64,000 nucleotides of DNA from Octopus vulgaris (lineage: Eukaryota), in assembly GCA_951406725.2 (NCBI GenBank), contig OX597815.1, positions 97,216,001 to 97,280,000 on the forward strand. The letters are read 5' to 3'. Within the stretch, counting starts at the first letter, position 1. Each line of letters begins with the position of its first letter. The notes beneath the pieces were generated by a model. That model was not told the DNA's origin. It saw nothing but the letters and a program-made list of their open reading frames with translations, and made no database searches. Positions 1 through 64,000 of the stretch are shown here, piece by piece. Position numbers and translations under genes: made by a program.

Positions 1-599
1 TATTATTTCTTTAATTTATCCTTAATATTTTTTTAAACCTTAACCCAAGAAAAAAAGTATGTTTTTGCGTGATGTTTTGGTACATGCATATAGTATATAT
101 GTATCTAAGTATGTGTATATATATATATATATATATATAACACATACATAGATACATATATACGACATGCATATACCACGACATCATGCACAAACATACA
201 TTATATATATATATCGCACTTCGCTCATTCCACTCTTCGTTCTTTCGTTCCGTCTCCCTCACATTTCCTGGCCTTTTCTTCATGCTCACTTTCCCTCCTC
301 TTTCACTTCGCTCTATCCCTTTTATTTTTTTTTTTCGCCCCTCCTCAATTCTTCTATCCCTTCTAACCTTTCTCTTTTCTCTCCCCACGTCACAGATGTT
401 CAGCAAAGCCTGACCTTTCTTTCTTGGTTAGACTAACACCCATGCAACATTCATATTCGTCCCCGTTCCTGTCAAATTACATGTCCCTGCCGTAAGGAAC
501 ATGTGATTCCACACACGCCCGCTTTAATTTAATTCGTCCTTAAGCGAAAAGCACCTGTTGTTATGCTCTGTTATTTGTATTTGTATTTGTATAACATTT

Positions 600-835
600 C
601 TACTTTTTCTTTTCGTCCTTGTTTTCGTATACATTCGCTGATTTCTTCCAAGGAATCTAATGCTCTTAGCTTAGTTTTTCCTTGGGGCTGGCTAGATGGG
701 AGCCATCTCGTGTATAACTAGCCGAAATTGCAAATATAATCTGGAACTCGACTGAGCATAGAAAACGCCGAATGACCCGTCCATGTTTTCTTTATATCGT
801 CCGTCTGGATGTTTTGTTGTCCCTTTTTGTATTAC
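600..835. repeat. Interspersed repeat; an antisense partial copy lies at ~44225-44360
   Basis: agccgaaattgc...cgaatgacccgtcc (720-782) matches ggacgggtcattcg...aatttcggct (44290-44352) in reverse complement. Confidence 0.55.
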
Positions 836-859
836 ACACACACAGACACATACTCACAA

Positions 860-897
<38 letters not shown>

Positions 898-1649
898 GTG
901 TCTATTCAGTTATCTCACACTCTCTCGATTTGCTTTTATTCTATTTCTCGACGCCATCTAATGTGTAAACATTTTTAGCTTTTACGTTCTTTTAAGATCA
1001 CAACTCTGACGAAGCTGTAAATATTTTTTAACACATTACAAAACCTTTAAACTACGAATTGTAGGTATTTGACAAGTTTCAGAAAAACTGTTATTTCTTT
1101 CCATCTCATCACCACTTCTATAATCACAACAACCCTGGAAGAACCACCAGTTATCAATGACTGTGTTATTTGAATGTAATCCAATATATTGATTTAATGC
1201 TTCGTAAATTCCAAGACTACTCAGACTAATGTCCTGAGATTTTTCACTAACATTTGTAATTCATGGTTAGTTTTGATGCTCTTGTGAATTGCTATGCGTT
1301 TAAGAAGTATTGATTTTTAGTCTTTCACATTATTACTACAAGGCCACGAATTTGTAGGAGAGAATTGTAGTCAATTCAAATGATTCTATTATATGATTGA
1401 CACTAATTTTATATCTAGAGCCCACCCAACTAACAAAAAAACAAAAGAAAAGAAAGTAAACTAAACCACACCGAGAATTGAAGGAGCCAGAAAAATAAAT
1501 CTGGGAAAGTAGATTCTGTAAAGTAGTAACAAAGGTAATGTAGCATTTTAAGTTTTATGTCTTTTAGTTGACTTTCTCACTAGAATTTATTTCGTTTTAA
1601 ATTTTGTATGAAATCATTACAGATAATCATATGCAAACGCATCAAAGTA

Positions 1650-1650
<1 letters not shown>

Positions 1651-1689
<39 letters not shown>

Positions 1690-1777
1690 GCACACACACA
1701 AACACACAAACAAACAGCTTTTATATACACAAATTTCTCTCTCTCCTTCCTTTTCTCTTTCTCTTCCGTTCTCTCTT

Positions 1778-1814
<37 letters not shown>

Positions 1815-1954
1815 ATGCGTGTGTGTGTGAGTGCGTGTGTGTGTGATTGTGTGTGTGTGTATGTATGAGTGCGTGTGTGTGAGTGTGTGTGTGTATACAT
1901 ATACATATATATGGTATATTCGGTTAAGAACGTAGTGCAGCACAGTATAAAGTG

Positions 1955-2047
<93 letters not shown>

Positions 2048-2101
2048 CGAGAGAGAGAGAGAGAGACAGAGAGAAAGAAAGAAAGAAAGAAAGAAAGAAT
2101 G

Positions 2102-2130
<29 letters not shown>
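1651..2130. repeat. Compound microsatellite block (CA, TA, TG, GA, GAAA)
   Basis: Direct inspection. Confidence 0.95.
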
Positions 2131-2132
<2 letters not shown>

Positions 2133-2359
2133 TAATTCTGTATATACATATTTCTTTATATATATTTATGTATAAACATAATTATCCCTAGTAGCTAACC
2201 GTGAACTATATAACTTTTTCAGCTAATTGAACTTTCACAACCTTCTACGACGATAAACCACCATTATTCCTGCAATTGTTATTGACACATTCTATGGAGT
2301 GGTAGAAGCTGACTAACTTCCTACACTTGGCTCCTTGTATCTTCCTTTTACAAATTGTG

Positions 2360-2418
<59 letters not shown>

Positions 2419-3856
2419 TAGACTCACACACATATATATATGTGTTTGTATATATGAATGTATGTGTATGTCTATATATACACACATAAACACACGCACA
2501 TATGTATTTATGTGTTTTTAATATGGAAGGCCTTCTTTTTAAAGAATAATCTGATAAAATATTACATAATATTGTTAATTTTTTAAAGATACAAATGTAC
2601 ATCCAAGCAGAAGCTGTCATCCTCCAGTACCCTCCACTCCATGACGTTGTGCATCATGCATCATCTCATAGAGGTTGAAGGCCTTAACCAGCATTTTCCT
2701 GCTTCGTTACTTCGATCCTGATTATGTAAATAACTTATTTCATCTCCGCTGAATTTTGAACTTAATTCGCAAAGTCTAAGCAGTTATTGCTACGGTATTT
2801 TATCGACCGTATTCAATCGAGAAATATTAAAATGACAATAAGATTAGCAATATGTCAACTCTTTCACTAAATAATAAATTTCTTTAATTATATATATTCA
2901 TAAACCATCGATTTCGAAAGTACTTGAGAACGCACAAAACAATTCCAGCCTGTCTTCATTGCCGCAAAGTATTATGGTTATCCTCTTCTTGGCAACCATC
3001 CCAAACCACCTGCAAATCTCTTCGAATGTTATCCAGCAGCCCGAAGGAGCAGTCCTTCTGTTCCAGTTTCAATTTGCGAAATGTACCGAATTTAAAGGAG
3101 TATAAATGAAACGCGTATGAACGGTAATATGTTACTGATATTTTGATTCTGGAAAAAAAGAAGACATTAGTGAGATGCGAACGGGCATCATTTTTATTCT
3201 TACTTTCATTGAGAATCTCTTCACGAACACAGACTCGAATAATTATTCTCAGCACTGTAAATAAGCTAATAGACTTTGCAGTGACGACTTTCGTGAATGT
3301 TGTTCATAATTTTTCACTGCATTTTCTGTAATTTTCCTATCGAGTGATCGTCTTAAAAATTCATCATTCTCACTCGATATCTGACGTTCAATTAAATGCG
3401 CGAGTCGCAGAAAAACCAGCACAAGAATGATTTCGCGCGGTAGAGGCCTAACAAAACTGATAAAAGAAAAGCTCATTAGTCTGTTTTAACAATACTCGTG
3501 TGAGAGCGAGAACGAGAGAAAAAGAGAAAGTGGGACAGACAGAGAAGGAGAGAGTGTATATGTGTGTGAGTATATCGAAAATGGAGACGAGTACCAACAC
3601 ACTAATATGGCAGGCTTGATAATTTTAAAGATATTCCACATGCATGAAAGCATTGGTAGCCTTGTTAACCCACAAGGAAAAAAATATTTATCAGGTAATC
3701 TTGTATAGATCACTTATTCTCATATATGCATGCGTATTTGTGTGAATATTTTCTAATAGTACGCTTACTCTTTTGATATTTTCGAGTAGACCTGAGTCCA
3801 TAATCCTATTATTTAATTCTTATTTTAATTCAGATAATAACACACACACACACACA

Positions 3857-3901
<45 letters not shown>

Positions 3902-5642
3902 GTTCGCTCACTCACTCGCTCTCTCTCTCTGTTTTTGTATGGACCTGCTTAAAGGAGATTCGACAGCTCATTGAATATCATAGGTACTTTTTGATTGGTA
4001 TGTGTATTTTGTATGTAGATGGTATCTCTGAAAGAAATGTTATGTTTTACAGAACGAGAAAATTTGGATTCACTTGTTGAACTTCCCTGTTTGTGCGTTG
4101 TGTTCAGGCGTGTTTAAATGTCAATTATTTTGGAAACTTTAGATCAAATAAAAAGGAAGATTTTATGTATTGAGATAAACCTATATAATTGTTTTAATTC
4201 CTTCATTTTGGTAAAGCTTACCTGTTTTCTATCTCATCAAAAAGACAAATGATTGGTAAAAATCATAGAAACGACAATCTAATACTTCTGCTTACTTAAA
4301 TAAGAAAGGGCACTTTGGAAGATATAGTTCTAGATATACACAAATATTTTATGATAAGGGATGGAATTTTGATCATAAATCTGCTCAATTGATATTTGTT
4401 AAACAACGCTACATTTTATTTTGGTTTCTTAATACCAAAATTTTCGATTGCCATAACTAAATGTAAGAAAAGAAAATTATAAAAATAATTACAGGATTTC
4501 TGTGCTTACCGAACATAAAATGGCTGGTTTAGTATTTTCTCCAATCATATCATACTGTTTCAAATTCATTCTATCTCATAGATATTCAACATACCATAAT
4601 TTCAATATCTATTGATTATCGTTACCCTCTTTTTATCCTGTTTCCTCTTCCTACCCTTATTTATATCCTTCCTCACTTTCAAGAACTGTTGTTCATATCT
4701 CAGACACATATACATACAAGAATATAAAACTAGATGTCATTCATGCCAAACCGTGATTTGTGGTACTATGATTACACACAAGAATAAGAATACAAAAGCA
4801 GCAAAAAAAAATACTAATATGTTCCTGCCTTAGACCAGATAACATTAATAGCTTCGTGAAATATTCTTTTTTACTAAGTCGCAAAAATAGGCCGTAAATC
4901 TTAAGCACGGATTCACATAGAGATTTTTTATTTTTATTTTTATATTTCGTTTTTGTCCAACAGAAACAACCAATCGTTTGTCAATAAATTAAAAAAGCTA
5001 TAAAAGTAATCAATAGTCAATCATTCATGTTATCGATTTCTCTGCGGAACTTGGGTTTATTGTACTTTTAAAGGAGTAATAATTGTTTTTACATAAGTCT
5101 TTTTATCAACAGCTCACCATCTTGAGCTTCATCTAAGTTGACAAAAATAGCTTTTACAAGTTATTGGCTTGAATAATTGGATGCCATTCATTTCCTATAA
5201 TTTTTCATCGTCTGTCATTGGCTGATTGTGCATGTTGAAAATAAACTTGGCTTTTTTCAAGTTTGGACGACTCGTATTGCAAGATATATTTTATAAACTT
5301 AGGGTCGCATCATCATGAAACATGGTATATTGTGTAAACAGAATTTTGTTGGCAAATAAATTATGTGGTTGTTACTAAATAACTAACTTTTGGTATATAT
5401 CCATGTATACATACATACATCTATATATATATATATGTTTGCATGTATAAAAGTATGTTTGTATGTATGTATATATATATTCATGTATATGCATGTATAT
5501 ATATATATATAAATATATATATATATGTATGTTCCTCATTAAGTGACAATTATATATATGCGAAGACAATCAAACTTATCCAGTTTGTTTTCTTGTTGAA
5601 TCTAACACACACCCTCATATACACACGTGTAGACAAATATAC

Positions 5643-5719
<77 letters not shown>

Positions 5720-6898
5720 GTATATATGTATGTATATATAAATATATATGTATATATATGTATATATGTATATCCGTGTGTATATATGTATATATATATA
5801 TCATATTATGTCACATAACATTAGAAAAGAGGTTTTACATCGAGAGGAAATTTGACAAAGATTTTATAAATTCATGGAACGAAAATAGAGATGACAGAGA
5901 CTTCGGAAATTTTCTCAAAGTCTAAGTGAAATCATATCTGTAGTATGCGTATTGAATGTATTGTCCGCATTGAAATATATATAAACCATTTATACTGTAC
6001 TGGATCACTCAACTTTAAATATATAAACATTATTTTCTTAATGTAATTTGTACATTTGCAAGGTGATTTTCTTTCTTCAAATATGAGCGTAATTTACAAT
6101 CTGCCAAACTATATAACGTAATGCCTTTAGCCTTATCCTGAAGATTTTATAGGCAGCTTTGTATATTATATACCAGTTCATATGAATCTATACAATCATT
6201 ATGCATCATGTGAATGGTAAAATTGACAATAGTTATATTAACTCTACTTGTATAAATTCACTATTAGCGTAATATATAATCATGATATTTAATGAATTTA
6301 TTGGTTCTGATATGGAAGAATAATAACTGTGCTGTTTAGTTTCAAATATTTATATACTGTAAACATACGTCTTCAGAATCTACTTCCCAGAATCGATCAT
6401 GGTTTATTATAGTAATATACTGTGTCTTGTTTTATATTTCCCTGCTTATACGTTGTGGTTGTTTGCTTATAATTGAAATCTCATTACAATGAGATTATGC
6501 GTCATTCTTCTCTGTTGCATCTTGTATTTACAGGCGTTTCTCACTTGTATATCCTCTCTTTTTTTTTAAACATTATCTGTTTTCTATTATCAACCTTAAA
6601 TGCGTAATTTTAATTAAACTTTATTGCATCAACATTAAATCCTTTTATTTAACAATGTATATTCCGAATTCGAATTTCGTACCTTCTAGGATTCAGAAAA
6701 TTGAAGAACAAATCAAACCAATCAACGTCTGGTGTACACATAAATATTTCATTAAATTTATATATGATGTTAATACTTCACAATTAGGGATACATATAAA
6801 AATTGTAATGCCACTAAAAAAGATTTGTATCACCATTATAATTGTAAGAAGCACTTCAGTCCATGATTCAATACTTATCTATTTTTATTTTTAACAAA

Positions 6899-8164
6899 AC
6901 GAGATATTTTCAAAATGTTCGCGGACTAGTTATGCTTAATACAGAACTAACTTACTTACCTAAGTTTTCACATCATCTCCTTCGAAATACTCAACTTGCT
7001 CAGCCAAACACCGGTCTCAACATTCCTGCAAATCCGGCGTGGATGTCGTTTTCCCAATAAGTGAGTTGAGGACTTTTTATGATTCGCTCTGGATCTCGAC
7101 AGCTGTCTTAAAACGACGACCTTTGAGCAGCATTTTCATCTTGAGCAACAGATAGAACTCCACAGGTGCGGAAACGATGCGATGTCGTTTTTGTCGAAAA
7201 TCTCACGGCTAAGAAGAGCTCGGTAACAGGATGCATTGTAGTCGTGGAGAATCAAATTCTTCGCGCTTTACAGATCCGGTCACTCCCTCCGAAATTCTTC
7301 CCTCAAAAGCTTCAAAACGTCACAGTAGAACTCTCGATTGGTGGTCAGGATCTGGGGGTGAATTCTCGATGTACAAAAGCACGGATGCCGAAAAGAAAAA
7401 GATGAGCTCGCTCTTGATTGAGCTGCGGCTTTGTCGTGCAATTTTCGGTCTTGAAGATGAAAGGCTCTTGCCTTTTGACGACTGCTGCTTCGTTTTAGTG
7501 TCGTAACCGTAGACACAATACTCGTCACAATTGATGCTTCTCGGTAAGAAGGATGGATCATCAGCGCCACGCTGTCCGCGTTTGCGCGTTCTTTCAGCAG
7601 ACAAAGGCCAAACTTTGGCAGAGACACGCCGCATATTCAAATTAGACGTCAGGATTGCCTGCACAGATCCATACGATGAACGGATGACATCAGCAATGTT
7701 GTTAATTGCCCCCCGACAATTCTCATACACAAGCTGATTACGTTTCTCCACATTTCCCTGGTTGACGCTTGTGGAAGATCTTGCAGACCGCTCATCGTCT
7801 TCCAGAAACGTTCTTCCGCTTTTAAAACGCCTGCGCCACTCGAAATGTTGCATACGACTCATTGCCTCGCCACTGTATTCTTGCCGAATCAGACTCAATA
7901 TTTCTGTAGCAGATTTACTAAGTTTAACGGAAAATTGTACGTTGGCTCTTTGTTCTAATTCCCTGTCTATGACGAAATCGCAGACTACTGCATACACGTG
8001 ATCACAAAATAGAAATTTCACAACATGGGAAGTAAACAAAGCGATGTCACTCGGTACACTGCCTTATTAAGGTCACTACTAGATCTTCTTGCACACGCAA
8101 TAGCTTTCTGTCATCTGTTGGTACGCAAAAGAACTAGTCCTAGAACTTATTGATAACACCTTAT
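6899..8164 (-). mobile_element. Full-length but inactivated mariner (Tc1/mariner) DNA transposon, ~1.27 kb
   Basis: Degenerate TIRs: acgagatattttcaaaatgttcgcggactagtt (6899-6931) versus the reverse complement of 8132-8164. Minus-strand transposase motifs include EQRANVQFSVKLSKSATE, FEWRRRFKSGRTFLEDDERS, RRVSAK, DEYCVYGYDTKTKQQSS and NREFYCDVLKLLRE, with frameshifts and stops. Confidence 0.88.
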
Positions 8165-9689
8165 TTATTTTCACGCCAAACTGCAGGTGTTGCTTTAGTA
8201 GTGTGATATATCAGTGAGTGACATTTTAATGGTATTAACGCTTCATCAGAAGGACTGTATTCGAAACAGTAATAGTATAGCAACCGTTTTATCAGGTATT
8301 TCACTAAGGATATGAAATAATTGATATAGTGTGTGAGATATACTACACTACAATATTCTGTTTACATTTTACAAGTATTTACGCGTGCTGCTATACTTTT
8401 AAATATACTTGAAAGCAAAAGAAACAGAATCCATAAAAGCAGATGTTTGAATAGATTATCGAAATACCTCCAAGCTTAGAGTATGGTTTCGTACATCTTC
8501 TGCTTATTAGTGGAAAAGAGGAGATAAATAATTATACGAATCCACTATTTTGCAGGAAGAAGGGAAATTTCGTTGACAGAGCGATATGAAGGATGAAACA
8601 AACTCTTGAAATATCCTCTTATTTATCTAAGTATCTGATAGTATGAATATTTATTTTCATACCTAATATGGTATACTGTGTTGTTCCAAGCAATGTCTAA
8701 ATACACAAAACTTCATATAATTCAAATGAGAGAATATTGCTACATTCTCTGTATCTCATACAACATATATGTTTTCTCAAAATATTTATCTCATTGAAGA
8801 TACTTGTGTTATACAGTGTTTAATTACGATGTCTACTCACAACACCAATGAGATTCGGTTTCTGATCATTTATGGTAATGATCTGTATTTGTACACTACT
8901 AATTCAGAACTATTTATAAATAATATATTATCTCATTCCATACGTTCAAATAGTTATCCACCTCAACAAATTTCTATATATCACTTACAATACTTCATAA
9001 CCATTTCCTCGAAAAAGGCTGCTGTTGACATAGTTATTTGAACAGTCTCATATATTCGCCACTTGATTAGCTTCCGTGTTATGAAGTAGACCAGAACACC
9101 ATTGTTGGTTTCTAATTCAATGAATGTTACTATGTTGTAGAAATGTCTATTCGGTAGAATGTAAAAATGTTACTAAACTTTTATGAACTTTCATGGACTG
9201 GCTGCTTAGATATTTGTAAATGCTAATGAATGATGAAAACAATGAATATTGGGCAACGTACTGTAATATATGTGCAACTCAATCATTTGTAAATTATGAC
9301 AAATTATATATTATTTATATGATTAGAGATTAATTTCAGTCCTTGCTAGTTTGCGAATCTGCCGGAGGACAGTTACATAACTGCATGATTAATTTCATTT
9401 ATTGTTCGAAAACATTCAATAGACTGGGAATGATTTGGATATATAATTACTTAACCAAGCCAGTTACATAAAAAGATATAATTGCTTACAAGCTGATAAC
9501 GACTGTAAACTAACGAAATATTTCACCCTCTAGACATTATCAATACAAAACTCGTGTTTATACATTTGTTTCTCTAAAGCGAAGTAAAAAACTTACATTC
9601 CACAAAGTGGATTTGTAATTTTATAAACATAACGTAAAATTTACTCGTCTAGGTATTTATCTCTCTCCTCCCCCATCTCTCTCTCTATG

Positions 9690-9723
<34 letters not shown>

Positions 9724-9759
9724 TAGAGAAAGAGAGAGAGAGTGAGTGAGAGAGAGAGA

Positions 9760-12660
9760 GGCCTACCTAAGGGTCAACGTAGAGAATCTGGTGTTGGGTT
9801 TCCTCTCAAAAATACATTAGTATCCTCCAATGCAGAGCTTCCAAGTGGTATATCTGAAGAGATTATGTCATGCTGTATTAAACTGACAAAAGGTAGGTTT
9901 CTTACCGTTGTCAGTATTTATGCACCAACAATGTCCCATTCTAATGAAAATGTAGGACAGTTTTATGATGATCTAGCACTTATGTGATGATTGGGGAAAG
10001 TACCAATTTCTGACAAGCTAGACATATTAGGAGATTTCAATGTAAGAGTTGGAAAGGACTATGTTTCATGGCCTGTTTTAGGTCGACATGGGATTGGTAA
10101 ATGTAATAAAGATGGAATAGGTATTTTGATGTTTTGTACTGAGAATATTGTGGGTGTCACCAACACTCAGTTAAGGTAGAAAAATAAATATAAAACCACC
10201 TGGATGCACACAAGATCTAAGCACTGGCATCTCATATATTATATTCTGATCAAAAAACGTCATATGGGAGGGTCAGAGAGAGACTGATTTCATCTAGTGT
10301 GTGGGAAAATAGATTTTTCAATAATGCCTAACAATCGAGTCTGGTCCTAAGGTACCCAAAAAGTTAAATGTTGTAAAAATTATCGGGCAACTTGCAAAGA
10401 TTCCATGATGCTATAGAAAGTAACAATCTTGACCCAAATAATCTATGGGAAGATTTCAAAACAAAAGTATTTCTGCCTTGAAATATGACGGTGACAAAAT
10501 GTTTGAACTCTTGAATATCTTAATTTTCCACTGTTGGAGAACTGAGAAAATGCCTGAAGACTGGATTGATGCCATTTTAGTCTCCTTGTATAAATCGGGG
10601 TCAAAGGATCTGTGTGGTAATTTTCGTGGCATTTTGCTTTTGTCTGTGGTGGGATAGGTATTTGCCCGAAATTTGTTAGAACGTTTAAATAGCTTCATAG
10701 TTCCAAATATAGTGTTTGAGTCTCAGTGTGGTTTTCGTTCCTCCAGCTGATTGTATCTTTACTGTCAGAGAATTAGAAGAAAAGTGCATTGAACAGAATA
10801 ATACTCTCTACCACTGCGTTGTTGATTTGAGCAAAGCATTCGATACTGTTAATAGAAATGCGCTATGACTAATTCTAACGAAACTAGATCGCCCAGAAAA
10901 ATTTGTAAAAATGATCGGGGCTTTGCATCAAGGTATGGTAGCTAGAGTAAACTGTCGTGTTAGGATCCCTGAAACTTTTGCCGAAGAAAATGGAGTAAAG
11001 CAAGGAGACCTTGATGCACCCACCCTCTTTGCAATATATTGGGTTGTCCGGAAAGTTCTTACCGATTTTTAAAAGCAAGGAAAAAGGTCATTACATTTTT
11101 AATTAACCAATATGAACCATATGAACCATGTTGCACAATGCGTCTCCATCTTTTCGTTAATTTAAAAATAACCTCTTCCCAGAATTGAGGTGGTTCCATG
11201 GCAAATAATTCAGCAAGGTATCTTTTTTACGTTATCCAAGGAATTGAAAATTTTACCATTAAGACTATTCTGCAGAGACCTGAATAAATGGGAAATCCGA
11301 AGGAGCAATATCTGGTGAATATGGAGGGTGGGAAAACACATCTCAGCCGAGCTGCAGCATTTTTTGTCTGGTTCCCAAAGCATGAATTGCAGAAAATGAA
11401 TTTTCTTATTTTCTATTTTAAAGGGTTACAGAATTAACATAGGTTATAGGAACATAAACCTTCTTCCACGAAAAGTTAGCTTAAACTGTGCGCTAAATGG
11501 AGGTGTAGTCAAATCCTATTTTATGGACTCAACCATGTTCTAAAATAAGCCGAAAGCTAATCTACTATAAATCGGCACGAACTTTCCGAACAACCCAAAA
11601 CTTTCTTCTTGTGTTGTCATGTGCTTTTCAAAACTCCGAGGAGGTTATTTACATAACATATCGAACAGCCTGAAATTCAAAACGAAGATTTTTACTTTAC
11701 TCATTAGAAAACTTTTGTACGCTGACGATTGCGATCTTGTCAGTCATTCTGAAACAGTTCTGCAATCTCTTGTATCTGCATTTGACTCGGCTTGTGATGA
11801 TTTTGGCTTCATCATCAACTTGAAAAAAAAAACAGTTGTATTGCACCAACCTGCGTTTGGTGCTGTTTGTAACCTCACGAAAATTTTTGTTAAGTGTATG
11901 TTACGTGAGGTTGTCGATTCATTCGACTATCTTGGAATCTCTGTTCAAAATTATAGAAATATCGATACAGAAATTCAAAGGGCAGCAAAAGCATTCAATG
12001 GCTTGGAGTCACGCGTTTGGTGCCAGCGACATATAAATAAGAATACTAGGCTAGCTCTTTACAAATCATTTGTCTTACCATTCCTGTTGTATTGCTGTGA
12101 AACATGGACTTGTTATGAAAGGTATTTTAAAGTGTTAGGACAATTCCACAAACAATGCCTTCATCGCATTTTAAAAATAAAATGGATTTCTTTTACTCCA
12201 AATACAGATGTCCTTGCATCTGCATGCATCACCTCAATGCTATGATTTTTAGGAACCAAATAAGATGGCCGATGAACGCATGCCGAAACAGCTGTTTTAT
12301 GGTGAGCGTGCAGAGGGGAAACACTATCGACGTAAAGCTAAAAAAAGGTTTTAGATGGCATAAAGTCACTTGGACTGCATCCAAAAACATAGAAACCTTT
12401 GCTTCGAATCGTGTTGGATGGCGAACAAAAGTGTGGAGTGGAGCGAAACCATTTGAAGAGGCCAGGATAACGCAAATAAGATTCAAAGGAGATCTAAGGA
12501 AGAACGTTACGATCGAGAAGATGAATGACAATGACCTTTTTGTGTGCACAGTTTGTGATAGATCATGCCTGTATTTTGCTGGGCTCAAATCTCATCTGCG
12601 AACCCATAGAAAACCAAACTCCACCAACCAGGTGGTCAAACTCTGCATAAGGAGTAGACA
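9760..12660 (+). mobile_element. Degenerate RTE-clade (BovB-like) LINE: APE endonuclease, reverse transcriptase and C-terminal C2H2 finger; internally deleted and interrupted by a mariner
   Basis: Endonuclease motifs RRESGVGF, VSIYAPT, LGDFNVRVG and GRHGIGKCN. RT motifs CGNFRGILLLSVVG, SQCGFR, DLSKAFD, GVKQG and LLYADD (YADD at 11718-11729). C-terminal CTVCDRSC...SHLRTH. Many stops and frameshifts. Confidence 0.88.
11039..11598 (-). mobile_element. Internally deleted non-autonomous mariner nested in the RTE reverse transcriptase
   Basis: TIRs ttgggttgtccggaaagttcttaccgattt and aaatcggcacgaactttccgaacaacccaa. TA target at 11037-11038; the right-hand copy reads AA. Minus-strand HPPYSPDIAPSDF at 11293-11330. 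Removing the insert restores the RT reading LFAIY|FLLVL. Confidence 0.88.
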
Positions 12661-12669
12661 ACCACCCCA

Positions 12670-12704
<35 letters not shown>

Positions 12705-13729
12705 TGTATGTATATAATACACACGCGCGCACACGCATAAACACACAAACACATAAGAAATAGACATAATGACATTTTAATTAGTAGATACTTTACGGAT
12801 GTGTCGGATTTCTTTTTTATTCTTTTGTTCAAGTCTCATTGTTGAGGAATGTCAAAGAATGAGTATTACAATATCGTTACTACATACAAAACCACTGTCT
12901 GCATTTAGAATATGGAAAAGCAATTTTTTTTTAAATAGCATCTGTCAATATTATACAGTATGTTGCGTAGACGAATTTCTTATGTTTGTTTCTTTGAGAA
13001 TGAGATATTAATGCACTACATTGTAACATTTATTATTTATAAGAATTCAATTTCACACTGAAAGTTTAAAAGCAAAACAATATAATGATTCTTAGCATTG
13101 GACGCATAAGAAACAATAAATGCGCATAATCATTAAAAAATTGTTGGTATATTTATAATTCATGCACGTTTCTTCGCAAGCGCGCAAGAAAAGAATTTAC
13201 ATAAAACATTATGTATCAGTATATTTAATTTGAGAGAATTTATTACATATCATTTGAGACAGTTCCTCATTTTTTCTCGCAAATTTGTATTTCGGTTTGT
13301 TGCATAAAAGAAGAATGTTCTAATGTTGAATTGAAATACACCATGGACATTTAACCTAACATCATAGCGTTTTTTCATTTAATTTTTATTTTCCGTGATT
13401 GGGCATTTTTTCTACTTCCATTTATATATGCGTTCAAATGTCTTGCAGGCTTAATTTACCATTTAAAATTCCAACACTCATGGAATTACGTACAGTGTAC
13501 TGAGTTAAACTCATTGAAATAAAATTATATATATAACACATTAGTACAAACGGAATGTCACAGAGGTAATCAAAATATATATTGAAAATATTATTCATTT
13601 TAATTTACAGCCTTAGGCATACTTATAGTCTAATCGATGAGAAAGGTGTCACCATCTTATGAAGTATAAATGCTGTACTTTCAAAGAATAATTGCACTTA
13701 TAAATAATAAAGAACAATCGATAATTTTT

Positions 13730-14742
13730 CAAATTTGGTAGAAGACAAGTTTAATTTAAAAGAAATCTGATTCATTCAGCTTCGGTACGTTACTTATATT
13801 CAATTTTGCATTCTTAAATTTTGAAAATTATTGTCTAACCTTGTTGAATTTGAACCCAGGGCCTAAAAAAACGGTATTACGTGTCGCAAGGCATTTTCTA
13901 CAAAGATTTAGCAATACTTTTTATTAATAAAATAATACCAGTACTTGATTAGTACTGTACGTTATGTGGCACGGAAGAACGAAAGATGTGATATTTGAAA
14001 TTAGTACGTAAGCATATAACTAAACACTCAAATATCGTTTGTTGATAAATTGTGTCGGGCAAAACAGCATTGTCAATACAAACTATCTTTGTGTGACGTT
14101 CTATAACATTCGCATACAGTCGCACATTGTGCGAGAAAATAAAATCGAGTAAAACAAACTTTGATATGGAAAAACTTTTATTTTTGTAAAACTCTAAATG
14201 ATGACGGCAGAATTGAAATTGTAGTATGCGAATTCAAGTGCTGCGTATTTATATCCTGAAAACGTGTTCCAAGGCAAGGATAATTTTACCAGACCATTAG
14301 CTTCGTATAACAATAATATTACTATCAAATTTTTGCACGGAGGCAGCATTTTTTAGGAGCGGAGATATTCGCGAAGAACCCAGTACTCAAATAGTGCTTA
14401 TTTTCTCGACCTCGAAAGGTTTAAAGGTAGAGGTAATGGTAATTTCAGCGTCGCGGAAATGATTCTGATAGTTCACCTCCTTTACTGGTTTCAATTTTTG
14501 ACATAAAGTAAATCAGTTTGAGGGAGGGTATACACCGATTACATCGATCTCATTTTTCAGTTGGTATATGTTTCATCGACCCCGAAGGAAGGAAAGTTGG
14601 CCTCAGAGCCGAAGGAAATGCCACCAAGCATTCAATACGATACGCTAACGGTTCTGTCAAAATAACAATAATAACAATAGTAATTTTAATAATAATAACA
14701 ATAATTATAATAATAATGATAATGATAATGATGATGATGATG

Positions 14743-14823
<81 letters not shown>

Positions 14824-15040
14824 CTACTTATTTCTACTATATGCACAAGGCCTGAACTTTCAAAGGAAGGGGCTTGTCGGTTACATGGATCCCAGCGCTT
14901 GACTGGTATTTATTTTCGTGACACAGAAAGGTTGAATGAAAAAGTTGTCGTCCGCAGAATTCGGACTCAAAATGTGAAGTGGTGGTGAAAATACTGTGAA
15001 GCATTTGGTTATACGTACTAACCATTTTACTAGCTAGCCA
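13730..15040 (-). mobile_element. Cluster of several decayed antisense SINE family B copies separated by (TAA)n
   Basis: Recurring reverse-complement core: ttcatcgaccccgaaggaaggaaag (~14572), ttctcgacctcgaaagg (~14402), gactggtatttattttcgtgacacagaaagg (~14900) and gaatttgaacccag (~13846). Confidence 0.55.
14660..14821. repeat. (TAA)n/(TGA)n microsatellite
   Basis: Direct inspection. Confidence 0.95.
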
Positions 15041-15089
15041 CATTATAAACATCAGCAGCAGCCGCAGGGTAACAATGGCAATAACTCCA

Positions 15090-15091
15090 GC

Positions 15092-15187
<96 letters not shown>

Positions 15188-15240
15188 ACTACTACTACTG
15201 CTACTACTACTACTACTACTAATAATAATAATAATAATAA
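15090..15240. repeat. Compound trinucleotide repeat (CCA)(CTA)(CTG)(CTA)(TAA)
   Basis: Direct inspection. Confidence 0.95.
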
Positions 15241-15852
<612 letters not shown>

Positions 15853-18800
15853 TTATATTGTTTCCGGTCTTAACCACCAAATGTTCGCAAAAATGTAGGG
15901 AACTGTAAAGGACGATAAAATGGTGTCACAAAAAATAAAAGAAACAAAGAAACAAATTTAATCAAAAATATATTCCCTTATAACGGGTGAGTCCTTTCAG
16001 AGCTGGAAATGCATAAAACCCTGACCCTCATGAACACCAGGGTAAGTGCCGTCCACTTATCTTTCATCTTCAATATTCTTACTCATACTCAGAGCAGATC
16101 CATGAATTCGGACATTTTCCTCCACTCCCTTCGAATTTTTAACATAATCACTGAAGGTAGCATTTCATTTTCCACACCCACTTTCTTTTCAAAGTGAAAG
16201 TTAATAAAATAATGACGGCTTTGACCGAAGAAGTAGTTATCTTTCCTCAAAACTTTCAATATAGTCCTTCTCACAAACCCTTTTCTCAAAACCAGCAGTC
16301 AGAGGAAGACCTCGTTATTTTTAGAGCTCACGAAAGACGGTGAGACGATTTTCACCATGGACTCAGATGATAACCAGATTCGTCCTTCATGAGACAACAA
16401 ATATTGATTGATATGTCATTGTTCTTTCTGCTGTTACTATTGTTGTTCTTGTGGCTAATGTTATAGTCGCTGATGTTATTCATACTGCTCTCACTATTTT
16501 TTAATTTTTATTATATCTGTAGTATTGGGTAGTAAGAGATGACTGCGAAAACTGATTTAGCCTTCAAAACCTTCTGGCAACTTCCTCTTTTCCGGAAAGG
16601 ACCACAAAAATGATGCCAGTTCGAAAGATTTTCCGATGTAATGAAAAATTAGATTTCGTTTAAAAGTTTTAAAATGATTATTTGCTCTTCCCTTAGGGCT
16701 CTGGTTCACTAAGAATCAAAGTAGAACTATAAAATAAACAAAAACAGATTTCTGTAATTGAAATAGGTTAGGATGTCATGAAACCTCAAAAATACATTCA
16801 ACTGTGGCGATGTGCAAAAACATTAATAATAGCAACAGCAGCAACAGCCCTAACAGCAAGATAGTTCTTTATTCATTCTTTTTTTGGTGAAAAATTGTGC
16901 TGAATAAAATGTTGAAGGAAAAACAAATAAAAAAAATTATATTATAAAATGATAGTAATTCATGACAGTAATTGTTAGTAATTACGTTGATTTTGTGATC
17001 TGTACGGCACAAAGCCAAGACATTTCTGCTATTCTTTGAGAAGATACAAGACAATACGTTATGTGGGAAGATTTTTTAGAGATTTCAAGGTTTATTACTA
17101 AATGAGAAAGAAAAAAATTAGGAATTAACTAAGATCCTAAAAAGATCGAGAATTAACTATTTAATTAAGCAATTATTTTTAATATTGCGGCGAAATTGCG
17201 ACCCATTGTTGAGGTTACAATAACTCTTGATAAATGCATTTATTATACAGGATATTGTTTTAATACTGAAAATTATCAAACGAAATAATTAAACGTATTT
17301 TCAACCCATCCCCAAAATTTCATGCCGTAAACTACCAATTCCAATATGAGTGACTTTTAGTTTTCCCGAAAATATATACTTTTCCAATCACAGCTTTGTA
17401 AAAATAATGATAGTTTTGCAGAAGTTATTCTTGATTTAAGAGCCATGCTAATATTATCATTTTGTCGTTTAAAGTCAATATTAATTAAAAAATCTTATGC
17501 GATGAGGAGCAAACAATGTTTTTAATATCAGTTTAATATTAGCTCTAATATTAAATTAATGAAGCAACATTAGCTTTAATATTAATTTACGGCCTGATAT
17601 TAATTCTAACTCATCTAGACAAACAGGAGCGAAAATTACTATTATATATTAGTCTTATTAGGTCTCCACGACCAAAATTCATCAGTTCTGCACCTGAGTG
17701 AATAGTGATAAGAAAACAACTATATTGATTTATGATAATGTGGCGAAGAGACCGCAATGGTGTCTAATATCTAATAAGTATTAATGTAATGTCATTTTAA
17801 TATATAAATGTTTATCGTTTAATAATATCATGTCTTCTCGGCCATAGTGTATGATGCCTTTTCTTACTCGCCACTCATCCCGTCTCAAATTTTATCATGT
17901 ACACCTACATATTTTTTTTCTAAACCTCTTACAGTGCACTTATTACACGTTATCATATTTTATATACATGTTATATACTTTCATTGGAAGCTACTCTATT
18001 ACATATAATTTTAAACTTATTACTTGTTTCTTTAATACTGCTTATTACATACATCTTCTTACTGAAGTAATCATCTTTACTTATTACTTCTTAAACCTTT
18101 TCCATAACGTCATAGTAATTTAAGAATGATATTCAAGAATGTTAGCGTATTGTAATTATCTTCATTTCTAATATTAGTATTATTTCATAAACCCCGTCCA
18201 TATTTAGCTGGTTACTTTAAAATGTAATGATGTGCTTATAGTTTTCTTAAGTTTTTTATTATCTGCTGAGTTATTTGACTGGTTTTAAATGATAATTACT
18301 TTTAGATATTCTTATACAATTTAAAGAATTCTTTTATGATCGATTGGTTGCTAGCAGAAATATAAACCGGTTGTAATACAGCAATTATCTTAACAAAAAT
18401 CTGTTTAGTAGAGAAGAACACTTAATTCGTTACAAGGAGAAAAGAAAACTATTTATTGATATAGTAGCTCCACTGGAAAAAAATGGTATATTTGCTTATT
18501 TTGTATTGCAATTATTCCATAAACTGACAGCCCATTCTACACAGTTAAAGTTAAAATTCATTGTTACATAAATGCATTTCAAAATGAACCCATTAAATTT
18601 ACAGTGGTAAAATTGTGTCTGTTGAAAACAGGCGATAAAACTAATGAGGGCATAAATCTGTTAGATATACCAGCGAATTCTACATTAAACGAAAATTATA
18701 TCCTACAAAAGGAAGCATAACTTGGAGAGTGAATCCTGTATATATAGATGCCTGTGACTTACGTATGTGTGTGTGCAGACGTTTGCATGTTTGTGTGTAT

Positions 18801-19011
18801 GTGTGTGTGTGTGTGTTTGTTTGTATATATATATAAAAAAGGAAATGAAGAAAATGCTGACAAAATAATTTAAGTAATTTAAGTAATTTAATTAGGTGAA
18901 AGTTCTTTTTACCGGTTGCGCATTTGTTATGCTTATCAAAAGATATTTTTTTAAGATAGATTTGTTCCTCTTATCTGACTTTATGTTGGGTTTGCTGTCT
19001 CTTATATGTCT

Positions 19012-19081
<70 letters not shown>

Positions 19082-19212
19082 CATATATATATATATAATC
19101 CAAGTTCCGTTAAAAGAATGGAAAACGTGAAATTTCTCTGGTCCGACAGATAAATACTACTATATCGTAGAGAGCAAATCAGAAATTAAAATGGTATAAT
19201 TTCAATATGTAA

Positions 19213-19734
19213 ATATTAAAGAAAGAGAGAAATACAATTGACATATAAATTTATTAACATTATAATATAATATAATATAATATAATATAATATAATATAA
19301 TATAACAAATGATTAAAACAAATAAATATCCTACAATTCATATCCACTACTGGATTTATAAAACATTTACATTTATATATATGAATCTCGCCAGGGAAAT
19401 ATTTGTCTAAGAATAGGCAAAAAAATTCATGCAAGGGCTGCTAAATCATAAAATAGAATATTTTATTATTTAGCAGCCCTTGCATTAATTTTTTTGTGTA
19501 TTTTTACACAAATATTACCCTGACGAGATTCCTATACATAGATGTAATTTTTTTAATAAACATGTAATTTTTTTAATAAACTCACTAATGAATATAAATG
19601 CACACAAATTGTAGGATTTATATTTGTTGTAATTATATGTTATATTATATTATATTATATTATACATTTTTTATAGTATGATTATATTGTAATGGTAATA
19701 AATTTATGTCAACTCTATTTCGCAATTACGTTTA

Positions 19735-19735
<1 letters not shown>
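19213..19735. repeat. Old imperfect inverted repeat (~250-bp arms, centre ~19457) next to (TA)n
   Basis: atgcaagggctgctaaatcataaaata pairs with tattttattatttagcagcccttgcat; gaatctcgccaggg pairs with ccctgacgagattc; (ATAAT)n pairs with (ATTAT)n. Confidence 0.8.
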
Positions 19736-19766
<31 letters not shown>

Positions 19767-20245
19767 ATGTATATATATAATATGAGGGAGTGCTGAATGT
19801 AAAGCATTCTCTTGTATAAACGATCACGACTGAATTTTGACAAAAAATATTACGATATACATCTTTTACGTTCTATACTTAGAATTTTAAAATATTTTCT
19901 ATCACATCATTTATATGTACTATACTGGATTGATACCCACTGAAAAGTATAAATTACTTCAGAAATTCAGCCTACCATAGGGACATTTGTTATCACTCTT
20001 TCCTCTACTCTCCGGGAAATGTATTAATACGGTCAGCTTAGCAAGCTTACTGCATCACTAATGACACTAGACGCATGGACGCGTAATATTAAGTACTCTG
20101 TGTTTTGAATTGATTCTTTTTTATACTTTTAAGCACTGTTAGTGAAAAGAAATACAAAATTAATGATGTTAGTGTTCAGTAAAGTGAAAGTAATTCTCAC
20201 GACAGCCAAATGTGATTTTGTCTTTAACAGAAATCAGCTGGGAGG

Positions 20246-20314
20246 GATAGATAGATAGATATAGACACAGGCAGACAGGTAGACAGACAGACAGATAGAT
20301 AGATAGATAGATAT

Positions 20315-20392
<78 letters not shown>

Positions 20393-20396
20393 TGAG

Positions 20397-20477
<81 letters not shown>

Positions 20478-20490
20478 GAGAGAGAGATAC
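20246..20490. repeat. (GATA)n/(GACA)n microsatellite
   Basis: Direct inspection. Further GATA/CTAT arrays lie at 27160-27232, 59087-59183 and 63023-63129. Confidence 0.95.
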
Positions 20491-20599
20491 AAAGATATCA
20501 GTAATTGTTCACAGCTGAAGTATGATAACGTGGTATATTGGACAGACGGAAACGGTCGAGAAAGAGAACAAAATAAGGAAATATGTACTGAGTTGTTGT

Positions 20600-21060
20600 G
20601 TGAAATAATGGATGGCAATGGATGATTAGGAGTGGAATTAAAGGACAAAAAAATTATTATTTGGAAACCATCCGTATTAAATCCTGTTCTAGATGTATAA
20701 ATCATTGATAAAAACAGGAAAACCTGGAAGTAGGTAGGCCAAATGTAACGACGGTGTACAGGAAATATGCGAGAAAGATTTTTAATTCGAATAAAAAAAG
20801 TAAGCAAAAAGGCAGGAACTTTAAAAAAGTGTTAAAATGTAATTGAACATAGCGAGGTGGCTGGCATAACAGGAAAAGGAAGGAAGAAAATCCATCTTCA
20901 AGGGAATTTTGTATGTTAATCAAATAAAAAGTAAGAGTGAAACAGTGGGAAAGAGACAAATGGGAGAATAGGAAAGTTGATTTCTTAATTTACAATGAAT
21001 AGGAATATAGTATTGGAATCAAATTGATAGAAGATAATGGGCGAATTGATGAGAGTTAAA
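20600..21060 (+). mobile_element. Highly decayed LINE fragment (I/Nimb/Jockey-like post-RT region)
   Basis: GNHPY*ILF*MYKSLIK resembles the WG.HP..L...YKSLIR motif; EVAGIT follows later. Purine-rich + strand. Confidence 0.3.
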
Positions 21061-22101
21061 AACCCACGCATATACACATATGTATATATGTTGTGTAATA
21101 TCTTTTTACTATTCGAAATGTCCCGTTAGAAAGGGGCTGCTTTCAAACAAAAATAGAAAACATCATTATTTTGCATATTTTATTGTTGCATATTTTGTCT
21201 GTTCCATTAACAATATTTCTCCTTTTTATGTTTGCACTTGTTAGAAAATATGATGGGAGTCTTCTACCAATACACCTTGCGCTGAGGTTTATAATGGTAT
21301 TCAGTTCTATCGATCTATTCCAGGACAATGTTTCTTTGGACTGGCATTGTATATTTCTTCAGAGAAAACGTCGTTTCAGATGAGAAGGTAGTACCATGAC
21401 GACAGTTTTGGGTAAATGCAAATCATATGTTAAATCTTCCAGAGAGATGTGACATAAGCGACAATTTCTGTTGCATCATGGGACTGCACGAGTATATGTA
21501 TGTAGGAATGTTTTTATATGTATATATGTGTATGTGTGTGTATGTATGTATGTATGTAATTATTTATGTATTTCTATGTATAAATGTATACATATATTTG
21601 TACTTGTGTATGCATTTATATATGACCCCGAGAGAAATTTCCATGGTTTTGAGGAGTTTGCAACCCCTTCTTAGCCGCAATGTTTCCGGGGTCCACTTTG
21701 ATCCAGATTCACAGCACTGACTAGGGTCTCAAATATGGGTTAACCAATATGTGGATCAGAGAAAGAGGGTGTGAGTGAGAGAAAGAGAGAGAGAGAGTGA
21801 GAGAGAGAGTGAAGACACAGCAGTACTCGTTAAAATTTCTTTCCAGGAGGTAAGCTCTTATAAAAGCACCTGAAGATGAGTGGGTCGCAGGTCGTCTCAA
21901 CCTCAGTTACACTACAGGTTTTTGTAGCTGATTCCGCTGTAATGTTAGTCCGTACTATCCAACACTTCATTTACTCCCAACGAATTCACGCCCAGAAATT
22001 TGGACTCTCAGAACGTTTGCACTAATTTATTTAGGAAAAAAAAAATTCGGTCATTAGTTACTTCCATCATGTGTGCATGTATGTATACACGTTTGTATGC
22101 A

Positions 22102-22150
<49 letters not shown>

Positions 22151-22177
22151 TTAGTTTCACCTAATATATATATATAT

Positions 22178-22262
22178 TAGATTAGTTTCACCTTTCATAC
22201 TCTGTTCCCTTTCCTATTTTCCCACTTTCCATATCGGTTTGAAATACATATATAAACACACT

Positions 22263-22319
<57 letters not shown>

Positions 22320-22345
22320 GTTAGTGTGTTTATATATGTATTTCA

Positions 22346-22411
<66 letters not shown>

Positions 22412-22499
22412 GTTAGTGTGTTTATATATGTATTTCAAACCGATATGGAAAGTGGGAAAATAGGAAAGGGAACAGAGTATGAAAGGTGAAACTAATCTA
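22178..22499. repeat. Perfect ~95-bp inverted repeat around (TA)n, with extra partial copies
   Basis: 22178-22270 is the reverse complement of 22407-22499. Partial copies lie at 22147-22162 and ~22314-22347. Confidence 0.92.
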
Positions 22500-24793
22500 G
22501 AGAAAATAGGTGCACAAACTGCAGCAATTAAAATGTAAGAGTGGAAGATTGTAATGAACAGCTGGTTATGTACTCAACTTAAATGAAAAATTTGAATAGG
22601 AAACCTGATGAAACAGTAACCGTGCTGTTCGAAGAGTCAGGATCAATCATTACATTCTAAGTTTACAGCTACCGTTCTGACAAAGATGAATAGAGACAAG
22701 ACAGATATCAATTCAGGAGATCGACGTTTTTCACTTTAAGGCGATGCTCACGGAAATTATTTACTAACAAAACGGAAGCAAAAGAATGCTTTGTAGTTTG
22801 GAAGTTATAATTGTCTCAGAATATTCCATAATTATGTAAGTCTTTAGTCTGTTTAAAACTAAAGCAACGGAGACTACATTAGAGCACTGCCTTTAATGTT
22901 CCAAATATTCATCATCTATGCATGAAAAAATTTTTTTTTATTTACATGGCATCGCTTCTAGAGAAATACATAAAACGGTAGAGACGATTTTCGTTTAGTT
23001 GTTCACTATTTCATTTGGCTGATTCGTAAGACCCGGATGTAACTTACTTAAGTTTCGTAAACATGTTCTTGGTGTAGCTCGTGATTTAATTTTATGACTA
23101 CACACATATTATACGCGAATAATTTGGAAAGGAAAATTGGTATCTGTCTACACATACCCTCTTCCTTTGTTTCCGAGGTTTCAAGAGTGGAACTTCGTGA
23201 ATCATCCACATGTAAACCATGGCGTTTTATTTTATCTGGTGTTCCGGAGATTTAAGATGTAACACGCGGAGTCATACCTAGTCATCAAGACCTTTGATCT
23301 TTACGATTCGTTTAGTTGAAACTTTTAACATTTTCATGTGATCATCTTGTAGATTGCCTGCAATTGAGTAACTAAATTATATTCTAGTCTGAATGAGGAC
23401 TGATCACCTGTTGAGCTGTTCCTGTAGCAATCACCAATTTACATATATCTGTATTTGCTATAAGCAGATGTCACAAATTAGCAATGGAAACTTATTAATA
23501 AGTCTGGGAATATTAAATATCTATTAGTTGCAAATCAATAAAATAACAAATAATGGTATTGAAATTGATGATATACATAAATGGAATATATCAGTTCATT
23601 GCACTCTGAGGCAATGCAAATTTCTAATACGGTTAGAAGTATATACACATTTAGCCATATAGACTATACCGTTATCAATGGTTGCAAGACAAAAATTATA
23701 TCAAGCAGTGCAAAGATGTCATATATATTTAAAACTCCAGAAAGTCCGTCAATATTGTATAGAAAATAAGTTATTGAATTGAAATTTAAATACAGTTAAC
23801 ATTAAAACTTTTGCAAAGACCAATATTTATTTTTATCCAACTGTACGAAGGAATTATAACAAATTATAACAAATTATTATATATAATTACGAATGAATTA
23901 TAATTTGTACATGATAAATATAAAAAAAATAATAACGGTTCAAAAGAAATTAAATTATTTATGAAAGCAAAACAGTAAAAAGTAAAATGAAATACATTAG
24001 ATTATACAGTTCATTACACTCTGGTCTTCTGAGTAAGTTACCGAAATATATTCAGATACGTTACTATAAAGAATTGGATCCTACTGGAGGAATTATTGTA
24101 GTTCATTAGTTGGTCTCTAAACGAAAATCATAAACTATGTGAATGCATCCTGTTTTTGTGTTCAGATATCTAATTTCCTCTGGCCTGCAGTCTCTCATTA
24201 GAAAATCTAGTGAATAATTCAAAACAACCCAATTTAATTGTCTAAGTTCAATAGATAACACTAGTTTGATTGCATACTAAACTGACAGACAAATTACAAA
24301 TACCCATACTTACCAGTTCTCTTATATGTAATAATAGCTATGAAGTCATCGAGAAAGTGAAACATTTACAACAGTATGAATTGCATATTGTTCTGACTCC
24401 AATAATTGGTGCATGAACGTCAAATACGCGTATGTAATAGAAAACAATGAATCAATAAGGCAAGTCAACGGGAACGTCACGGCATAGCCACGTAGTCTGT
24501 GAGATATATGTGTTAAATCAATCACACAATCTTTACCACAAAGAGCAGATTATAGGGAATGAGCTGCACTTGGTTACTCTGTCGCTGTGTTAAATATGTT
24601 CGTGGCTTAAATTCATGTGCCAATGAGTTTGTTAATTTGCAGCAAGCAAGTAGATAATTAAGTTTATTCACTTAGTTCACTGAACTCAGCTCTGCAGAGA
24701 GGCACGTAAAGTTACGTAATTTTTATATCCTGCCACAGGTTGGTATGGACAAATTATGCAGTGAAGGTTGAATCAATGTGTTCACATGACATA

Positions 24794-25609
24794 CTTCGCG
24801 AGGCTACCAAAACGCTCTCTCTGACTACTACCGACCATTACTCTTTATAAGAGTTCGGATAGTCCATCCTTCCAATCCCCCTGGGGTGTCAATGATTCTC
24901 GCCACAACATCTCACCCTTTGAGATTGACTTGCATTGGAAGTTAATATTATTTTTATTTAATTTTAAGTTATCACTTTTATATACTGGCAACCATTTGCC
25001 AGATGTTGTTTGGTAATTGGTGCCCAACTCATATGTAGTAGTGTTCGTTTTTTGCACACATCACTCTTTTCTGATGTGCCAAGCACTCTTGTTAGCGCAC
25101 TTGCTTTTCGCTCGAATGCGATTCTTTAACCCACAAAAGACATCTCCTCTAGCTGGTTAACACTGCAGAGCTGTGAGCAAGAGAATCCAACCCTTACCAT
25201 ATTCCAGCAACGGGAACAATACACAGTAATTCGAACAGCTACCATTACGGCAACTTACCTGTTCGGCGCGAGATTAAAGCGACACGAAGAAACCGACTTT
25301 TACGGCCATCTAGCAAAACTCTTCAATGACTTCTGCCGACTTGTCGCCTTTTCATGAGCCATGATAGGTATTTTACCGGTGGTATTTTGGTTGCAGAGTA
25401 CGCGACCACCTACCAATCATCACCAATTTCTCGATAACCCTGTGCATGCAACATGTAGTACTGGGTTACACATTACCTGTAGAGCCCAAGAGCGACCAGA
25501 CCTTCGCGAGACTACCAAAACGCTCTCTCTGAGTATTACCGACCTTTATAAGAGTCCCGCTAGTCCGTTATTCCAATCCGCCAATCGTGTCAATGACTCT
25601 CGCCACAAC
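24794..25609 (-). mobile_element. Possible decayed LTR retroelement: ~110-bp direct repeats 708 bp apart
   Basis: 24794-24909 resembles 25502-25609. On the minus strand the left copy starts TGTTGTGGCGAG right after purine-rich AAAGGGTGAGA (PPT-like). The internal VQKTNTTTYEL is weakly like an integrase C-terminus. No clear PBS. Confidence 0.4.
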
Positions 25610-26097
25610 CGTAAACACACACGTAAATCTTTAGACGTATATGCACACACTTTTATATACACATGCGAATCTCTCTATATTTTTCTCCCTCTCTTTCTCG
25701 CTGCATATATATATATATATATATATGTATGTATATGTTATTAATTAAACACAGTATATATTTTGTGCTACTATTGCTTTCATGTTATGAGAGAATGCCA
25801 GGCAGTATTTTTAACACGTCTGTGGTGTTTCAGCACATCCTTCAGGCACTGACCACATTGCATAGCATATATATATATATATCTTCTCTCTCGCATATCT
25901 CGCACTCTCTGTCATCTTATCGTTCAATTCTTAATTTGTTTTGCTATGTCTGCAAGTGCTTAATGATTGTACTGAGATACCACTCGTGTTAAAAATTCAC
26001 ATAAATCGCATACAAACATATATATTTTAATAAATAATATTTTTCTCTCCCCAGACGGAGTACGTTTTTATTTATCTTACAATCACGGAAGAGTACA

Positions 26098-26142
<45 letters not shown>

Positions 26143-26144
<2 letters not shown>

Positions 26145-26372
26145 GGAGGCGCAATGGCCTAGTGGTCAGGGCAGCGGACTTGCGGTCGGAGGATCGCGGT
26201 TTCGATTCCCAGACCGGGCGTTGTGTGTGTTTATTGAGCGAAAACACCTAAAAGCTCCACGAGGCTCCGGCAGGAGGTGGTGATCCCTGCTGTACTCTTT
26301 CACCACTCTAAAAGGCGGTGCTCCAGCATGGCCGCAGTCAAATGACTGAAACAAGTACAGAAAAAAAAAAAA
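26143..26372 (+). mobile_element. tRNA-derived SINE
   Basis: A-box TGGCCTAGTGG and B-box-like GTTTCGATTCC. The 3' tail aaaggcggtgctccagcatggccgcagtcaaatgactgaaacaagta is shared with other SINE copies in the window. Ends in an A-run and sits inside (TA)n. Confidence 0.85.
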
Positions 26373-27158
26373 AATATATATATATATATTTATATATGAG
26401 ACTTAAATCAAAGGAAAATTTCGTAAACGTAATTAATATCAATCAACAGCATTGCGAGAGTTTTCCCTTTCTTCCTTGAATGTCCGCTCACAAATGTTTG
26501 CATAACTCATGCTGGTAAGAGATCAAACCAACGTAGCCATATATGAACTATCGGAACTTCGTTTAGGTTAGCCAGTTTCAGTGCTTTTTCTGTCAAAAAC
26601 CTGCAGGCCACGTGGAGGATTGGAGCGCCACTGGAATATCACATAAACGGAAAATGGAACCCATGTTGAAATGAGGCATTACCTCAGTATATGTGAGCAG
26701 CTTTCTGATTGCATAAGACAAACAAAATATTCAGAAAGTCTTCCCAGGGAGGTGATATATTTGTGATTTTGGCGGTGAGAACGTGTGTGTATTATTTACG
26801 TCTTGTTATGGGACTAGCTAGCTCTACGAAAGGACCTGTAATAGCACGAATACGACGACCAGATTGAAGGGACAAGCTGAATCTTGGCAGCGCATTGTAT
26901 TAAATATAAAATATGCAATTTCTAGGTCATATAATTTTCATTTTTCAGATAATGTTACGTTGAATATATCGTTGTTTAACTAATAAAAGTAATAAATGTT
27001 GAGAGCATAACAAGTTCGTACAGGTAGCATGATGAGGTGGATATCATTGGCATTGGAAATGGATATTTGTAGCAAAGTAGAAACAGTGTACAAAAGAAAA
27101 AAGGGATGGGTGTCCTTGATAAAGTAAAATCTAGGTAAGAATCGGGGACGAATACCTA

Positions 27159-27232
<74 letters not shown>

Positions 27233-28144
27233 GGGGAAGTAAGACGATGATCTCGGGGCGAACCTGGGCGTCGACGAGGACTACCTGATGCGCCTGTTCA
27301 AGACGACTTTCGGGCCGGGACCTATGGACAATTTCCAGAGATCCCTGGCCTGGCAGTGCTATCGAGAAGTGCTACCCGTTCGGAATAAGCTCTACAGATA
27401 CGGCTCGGGAAACACGGTGCCGAACTGCCCGAGATGCGGCCAGAGCGACAAAACCGTACTGCACGCACTCGTGCAGTGTCCAACCATTTCCGAACTGTTG
27501 ACTTATGTCGAACGACTGCTGTCAAGTGTGAGACGAGTCGGTTTATCAGCCGAGTCTATCGTCAATATTATCACGCCTTCCTTCCTTCAAACGGGAAGGA
27601 AAATCTATTTTCATCACACTTTTGGCTATGGTGAAAGAATGTACCTGGTGGACTCGAGCGAAAGGATTAGAGACAAACACTTTACTCTCTGGTAAATCTC
27701 TCATCAACTACTTCAAGTATTACTTGAAAAGGAAAGTGAGAGAGCCAAAGTTTTGTCTAACGAATGTTTCAAAAAAAGATGGGGGAATGTAGTAAGGATG
27801 GCACGTATGAATGACGAAGCCACCTTGATCATAATCCTATGAACCAGGAAAAATTTAAAACAGAAAGTTACTTACTTGCAAATAAACGTGTTAACATTTG
27901 ACATTATTGACCGAGGTTACCGTGGTCTTTACCGTAGGCTTTTCTTTCCACGTTTTAAACCTTATCTGTTTCCCCCTTTACACTTTACATCATCACATTT
28001 CTGTGATACACGATCCCACTTGATCGTTTTCTTTTTACGATACCCTTTGATAGAAAACCAACCCCACTTTTTCCCCCAAAAAGAAATGCTCTACTTTGTA
28101 ATGTGTCCCCTCCGTGTACAACTCCGTGTGGCTAATAAAGAAAC
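27233..28144 (+). mobile_element. 5'-truncated Tx1/L1-group LINE (ORF2 C-terminal zinc knuckle plus 3' UTR) inserted in (CTAT)n
   Basis: ORF 27288-27695 reads LAWQCYREVLPVRNKL...CPRCGQSDKTVLHALVQC, a zf-RVT-type CCHC motif. The 3' end has AATAAA-GAAAC. It is flanked by (TCTA)n at 27160-27232 and ATCTATCTATCTAT at 28145-28158. Confidence 0.8.
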
Positions 28145-28182
28145 ATCTATCTATCTATAAAAACTTACCCTGGCTTTTAATG

Positions 28183-28232
<50 letters not shown>

Positions 28233-28807
28233 GCGTCTATTGATCACAGTTTTGATTACCGGCCGCAAAAATTCTATTCTGAGGTTGAATTTTTAAAGCT
28301 ACATATCTATGATAGAAAGATAAGCGGTTGTCCAGTATTAGTATAAACCTTAAATAAGTATTGACTCTGGATATTTGATGCACAGAATGAAATGTGTAAA
28401 AAACACCAAAAAAAGAAGAGAAAATGAAAAAGAAAAATGATTTGTTTTATAAAGCTAATCAATTCAACGTAAGGATTCAATGTATACTGATATTTCTAAC
28501 TTATCATATAACTTGATATTATTTATATTGCATCGCTGCAACACTTTATGACAAACTGGTCTATTGTTTACTGGTTCATTTAAAGGAAATATATAACATA
28601 TATACACCAGTCGATATATTGGAGAAGGTTTTATAATTTCAATGATAACGTCATCAATCAAGTCAGTAGTGCTACTTACTCCTGACTAGGCTAATAAACT
28701 AAACGAAAGTAACACGTGATAAGTTGGGAACATACACATACTCACCAATGTATTGATACACTTTGGCAGTAATGTATGCATGAACGTATGCATGTATGTA
28801 TATGTAC

Positions 28808-28911
<104 letters not shown>

Positions 28912-30159
28912 TTATATACGTGTGTATGTGTGTGTATATATATATGCATATATACATAATGTTTATGCATATATTGCATATAAATACATACAGAAATACG
29001 TATATGTATGTGTTTCTGTGTATGTACACACAGTCGCACACAGTTTTCCTCTCTCTCACTCTTTCTGTCTGTCTGTCTGTCTGTCTCTCACTCACTCGCT
29101 CACTCTCTCTCACTCACTCATTCTCTCTCTCTCTCTTTCATGCGCACACACACTCACATATGTACATATACGCCTGCGCAAATATATTTAACGACAATTT
29201 AATAGTGGTCAATGACTGTAAACTTGGAAACAACACTGTATTGTAAAATACAGTAAATGTTACTATTGACGAAAAGCTACTTTCTGAACATAATTTAAAT
29301 ACATCGTAGTATCTTTGTGGAAAATGTTGGCTCTGATCGTTCAGTTAGAACGTGGTATTTCATCTCTTTGTAGCGAACATTGGTTTTATTTCTAAATTGA
29401 TTTCACTATATTTTTGGAGTATAAATAAACGATGAAATTTATTACAGAAGCACTGTTATATTATATAAATGTTCTATCAGTATAGAAATTCAAAAATTAT
29501 CATTTATATATCGTACATATTTTGATAAGGATGCTATCGCTTTTCTTTTTTAGACAGATAAGCATACACCCACGCATGCGCCTTATGCAGAAAAATTTTT
29601 TCACATACACTTTTCTTCTCTTGTTTTGATTCTCTTTTACTGTCTCTCTCTTTGTCTCTCTCTGTACATTCAAAGCCTTAAATGGCAGTTTTAGTCGATG
29701 ACAACTACCGCAGCACTTATTCTTAGTAAGACTAGTACTTATATCGGTCTTTTTTGCCAAATCACTAATTTATCAGGATGTAAATACACCACCATCAGAT
29801 GTCAAGCCATGCTGAGGGGACAAACATAAACACAAAGACACGCATATAAACACACACACTCAGGCACAAACACACACGAAAACACACACACACATATATA
29901 ATTTGTTTATTGGAAACGTTTTTGAATTTGCAAATATAGCTCCTATTCCATTATGCTAGACACTGTCTAATGATACTGCTTGGTGAATCAGTTTTCGGGG
30001 TTGCATCGTGCTGTATCGTTATATAATATACAATAAATATAGTAATAATATTTTTTGGATGAAATTTATAAATATTTAATGCATCAAAAGACGCGTTTCC
30101 ATAAAGCACATGTCTCTTGAGATAACAGTCCTATTTTGGGGATTTCTAGACCAAGAATT

Positions 30160-30940
30160 ATTTGCAAGATATTTCAAATCCCACAAATTCATCAAGACCT
30201 AATGTAAAATTAGTATACGTGACCTCTCACAATTTACAATATCACATACACAAACTAAATGACACAAAACTAAATAGAAGAACACTAGAGGGGAAATACG
30301 AAGAATTCGAAGCTAATAACGCTATAAACAACGGTGAAATCGTTGGAAACAGGAATAATAAAAGCTCGTCTATAGCAAAAACGGACCCAAACAATCACAC
30401 AATGAAAGGTACAATCTATGCATAAATTTTTTTTAAATGAGTACAAGATTACAGGAGGGAAAAGAAATAGGATCACCAATACTATCTCCACAAGCAGAAC
30501 AGAAACATCGACATAATTTATAACTGCAGACGAAAAGAGGAATGCAGTTTTAACGAGAACTGCATGATAAGGAATGTACAAATGTAAGGTGAAGACGGGT
30601 ACACAGAAATACGTGTATATTAGTGACACCGATGGCACCATGAAAAGTCGTCTGCATAACCATCTCTCATCATTTTCAAATATAAATAAAAGACCTTTCA
30701 CATCTCTACCAAACATCGCAGAAGTGAGTGGATCATACGACCCACTGGTCCATTATAAACAATGCTACACTATTTAACGGAACATCACGGGTATGCATCC
30801 TATGCCAAGAAGAATCTCTGAAAATCATCACAACCTGGGAAAACGTGGTAACTAGGCAATCTGAGGTGATTGTATCATATAAACATAAGATCAAAACATC
30901 ATTTCTGAAATTTGATAAAAAATTTCAAACAAAATAGCAC
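30160..30940 (+). mobile_element. Penelope-like element remnant (post-RT linker and GIY-YIG endonuclease)
   Basis: RPNVKLVYVTSHNL, MYKCKVKTGTQKYVYISDTDGTMKSRLHNHLSSF, and WSIINNA...SRVCILCQEESLKII...RQSEVIVSYKH resemble degenerate PLE GIY-YIG C-termini. Confidence 0.75.
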
Positions 30941-31292
30941 AGTAGAGAACAGTGAAGGAACCCAAACAAATAAACTAACAAACCAATATTTATACCACCA
31001 GAAACAGAGATAATGTCACCAAAAGAAAATATAAGTTATCAATTCAATCAACAAGCTCAAACAAATGGTAGAAATAGTAGCAGTACCAAATGACCTCGTT
31101 GACTTCAAAATTTGTTCAAGATAGACTTGCTTTAAATGAAGTCAATCAATGAATGTGCTACCCATCCCTAACATCTGCCGAATGAACAGGAAAATAAGTC
31201 CATCACCACCACACACACCTCCATATAACTACCATTCTTTCCTCCATTGACATCGCCACCCCTCCTCCCCACCAAATACCGACAAAATATCC

Positions 31293-31611
31293 TGACTGTG
31301 GTCATGCTGGAGCACCGCCTTTAGTCAAGCAAATCGACCCCAGGACTTATTCTTTGTAAGCCTAGTACTTATTATATCGGTCTCTTTTGCCGAACCACTA
31401 CATTACGGGGATGGGAACACACTGGCATCGGTTGTCAAGCGATGTTTGGGGGACAAACACAGACACACACACATATATGTATGCATATATACGACGGGCT
31501 TCGTTAAGTTTCCGTCTTCCAAATCCACTCACAAGGCTTTCTAGAAGACACTTCCCCAAGGTGCCACGTTGTGGGATTCAACCCGGAACCATGTGGTTGG
31601 TAAGCAAGCTA
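31293..31611 (-). mobile_element. SINE family A copy (antisense)
   Basis: Reverse complement of family A: gactgtggtcatgctggagcaccgccttt ... aagtttccgtcttccaaatccactcacaaggc ... accatgtggttggtaagcaagct. Confidence 0.85.
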
Positions 31612-32736
31612 CGAACTCATTCTCTTTCCTTTCTCTCTTTCTGCATGCATACACCCACGCACTCCCCCCACCACACACACGCACCCATACTCACGCACAA
31701 CAACAATATATTTATATATAGGAGTAACATAAGATATAGATTCAGAGAATCTTGCGGCTCCCACAAGAAGCTCCTCTGACAGACTTTGCTATCAATCCAT
31801 ATGGTAATTAATTACAAAGAAATCTAATGAAGTATGTCGATGTAAATGAAAATTCAAAATTTCCGTTCTCTGTAGTCATTTGATGAGGAGGTATAAAACA
31901 ATGATATGAAGAGACAAAAGACGAGAATAAATATTTATTTAACTACATGACGTTCGATAGGATTACGGCCGTTTCACATCATCCATGTAGTACTGATTTC
32001 AGTATGAAAGAAATTATTTGTACGTTTATAAGTATGCTCAGCATTATGCGATGAAATTTAAGGTATTGAGCTCGATTTTTAAAGCCAACAAGTACGCACA
32101 ATTACTTCAATACTGACATTAATATTACATAAGAAGGATGCAAAATGGCTGATGTCTTATGGAAGTTATATAGTTAAATAAATATATATCCACCCAGATT
32201 TATCGGATTTCATTGCTTTTATTTATAGATTTAGATCGTTCTTTCTCCATTTCTCTCCCCTCTCTGTCTCTCTCATATACATATATATATATATATATAT
32301 ATTTATATACATATATGCACGCACACATACATACATACATACATACATACATACATACATGCATACATACATACATACACACTCTCGAACATATGTAAGG
32401 AGTTACTCGTCTTACTTAACGTTAAGAGCCCAACTTTAAAATTTAGAATTTTATACTTGAATTAATGTAAAGAGCGGCAGGTATCTTCGTTTTCTCTCTC
32501 TTTCAAAAACTATAAATATTAATGCTAAGATATTTATCTTGATATCGAGTGTTTAAAAGAAAAAGATTTTAAAAGCCAACGGCAATGTAAAAAAAAAAAA
32601 CAACTCAAATAATATCATCCAACTGATTTTTTATTCTTCTTATGCATACATGGTGCAGAACTAATATTCTCCGTTCTATATATTCCCTGATAAACATCAA
32701 GTGTATCATTCGTTTTGAAGCGCTGTGAACCATATA

Positions 32737-32979
32737 CTCTTTTACACTCTTACTGTGGTCATGCTGGAGTGCCGCCTTTAGCCGAGCAAATCGACTATAT
32801 ATATATACATATATACGACGGGATTCTTTCAGTTTCCGTCTACCAAATACACACACAAGGATTTTGTCGGTCCGAGGCTATAGTAGTAGACACTTGCCCA
32901 AGGTGCCACGCAGTGCGACTGAACACAGAAGCATGTGGTTGGTAAGCAAGCTACTTACCACACAGCCACTCTTGCGCCT
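32737..32979 (-). mobile_element. SINE family A copy (antisense, internally deleted)
   Basis: actgtggtcatgctggagtgccgcctttag ... cagtttccgtctaccaaat ... cttaccacacagccactcttgcgcct. Confidence 0.85.
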
Positions 32980-33129
32980 TAAAAGTGGTTATAGTGAATC
33001 CTATGTATTTGAAAATTAGGCATTTAATAACGATAAAAATCTCACAAATAATTCTAATTTTTAGAAACAAAACTTTATTTTCAGGCAAATTTCGTCTGAC
33101 CAAGTGTCAAAAAATAACAACTGAGTATG

Positions 33130-33410
33130 TTTATACATCTTGTAATGTTCTTACATCGCAGTAAGACATACTCTGGGGAGCACTACGCTTTTGATCCTCT
33201 GCAAGAACATTTGATTAGTTCTTTGGCTAGGCTGGATATCTTTGGAATTGTTACTCAAGTTGGTATCACACGTTCTGGTATATGCACGTTCCTGTGGAGG
33301 AGAAACCTAACTATGGTTGCGTACTAATCATGTAGATTCCTGCTTGATAAATCATGAAAGTTGCTCAGAGGATTGGGAGGCTGCATATGTGCAACCGTCA
33401 GGATTTTTGG
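33130..33410 (-). mobile_element. DNA-transposon ORF remnant with a C-terminal cysteine-rich (CXC-like) segment; superfamily not assigned
   Basis: Frameshifted minus-strand reading IYQAGI...PPQERAYT...IPT*VTIPKISSLAKELIKCSCRG resembles the YQA..W....P...W.T.P....ELIKC.C tail common in invertebrate transposon proteins. Confidence 0.45.
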
Positions 33411-34470
33411 CATATGCTGTAATCTATCAAAAAGTGATTAGTAAACTGAACTTGATTTCAATGGAATTTTTTTTTCAGACAACAATGTGACTATAATACA
33501 ACGATGAAACTATTTAAAAACAATTTAATTTGAGTTTTTATGTTCTTTGCGACGTATACAATTGATCTAAACACACAGATACATACTACAACCACCACCA
33601 CCACCACTGCCACAATTCACAAAAATCACCACAACCTCCACCACCACCATCATCATTATCATCATCATCGTCATCATTATCCTCATTTCGAATCGGAAAT
33701 ATTCAGTTTCTTAAACAATTGACATCATATGACTATACACACACACACGCACACATGCACAAACATACACATATATGCGTGTATATATATATATATATGC
33801 GTGTATATATACATATATGTATATTTATATACGTATACATATATGTGTGCGTATGAGTATGTGTAGTGTGTACGCGTTAGAGTGTGAATATACTTGTATG
33901 TATGTTTATATGAATACATATGCATGCATCTATGCTTTTCAGGTTTAGGGCTATATGCAAGTATGTGTGTATACGTCTGTGTCTGAATATATTTATGCAT
34001 ACAGGTATGTTTGGATGTAAATCACCATATAACCAACTTGTGACGATCAATTTAACAGGCGGCATTTTTTCGACACCAGTGCATACATGATAGATATGTT
34101 GCCATCGATATATTTGCAGCCCATACGTCTTTGAAATGGTATAATATATCCTATGTCAAAGTTCACGGATATGTTACTGAAACAATACTTTAATTGACTT
34201 CTAAACTACCTATTACTTGAAATGATATCTACATCTTTATTTCTTTGCTTTGGAACTATTTTGTCACATTAACAAAACATATTTTGTTCGAAGGTTGTAA
34301 CCTTCTTATGTTTTGTTTAATAGAATAAAATCAGCTCTATCCCCCAACAAATAGAGAGCTACAAATGATTACACACATATATACATATGTATATGACTGT
34401 GTATTTACATATATATGTGTGTACGTGTGTGTCTGTCTGTTTCTGTGTCTGGCTGTCTGTGTACGTGTGC

Positions 34471-34589
<119 letters not shown>

Positions 34590-35380
34590 CAGCTAAGCAG
34601 AATGTAATACTATACATGAGAAACGTTTAGTCGTCGCTATATGTAACTGAGAGTCCCGAAGGACCTACATTGCTAGAAATAAGAGCTAAAAAGTCTTAAT
34701 GGTGTAAGGAGAGCGCAATATATATACACTAACAGGAGAAGTAACCACCCCATTAAGGTCTCTAGAATCACTAGAAGAGAATATATATATACAAGATGGA
34801 GCTGAAAATAGCGCAGAGGTAAGTCTAAGACAGTTTAACTCAAGAGGGAATTTAAAAAAAAAACGATATTAACATTTATATAAATAAAATATTACCGGTT
34901 TCGTTACATCTGATCTTATCAAATATCAGTAAAACGTTATGAATAATTGAAATGTAAACATTTTATCCTCTGTCTGAGGATCAAGAACATGCCTGGAGAT
35001 TTTTCAGCATTAAGTGCTGCAGCATGCCTTTGCTGATCTTGGAAAAGTCTCGTCTACTTTCTGTATTGAGACTCCATCAGACGGGCTGCAGCGTGCCTTT
35101 CCAGGTCTTGAAATAGTCGTATCTCCTTTCTCTGTTGAGACTCTCGCCTTCGGTTTTCCACGATCCCCCTTGCTTTATACTTGTTTCTGGAGAGATATTA
35201 TCTTTTCTTTGATAGCATATTTCAATATTGCAAATATACAATTATGAGTGATGGAAAACTTATACATTCATTTCTATCTTTGCAAGCAGTTGCATGTCTT
35301 TATTTTTGTATGCAGTGTAAATAGAAGCATATGTACGAACTGCTAATTTAACGGTAAATGCTACAATAATTGATAGTTTA

Positions 35381-35881
35381 TTGCCAACTTAATGTGGCAG
35401 TCCCAGGAAAGAGAACAATGCTATTGCAATTTAGCCCTAAGAAACATCGTTTATGGTTGGCTACGTGACACAAGCGTACTGTGTCCTTACGTTTTCAAAC
35501 AAGGGTGATAAGCAACTCCACCCCAAAAGGCCAGCAACCAGAGACTAGTTTCAGGGTTGTTGTCCTTCATCATTCTGGAGTAGCTTGGCCTTGCTAGCTG
35601 TTGAAAACTTAGAATATCAAGTGGAATAAATTCACTGATCTACAAAGTTGGAAATATTGCACTTCTAAATCTCTCAGACAGAGTTGTACAGTAGGAGCAC
35701 GAACATGTGATGGCTTGTTGTCAACTTAATGTGGTAGTCCTAGGAAAGGGAATAATGCTACTGCTATTTAGCATCAAGAAACACCGTTTGTGGACTACCA
35801 CATTAAGTTGGCAACAAACCATCACTTTATCGTGCTGCTAATGTGCAACTCTCTCTGAGAGACTTAGAAATGCAATATTTC
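35381..35881 (-). mobile_element. ORF-less element: 337-bp unit with 72-bp direct repeat, 90-bp inverted repeat and an internal hammerhead
   Basis: Direct repeat 35381-35452 / 35718-35789. Inverted repeat 35651-35740 / 35792-35881. HHR at 35538-35578. (TA)n follows at ~35915. Confidence 0.7.
35538..35578 (-). ncRNA. Type I minimal hammerhead motif, C3 mutated to A
   Basis: Reverse complement reads ccaga-aTGATGA-agg(acaacaac)cct-GAAAC-ta-GTC-tctgg. Stem I is a perfect 5 bp, stem II is 3 bp, and helix III (CTAG) is palindromic. Confidence 0.7.
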
Positions 35882-35913
35882 TAAGCCACATTAATTATTA
35901 TAGATAAATGTTG

Positions 35914-35955
<42 letters not shown>

Positions 35956-36509
35956 CACATGTATTAAATGTTGATTTAAGGGTTAATTCGTAACTGTAAA
36001 AATCCTGCAACCTTGCAACTGTTGCGATAATTATTAACTGGTAATTGAGCGGTAAATGCGTATTTTTAAATATCTTGGACCTGACACCTCATTGTTTTTT
36101 GTCAAGGGTTTCACCTACAGCCGTTCGTCATGTCAGTCAACACATATATACTGATACATCATTTCGCTGTGGAGGTCATAAAGTCGGAAAGTGGCCGATC
36201 CGTAATGTTGTTCACATTAGGATCAAAATTATTCATTTATTTTAAATATAATAGAAATGAGATGAACCTAGTGTTATCACATTAGAATTCAAAGTGAAAG
36301 AAGAAAAGTGAAACAATATCATCCGTTGTCTTTAATACCGAAACAGTTTAAAAGATAGCTCCGGACCCGCATTATGTAATGGCTTGAACATTCGTTTGGA
36401 TCATGACACTCCAAGGACGCTATGCAATGCATGTGTAAAATTTGAAGGAAATGGGTTGGGTAATTCTTGAGTTTTGGGGATTCACATGGACCGACACATA
36501 TTTTCAGTG

Positions 36510-36563
<54 letters not shown>

Positions 36564-36808
36564 ATACATACAAACATACAAACATACATACATACATACA
36601 TACATACATACATACATACATACATACATACATACATGCATGCATGCATACGGTAATCACAAAAGCACACATTTATTTGCACTGACACATACACGTTGGA
36701 AATGTCTCTTTGAATCGTTAACATTTTATACACTTATAAACTCTGAATATCGACTTAAAAGTGTCTTAGAGATGGATTTTAGTCATTCCTTTTCAATTTT
36801 CATTTCAG

Positions 36809-37066
36809 TATGTCAACAAATTAAAAAAGGTGTTGCCGCGATTTTTGGACCAATATCTACTGTATCTGCTGCACACGTGCAATCAATATGTGGATCACTT
36901 CAAATTCCGAACTTACACACAGAATGGGATTCGAGGGATGTAAATGTCAGGAGTTTTTTCGCCATCAACATTTACCCCCACTACCAGACAATGGGAAGAG
37001 CTTACCTAGATCTTATCCGGTACTGGGGTTGGAGGAAGTTTGCAGTTTTATATGAAGATAATGACG
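36809..37066 (+). CDS. GRIK2-like: Internal coding exon (258 bp, phase 1-1) of a kainate-type ionotropic glutamate receptor, amino-terminal (LIVBP-like/ANF receptor) domain
   Basis: Translation (V)CQQIKKGVAAIFGPISTVSAAHVQSICGSLQIPNLHTEWD...FAINIYPHYQTMGRAYLDLIRYWGWRKFAVLYEDND(G) matches kainate-receptor ATD motifs (GVAAIFGP, VQSIC...PH, YP, DL...W). Acceptor is ttttcaattttcatttcAG ending at 36808; donor is GTAAGT at 37067. Confidence 0.93.
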
Positions 37067-40000
37067 GTAAGTAACAATTGATTTAGTTTCATTGAGTTTA
37101 TCATTTATCTGGAACAGTAAATAAGTACAGGAACAGTAAATAGCTTCGTTTCTGTCTATTTTTGTTTCGATAAGATTTATAAATAATAAGAATAAGCATA
37201 TGTTTGAGGGTGGGTGGCCTGTTATTTCAGGAGTTGGATGTTTCTTGTAGGATCATGAGGTTGATTCCTTGACCAGAAAATGCCCTATGTCACACAAGGA
37301 AACACTTCACGGTGTTTCAATCTACTTTATTAAAAATGTGTACCAGCCGAATGCTATTTGAACCCCAACGTCTTCTAGGTGTTATGTCAGATGTCGAGAC
37401 AAAATGGTGTCTATATATACTCGTTACAATATATACATCTATAATGATTAGAGAAAACATAGTACATAATATGAAGCCCTTCTCGTTTGCGAGTGACGAC
37501 TATGGTTAATGGTAAACTCGATATTTGGAAATCATTATTTAATGTAAATCGTGAAGTTTTCAAGTATATGACACAGAGGAAATAGTTTGTCAATTAATAT
37601 GGATTCTAATTATTGCAATAGGAAACTTTGAAATACAACATAGTAATTCGTTAGCAACACGTCTGATAATTAATAGATTTTATTTTCGTAATTAAAATAT
37701 TCTATTTGTTATTTTAGTAACGCAATGTGCATTATCTAAGATATTGAATCCTAATTAAATTGCTAAATTATTTCGTTCAGTTATTGATATTTATGTTTAG
37801 CATATATGAAATAGCTTTTGCTTCAGTTTGGATTCGTTTATTCTGCATTTGAAATATAACACAACAGTATATACAATTTCTTTAAAACGTATAATTTATA
37901 TTATTTGTGTTATTAGACTTAACATCTTCAGTAACAGGTCGTATAATCTATAGCATTTGTCATACAATTAATCACGTAGACTTCTACATAGGTATATAAT
38001 GTAGGATTCTTGTCCAGCACGTGAAGAAATACCACTGAATAAGTGAAACGTTTTCACGCTACAGATCTTTTACTTCCTTTCAATTATTCTCTTTTGCACA
38101 AGCTGTTTCAACAGCAGAATTGATCATTTTTTACTAAGAGTTACGATGCCTTCCAGCCATCTTTGTTTTAGTAATCCTCAAACACAATTCTGAACTAATT
38201 ATCCGTTATTTGTATGCGCTTTCTTTCTGCAATCTTCAAACTGGATAGTCAATCATCTCGCATTTTCTTTTGAATTGTTGTTTATATTGTTTGATCTATT
38301 CAATTTGTTACTCCCAGGGTAAAATATTACAAAAAGTGAAGGTAAGATAAAAGATAAACTTGTGCATCGAATTACACAAAAGAAAGCAATTCTCTGAGAT
38401 AGCTCTTGGTGTTTAGTATTTTATATCCAATATAAACTCGCTGTGCATTGTTACAATATCTATTGGAAGTAAGCACATGAAAAGCAAGCTGCAAAGTGGA
38501 TCGTGCTAGCTATCGAAAACATACCTTAATTATTCTTTGCTCAATAACATGGTGAAAACAATCTTTTAAATACAAGATATTTCGAATAGCATTCTTGCTT
38601 TGAACTAGTTTCTATTGTGACCTCTGAAATGACAATAACGTAACGTTGGGAAAATATCAATGGGTGTTTATATATAATGTACTGATAATAGAATGCATTT
38701 GACATAAACTAAACTGCAGCCTTCTGTGTTTATCAACTCGGTAGTATTTTACATTTGTTTGGAATAATCTCCACGTAAATATTCACTGCGACAAACAAAA
38801 AGACGACTGAAAATAATTTGTTTAAGCTTCTGAATGTTCTAACCGTAATTGAAGCGGAGAATAAATGTGCAAATTAGCTCCTGAATGATTTCTTAATTCA
38901 GCAGTAGAAGTAAAAAAAGAAAGAAAAAAAAAGATTTTCATGAAACTGGCATTAATGTTTATATATAGCAGCATTCGTCTAATTTGTTGGCATCAATTGT
39001 TGAATATTGAATTCAATGACATTCAATGTATATTGCAGTAAATTACGAGAAATTTTCTGCTGGTTATTCCAAACCATGTTGAATCAAATAACTTATTAAC
39101 ATTCTTCTATACCCATCTGTTGCTGAAGTCTGAGACAATTACATGAAGTCCTTCTTCATAATTAGGTTTGAAATGAAGCTAACATGCTATATTGATGCGT
39201 TGATGTTCCTGGTTTAATCTGCGTCGAATTAGTATACGAGATGACTCGTAGTTATCGCTGCATTATTTCCCTGAAATAATGTGAAATACCATGTATTTAA
39301 CAAAATTATTATCAGTGCTTACTTTTCTTCGCCACAGTAAATGTTTGCATGAAAGTCGTTTCAAATTGTTTCAGAGTGAAGGAAAAACCTCCGAATTGTT
39401 GAATAGAAATATTTGCAATTGATTTTGTATACCCTTCATTTTATAATTAGTTCATTACATAGGGAATCATTTATTGATGTTTTCCTGCCGTTGGGTTATT
39501 GGCATTCCATCGACTATTTATGACTCTTTCAGGGATATTGGAATTGAAAGGAAAGTGTAAAACTTACAAGGGAAAACTGAATGTAGAACATCCATAACCC
39601 AGTAAAATTTGTTTTATCTATAATACTCCTACGCAATGTGTACTCCAACACTTTAAAAAGCATTTGTTTTAATAAATTAAACATAACTACATGGGCATAT
39701 CTTAATAACACCATTTTTCCGGACACTTAGATGCACTTTCTGCACATTCTCATACTGTACATTCTCAAGTGTACTTTTGGATTATTTCGGAAGAAACGAT
39801 ACCTACTCTTCCCGTTTCACCCTCTCCCTCTATCTACCTATTTACCTATCCATCTATCTAGCAATCTCTCTAACATCTACATATCTCCTTTCACATCTCT
39901 CTCTCCATCTCCCTTCATATATATACGCACACTCGCAGAGACATATGCATATTCAATTGGTCCCTGAATGCAAATAATTCCTCAAATGCTTACTCAAAAA

Positions 40001-40901
40001 CCACACGGAATAGTTTACAGTGTATGAGAGCATATGGCCTGATGATATATTCGGTCAATCGATGTTTAATCAGAAGAAATAATATATTGGAATTGAATTA
40101 ATCTACTTTGTCCATTTGTTCTGTTGTCCAAGTGTTAATTGATTTCGAGGATAATATTAGCTAGTCCCAAGCAGAGTGGACGAACTAACCCAGTATTTTA
40201 ATTATTTTTTCAAAACAACTTATTTGATGAAATACAGGATTATCTGACACGAGTATACAATCAATAGTTCTTAAGCCATATGTAAATCATTGAAAACTTA
40301 AATTTCATGGACTTTATCAACAAGGCTGGGGCATTTATTAGTTATCAGTTTTTTTTTAATACAGATTGATTTTAAATAATGTAAAACAATGTTAGGGAAC
40401 ACTAACGTGTTTTATCTAATTGCTTTTAATTTCAACCGAAGAGTAAATAGCTTTAGCTTCAAACCCGTTTCATTCGGGCATGTTATATTTGACTGTTTAT
40501 TTATCAATCAATACGTTTAGAACAAGATAATGAAGTTGGCATCTAAACACAGACAGGATCTAAATGTTTTGCCAATAACGGTCTAATCAATAAAACAGGT
40601 CAAGTGTAGGATGGAAAAATGGAAAAATGCTCGGTTATGAATTCCATTCAATTGGTTATGTACTCCGAAATTATAGAAACTCGAACAGTATCATGTATTA
40701 AAAGAAGACTCAAATTGAAAGTAGTTTTCCACTTTTTGGTTTCGCATTGCAGAAATAATTAAAAATGACTTGTATTCAAAGCCTTATGATATGAAGACAT
40801 ACATGCACACATGCAGACACAAACACAAACGCACGCACATATACACAAATACACATACACACAAACACACACAGACACATACACTTATTTATGTGTATAT
40901 A

Positions 40902-40940
<39 letters not shown>

Positions 40941-40944
<4 letters not shown>

Positions 40945-41099
40945 GCAGGACTGGCTGCGTTGTATGTACTTTGCTCACCAACCAGATGGTTCCGGGTTCA
41001 GTTCCACTGCGTGGCATCTTGGACAAGTGTCTTCTACTATAGCCTCTGGCCTCCAATGCTTTGTGAGTGGATTTGGTAGACAGAAACTGGAAGCCCTTC

Positions 41100-41178
<79 letters not shown>

Positions 41179-41430
41179 TGTGTGTGTGTATGTGTGTCTG
41201 TATGTCTGTGTCTGTATATATTTGCGTGTTTGTATTTTTGCCCCTATCATCGCTTGACAAGTGTTGTTGGTGTGTGTACATCCCCCGTAACTTAGTGGTT
41301 CGGCAAAACATACCGATACAATAAGTACTAGGCTTACAAAGAATAAGTCCTCTAGTCGATTTGTTCAACTAAAGAAAGTGATCCAGCATGGCCGCCGTCA
41401 AATGACTGAAAGAAACAGAAGAATAAAAGA
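40941..41430 (+). mobile_element. tRNA-derived SINE family A (internal TA/TG microsatellite), full length
   Basis: Head ...tggttccgggttcagttccactgcgtggc; body ggatttggtagacagaaactg; tail ccagcatggccgccgtcaaatgactgaaa...gaataaaaga. Homologous to the copies at 63575-63945, 31293-31611 and 32737-32979. Confidence 0.85.
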
Positions 41431-43990
41431 ATATATACATACGTATATAGATACATACATTATATATACGATTGATCTTTCGTTTAAAAATTCATATAAA
41501 CACGCAAATAAATGTCTACTCATAGACACATGTCTGCGAGTGTATGAGAAGTTGCGAGTGTATGAGAAATATTAGAAGTTGTATATACACATGCGTTTGT
41601 ATAGGACATATATATATACATATATATATATATGTGTGTGTGTGTGTGAGTGTGTGTGTGTGTGTGAGTGTGTGTGTGTGTGTGAGTGTGTGTGTATCTG
41701 AAGGCATATAATGCGTCATAGTAGACACACACACACACACACGATAGATACACGCAAGCGAGAACAGACACGTATATAAAGAAACTGATCATATTTCATG
41801 CTTAATTACAGTGCTTTACGCTAGAAACATTGAATGTATTCGCTGATGTGTATATGACTGCGTGTGAGTGTGAGTTTTAAATGAGATAGTAAGCATAACA
41901 AGAGAGAGAGAGAGAGAGAGAAAGAGACAGAGATAGAGAAGTAGGTGTAGCAGAGAAATTCACGTACATGTACATGCTCATGCATATGTGTTTGTGTCTA
42001 AATGTTAATGGCTTATTTCATATTTGAAATATTATTTGAGATGTGAATACTTAGGTCTTGGACAACGCTAGGTTTGCTCTAATGGTGGAATGTTTCTTTT
42101 ATTTTTCTCCTCCCTTTCTCTGTAATAAACATCGTCTTGTTTCAAAATGCTTTAACTCTCCTATCATTTCCAAGCAGTTAGTCATGTATGCTGTAATCCA
42201 TGAATGCTATGCTATTATAGCGGGGTTTATCTGTACGTTTAGTCATTCTTTAAAAGGCTGTGTTAGCATCCGTTTTTTTCTTTGTGTCGCTCCTGAACAC
42301 AGTTCATTCTATTGAAGAGATTTTGCTAACCTGAAGCCACTGATGCATTAGATGTGGTTAGGTCATCCAAACTGACGATAGAGATGTATGCTTTCAACAA
42401 TAAGGAAAAAAGCCTTTTTCTGTGACTCCGTGTTTTGCGATGTAATCGTGTTAACCTACTTTAGAATATTTCATATTCCATATGAAAGAATTTTGAATAA
42501 ACTCAACTATTAGAGATTATTAATGCTATTAGGAGCCCAAATTCACATTAGCTTGTTCAAAAATTTTGCATAAACAAAACAAGCTTTCATCTTTGGATGT
42601 TGTTCTTTGACTTAAAATACAAAAATATTTTCCCAACTGACTTATTGGTTAACATTAATTACAAGCTGTTGGTTGTTTTCAGTATGCCCCAGAAGAAACA
42701 AAAAATTACACTCTATCTCATAGAATTGATTACCCTAAGTTGTGGTTGAGATTAATTTGAGTTGTACAGTATAAGTAGACAATATATACAATTGAAACAA
42801 AAAGAATATTGGGCATGTAATGTGCAAACTTAATATTTGTGTTGACATTTACAATCGTATTTCCTTCACAAAAGGTTTCATAGGTGTTAAACAGCGGGAA
42901 TTAATCGTTCAGATGTATTGCTGAGAATGTCACAACTTCTACACAAGTTTGATTCTCGCTGGCGATACGGGATGCTTATTATTCTTGTTTACATTTACTA
43001 GCGTGGTAGAATCGTTGACCCGATGGTTGCTGAGGTATGAGGAAATATCTGTCATCAAGGCTACAATTAACAGGCGAAGCTATTGTTAGACTGTCAAGTT
43101 AGATTAGAACTTCTACCATGATTTTTAGGGTACAATTCATAACTTAAAAGCCTACGGACGCAATTTTCTATTCATTGCAATGTATGGAAGTTTAGTCATC
43201 TCCTCAGAGATAAATCAGTATGTCGTCTTCTGTGGAGTTTATCACAAAGAGTAGTTGCGCGCGTGAAATTCATGAAGGTGGATTTTTGTTTAAAATATAC
43301 AATGTTTTATTGAATATAATATTTGTTCTGTCCTGGAGTCATTCAACGTTACAGCAAACTAAAGTAGAATTTAACAAACATATTAACATAAAAATTTACC
43401 CTTCCAGTGAAAATCTATCCTAACGTATTGGCTGTAAAACCCATGAAATTTTTTGAGAAACTAGTAGATTGTGAGAGTGAATCTATAAACTTATTCGTAG
43501 TGGAAAAGAGTGAAGAGAGAGAGATTCGGAAAGGAGAGCCTTAGTAAATTAACATGAAAATTAAACTAAAATACGATCGATATTTTCTAGCTTCTTTAAT
43601 TTTAACAATGATGAAAAAGGAAAGAGATATAGTAATGAATTGGGGGAAAGTCGTTCAGGTGTTGAGATTGTCATTCTGGGAGACAGTTCAATAATCTCTG
43701 TAAATGCAATAAAACCGTCTTAATGGCTAAATACTTTGTATTTTCGTTATTGGATTAGCGAAACAATTATGAGAACAGAACAAAGAGATAAGCCTACATT
43801 TCCCGAGAATTACCGGGTACGTCAGCTAGTATATATATATATATGTATATTTCGTATATTTCCATTTGTCTTGCACATTTTTACATTTTGGCGTTTAGCT
43901 GAGACTTTTCTTCGTGATAATGTCAATTTGAACATCTATGTTTAGCATACTAGGTGTCCACCTTATTGGCCATTCCTCTCCTCTTAATTT

Positions 43991-43993
<3 letters not shown>

Positions 43994-44049
<56 letters not shown>

Positions 44050-44134
44050 ATATATATATATATGTATATATATATGTGTGTATATATAAGTGTGTAAATA
44101 TATGTATATATATATATATGTATATATATATATG

Positions 44135-44205
<71 letters not shown>
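43994..44205. repeat. (TA)n-rich microsatellite, one of many in the window (e.g. 5648-5717, 19015-19097, 28810-28906, 36510-36553)
   Basis: Direct inspection. Confidence 0.95.
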
Positions 44206-44214
<9 letters not shown>

Positions 44215-44394
44215 CATGTATAAAAAATATATATAAAAATACAAAATGGGACAAGAACGCAAAACATTAAAATAGAGGACAAAAAAAACGGACGGGTCAT
44301 TCGAAGCCTCTAATCTTCTGTCAAGAACCGGATCATCCTCGTAATTTCGGCTGATCATACGTATATATGTGTGTACGTATGTTTAGATGTATGC

Positions 44395-44458
<64 letters not shown>

Positions 44459-44461
44459 ACA

Positions 44462-45069
44462 TAATAAGGGTGAGAAAATTGGATACTAATTTAATAGTAC
44501 CATCAATTTAACACCAAGTGGCTTAGTGCATAAAAACCAGGAATACAATAAATTTTATACATAAATATAAGAGAGTGACCGCTATGTGATCGACTCTAGC
44601 ACTAAAGATAGATCCGCTAGTTTTCAGCCACGAAGCATTGTTTCCGATGAAAGTTAGCACAACTATTAGCGTTAACGAAGAGGGCAAATAAAAAATAACA
44701 AAAATGCAGATTAATTCAGGACAATTGTTTCATTATTAATAAATTATGTAATTTTACTCACGTAACATATCTGTAGCTCCTCGGCCGAATTTGTCTAGAA
44801 TACAATTTACTCAACCGCATGCCAGATTTTAGCATAACGATAAACAGACATGCGGGTCAGTCGATTGCATTCGCCGTTATAATTCAAGTGTCCCCGCCAA
44901 AGTCCGCCAAAATTCTCGGAAACAGATACTACATCAAAAATTAAATGTAGTATAATTACAATCAACTAATAAGGGTGAGAAAATTGGATACTAATTTAAT
45001 AGTACCATCAATTTAACACCAAGTGGCTTAGTGCATAGAAACCAGGAATGCAATAAATTTTATACGTAA

Positions 45070-45074
<5 letters not shown>
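44462..45074 (-). mobile_element. ORF-less element: 505-bp unit with ~108-bp terminal direct repeat and an internal hammerhead, in (TA)n
   Basis: 44462-44569 matches 44967-45074 with few mismatches. The terminus aataagggtgagaaaattggata...caccaagtggcttag resembles 55772-55818. Confidence 0.7.
44714..44790 (-). ncRNA. Degenerate type I minimal hammerhead motif
   Basis: Reverse complement reads attcgg-CCGAGGA-[long irregular stem II]-GAAAC-aatt-GTC-ctgaat. Stem I pairs with one G-U, loop III is palindromic, and the core has U4>C. Confidence 0.55.
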
Positions 45075-45116
<42 letters not shown>

Positions 45117-45847
45117 TACATATATATACATCCAAATATATATATATGTGTGTGTGTATGTGTGTATGCGTATGTGTGCATGTATGTGTCTGTGAGCGTG
45201 TACGTATTTGTGTGTGTGTGTCTTAAAATGAAGTTGTTTATTTAAAGCAAATTTAAGAATAACTGCAAGATGTTTATGAACGTGGTATTATACAGTATTA
45301 AAAAGGTCAAATAAAATGTTTGGTTTACGATCCTTACATTGACAATCCCAATGAGGATGGATTTTGCCGCTTCATCCGATTAAATGACAACAGTATTGCA
45401 AAATACCTTATATATGGCAAGCGGCATTATGAAAGTAGAAATGCGAGAAGGCGATTGCTTCTGTTTAAGAAGTTGAAAGCGAAAGTGACAAATATTCCCA
45501 CAGAAACATTTGAAACACTTCACTGAAAAGCAATGAATGAAGATTAACTTGAAATAAAGCACTAAACAATTATGAATTCAGCGGTTTATGTCATCTCAAA
45601 GATTTCTGAGCGAACAAAAGACTCGAGCTAACATACCACTCGCTTTCTATGGTAACCCTCTCTCATGTCCAGGCTTTGAACCTGACTCTAAATCATTAGC
45701 TGGATTAAAGTCTCATAAGAGACACAGATAGCAGATCTCTAAAGATGATTGCTGGATCTCCGTTTGTTGAAAATGGCAGGATACATCACACCAACACACG
45801 CACACACACACGCATACACATACACACACGCATGCACACACACACAA

Positions 45848-45878
<31 letters not shown>

Positions 45879-45893
45879 CTCGCTCTGAGATTT

Positions 45894-45935
<42 letters not shown>

Positions 45936-48900
45936 AATGCCTCTTGTTCAGTAATATGCTCGTATTAAAGTTACAAAACATTCACAAAACTTAGTGTTTC
46001 ACTTTCCAGTTCGTCAGACAGGTGTAATTAATACTCATTACAGCTGCCCGACTAACGGGAATGTGACATTCTATACGTCTCTAAGCCGTAATAATATTTG
46101 CATGCCACCTGATGTTTAATGCATAATATTTCTTATGTTTGATGACTGTGAACTTTTAGCAACTTCTTTTCATGCAGTTTTAATTTATCTTTCATTAAAA
46201 TTCTGGTAATCTTTCGGGGGCTGCTAGCTTAGGGAGGGTTTGTTGCACATATATAGAAAGCACTCATTGCAGGTTAACTATGAATGTAAATACGACATTC
46301 TATTGATCTGTGAAAAATTGACATGCGTGACCTCTAGTGGATTTTTCACGGTTTGTTGATCACTCTTCACGCTTTCGCTAATAGAGTAGATAAGGAATAT
46401 ATAAAGCAGTCGTAATGTGGCCTAATTTCCATAATTTTGTTTATAATGCTTCATATTTCAGTAAACTGTCCCCATAGAATCCAGAAGATGTTTACTTGTA
46501 ATTACTATATCTTTTGTAAACAGATCGAAAGACAATATCGAAATGTAAACGAGCATTGCTTGAAGGGACATGCCAGTATTTGATGGGATATAAGATCAGA
46601 AATGAATGAAGGGTTTTCTTGGAATGAATCACATGCTTTATGCAAGTGCGTTTGGAGGACGAATAGAGATCTTTCTGATTTTACTTAATATCAATCTGGT
46701 CCCAGTTTAGATGTGCGCTTGTACAAATTGTATGACGGAAGTACGGCACTGACATTTATTCCCTCTATATGCGCGAGTGTTTGTTTGTGTGTGTATGTGT
46801 ATATGAGGGTTTCTTTACACATGTGTGAGAAATATAGAAGCAAGAATCAAACAGTGGCGTTTCTTTTCCCTTATACATTTTAAATGCTATTTCAAATGCA
46901 GCTTGGTTTCCAGTGATTAACTCCTTCCAATACTGAGAGCATTTCTATTGCATTTTTCTGTACAACTTGAATAGGTCGAATTGTGACCCGATATTAACGC
47001 AGCTGGACTGAAGGAACTGTTATATGTCTCTAGATTTTTGCATTCAGCGTGTCTATTGCCCCTTAAAATCTGATGAAATGAAAAAAAAAGGAGGATACTT
47101 ACATAAACATCTAAACAATTACACTAAATATAGTCGACAAAAGTATAACAGCACATCTTGATCATTATATCTCTTTTATTGTTTCTGCCCTCAGCGCCTT
47201 ATAACTCTACTGCAACAGCATCTGCTGCTGTACCTAAGACAGCTAACGTTTTTGCCAAAGTGTATACCCCTTCGCATTTTAATAGGTCATGACTTGATTG
47301 AGAAATTCTCCCCTTATACGTGTTCCAATATATACGTTCACATAGCTCAATAACTGTATCGATCCAGCAAACCAGTAGTGCTTACAAAAGCCATGCATAT
47401 TGACTCCTAAAAGCAAGAGGAACATTTTATCACTATTTCATGTCTTCATATTTTGGACTTTGGCCAATTATTTTATACCAGCTGTAGCATTATCTCTACT
47501 GAATACCTCTGTGATCATTTACTAACACAACACCACTGACCTAGTGTTGTTAGCTTATGCATATACATCCTAAAATAGACAATTGTTGTTTGTGAGTCAA
47601 TGGATATACTTGAGAATTTTATGTTAGAATAGATCCTGTTTTACACAAAGTTCTTTTGATCGCTTACTTGAAAGTAAAAATACACAAATATAAATATAAA
47701 TCAATTATTTATCATTAAGATTATATATATCGTTACTACAGATGGAAGAATTGTTGAAAAATCCAAAATAGATATAACACTGGAATTCCTTATGATGATT
47801 AGAGTAGGGGTGTCAGAGTTTATTTATATATTCATTTATTTTGTTGTCGGTATTAATAAATGTACTTTCTGTTATGCTATGTATGCTAGAAACCTCTATG
47901 TCGACAGTAGATTTGCTAGTTATATCTCTTATTTTGTCATCTTTATTATAAGCCTGTTGCGAGTTTTCAAACTGGTTATCCCAACAACGAATTCTACTTA
48001 AATTTTTTTCAACTTCTGTATGTAGTCATCATTCATACCTATCCTAGAGATTCAGCCGACAAAACGTATTTTTCTTAGTTAATATTGGTATTTTGCTAAT
48101 ATCACAAAACAGAGCAATTATCACGAATGTAGTTTCTACGAATTCACTCGTATATTCAAAAATTTATAACCGAGCAATGTTTCTCATGGTAATCGCTTCT
48201 ATACTATTGAAATAAGGTAGGACGCAAGTGGAATTATGTGTTTATTTGGACCTTAGCGACAACATAACTAACTCTCTGATATATTTCAGTCTCAGTAAGT
48301 TATGAACGGTACCAAACACAGAAACACAATTTTCAACACTTGAACTGCGCAAGTTATTCTCAAACTATAACAAGCAATAAATATATATTTATATACAAGC
48401 AACAATGAAGTTAGCAGTTGCATATATATACGTGTTTCTCTTTCTGTATGAAGGATCTCACTTTGCTAATAAGTTAGCTTGGATGAATATGATGCAAGTT
48501 CATAAAGCGTTTATTTTCAAATAAGAACACGGGTTCATTTCAGAATCATTTTAAAATTCCGTTTATCTGCATTTTGTAGCAACACACTGAAAGTGTTATC
48601 ATACTTCTTGTATGATATAACATTTTTCAGAAAGATTGTGTGTTGTACTTCAAAGAGATACTATCATTTGTAAAAACACAGTAATAACTGCATACTTTAT
48701 TAAAGGGCAAACAGTTCCGGATATTGACTTTAAGTAGGTATTAGAAAGGTCACGCTCCGATATCATTGGGCCAGTTTCTTCTGTTTTAATTTTCCGGCAA
48801 CATTATATACATACTTATTGCTAACTAAACGATTAAATATTCTACTGTTACCAGAAAATAATATGACACTCTATTTGTAATTTAACGTGTTAGACAAAGA

Positions 48901-51299
48901 CACGCTTTTAAATCGATAAGCAATTAAAAAATAACGACATATAAATCTATATCTTATTTCAAGAAAATAAATGAAATATTTTTAACGAAGGTTTGAAAGT
49001 TTTTCTACGTAGCTCTAGAGAAGGCCTCAGATCAACTTAACCATTGCGTTCCAATTTCATATGTAATACCGCATGCTAACTGGGAAGATAATGACTTGTA
49101 CAGTGTTCATGCTTTTCTCAAATTTATTTCTATTAAAGATTAAGCCAAGTGAATATATTCTGAATCAACAGATGTAGAATATACAAAGATACGCTAATTG
49201 GGAATCAAATAGAGTTATGCGACACACTATCCTCAGAACAAGATGTTTTTATCGGTCTGTATGCAATTCAGAAATGCAATAAACACGTTTTTGGTAATTG
49301 TATTTATCTATTTGTTAAACGATACAGACAAAAATACAAACTTGTTTAATCCCATAACATTATGTAATGTTAACAGTACAGTGACATTACAGAATAAAAT
49401 TGTGTTAAGTTTGCTGAAAAATGTAACATGTTTTTAGAAACTTCTAATTGTTGTTAAACAAATGTTATTATTAAACAAAATATTACTAAATTATCAACAT
49501 TTTTCGTCTTAGAATTGTGTAACATCTACCTGCACTTAAAGGATGAAGGAAATTATGCTAAATAAAGCAAGTTCTTTCAGGAAATTATTGTATTTTAAAG
49601 TTAAGGTTGTTTATCTGTGTTCCAGTGCGTAATTCATTCACAAAATAGATTATTTTCCATCTAGTCACCTGAAAATCTTTGAACGCTGCACATTTTCTAC
49701 GCAGAGAGACACGCGCTGACATGCATACGCACGTAGACACATGTATAAAGATATATGTGTACATGGTTATTATGTGATATATGGATGTACATTCATATGT
49801 ATGCACATATATGTGTGTGTGTATGTGTGTATGCACGCGCTTCTGTGTGTGTGTGTACGTATGTATGAGTGTGTGTTGCAGAGTATACCTGTGCTGTCTT
49901 CATGCACACGCTCGCACACCCATACGCATTCCCCTCCCATTAAAACTCGCATAATTTATTTGGAGCAAATATTTTCTGATAAAATCATTTTGGACAACAA
50001 TGTTGTCATGTAAAATGCTGACAAATAATTCAGCATTTTCTTCGATAACCTATTAAGACTAAGTGTTTAGTTTGCAATTGTCGTTTTGTTTGTAAATATT
50101 TTCGTCCATACTTTAAAATTCTGTTAACGTGTGTTTGGGTTTAGTTTCTATTTAATTTATATTTATTTCTCATCGAAACACTCAATAACGCAGTAGGCGT
50201 TTAAGTTTTGAAATCTGCATTAAAGATGTATGCATTGTTTAAAAGACAATTCATTCCGAAAATCTCAGGAAATTGAATTTAAATATGTTGATACTATTAA
50301 GTAAATGAAAGAGATATATCGAGCGATTTAATTCAATTATAAAACAGGAAAAAATTGAAACCCTGTATGAATATTTTTTTTTCTTTTTGTTCATGTTGTT
50401 TATCAATGGTAATTCTAAATGTCAAAATTATAGAAACATAAATTATTTTCAGAATTATTTTGGAGCGTCGTCTGAATAATAATTGCGAATGATTGAATTC
50501 AGTTTAGTATCAGAACCTGAAGTCCATATTCATGTAGATTAACGGCATTTTATTATGACCGGTGCTATTACTTTTCTTACGTTCTAACTCGTTGTGAAAA
50601 TACGCACAAAATTAGTTTTAATACCCATTTGAGTAACTTCATCTCCTTTAAAATTCATATCTACCTTTTTAGATTGGCTTCAATATCTTTTTGCGAACGT
50701 CTTCTTGAAAATTATACATACCCTTCTAATACTATCTGTGAACATTGAGATTAATGATTGCTTATCAAACACATAAAGAAGACTTGTGTATTAAGATATT
50801 AGTTTATCCTTTCGTGCACACACACATTGGTTTGTACTTTTCAAATATGAAACATTATTGCACAATCATACATATGAAGGTTAGTAATTATACAGAGAAT
50901 AACAACATTTTCTGAATAGTTATAATTACGCCAAATTGTAAACCCGACCAGTGCTGAGTGTGTTAAGCATCTACTTATTTTTAAGCATTCGGAATAGAAA
51001 ACCAATTCTGAAGCTGCACTAAATGTTCGCTTCAAGTATTTTATGATTTATAATTTAGGTACAAACCCTGGAATTTCGCGGAAAGGATTTCATCGATGCC
51101 ATCAAACCTGTACTTGTCCAGTACATTTATTATCGACTTATAAAATATGAAAAGCACAGTTGATGTCGCAGCTGCATTTGGACTTCAAACGTAGAACCCA
51201 AAGAAATTTCTCGGAGTATATTTCCGATGTTCTAACAATTTTCTCAATCCATTTCCCATGTCAATGACAAAACGAAATATCTCGAAAACCAGTCTAATG

Positions 51300-51810
51300 T
51301 TAATCAAAGACTCTTTTGGGAATACAAGCCAGCATTTAAGAACTGGCTTTACAGCATATATCGTAGCTCATCTCGGCATAGATTCTTATTTTTTTCTAAA
51401 TCTTGATTTGTGTTGTTTTGTTTTACTGGTGTTCACATTTAATATTTTCTTCGAAATTGGCTGATAGTAGTAAAGTATATTCAGTAGCAAAGGCAAACTA
51501 ATTCATAATTCAAAACATAAAAATTGTGATAATTCAAGTTCTGGTTCGGCTTAAAATAAGTAGAGATAAAATCGAGTACTAAATCGAGGAAATTTATGAT
51601 TGTGCCGCCATTTCCAAAACAAATATAGAATTTTATATTTCTTAAGAACTTATGTAGTTTCTTTGCTACTGCTGAGGAAGAAGAAAAAGGATTATAAATA
51701 GCTAGTATTGCGTCATTGTTGGACAAGCTTACCCTAATTTTGATATAAAACCATCAGGTTGGTAATTTAGTTAGAGACAGGTTGAAACATTATAATGCTA
51801 AAATCGTGGG
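51300..51810 (-). mobile_element. Penelope-like reverse transcriptase remnant
   Basis: Minus ORF 51481-51726 reads NNDAILAI...KKLHKFL...IINFLDLVLD...YFKPNQNLNY, resembling the PLE RT stretch YRDD..LA...NFLD.TLD..KPN. Upstream ITNLMVLY resembles the EICELVGLY motif. Confidence 0.5.
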
Positions 51811-53187
51811 TAAGTGTATGTGTTTTAAATTATGCTCTATTTAAAGAGTCAAATATCTATGATGGGGTTGCTCTAATATGGCATGTAACGTTGGGAATAT
51901 ACTTTTGCAACTTAGGGTAAGATAATATTACAATAATTATTTAATTCCATTTCGGTTTACAAATTTCTTTTCATTCATGTGATACAAAATATTCAAATAA
52001 ATGCTAACTTTGCACACTTATTAAATTATCATGAAATAAATAAAACAAATTTCTCATGTATCTTTGCAAAAAGTGTGGTTAGCTATAGAATAATATAACA
52101 TTATCTAATTATACGATCTAATTACACTACTTTAACTATTAATAACAAAAGTACAGTAACGTTCAGATAATATTATTTTCAAGGCGAAAATATTGACTTG
52201 TCTTTTGAATCACTTTCCAAAATAAAACAAAAACATACTGAAATTATAATTAATATACCTAGATTGTTTAAACTGATGTTGCCTCTCTATGACAAGTATG
52301 TTTCCATCTTCCTCATTTGTACGTCACGTAAAAGTATAGAAATTATAAAAAAAGCTTTTGTATTCTGGTAAAAAAAATAAACTACGGTATATTATGAAAA
52401 GTGTTGGTAAGTGAAAGTATTTGTAGCAGAGATACAAAAGAGGGAATGAGAGTTTTAAGAGAAGGTGACGAATGTAGAGGATGTGGTTATTTGTTGCAGT
52501 TGTAAGACTAGTTACAGTGAGAGATAATGCTGTGTAGTAACAATAGAAGGCAGTTTATGATCATGTATTCAGTATGCTAATTTGTGTAAATGTATATTTC
52601 ATTTAAGAAATGAATAACTTCGCGCTAACTTTCTTATTAAATGCTTTTTAAACTTCCGCACAAGTCATATATTTCAAAATTTAAACAAGAATGCTCAGAA
52701 CTTCGTTACTTTACTAAAGTTTCAAAACATTACTGGACTCAATATCAAAATGGTATTAGATAGATAAGGTCATGTTGTTCATAGTTTTTGGTGTAGGTTA
52801 AAAATGATTACGAGGATGCAGTTATTATTAGGATGTTATATAGGACCAGGGATATAGGATTGATTTCAAAAATTATACATCGATTACGACCTGGTAGTTT
52901 TCAATATTTTGCTGGTAGTGTATCTGTGTGTCAAATTTTTGCATGTATTTTGCTAAAAAATAAATTTAAATTCGCACATGATTATTTCGTTAGTAAATAA
53001 ACGGTTAATTCATCATGCTTCTCGTAAAATTTTCCTCTCTGTACACATTCACGTACGCACGCACTCCCTCTCTTCCCCTTACACACATCATGCACGCACA
53101 GACACATACACACGCCACATACACACACACACACTCTTTCTCTCTCTCACTCAAACATTCAAACTCTCTTCCCCATATATAACTTCC

Positions 53188-53230
<43 letters not shown>

Positions 53231-54099
53231 CTGTAAACTATGAAGAAGAAAGATAAACCTGGATTGGTGAGGTCGGGTAGCGGTGAAATGACTTTGAGAA
53301 ACCTAGTTGGTTGATTGTCCGACCGATAAATCACACAGTCGATTAGTTAAGTGGTTCAAACCTTGACTTATTCACTAATACTAATAATGAAAATGAAATA
53401 GAATGAGCGCATGTATTTATTATTGGTATTGTGACACACCTAAGATACAACAAAATCCATTTCAAAACATGATTTCTTGAAAACCTAATGCAAAAATCAA
53501 AATGGTTAGATGAAAGATTGCCTCATATGTACAGAAAATAAACGTAAACGATGAAAAATTAAAAACGTACTACATTCGTCTGAAATTCGGAAAAACCCAA
53601 TTGAACATCAAGTAAACATACCGAAATTATACAAATAAGTATTTCTTTTCGGGCAATGGAAGTCTTTTGTCTTCGCTATCGTATCTAATGATGAATTGAA
53701 ATATGGATGTTTAGCAGATGCTACAAATGGAAAATGTTGTTGATTTTTGTCTTCATATGAGACTAAATTGCTTAAACTTTCACAGCACATACTTAGCTGT
53801 GATCAGATAGCAGTTTTGAATTTCGAACTAAATTCCATTTTTCTTGTATAAAGAATGTTGAACTTGAATTATTCCGTCACTGGATACCGTTAGTGAAAAA
53901 AATATAGAATCTGATAAAGATGACAATAGAAATTTGTGTGAAAGTTACATACAATGATAAAATGCAGTAACATACTTAATACTCATACCAAGCTAAATTT
54001 ACAAAAAATGAAGAATTATCGTACGATATTATATATTGTAAAATAGATAAGAGCAGCCTGTTATTATTACAGACAATGATTAAGAAAAAATATAACATT

Positions 54100-54970
54100 T
54101 AGATAATTGCAAATTCCTGATAAATATGAAAAATAACAGTGCTCACCTACAAAAATTAACTTAACAAATTGCTAAAACTAACATTCGAGTATTATCTATG
54201 ATTTTCCGGTACACAAAGCGGGCGTATATGAAATACACTATTAAGTCGCGCACACCAAATAACTCTCCATCACAAAATAAACAATAAAGCAACACAAAGA
54301 AAGCCTAGATTACTTCACAAATATATCGCAAAACGTTACAGCATATTCTCATTTGTAGAATTGCGACAAATTCTACGGTAACATAGCTAACGGAGAAGAC
54401 AAACATCGCACGCAATATTTCTAAAAAACAGGTATGTTGACATATTTATTGTGACATATATGGATGAACAAGCATAAATTTGAATCATAGCACCATCACA
54501 AACTTTAGAAAAAAATATATATATAGAAATAATAAGCAATATATACAAGCCAGATGACACAACGCAAATAACTTTTTTTATATATACAAAGGTATTGTGT
54601 TTATTACTATAGATAATTAAGCGCTGTAGTGAAATTACTTCGACAAGATTTTCGTGTTTTTCTACGAAAGAAACTTGGAATAAGGAAACTCTAGAAGTGA
54701 GGAATATATTCGTTAATAATAGATAGCTGAATAGTTTCGTAGACACAAGCATAGAAATAAACCAGAACAAATTCTCTCATTCTTATACAACAGATGAAGC
54801 AACCATTAAAATACACTCACTACAAATTTAACATATAGTACAGCGTGAATGAGTTTGTCATTAAAAAGATCTTTGAATAAAAAAAAATTGTACTTGACAC
54901 CATAATATAAACCCATTGTGAGATGATATCAAGCACAAGGAATGAAAGATTTAAAGATCAATACAAAGTC
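54100..54970 (+). mobile_element. Penelope-like reverse transcriptase remnant, just upstream of the hammerhead cluster
   Basis: RYVDIFIV at 54430-54453 (RYVDDIFI with one Asp codon missing), followed by NIYKPDDT and RFSCFSTKETWNKETLEVRNIFVNNR*LNSFVDTSI (resembles the PLE thumb motif ..NNGYP..F.D). Heavily decayed. Confidence 0.55.
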
Positions 54971-55481
54971 ACTGAAAAATAAAAGCAAATACATTACAAA
55001 TACACACAAACACACATTCGTGCATTTGTACGCAGCAAACAGAACTGCACACGTATTTGCATACACAAACACAAGCACACGTACTCTCTCTCTCTCTATC
55101 TCTCTCTTTCACAGGCCTTGCTTCTTTCAGCTTCCAAATCCCTTCAAAGGCCTACCAGGCACCAAATCGCCACTAGCTTCTTGTCCAACCATTCAGTACA
55201 AAAAAGTTAATTTCTAATACATTTGGTATCACCGAAGTGGCAATATCATTTCTAACAACAGCATGTGAGTCCTTAGCGAATAGCAGCCCATTATTCAATA
55301 ACTATATGGTACTTGTTATATTTTTCCATTCAGTGATCTAAGATTCAAGTAGATGGGTTTCTGTAAGAAGCCTGCGACACCCTTCGTCGCATGGAGCCGA
55401 ATCAAACTTTTTAAACTATAATATATGTAACTCTTTTACTAAAAGAGTTGAGTGACCATTTACCTGCGTTTGACCACCGAC

Positions 55482-55534
<53 letters not shown>

Positions 55535-55616
55535 GGTCCCGGGTTGAGTCGGGGTTAACCACAGTAAATAAGGTACTCAATACATAGCAGAGTAAATTAA
55601 TTTATTTTATAGAAGG

Positions 55617-55667
55617 AGCTTCTACAGGACTAGAACTGTTTCATTCAAAAGAAATCATCAGGAAGCT
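55617..55667 (-). ncRNA. Type I hammerhead ribozyme motif, mirror copy in the palindrome, intact core
   Basis: Reverse complement reads agcttc-CTGATGA-tttcttttgaat-GAAA-CAGttctagtcCTG-TA-gaagct. Confidence 0.8.
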
Positions 55668-55714
55668 TCCTGATGATTTCATTTGAATGAAACAGTTCTA
55701 GTCCTGTAGAAGCT
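55664..55714 (+). ncRNA. Type I hammerhead ribozyme motif with intact core
   Basis: agcttc-CTGATGA-t-ttc(attt)gaa-t-GAAA-CAG(ttctagtc)CTG-TA^gaagct. Stem I is agcttc/gaagct (6 bp), stem III is CAG/CTG, the triplet is GUA, and cleavage is predicted after 55708. Confidence 0.8.
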
Positions 55715-55729
55715 CCTTCTATAAAATAA

Positions 55730-55769
<40 letters not shown>

Positions 55770-56027
55770 TGAATAAGGGTAGAAATTGATATTAATCAAT
55801 AACAACCAGTGGCCTATCATATTAAAAAAATCCGAAGATTAAAATATTTTTCACATACAAAATTTAAAGGACTGACCACTAAAAGTGGACACACAATATG
55901 ACAGATATAGACGTCATAATCGCTATTTTCCACGAAGAAAGTGTTCTCAAGAAAAATACTCAGCACGAAACCAAAGTGTAAAAAATAATCAAGACAAATG
56001 AAAGTATACAAAATAAAAAACGATGAC

Positions 56028-56102
56028 CTATGTACTAATTAGTTTCACTTGTTAATATTCACGTATATGTATACGCGAAAATCTGCAAGATCATCAGCAT
56101 AG
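56028..56102 (-). ncRNA. Type I minimal (PLE-type) hammerhead ribozyme with extended stem II
   Basis: Reverse complement reads ctatg-CTGATGA-tcttg...caagt-GAAAC-taatta-GTA-catag. Stem I ctatg/catag is perfect and loop III (TAATTA) is palindromic. Confidence 0.8.
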
Positions 56103-56376
56103 TCTGTCGGATTTTTTTAATATGCTAGGCCACTGGTTTTAATCGATTAATATCAATTTCTACCCTTATTCAATTTTAAATAATAAAAAAAATGTTCTCT
56201 AAAGGTAAATTGAATGCTGCAATTTATTAACTGCAGAGTAGATTTTCGATCTCAGCGCGCCAAAATGAAGGCATTTGAAAGATACACATAATTATGATTT
56301 GTTGAACTCTATGCATGTGGGATTCCGGTCATGCGTTATGTATCTGGTTCTGGAAATTATGTTTGTAAACGACAGA

Positions 56377-56451
56377 CTGTGCTGATGATCTTGCAGATTT
56401 TCGCGTATATATATACGTGAATATTAACAAGTGAAGCTAATTAGTACATAG
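56377..56451 (+). ncRNA. Inverted copy of the 56028-56102 hammerhead with a core mutation (GAAA>GAAG)
   Basis: ctgtg-CTGATGA-tcttg...caagt-GAAGC-taatta-GTA-catag. Confidence 0.65.
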
Positions 56452-56675
56452 GTAATCGTTTTTTATTTCCTATATTTTCATTTGTCTTGATTATTTTTTA
56501 CACTTTGGTTTTGTGCTGAGTTTTTTCTTGAGAACACATTCTTCGTGGAAAATAGCGATTTTGACGTCTATGTCTAGCATATTGAGTGTCCACTTTTAGT
56601 GGTCAGTCCTTTAAATTCTGTATGCAAAAAATATATATAAATATATATATATACATGCATGCATACATACATACG

Positions 56676-56713
<38 letters not shown>

Positions 56714-57655
56714 TGATATATGCACGTTTATGCTGACACATAAACGCGTACGCGCGCACACACGCACTCATAGATATGCATTCCTCGTTCGTATAATTCC
56801 GTTAGGTATTGCTTCACTAGCATTTCCTGAATTGCGTTACAATGTTAATCTAGGACAAATAATGAAAATTTTTATTTGAATGACTTTTCTCGTTGCATGT
56901 AATGCAACTACTCGTCCGTTCTAGAATAGGACTTTCCATGTAGGGGCTATATCGTTACGAGTTACGTGAGGGAAGTTCTAGAAGTAAGCGGCCATTATCT
57001 GCTTAGAAACAGCGAGTAGAGAATACATAAAAATTGACTGGAATCCCGATGTGATGACCGAGGTACGGCAATGATTATGATACTGTCGGTGTTTGTTGGA
57101 AATTTTCCATATGCTGTGTGTACATCCTTATCTACATATGCAAATATAAATGTGTGTCACAATCTTGCATTTGTGAGGCAATAGAATTTGAAGAGCTATG
57201 ATTATGATGACGTATACTAAGGTTCCTGGCTATACATTACTCCAGAATATTCTAAGTGAACCTAATAATTAATTTCTTTGGAAACATTCAAATAAAAGAC
57301 GCATGCCCCTCTAACTGCTACCCTTTTTATAAGGAAGATAATCATTCCCGCTATAATATGAAGTAGAATTCGACATTTCAGTTAGAAATTTAAATATTGC
57401 TGGGAAAAGAATGTATACACTTCGTATATCTATTTATTTTTATTTACTACGAGGTTCTAAAAATTTCTCACGAAGAAAATATTCTGGACAAATTTGAAGA
57501 AACATCAATCAAGCAAAATTCAGGTGAGTGATGTTTAAGAAGAGGTGTGGAAAATTTCACAGGATGTTTACGCGATAAGGATGTTTATTATAGATACTCA
57601 GTAAATGATAAAAATTAGGTATATTTTTATAAACTTAATATTGTTTTGTGTTTAT

Positions 57656-57870
57656 AAGGCAGCGAGCTGGTACAATCGTTAGCACGTAGGGGGAACTGCT
57701 TAGCAGCATCCCGTCCGTCTTCATGTTCTGAGTTGATATTCCTGCGAGGTCAACTTTGCCTTTAATCTCTTTCGGGGTCGATTCAATAATTACCAGTTGA
57801 GCACTGGAGTCGACGTAATCGACTTATCCCCTGCCCGAAATTGTTGGCCTTGTGCCAATAATTTGAAATC
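57656..57870 (+). mobile_element. SINE family B copy (monomeric)
   Basis: aaggcagcgagctggtacaatcgttagc ... gaggtcaactttgcctttaatctctttcggggtcgat ... ggccttgtgcc. Confidence 0.8.
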
Positions 57871-59105
57871 AATATCAAGGTATTTGTGCTAACTTGTCTA
57901 AAAGATGAGAACTTCGACAACACGCACCATCAATTTCATCGTTCCAGCAACAGTCAACAGAAGCACCATATTCAACAAGGCTACCACCACCACCATCAAA
58001 ACAATAAAGCACTAGCACCAGCGTTACCGTGTTGTTTTCGACATGCAATAGCTTAAAGAATTATGGGCAAGGGAAAGAAAAAAATCTTAATTTATTAAAA
58101 TATAATTTAAAATCATTCTTGTTTTCGATTCTCTGATGTCACGTAATAAATATTTCCTCATTCGTTATTTGGCTGTAGCGATCAAGTCTCTAGCCGTGCT
58201 GGAGCACTGTCTGTATTTTATCTTCAAATATAGGTAGACTGTTTTCGATTTATCTACTCTTCCATTTCCATCGATTCTGTCAAAATAATATCGTAAATTG
58301 CTGTTCAAGTGTCTAATATAAAATATTTCTCTGAAATTACTCATGTTTTCAAATCTCTCAGGGTATTTATAATTGACATTTGTAACTGATGTAAATGACT
58401 GCCAGGATAGATTATTGTGCTTCTTTCAAAACAGGGACAAATCAACAGTTTATACAATTCCTCAGACAGAGATATGAAAGCCTAGTGTATTCACTCATAA
58501 ATGCACTCAATTATGTTAATGTTCATCACAAAACTAATGTATAACATATAGTAGAAAATCAGGAACATATATGCACGCAAAAGTAATTATATATACACAT
58601 ATATACACACACATACACACACTCAAAGACAGAACTACAGGCACCCATATATATGTTTATGTAATAATGGGTTTATATGTTTGTATGTATGCATGCATGT
58701 GTCTATGCAAGTTGTTCAGTTTTATTTCAAAGTTCTTGCCAACAGAAAACGATTTGGTTTGTATCCTAGAACCAAGGTCCTTCACTGGAATTTCAACAAA
58801 GTCAGCAGTGTATTTGTGGATGTTTATTTGTATGTAGGCTATAGTTGGAGTCCTTGCATGTGCAAATTAATATGGTGTCTGTTATGTATCGATGCTCATG
58901 CATATAGTTGCAAGTCTAGACATAAGCAAATATGCCTAAATGCAAAATTTCTGGAGAGATTTACAAATGTTAAGAGTTCCATTGATGGCTGGAATCTATC
59001 GTTCTAATTTGATTTCACGTTTCTGGTTTTGAAAAGCTTACTTTCTCAAGATTGTTGCTTAGGTAGTGTATGTATAACACTGAGAAATAGATAGAGAGAT
59101 AGACT

Positions 59106-59184
<79 letters not shown>

Positions 59185-60851
59185 TACGAATATATTTGGA
59201 TGGCTAAAAAATAAACTTCGCACCGATAAGGATACAGTTTCTATCCCACTGCAGGCCATCGTGTGTCATAATTTTTTTGCAGCCAGAGGCCGACCTGTGT
59301 GTAAGTCAAATTTGGTGGACTTCTACAAGCCCCAGAAACAGATCAAGACGTTTGCATCTATAAGCCATACTTCACGGCATTGACTCTCCATTAGACTTAG
59401 ATTGCGTTTACATGTATATGTGGAATGACCAGCCAATCAAACAAACATCTAAGTAGTTCACTTGAACGAGTTACTATGTCTTTATTTTTGAGACTAACGA
59501 TGAGAACATTTACTATTAATATTTTACTTACACTATTAATTTCTTGCAAATTTGAGTTACGGTCATCTGATGTTTCTGATCTCTCTTGCAATGCAAAAAT
59601 GTTCTTTCGTTTGAGAATGCGGGTGAAGATTTAGTTCACCTAGAAATAGTGGGAAACAACAAATATTTTGTTTTTATAAGTGACATCAGTAATTTAACCC
59701 AGAACCTTGTGATGGGACTCACGCTATCGCTTTGTAGGCAGAAACAAAAGAAATTTATACCTGTTTCGAGGAAGTTAATTTCCGTCGCTTAAGCAAGTGG
59801 GAAAATCTTTGTATTCTGCATACGAAGTGTAGCTTATTTACGAGCGCTTTCTTCTGGCCAAAGTCAACATCATTTGATTATGAAAAATTCTTTTGTTGAA
59901 AAATTCTCAAGTCAATCATAATAGTAATAATAATAATAAACTATCATCATTTCTAGACCCTATTTCTATCCCGCTAACAAAGGATTCTGTGTTACACTTT
60001 TAATAAGGAAGATATTATTAACTAAATATAAAGAAGCGACCACAGTATTTGAAGTAGAAGTCTTTGAAATGTTCCATACTACATTAACTGGAGAACTGAA
60101 AGGAAATGCGCATATTTCTACTGATTAAATTTATTTCATTTTGCGAGGAAGTGTTATCACACTACTGCTCTAAGGAAGCTCTTACTTAGGTCAGGTTTAA
60201 AGAGAAAGAGATGTGGAGCAAATTAATTTACTGCATTGTTTTCTACTTGCTACATCAGGGGCTGATTGCATAACATTTCTTGTCTTTGAATCCGGCCTAC
60301 CAGTGTTTCCTTGTCATAGATCACTTTCTCGAATATCTCTTTATTAAATGAGCGGAGAAGTAACTCTTTGGTAATAATCTATGACTATTTTTATGTTTAT
60401 TTAGTGACTGCTTTTTTCTTCCCTGGCAAACATTTCTTTTCTAATTATAAGAAAATGCGATGAGATAGCTTTGATGCGCTGCAAGAAACTAATGGTGATG
60501 CTGTTCGGGTTATGCAATGGTAATTTTAACATGGTGTGGTTGTGTATGCAAATATTTATACTTTATAAACACAAAGATATGAACGCACGCGCACGCGCAC
60601 ACATATGCACGTATACGTGACAAATTCATATTCGGTAAAAATCTTATAGTATACTGTTTAGAGCTCGTTCATAATAACCAGCTTTCTCAGGGGAATTTTC
60701 AAAAATACCCGTTTTATATTTGCCTTCCTTTATTAAACCTTTAATCAACTGCATTCTATCAATGTATGTCACATATTTGGATGAATGTGTGTGTTAGAGA
60801 CGGTTACTAAATGTCTGCGGTATTTGATTAAGAGTGTATCTTACTGCGACC

Positions 60852-61412
60852 AAGGCAGTGAGCTGGCAGAAACGTTAGCGCGCCGGACAAAATGCTTAGC
60901 GGTATTTCGTCTGCCGTTACGTTGTGAGTTCAAATTCCGTCAAGGTCGACTTTGCCTTTCATTGTTTCGGGGTCGATAAATTAAGTACCAGTTTCGTACT
61001 GGGGTCGTTTGTCTGTCCGTGTTTGTCCTCTCTGTGTTTAGCCCCTTGTGGGTAGTAAAGAAATCGGTATTTCGTATGCTGTTACGTTCTGAGTTCAAAA
61101 TTTCGCCGAGGTCGACTTTGCCTTTCATCCTTTCGGGGTTGATAAATTAAGTATCAGTTACGCACTGGGGTCGATGTAATCCACTTAATCCGTTTGTCTG
61201 TCCGTGTTTGTGCCCTCTGTGTTTAGCCCCTTGTGGGTAGTAAAGAAATAGGTATTTCGTCTGTCTTACGTTCTGAGTTCAAAATCCACCTTGGTCGATT
61301 TTGCCTTTCATCATTTCGGGGTCGATAAATTAAGTACCAGTTGCATACCGGGATCGATCTAATCGACTGGCCCCTACAACAAAATTTCGGGCATTTGTCT
61401 GGCGTAGAAAAC
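60852..61412 (+). mobile_element. tRNA-derived SINE family B with an internally triplicated B-box/core module
   Basis: One head (aaggcagtgagctggcagaaacgttagc) followed by three copies of ggtatttcgt...gagttcaaa...ggtcgactttgcctttcatcctttcggggtcgataaattaagtaccag starting at 60901, 61066 and 61251. Confidence 0.85.
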
Positions 61413-63022
61413 GGTATTTTAATACAACCAAATTAAAATCTTAAGAAAAAGAGATATTTTAAAGAATAGTGAAATTACGTGCACGCATTGTATAATTACA
61501 TGAAGTCTATTTTTCTCGTCATAATATATGAAATATATACATACATAAATACATAAATAAATGCATAGATGCACAAACACGTACAGTTGTATACCTATGA
61601 TGAGAGAGGGGGAGATGGAATTTAGTGAAACAGAGACAACGCGATCAAGCAGTTAGTTATGAAGTTCCTGGAGGCACGTTATTTTGGTAGACGGAAACTC
61701 TGTGGAAGTAAGTCCCACATAACATAACGGTAAGGTAAATGAGTCTGAGAGAAAACGCACCAGATTGAAAAAATAAGTAGCGGTGTCTATTCGTGCGACT
61801 AACCTCTTTAAGCCGGTACCTCAGCATGGACGCAATTCAAGTGAAACAAATAAAAAATAAACACGAGTATATATAAGTGTGTATGCGTTTGTATACATTT
61901 ATGTGTGTGTGTGTGTGTGTGTGCCCGCGCTCGCGTGCGTGTGTACTTGTGTGTTTCTATTACCAACATCAAAAACACTGCTATGAAAATTAAATAAACG
62001 AAAGTGAAGTCTGGCTTTGCATGTAATCTGTCTGGAGTTGCTGTCGCAACGCGAAAGTGATATTTTGGTTGTCTTATTTTCGTTTATATAAAGACCAAGT
62101 TATTTAAGTTTTTAAATTTCAGTATTAACACTATATGATCGTAATAGAAAATATTTAATTTTGATAAACGACAAAACAGACCTTCATTGCTATTGTATAC
62201 TCCAATTATATTGATTTCTGTTAAGCAGCAGTCAGGGGAAAATATTTTCAGATACGTTATGCCAAGGTATTTAACAAGATTCTTTTATTGTCCTGACTGC
62301 AATACCCCCGAGAGCAATGTTGCCTTTATCTTTTTGATGTGCGTTAAACAACTACCAGTCAAGCATCTTAATCGATTAATCAGATTGTCTCCTAACTCAT
62401 GAAAAATTGGCAGTATATCTCTGGTCTTATTCAAAGCAATTCACTAGTTAACAGGGATTTCTTTCCGTAATTCACAGATCTGCTAGATATATATGCGCAG
62501 TGTCCCTCAAATCGTATTCTACTCTCTTTAAAAATATAAATACGGTTCAGAAGATGATGTCTAAAAAATAGATCAGATTGTTATGGCAGAAATGCATTTA
62601 ATATTAATTATTTCATTAAGAACTCACTTTGAAAAACAGCAATAGCAAATACTAGTTTTATTATATGCCTATTCTTTCAGTATAAAAGTGCTTGGGTTTC
62701 GATAATTTAATATATATTGTTTGCCTTAAATATCATACAAATTCAATGAAAAATAAACAAACTTTTCTCCTCCATTTTATTTTCCTAAAACTCTTATCTA
62801 TTTCAGATCTCGAAAATAGAATAATAAATCGAAACAAATAGAGTTCAAGCGAATTTTTTTATAAGAGATGGAATTTTTCCAAAAGAGATAAAAAAATAAA
62901 TTGTTTTGCTGTATTTTCCAGCATTGGTTCTATAACGGTTCATAATTTTTCAATTGTTATTGTAAGAATATCACCATATACTTGGAAATCATACATAAAA
63001 GCAGACTCATTTAACCGATATT

Positions 63023-63099
<77 letters not shown>

Positions 63100-63185
63100 T
63101 TATCTATCTATCTAACTATCTATCTATCTGTTAATCTCCCTAACTACATATCTATATAGACATACATACGTATAGATATACATAC

Positions 63186-63234
<49 letters not shown>

Positions 63235-63574
63235 TGTGTGTGTGTGTCTTGATAGCCCAAGTACTGGGCTATCAAAACTATCAGATTATCAGGCCATAGC
63301 CAAAATCCTTCAGGTGTAGAAAGTCCAAGTTTCACGACCATTATACCGTCAAATGGGTTTAGCAAAAGTGTAAATAATCGAATAAAAAAAAGAGAAATGG
63401 CAAATAGTTTTTACTATGAGTTTCAATTGTTCCCGCATGTATGTATATATGTATGTCTGTATGTATGCATGTATGCATGTGTGTATGTATGTATGTATGT
63501 GTGTATGTTTGTATGTATGTATGTATGTATATGTATGTCTATATCTACCTGTCTATCTATCAATATATATATAT

Positions 63575-63945
63575 AGGCGCAGGCGTGGCTATGTGGTAAG
63601 AAGCTTGCTTTTGCACCAAATGGTTCCAGTTTCAATCCCACTGCGTGGCACCTTGGACATGTTTGTTCTACTATAGCTTCGGGCTAACCAAAGCCTTATG
63701 AATTGATTTTGTAGACGGAAACTGAAAGAAGCCCGTCGCATATGTATGTGTATCTGTCTGTCTGTGTTTGTCCCTACCCCCGCCATCACTTGATAAACGA
63801 CGTTGGTGTTTTTACGTCCCCTAACGTAGCGAAGGAATAGATACTAGACTTACAAAGAATAAGTACGGGGTCGATTTCCTCGACTAAACGCAGTGCTCCG
63901 GCATGGCGGCAGTTAAATGACTCAAGCAAGTAAAAGAATAAAAGA
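63575..63945 (+). mobile_element. SINE family A copy
   Basis: aggcgcaggcgtggctatgtggtaagaagcttgc ... gtagacggaaactgaaagaagcccgtcg ... gcatggcggcagttaaatgact...aagaataaaaga. Confidence 0.85.
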
Positions 63946-64000
63946 ACATATATATATATCATTGCTATTATGTCAAAAGTTTTCTACCGTCCATCCTGCA

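Follow-up and report, generated by a model that had tools for sequence, protein, structure and literature searches.

Short hammerhead-bearing elements without open reading frames in Octopus vulgaris, likely passengers of Penelope-like retrotransposons

The window, a 64,000 nt stretch of Octopus vulgaris DNA, carries four hammerhead-bearing elements (A to D), a truncated relative of one of them (D2) and decayed remnants of Penelope-like element (PLE) coding sequence (Table 1). It also holds 50 (TA)n tracts, an exon that matches an Octopus sinensis protein at 95% identity, and near-perfect inverted pieces that lack a hammerhead, e.g., at 22178–22499.

Table 1. Hammerhead elements and related features of the window (positions in nt).
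Feature	Position	Strand	Description
Decayed GIY-YIG endonuclease region	30519..30930	+	Likely Hydra-clade PLE; broken over three frames; Hydra motifs by eye
Element A	35368..35884	-	Old insertion; ORF-less 337-nt unit; 86-nt partial tandem; inverted arm 35792-35884 (+)
Hammerhead of A	35538..35578	-	5-bp stem I, C3A core, 3-bp stem II, GAAA, CTAG palindrome, GUC site, H17 35543
D2	43848..43995	+	Third copy of family D, 5′-truncated, body only, ~70% identical; (TA)n both sides
Element B	44462..45074	-	1.2 units: ORF-less 505-nt unit and a duplicated tail of 108 nt; flanked on each side by (TA)n; homologue of D
Predicted long-range helix in B	44639..44924	-	44868-44924 with 44639-44708; encloses hammerhead; homologous to D helix
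Hammerhead of B	44713..44791	-	7-bp stem I, U4C core, long weak stem II, GAAA, CAATTG, GUC site, H17 44720
Element C	55533..55735		Flanked by (TA)n tracts; two inverted 5′-truncated hammerhead arms (55600-55731, 98.5%); family of very high copy number
One-sided tail of C	55533..55599	-	67 nt; 55600 is a (TA)n end in other members of the family (X3, 17 contigs)
Hammerhead of C, mirror copy	core 55661	-	Inverted arm
Hammerhead of C, + arm	55664..55714	+	Core intact; stem I of 6 bp, stem II with U.U at its base, hairpin III of 4 bp; GUA site, H17 55708
D inverted arm	55768..56109	-	5′-truncated; intact hammerhead (core 56097, H17 56033), body, 76-nt tail ending at (TA)n
D direct arm	56107..56634	+	Partial tail 56107-56182, spacer 56183-56376, hammerhead, body to (TA)n; unit ~536 nt
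Predicted long-range helix in D	56251..56520	+	56251-56280 with 56476-56520
Hammerhead of D direct arm	core 56382, H17 56446	+	GAAG in this copy; GAAA in family
Other hammerhead cores	A 35573; B 44784; C 55670	-; -; +	

A hammerhead scan, as proposed in a first-pass annotation of this DNA, covered the full 64 kb on either strand with a relaxed, TA-blind type I descriptor. Six motifs were found, every one inside elements A, B, C or D. Four matches had a palindromic helix III of at least 4 nt, against a mean of 0.07 in 30 block-wise dinucleotide shuffles (for palindromes of any length, four against 0.23); this control covered the palindromic classes only, and both C motifs are of the hairpin-III class. 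A type I hammerhead motif is present in each element, as the annotation had it, but half of the six are mutated in the core. The core CUGANGA...GAAA...UH with stems I–III is intact in both C motifs and the minus-strand motif of D, while A (C3A), B (U4C) and the plus-strand motif of D (A15.1G) carry a single change each. The expected palindromic helix III accounts for four motifs and fails for C, where helix III is a genuine hairpin and the cleavage triplet is GUA. The G10.1–C11.1 pair at the base of stem II is absent, its place taken by U.U in C and D, A-U in A and G.U in B. A strict descriptor with an exact core returned no motifs in the window and one when a single mismatch was allowed, so missing five of the six relaxed motifs, and Rfam cmscan listed no hammerhead family in the best 150 of 243 matches. 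Per strand, each copy in the window has one hammerhead, and none has two in tandem.

The four elements had been thought to differ in sequence, but B and D are homologous (against 300 shuffles, z of 4.2 for the hammerhead, 5.1 for the body and 4.0 for the tail, with a weak 1.6 for the spacer), so there are three families, not four. The tandem duplication of B covers 108 nt at 97% identity with a period of 505, and D shows an inverted duplication of 266 nt at 93% and a partial tandem of 68 nt. The GC content is 0.35 for B (505 nt) and 0.32 for D (~536 nt). Circular folds of B and D gave z-scores of -6.3 and -3.6, compared with -2.3 to +2.1 for 22 random 505-mers; the hammerhead is not formed in the MFE fold of B. 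A predicted helix between spacer and body is common to B and D, with seven of the nine aligned pairs kept, one of them via a two-sided change, and in the 17-pair register tested in D the family letter at 56265 closes the single mismatch.

Element A has a tandem duplication of 86 nt (83% identity, period 337) together with an inverted one, and a unit GC content of 0.42. Its folding matches that of its own shuffles (z -0.4), so it is not a highly self-paired monomer. A has the same unit design as B and D but is older, at 83% between its duplicates, and has lost any TA flank. In all three the order is tail, a non-coding spacer of 130–200 nt, and then the hammerhead. They are short units with GC below 45% and without the RT and GIY-YIG reading frame, and the earlier claim that they lack ORFs is borne out, the longest ATG-initiated frames being 38, 41 and 29 aa in A, B and D.

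Element C has an inverted duplication of 132 nt at 98.5%. The copy in the window stops at stem I, and other copies run upstream, from loose ends at 55664, into sequence absent from the window. C shows the same insertion signature as the other elements, but only its 3′ 135 nt are present, and it may derive from a longer element by truncation, for which the odds are about even. The tail of C has a GTATTGAG-type motif in common with the 3′ end of a Hydra element, a match discounted as likely chance.

If these elements target TA repeats, their ends should lie close to them. Eight of the 10 ends of A, B, C, D and D2 fall within 10 nt of (TA)6+, against a background of 1.6% of non-TA positions, so the proposed association exceeds background in this window. 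Adjacency to (TA)n holds for the ends of B, C, D and D2, but not for A, whose two ends (548 and 32 nt away) are the only misses. The partial tandem and/or inverted duplications described earlier are present in all four elements: partial tandems (pLTRs) in A, B and D (86, 108 and 68 nt), and inverted copies in A, C and D (132 nt in C, 266 nt in D). An optional one-sided tail, of 67 nt in C and 76–84 nt in D, completes the pattern, and both tail ends are seen before (TA)n. Partial tandem, inverted copy and one-sided tail together are the PLE signature (PMC8557442), the tail being the segment between two reverse transcription start sites (PMC11167929), and the anatomy is textbook PLE, although tails of 67–108 nt exceed the 30–40 nt described for Penelope-like elements.

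Families C and D were compared with public contigs from four runs (X1, X3, X7 and X9) under three species labels. For both, depth exceeds that of the flanks by factors ranging from hundreds to tens of thousands, in agreement with the multi-copy status first assumed. In X1, summed contig depth over flank depth, which is not a copy number, was ~13,000–17,000x for C, 400–800x for the D spacer and ~8,000x for the D tail. The change 56436 G>A restores GAAA in family D at 97–100% of depth in all four runs, so the core change of the direct arm is specific to that copy. Two further changes bear on the stems: 56379 G>A turns a stem I G.U into A-U, and one stem II pair is altered on both sides, by 56402 C>T together with 56419 G>A, which are majorities in all four runs (56402 at only 74% in X9). 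These come from 40 of 166 variant rows, so there is at least one two-sided and one G.U to A-U change. The core is conserved in families C and D and, by homology with D, probably in B, as had been predicted, whereas the copies A, B and D direct arm are themselves mutated.

The (TA)n ends of the copies fall at two positions, ~76–108 nt apart. In the four runs, 30, 28, 22 and 6 contigs have loose ends at 56182 that consist of (TA)n, past which the sequence is mixed, and 17 contigs of X3 have (TA)n ends at 55600. Contigs diverged by 13–18% bridge the tail–spacer junction in all four runs, the spacer–hammerhead junction in X3, and the hammerhead–body junction in X1, X3 and X7. The ORF-less junction is therefore a family trait of D and, since the order tail–spacer–hammerhead–body is kept, D is an ORF-less unit of ~536 nt. 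No contig of the four runs covers C or D end to end. C and D, though not their flanks, are represented in X9, which is RNA by guess only; low-coverage DNA would give the same pattern, so X9 was not used as evidence of expression. Exact C or D motifs had no matches in viral contigs, metagenome contigs or GTDB genomes. That families so abundant were overlooked by repeat annotation, as once suggested, is unlikely.

PLE coding remnants had been reported at three places. The one at 30.5–30.9 kb is supported and, being likely of the Hydra clade, would be a relative of the possible partner rather than the partner itself; those at 51.3–51.8 and 54.1–55.0 kb show PLE-like motifs by eye, with no confirmation by any tool. 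Pfam gave no relevant match in nine frames from the remnants. None of five candidates matched the 30.57–30.76 kb piece and none of 51 the 54.4–54.8 kb frame, the latter with three weak multi-stretch matches and no PDB match; the 51.5–51.75 kb frame gave no usable atlas match. Three 14-nt motifs had no matches in the Craig supplement, and by eye the ends of Hydra-1_Obim resemble the elements only in hammerhead layout. Octopus Naiads likewise favour (TA)n, so assignment of the partner to the Hydra clade is a lean only. The O. vulgaris repeat library of PMC13282606 (Zenodo 10.5281/zenodo.19138903) contains 190 PLE families making up 6.83% of the genome.

All three families are likely passengers of Penelope-like retrotransposons. 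For B, D and D2 we favour, with fair but far from full confidence, a single ORF-less hammerhead lineage of 505–540 nt that ends in (TA)n; its members are likely non-autonomous PLEs, copied in all likelihood by a Hydra-type PLE reverse transcriptase and endonuclease from RNA longer than one unit, probably a hammerhead-processed circle. A source locus with two hammerheads would be transcribed, and its RNA cleaved and ligated. The PLE endonuclease would nick (TA)n, and reverse transcription would begin at either of two internal sites, which would make the tail optional. Copying would then either read across the hammerhead and go on to as much as 1.2 turns (B) or stop early and fold back (C, D). 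The idea of a PLE-mobilised radiation preferring TA repeats accordingly fits C, D and, by homology with D, B, but not in full: A lacks TA anchoring, the families number three, and C is perhaps a truncated PLE end.

A stronger version is tentative. Here B and D would be cephalopod hammerhead RNA circles of 505–540 nt, copied into (TA)n by a Hydra-clade PLE enzyme, and the whole PLE footprint would be preserved in the DNA copies: two priming sites, a 1.2-turn read-through across the ribozyme junction, and fold-back arms stopping at stem I. If true, this would be direct genomic evidence of retrozyme circles as PLE templates, with the partner clade named.

The circle could be dispensed with if the elements were non-autonomous PLE derivatives copied from uncleaved linear transcripts of more than one unit, the hammerhead being an inherited passenger or active elsewhere. 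This is possible, though we doubt it. The Anolis PLE PAc could do without its hammerhead in vitro and inserted RNA that was for the most part uncleaved, and RNA-seq gave no reads with an end at the site (PMC11167929); cleavage by metazoan PLE hammerheads is poor (PMC4209133), and every copy in the window has one hammerhead per strand. Eight of nine Xenopus retrozyme dimers did not cleave. Yet family D keeps its core and, apparently by compensation, both stems; the 108-nt tail stands at both ends of B, an arrangement that follows directly from a circle or multimer; and mussel, coral and axolotl have abundant circles from similar short repeats (PMC7229834).

The elements might instead be 5′-truncated 3′ ends (pLTRs) of ordinary autonomous PLEs, so that no ORF-less replicon exists. 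Taken over all the elements this is unlikely; it is an even call for C alone, and already disfavoured, with a low probability, for B and D. Most PLE hammerheads stand alone or form close inverted pairs that derive from truncated copies (PMC4209133), Hydra hammerheads lie near the 3′ end as in C, C halts at stem I while its other copies extend upstream, and decayed PLE coding pieces are present in the window. Against it stand the layout of A, B and D, with a non-coding spacer ahead of the hammerhead, the recurrence of the D junction in diverged contigs of 4/4 runs, and the predicted pairing of spacer with body. Local DNA accidents at unstable (TA)n (slippage, fold-back or mis-assembly) with chance hammerhead matches are highly improbable and, for the families, already refuted: the many (TA)n tracts, the hammerhead-free inverted pieces and the lack of a contig spanning C or D whole would suit them, but the motif counts against shuffles, the family depth, the restored core, the repeated (TA)n ends in four runs and arms that differ by 1.5–17%, unlike an assembly mirror, do not.

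The design of these elements has been described before (PMC8557442, PMC4209133, PMC7229834, bioRxiv 10.64898/2026.07.22.740005), so the class is known and the octopus families are further examples, useful as such and as a system for tests. No description of these particular families was found in the literature searched, a scope that leaves out most subscription papers, Repbase, Dfam and the bioRxiv supplements. They bear on how animal retrozymes move and on what PLE hammerheads do; PLE mobilisation of retrozymes has so far been proposed from co-occurrence and pLTR similarity. Their abundance, a young age at which both priming ends are still retained and the Hydra-like build of their hammerheads make the octopus families good test material.

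The non-LTR animal retrozymes (PMC7229834; bioRxiv 10.64898/2026.07.22.740005) are, like the octopus elements, short, ORF-less, low in GC and high in copy number, with one type I hammerhead; they share the self-paired fold of B and D, and PLE mobilisation has been proposed for them too. Axolotl HHR_Amex2 has the U.U at the base of stem II seen in C and D, yet cleaves. Retrozymes are tandem dimers or multimers, however, whereas the octopus copies, with the PLE tail and ends in (TA)n, are inverted, truncated or 1.2 units long. The tandem of at least two units each with a hammerhead (the criterion of Li 2026) does not occur among the copies in the window, and for want of two tandem hammerheads in any copy they are not filed as retrozymes. 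A unit of 505–540 nt is above the 170–400 nt of PMC7229834 and within the 51–972 nt of the bioRxiv report; in the text searched, neither paper treats cephalopods.

Non-autonomous PLEs of Chlamys such as MRC1 (PMC8557442) are likewise ORF-less, with pLTR-like partial tandems, and sit in microsatellites, but they are green algal, mostly lack a hammerhead and use (CA)n or (C)n targets, and their 3′ similarity to an autonomous partner has been shown. Poseidon PAc of Anolis (PMC11167929) has two 3′ ends, an optional tail downstream of the hammerhead and an AT-rich target, as do the octopus elements; it differs in being autonomous, with an ORF that starts in the hammerhead and a tail of 30–40 nt. 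Hydra-clade PLEs (PMC8557442), already known in Octopus from Hydra-1_Obim of Octopus bimaculoides, share the (TA)n target, the hammerhead near the 3′ end, partial tandems and inverted structures. They encode RT and GIY-YIG in ~2–2.7 kb whereas A, B and D encode nothing, and no terminal sequence shared with them was found. Among the Hydra hammerhead rows compared, the U.U at the base of stem II occurs in three of six and a 4-bp stem III in all six, as in C and D.

The four short elements named in the first-pass annotation (A–D, Table) are real and mostly as first described, A being the weaker case. A relaxed type I hammerhead descriptor, based on the established core pattern (no more than one mismatch in the core, at least 5 bp in stem I) and applied to both strands of the 64 kb without regard to TA, gave six motifs, all inside A, B, C or D, each of which had been claimed to carry a hammerhead. 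Part III had been described as mostly palindromic; this holds for A, B and both arms of D, but not for C, where both motifs have a hairpin III proper. Four palindromic-III motifs (palindromes of at least 4 nt) were observed versus 0.07 per shuffle in 30 shuffles, a comparison covering the palindromic class only. The cores of C+, C− and D− (signs denote strand arms) are intact, while A (C3A), B (U4C) and D+ (A15.1G) show one change each. The G10.1-C11.1 pair was found in none of the six motifs, its position being U.U in those of C and D. A strict descriptor found the A motif alone, at one mismatch, and Rfam gave no hammerhead family among the best 150 of 243 matches.

Table. Positions of the hammerhead-bearing elements in the window.
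Element	Coordinates
A	35368-35884
B	44462-45074
C	55533-55735
D	55768-56634

Self-comparison bore out the partial tandem (A, B, D) and inverted (A, C, D) duplications. The tandems are 86 nt in A (83% identity, period 337, plus an inverted arm), 108 nt in B (97%, period 505) and 68 nt in D; the inverted pairs of C (132 nt, 98.5%) and D (266 nt, 93%) have 67 and 76 extra bases, respectively, on one side. A third family D copy, truncated, lies at 43848-43995 with TA runs on both sides. The longest ATG ORFs of A, B and D are 38, 41 and 29 aa, consistent with elements lacking ORFs. Homology between B and D is seen in the hammerhead, body and tail (z 4.0–5.1) but is only weak in the spacer (z 1.6); among controls, the bodies of A and B gave z 2.7 and the remaining three pairs at most 0.5. 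The four elements are present as described but, taken at first to be unlike in sequence, represent three families by this homology, with B and D as one. The B/D unit is ordered tail-spacer-hammerhead-body-tail.

Anchoring in (TA)n stood for all elements except A: eight of ten element ends are within 10 nt of (TA)6 or longer, compared with 1.6% of other positions, and both exceptions belong to A. In this count C and D have one common tract, and the elements had been chosen partly by their TA flanks; the descriptor that found all four again took no account of TA. The arms of the inverted copies in C and D start 4–12 nt upstream of the core, at the stem I 5′ strand (55664-55670; 56097-56109), which may reflect a stall of reverse transcription or a transcript start. 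In C, the fold-back is centred on the AGCT palindrome within this strand.

Parts of C and D were present in 20 of 24 listed public runs, from 10 studies. The region 54900-57000, containing both elements, was compared at 80% likeness with contigs of four runs, X1 and X9 (source organism A), X3 (organism B) and X7 (organism D). Flank depth was about 50 in X1, 21–36 in X3 and 5 in X7, and the X1 depth was 661,000–852,000 for C, 19,000–41,000 for the D spacer and 393,000 for the D tail. Depth summed over contigs counts too high and cannot be taken as a copy number; even so, with depths so far above the flanks, hundreds to thousands of copies of C and D follow, as expected of multi-copy elements. 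Contigs diverged by 13–18% span the tail-spacer junction in all four runs, the spacer-hammerhead junction in X3 and the hammerhead-body junction in X1, X3 and X7; the ORF-less D unit of about 536 nt is therefore a repeat family and no accident of the present locus.

Among the 40 listed of 166 variants, the family letter at 56436 restores GAAA (97–100% of depth, four of four runs), showing that the core is kept in family D, and that at 56379 yields a Watson-Crick pair in stem I; positions 56402 and 56419 jointly change one stem II pair (pairing checked). Among the 24 listed of 973 loose ends, contigs exit into (TA)n at 56182 (30, 28, 22 and 6 contigs in the four runs, followed by mixed sequence) as well as at 55600 (17 contigs of X3). 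Other C copies extend upstream of stem I (55664) into sequence absent here, so that the C of the window is about as likely as not the truncated 3′ end of a longer element. At least two different upstream sequences occur among the same 24 of 973; one (X7, X9) could lengthen stem I beyond an internal loop, and it contains a TATA-like word some 30 nt ahead of the core.

Circular folds compared with shuffles gave z −6.3 for B, −3.6 for D and −0.4 for A, and 22 random 505-mers of the window ranged from −2.3 to +2.1. A long spacer-body helix is predicted around the hammerhead in both B and D, with seven of nine aligned core pairs kept in B (one via a two-sided change) and eight further pairs inside the B-D alignment gap. 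Of 17 pairs tested in D, the sole mismatch becomes a pair with the family letter at 56265. The hammerhead stems form in the MFE structure of D, not in that of B. In host pre-mRNA, C (55600-55731) is predicted to form a near-perfect 64-bp hairpin and D (55844-56634) one of 266 bp; these would hide the hammerheads and could serve as A-to-I editing substrates.

Partial tandems, an inverted 5′-truncated copy and a one-sided tail are a signature of Penelope-like elements (PLEs) (PMC8557442), the tail being the stretch separating two internal sites at which reverse transcription starts (PMC11167929). Both tail-defined ends are seen before (TA)n in B/D and C. In nearly all PLEs of the Hydra clade, insertion is into (TA)n and a hammerhead is present, and one, Hydra-1_Obim, is from Octopus (PMC8557442). 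Like C and D, the Hydra hammerheads have a 4-bp stem III (six of six rows examined) and U.U at the stem II base (three of six) (PMC8557442). Given this signature, target and hammerhead likeness, B/D is read as a non-autonomous PLE, for which a PLE enzyme, most likely of Hydra type, would have used a template exceeding one unit. Two points count against this reading: three 14-nt motifs had no match in the accessible part of the PMC8557442 supplement, where the Hydra-1_Obim 3′ end showed by eye no likeness beyond hammerhead layout, and octopus Naiads, another PLE clade, likewise favour (TA)n (PMC8557442).

We lean towards a template that would be a circle made by the hammerhead; such a circle has been proposed for PLEs (PMC4209133), and hammerhead circles are shown for retrozyme RNAs (PMC7229834). 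Against this lean counts an uncleaved linear template, with the hammerhead dispensable, as found for the Anolis PLE enzyme (PMC11167929); eight of nine Xenopus dimers failed to cleave (bioRxiv 10.64898/2026.07.22.740005), and no copy within the window has two tandem hammerheads.

The hammerhead-bearing non-autonomous class is already described, animal retrozymes having been argued to be non-autonomous PLE sequences (bioRxiv 10.64898/2026.07.22.740005). The window copies fall short of the two units by which retrozymes are recognised there, and are therefore filed as retrozyme-like non-autonomous PLEs. No account of the A, B/D or C families was found in the literature, repeat libraries being outside the search. 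The 2026 O. vulgaris annotation has 190 PLE families (6.83% of the genome), and the terms hammerhead, ribozyme and retrozyme were not found in the accessible part of its supplement (PMC13282606). Families this abundant are probably already in the O. vulgaris library, Repbase or Dfam under some name.

An exon at 36770-37070 (+) encodes a kainate-2-like ionotropic glutamate receptor with 95% identity to an Octopus sinensis protein, which identifies the host as an octopus. No further exon of this receptor was found within the window, so A likely lies in the preceding intron and the other three elements in the following one. PLE coding remnants had also been claimed. Those at 51.3-51.8 and 54.1-55.0 kb, which we take by eye to resemble reverse transcriptase thumb regions, were not confirmed as such by any search tool used, whereas the 30.5-30.9 kb piece gained a lead: 62 aa (30571-30756) matched atlas clusters at 0.94–0.95, one named GIY-YIG (Pfam family in 21% of members). 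CxCX5C-like, CxxC and CxH-like motifs were seen there by eye across three frames; CxCX5C, CxxC and CxH define Hydra endonucleases (PMC8557442). All three remnants are decayed bystanders.

Other repeats were also seen. A TA-flanked inverted pair (44238-44360 and 712-833, 68% alike), the former adjoining B on the left, gave no hammerhead with the descriptors used, nor did a near-perfect inverted repeat at 22133-22499 (142 nt, 99%, internal (TA)n, 31-nt tandem at its edge), either a recent fold-back or an assembly artefact. Open frames at 7320-8063 (−), 11571-12703 (+), 15038-15642 (+) and 27243-27695 (+) resemble, by eye, remnants of a mariner transposase and of RTE-, R4/Dong- and Tx1-type LINEs. 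An imperfect 207-nt palindrome (19355-19560, 85%), flanked by (TATAA)n and AT-rich repeats, appears MITE-like, and a dispersed family, 68–80% alike, SINE-like (29690-29893, 31293-31612, 32749-32979, 40945-41441, 63575-63956), both by eye. A 166-nt unit occurs in 2.5 tandem copies at 60900-61342, with relatives at 57649-57855 and 14843-15051.

Follow-up and report, generated by a model that had tools for sequence, protein, structure and literature searches.

A hammerhead-bearing palindrome in the Octopus vulgaris genome: a head-to-head insertion of a Penelope-like element, probably made from two end-joined cDNAs

A 64,000-nucleotide stretch of the Octopus vulgaris genome (assembly GCA_951406725.2, contig OX597815.1, positions 97,216,001 to 97,280,000 of the forward strand; hereafter the window, with positions counted from its first letter) carries at 55600-55731 a palindrome with a hammerhead ribozyme motif on each strand. 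Is this pair of motifs a switch within a host gene, or is it the trace of a mobile element, and if so, how was it formed? The initial annotation of the locus favoured self-cleavage gated by RNA conformation, within an intron of a glutamate receptor gene, and gave as its own alternative a by-product of reverse transcription of a Penelope-like element (PLE); it is this alternative that the family, the parent element and the structure of the copies support.

The palindrome comprises two 66-bp arms (55600-55665 and 55666-55731) with zero spacer, and the sole mismatch in its 132 bp, A55650 versus A55681, lies in hammerhead loop II, exactly as first described. A repeat finder stretches it to 55593-55738 at 96%, and its folding z-score of -21.8, with none of 200 shuffled sequences equally stable, is far above chance. 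A genome search for a recurrent palindromic form, as the initial annotation had proposed, identified at least 645 loci with the exact spacerless centre, and contigs from the public runs X3 and X10 span the centre. These contigs are evidence at the level of the family; in the four runs examined, out of 24, contigs over the unique left flank of the window copy (55400-55535) were absent. At the family level an assembly fold-back artefact is thereby rejected, and a one-off assembly artefact as the source of the palindrome is very unlikely.

The palindrome is the core of a larger unit of 204 bp (55532-55735), flanked by (TA)n on each side. With the A of AGCTTCC numbered +1, its parts and its context are as follows (basis in brackets):

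55485-55531, unstranded: (TA)n target, tail side (sequence)
55532-55667, minus strand: tail-bearing arm, element +1 to +136, with hammerhead, AT-rich linker and tail (pLTR-end identity, recurrent tail end)
55532-55599, minus strand: PLE tail, +69 to +136, 68 nt, on one arm only (comparison with full-length copies)
55617-55667, minus strand: type I hammerhead motif with UUUU in loop II; cleavage predicted between 55623 and 55622 (sequence)
55664-55667, unstranded: AGCT dyad common to both arms, forming the junction; putative first four bases of the element RNA (sequence and end positions)
55664-55714, plus strand: type I hammerhead motif with AUUU in loop II; cleavage predicted after 55708; same sense as the host gene (sequence; read-through block by calculation)
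55664-55734, plus strand: inverted arm lacking the tail, from +1 to about +68 and followed by AAA (recurrent arm ends)
55735-55763, unstranded: (TA)n target, inverted-arm side (sequence)
about 36811-37071, plus strand: context, coding stretch for the amino-terminal domain of a kainate-type ionotropic glutamate receptor (Pfam ANF_receptor, E 1e-16)

Over its first 130 nt the tail-bearing arm shows no difference from the end of the pLTR in longer copies with an upstream TATA box (L063/L070, L174), and in full-length copies the tail runs on into the 5' UTR and the ORF. The tail end GGACCTAC is present in 81 of 98 sampled ends (for the sample see below), and tail-less arms across the sample end at or inside TATAAAATAAAT / TATATAATAAAT. 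Among 449 genome candidates for the 204-bp unit, all 40 that were scored are full length with 99-100% identity; 28 of 30 loci were anchored, at simple-repeat sites that are nearly all (TA)n, with TA-type runs on the tail side in 28/28 and on the other side in 27/28. Any target-site duplication of the window copy is masked by the (TA)n at both sides. The hammerhead 3' half occurs 5,661 times in the genome and the tail 3,456 times, and the family is present in runs under three species labels. The window copy is young, within 1 nt of many other copies; having neither promoter nor ORF it is likely a dead end, and taken singly it is ordinary.

Other repeats are present in the window. An unrelated high-copy repeat (55768-56634) directly adjoins the element and has inverted arms of 157 bp (94%), 113 bp (92%) and 68 bp (94%), and decayed GIY-YIG-like coding fragments at 30571-30934 look, by eye, like the C-terminal end of a PLE of Hydra type from a different family. 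We take 7323-8063 (minus strand) to be broken mariner-like transposase fragments and 9727-12700 (plus strand) to be broken LINE-like endonuclease/RT fragments.

Which element gave rise to the insertion? An intact parent (L123) is organised as pLTR-tail-5'UTR-ORF-3'UTR-pLTR-tail, with an ORF of 713 aa; in non-palindromic copies the hammerhead stands at the end of a pLTR of approximately 270 bp. The ORF represents an RT with a C-terminal GIY-YIG domain (YRDD and LVY...YIG are present); Pfam gave no RT or GIY-YIG match for the L123 protein, and its homologues at about 40% identity have GIY-YIG or RVT_1 matches. The family has the features of EN+ PLEs, i.e. pLTRs in tandem, or inverted with a one-sided tail, and a hammerhead in the pLTR. 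Moreover, the protein has the motifs RWR, DKT, CNCPDKTTC, one Cys before YIG and CDLC..E..N..CMH, and no CCHH, to be compared with the Hydra-clade diagnostics RWK, DKT, a CxCx5C linker, no CCHH, and CxxC plus CxH around E and N (PMC8557442); by eye, the ORF and published Hydra ORFs are alike motif by motif, and the Hydra-clade preference for (TA)n is matched. On these motifs and this likeness we classify the parent as a Hydra-type EN+ PLE; both L123 and the pLTR-end identity agree with the Penelope-like origin suggested at the outset.

The resemblance to the Hydra-clade EN+ PLEs of Craig et al. 2021 (PMC8557442; e.g. Hydra-1_Obim and Penelope-1_NV) thus covers the RT plus GIY-YIG ORF, the pLTR hammerhead, the (TA)n targets and an inverted 5'-truncated copy with a one-sided tail. 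It is nevertheless a separate family from that set, with a hammerhead unlike any of those compared in File S2, a tail of about 68 nt versus 30-40, and a unit measuring about 4.8 kb whose 3' UTR, of 2.2 kb, is rich in microsatellites, as against a Hydra-clade unit under approximately 3 kb. In L123 (4910-7150) and related long copies the 3' UTR is about 2.2-3 kb, (TA)/(CA)-rich and far longer than in published Hydra elements.

Specifically, the plus-strand hammerhead motif is built from AGCTTC (55664-69), CTGATGA (55670-76), GAAA (55689-92), CAG/CTG (55693-95/55704-06), GTA with the cut after 55708, and GAAGCT (55709-14). Both strands have CUGAUGA and GAAA, the triplet GUA, a stem I of 6 bp and a stem III made of CAG/CUG, and each strand has the type I signature of CUGANGA, GAAA, an NUH triplet and three stems. 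Two intact ribozymes had been claimed: the core motifs stand on each strand, but stem II is weak, being only 3 bp (UUC/GAA) closed by U.U and having no G10.1-C11.1 pair, with a computed probability of 0.02-0.17 in isolated arms. The search with hammerhead covariance models that had been suggested gave no hammerhead match at either threshold; in Rfam no family reached its gathering score anywhere in the window, and hammerhead families were absent among the 63 weak matches at 55400-55900. Weak miRNA matches in Rfam were rejected, as they merely mirror a long hairpin.

Among published Hydra-clade hammerheads (PMC8557442 File S2) the CTGATGAT...TGAA core is common, as in the window motif, U.U closure of stem II is found in many motifs too, and two have the same ACAG/CTGT-A stem III. 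The common variation in 359 arms (from loci partly selected by motif) sits at N7, in loop II and at one loop III base, where the change lengthens the loop's CUAG palindrome; a subfamily variant at element position +34 (e.g. L279, L285 and L292), present in 34 of the 359 arms, converts loop III CTAG to ACTAGT and would strengthen a dimer helix. This pattern fits a maintained ribozyme that may act as a dimer. A dimeric mode has been proposed for PLE hammerheads (PMC4209133), and the metazoan ones assayed so far cleave poorly as monomers or depend on protein (PMC4209133; PMC11167929). A class of 29 loci (L217-L226 among them) consists of single hammerheads with a long perfect stem I, arising via priming or deletion between the two copies of AGCTTC; folding is open to these, in contrast to the full palindrome, and they might be able to cleave in monomeric form.

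To determine where insertions stop, we took the first 100 tail matches on contig C1 (3,456 in the genome), dropped two duplicate flanks and scored 98; this sample is one stretch of one contig, and its selection by exact 31-mers favours young copies. Taking whichever arm extended furthest 5', the end fell at -1 to +1 in 38 of the 98 (36 once L091 and L109, which run into parent variants, are removed), +2 to +5 in 11, +6 to +43 in 18, -149 to -2 in nine, +44 to +48 in none and beyond +48 in two, and 20 extended over the whole pLTR or longer. No pile-up at the hammerhead cut site was detected in this tail-anchored sample (0/98). A minor class ending near the cut accounts for about 17 of the 27 distinct loci inspected out of 171 matches; here some templates may be cleaved, and TA/GAAG microhomology at that site explains these ends equally well.

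Position +1 is the first base of hammerhead stem I. Upstream of it, TATAAA starts at a distance of 29 nt in 98 of 100 parent-type copies having one (CATAAA variants uncounted), and this spacing is preserved across divergent spacers. At -1 the parents have T, C or A and not G, and the target joints read TAT-G-(+1) in 46 cases versus TAT-[A/C/T]-(+1) in 18 and ATAT-(+1) in 16, the background for G being 11-17% (11% after ATAT in the window). In addition, 442 matches have G at -1 without a preceding G, and for part of these microhomology offers an explanation. The window copy lacks the extra G. Reverse transcriptases are able to append C even where a cap is absent. For L1, an untemplated 5' G has been interpreted as the copied cap (PMC9341517). 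The end pile-up at +1, the TATAAA 29 nt upstream and the extra G without a parental template lead us to infer that +1 is likely the capped transcription start of uncleaved sense element RNA; since the cDNA reads past the cut site, its template would be uncut or religated. In D. virilis the internal promoter of Penelope lacks a TATA box (PMC2377424), and a TATA-driven start would differ from it. As to other origins of the +1 boundary, a splice acceptor was rejected because an upstream exon common to the junctions viewed was not seen, and a retrovirus-like transfer from cap to RNA 3' end is not supported, given that of seven copies with the tail joined into the 5' UTR one starts at +1 and six retain upstream pLTR.

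The two arms can be compared for reach and for sequence. The end lies near +68 in tail-less arms and at +136 in tail arms. Of 55 palindromes, 20 have a tail-less arm that extends further 5' than its partner, in 16 it is the tail arm that does so, the reach is equal in 17, and two have an upstream run. Some tail-less arms carry G at +1, whether standing alone (L293, L296) or attached to a stub of tail (L295, L299). G is present on both arms at 89 loci, many of which can be read as templated insertions, and 14 are without G. The loop II alleles of the arms at 292 loci are T/T in 181, A/A in 102 (by subtraction) and mixed in nine, with 135 mixed loci expected at random, and rare alleles are symmetric between arms. 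The arms thus nearly always share alleles, which points to one template or donor. The nine mixed loci (window 55650/55681, L031-L039) stand against about one estimated from a 1% arm-to-arm background, and two RNAs or templates, or else later mutation or a mutable site, could account for these, the window copy included.

Relevant to formation is the Poseidon PLE, for which in vitro both target strands are cut and extended, unprocessed RNA is used and reverse transcription starts at two internal sites flanking the tail (PMC11167929); the start site is alike between strands, and the joining step was not part of that work according to its main text. This match of start sites and strands, together with the arm reach and the tail-less arms' own G, favours two end-joined cDNAs, and we judge it reasonably probable that the unit is a head-to-head PLE insertion in (TA)n made from two such cDNAs on the capped, uncleaved RNA 5' end. 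Priming of the cDNAs would take place on the two opposite strands of the target, from a pair of internal start sites that flank the tail (near +136 and +68), so that the tail-bearing arm (55532-55667) would represent the cDNA from the distal site and the tail-less arm (55664-55734) the second, proximal one. Both would copy capped, uncleaved sense RNA and run off the cap, the extra G being the copied cap; their 3' ends would then anneal via AGCT, the best annealing point, or other microhomology, and be filled in. One RNA or one donor for both cDNAs is assumed, to satisfy the arm concordance. The main confounder is that later deletions at the palindrome centre could shorten either arm and so mimic part of the 20/16 split.

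At one locus (G000:C1:65712900-65713650; L263, L287-L289) there are two arms with a tail, and both carry G at +1. One of these continues to the 5' UTR and ORF and then joins a third arm, which is tail-less, starts G-(+1) and has the same orientation; this looks like a template jump from the cap to a truncated RNA.

A single cDNA on the same capped template could also yield a palindrome, if it ran off the cap, snapped back and self-primed its second strand, with centre deletions giving the variety. Arm concordance then needs no added assumption, most junctions have 1-4 nt of microhomology, and 29 loci are structured as expected from priming on the stem I mirror. A simple snap-back requires, however, that the tail arm reaches at least as far 5' as the other, and the 20 of 55 palindromes with a longer tail-less arm therefore argue against one tail-primed cDNA. 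These palindromes and the tail-less arms with their own G at +1 would both call for secondary events, the fixed tail-less end near +68 is left unexplained, and nine mixed-allele loci exceed the one or so estimated. We hold this route to be unlikely, the possible centre deletions being what keeps it in play.

The stop at +1 might instead stem from RNA or cDNA structure at the base of stem I, or from self-priming of an antisense transcript, rather than from a capped sense end. Indeed, +1 coincides exactly with the stem I base and the AGCT dyad, antisense self-priming is the published interpretation of head-to-head junction palindromes in Adineta Penelope elements (PMC3846280), and +1/+2 is also part of a YAG, with a D. 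virilis intron ending at helix I (PMC4209133). Such readings predict neither the extra G nor the TATA spacing across divergent spacers, there is no common exon-1 sequence ahead of +1 at the junctions viewed, and we consider them improbable.

Self-propagation of the 204-bp palindrome as a non-autonomous element, with a few masters being copied in full, is suggested by its fixed ends and by the 40 full-length copies with 99-100% identity; the TATA promoter is missing, however, the junction recurs per subfamily with long parents, one-off junction variants are many and long copies show equal tail asymmetry, which makes this highly improbable. Two classes of known element were also rejected. A non-LTR retrozyme needs a head-to-tail tandem with two same-strand hammerheads, and from the head-to-head window unit release of a monomer is impossible; the likeness to non-LTR retrozymes (bioRxiv 10.64898/2026.07.22.740005) consists in being short, non-coding and PLE-derived with a type I hammerhead. 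A MITE or TIR DNA transposon, which calls for symmetric terminal inverted repeats and a transposase partner, does not agree with a 68-nt tail on one side and a partner that is an RT element.

With regard to the host gene, the translation of 36811-37071 has kainate-type receptors as best PDB matches (E 1e-21), and channel-domain exons lie 385-425 kb downstream of the element on the same (plus) strand. With a kainate-type exon before it and channel-domain exons after it on one strand, the element is probably located in a glutamate receptor intron, and its plus-strand motif is sense to the gene, in line with the initial annotation. Per 0.44-Mb gene span, 0.1 perfect-centre or about 0.3 short fold-back copies are expected by chance. 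In a transcript of either strand the ribozyme emerges after its own antisense copy, and folding calculations for read-through RNA put the catalytic fold above the ensemble by 71 kcal/mol in the host sense and by 70 kcal/mol in the element sense. Any read-through RNA would accordingly hold both hammerheads shut within a hairpin of 66 bp, and on this calculation a conformational gate at the intronic site appears implausible. The construct proposed for assay as an isolated arm (55655-55731) is itself predicted to misfold, with a penalty of 11 kcal/mol, because 9 nt of the other arm are retained; 55664-55714, with a calculated 3.4 kcal/mol, is the better construct. Action of ADAR or Dicer on the hairpin is plausible by analogy with any intronic inverted repeat; in the contigs of X10, tentatively taken to be RNA, no A>G change of 5% or more came up, an outcome that is neutral as to editing. 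A host-adopted, gated ribozyme, for which the sense orientation and the probable intronic site speak, is scarcely credible given the calculated 71 kcal/mol barrier, a chance-expected position, a young copy at most 1 nt from many others, and the poor monomer cleavage or protein requirement of assayed metazoan PLE hammerheads (PMC4209133; PMC11167929).

Similar architectures have been described. The inverted pLTRs of Adineta vaga Penelope (Arkhipova et al. 2013, PMC3846280) have the same head-to-head arrangement, palindromic junction and one-arm tail, and a putative TATA box in the pLTR as in the window family; for those elements antisense self-priming was preferred and a sense origin left open, whereas here the end is likely the capped sense end, reached by either arm. 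Truncated PLE copies of Schistosoma (Cervera and de la Pena 2014, PMC4209133) likewise have two opposite-strand hammerheads. In Anolis Poseidon (Frangieh et al. 2024, PMC11167929) the tail is also followed by 5' UTR/ORF in full-length copies, and 5' truncation shortens the product in vitro; Poseidon belongs to a different clade, and the main text reports neither inverted structures from two cDNAs nor cap mapping. An octopus repeat-annotation paper (PMC13282606) lists active Penelope families, with hammerheads, palindromes and Hydra unmentioned in the parts drawn on here. About half of our sampled ends are stubs stopping 5 nt or less from +1, of which the portions of PMC8557442 used here give no account. 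The inverted pLTR with a one-sided tail is thus already known (PMC8557442); its mechanistic reading in terms of a capped end and two cDNAs was not found in the literature searched, where neither cap-terminated PLE stubs nor twin cDNA joining was described (subscription papers and several supplements being outside the coverage).

Finally, the interest lies in the population, the single window copy being ordinary and likely a record of insertion, not a host-gene switch. The origin of the inverted repeat and tail, sense versus antisense template and the role of the hammerhead are open questions for PLEs (PMC3846280, PMC8557442; PMC11167929). For PLEs in general, the balance tips slightly towards insertion by twin priming on capped sense RNA, with the one-sided tail and inverted pLTR representing two end-joined cDNAs. 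If so, about half of this family's insertions would be stubs of a "strong-stop"-like kind that ran off the cap, and the genome would hold thousands of natural 5' RACE products, with the hammerhead at the extreme 5' end of the RNA and mostly uncut when copied. Roughly 1,900 short hairpin-forming insertions (a rough figure, 55/98 scaled to 3,456) would add double-stranded RNA to introns. In the family population, evidence that can be counted in the genome speaks for a template that is sense, capped and mostly uncleaved, and for a pair of cDNAs at each insertion; as a young family with intact ORFs it supplies material for testing how PLEs insert.
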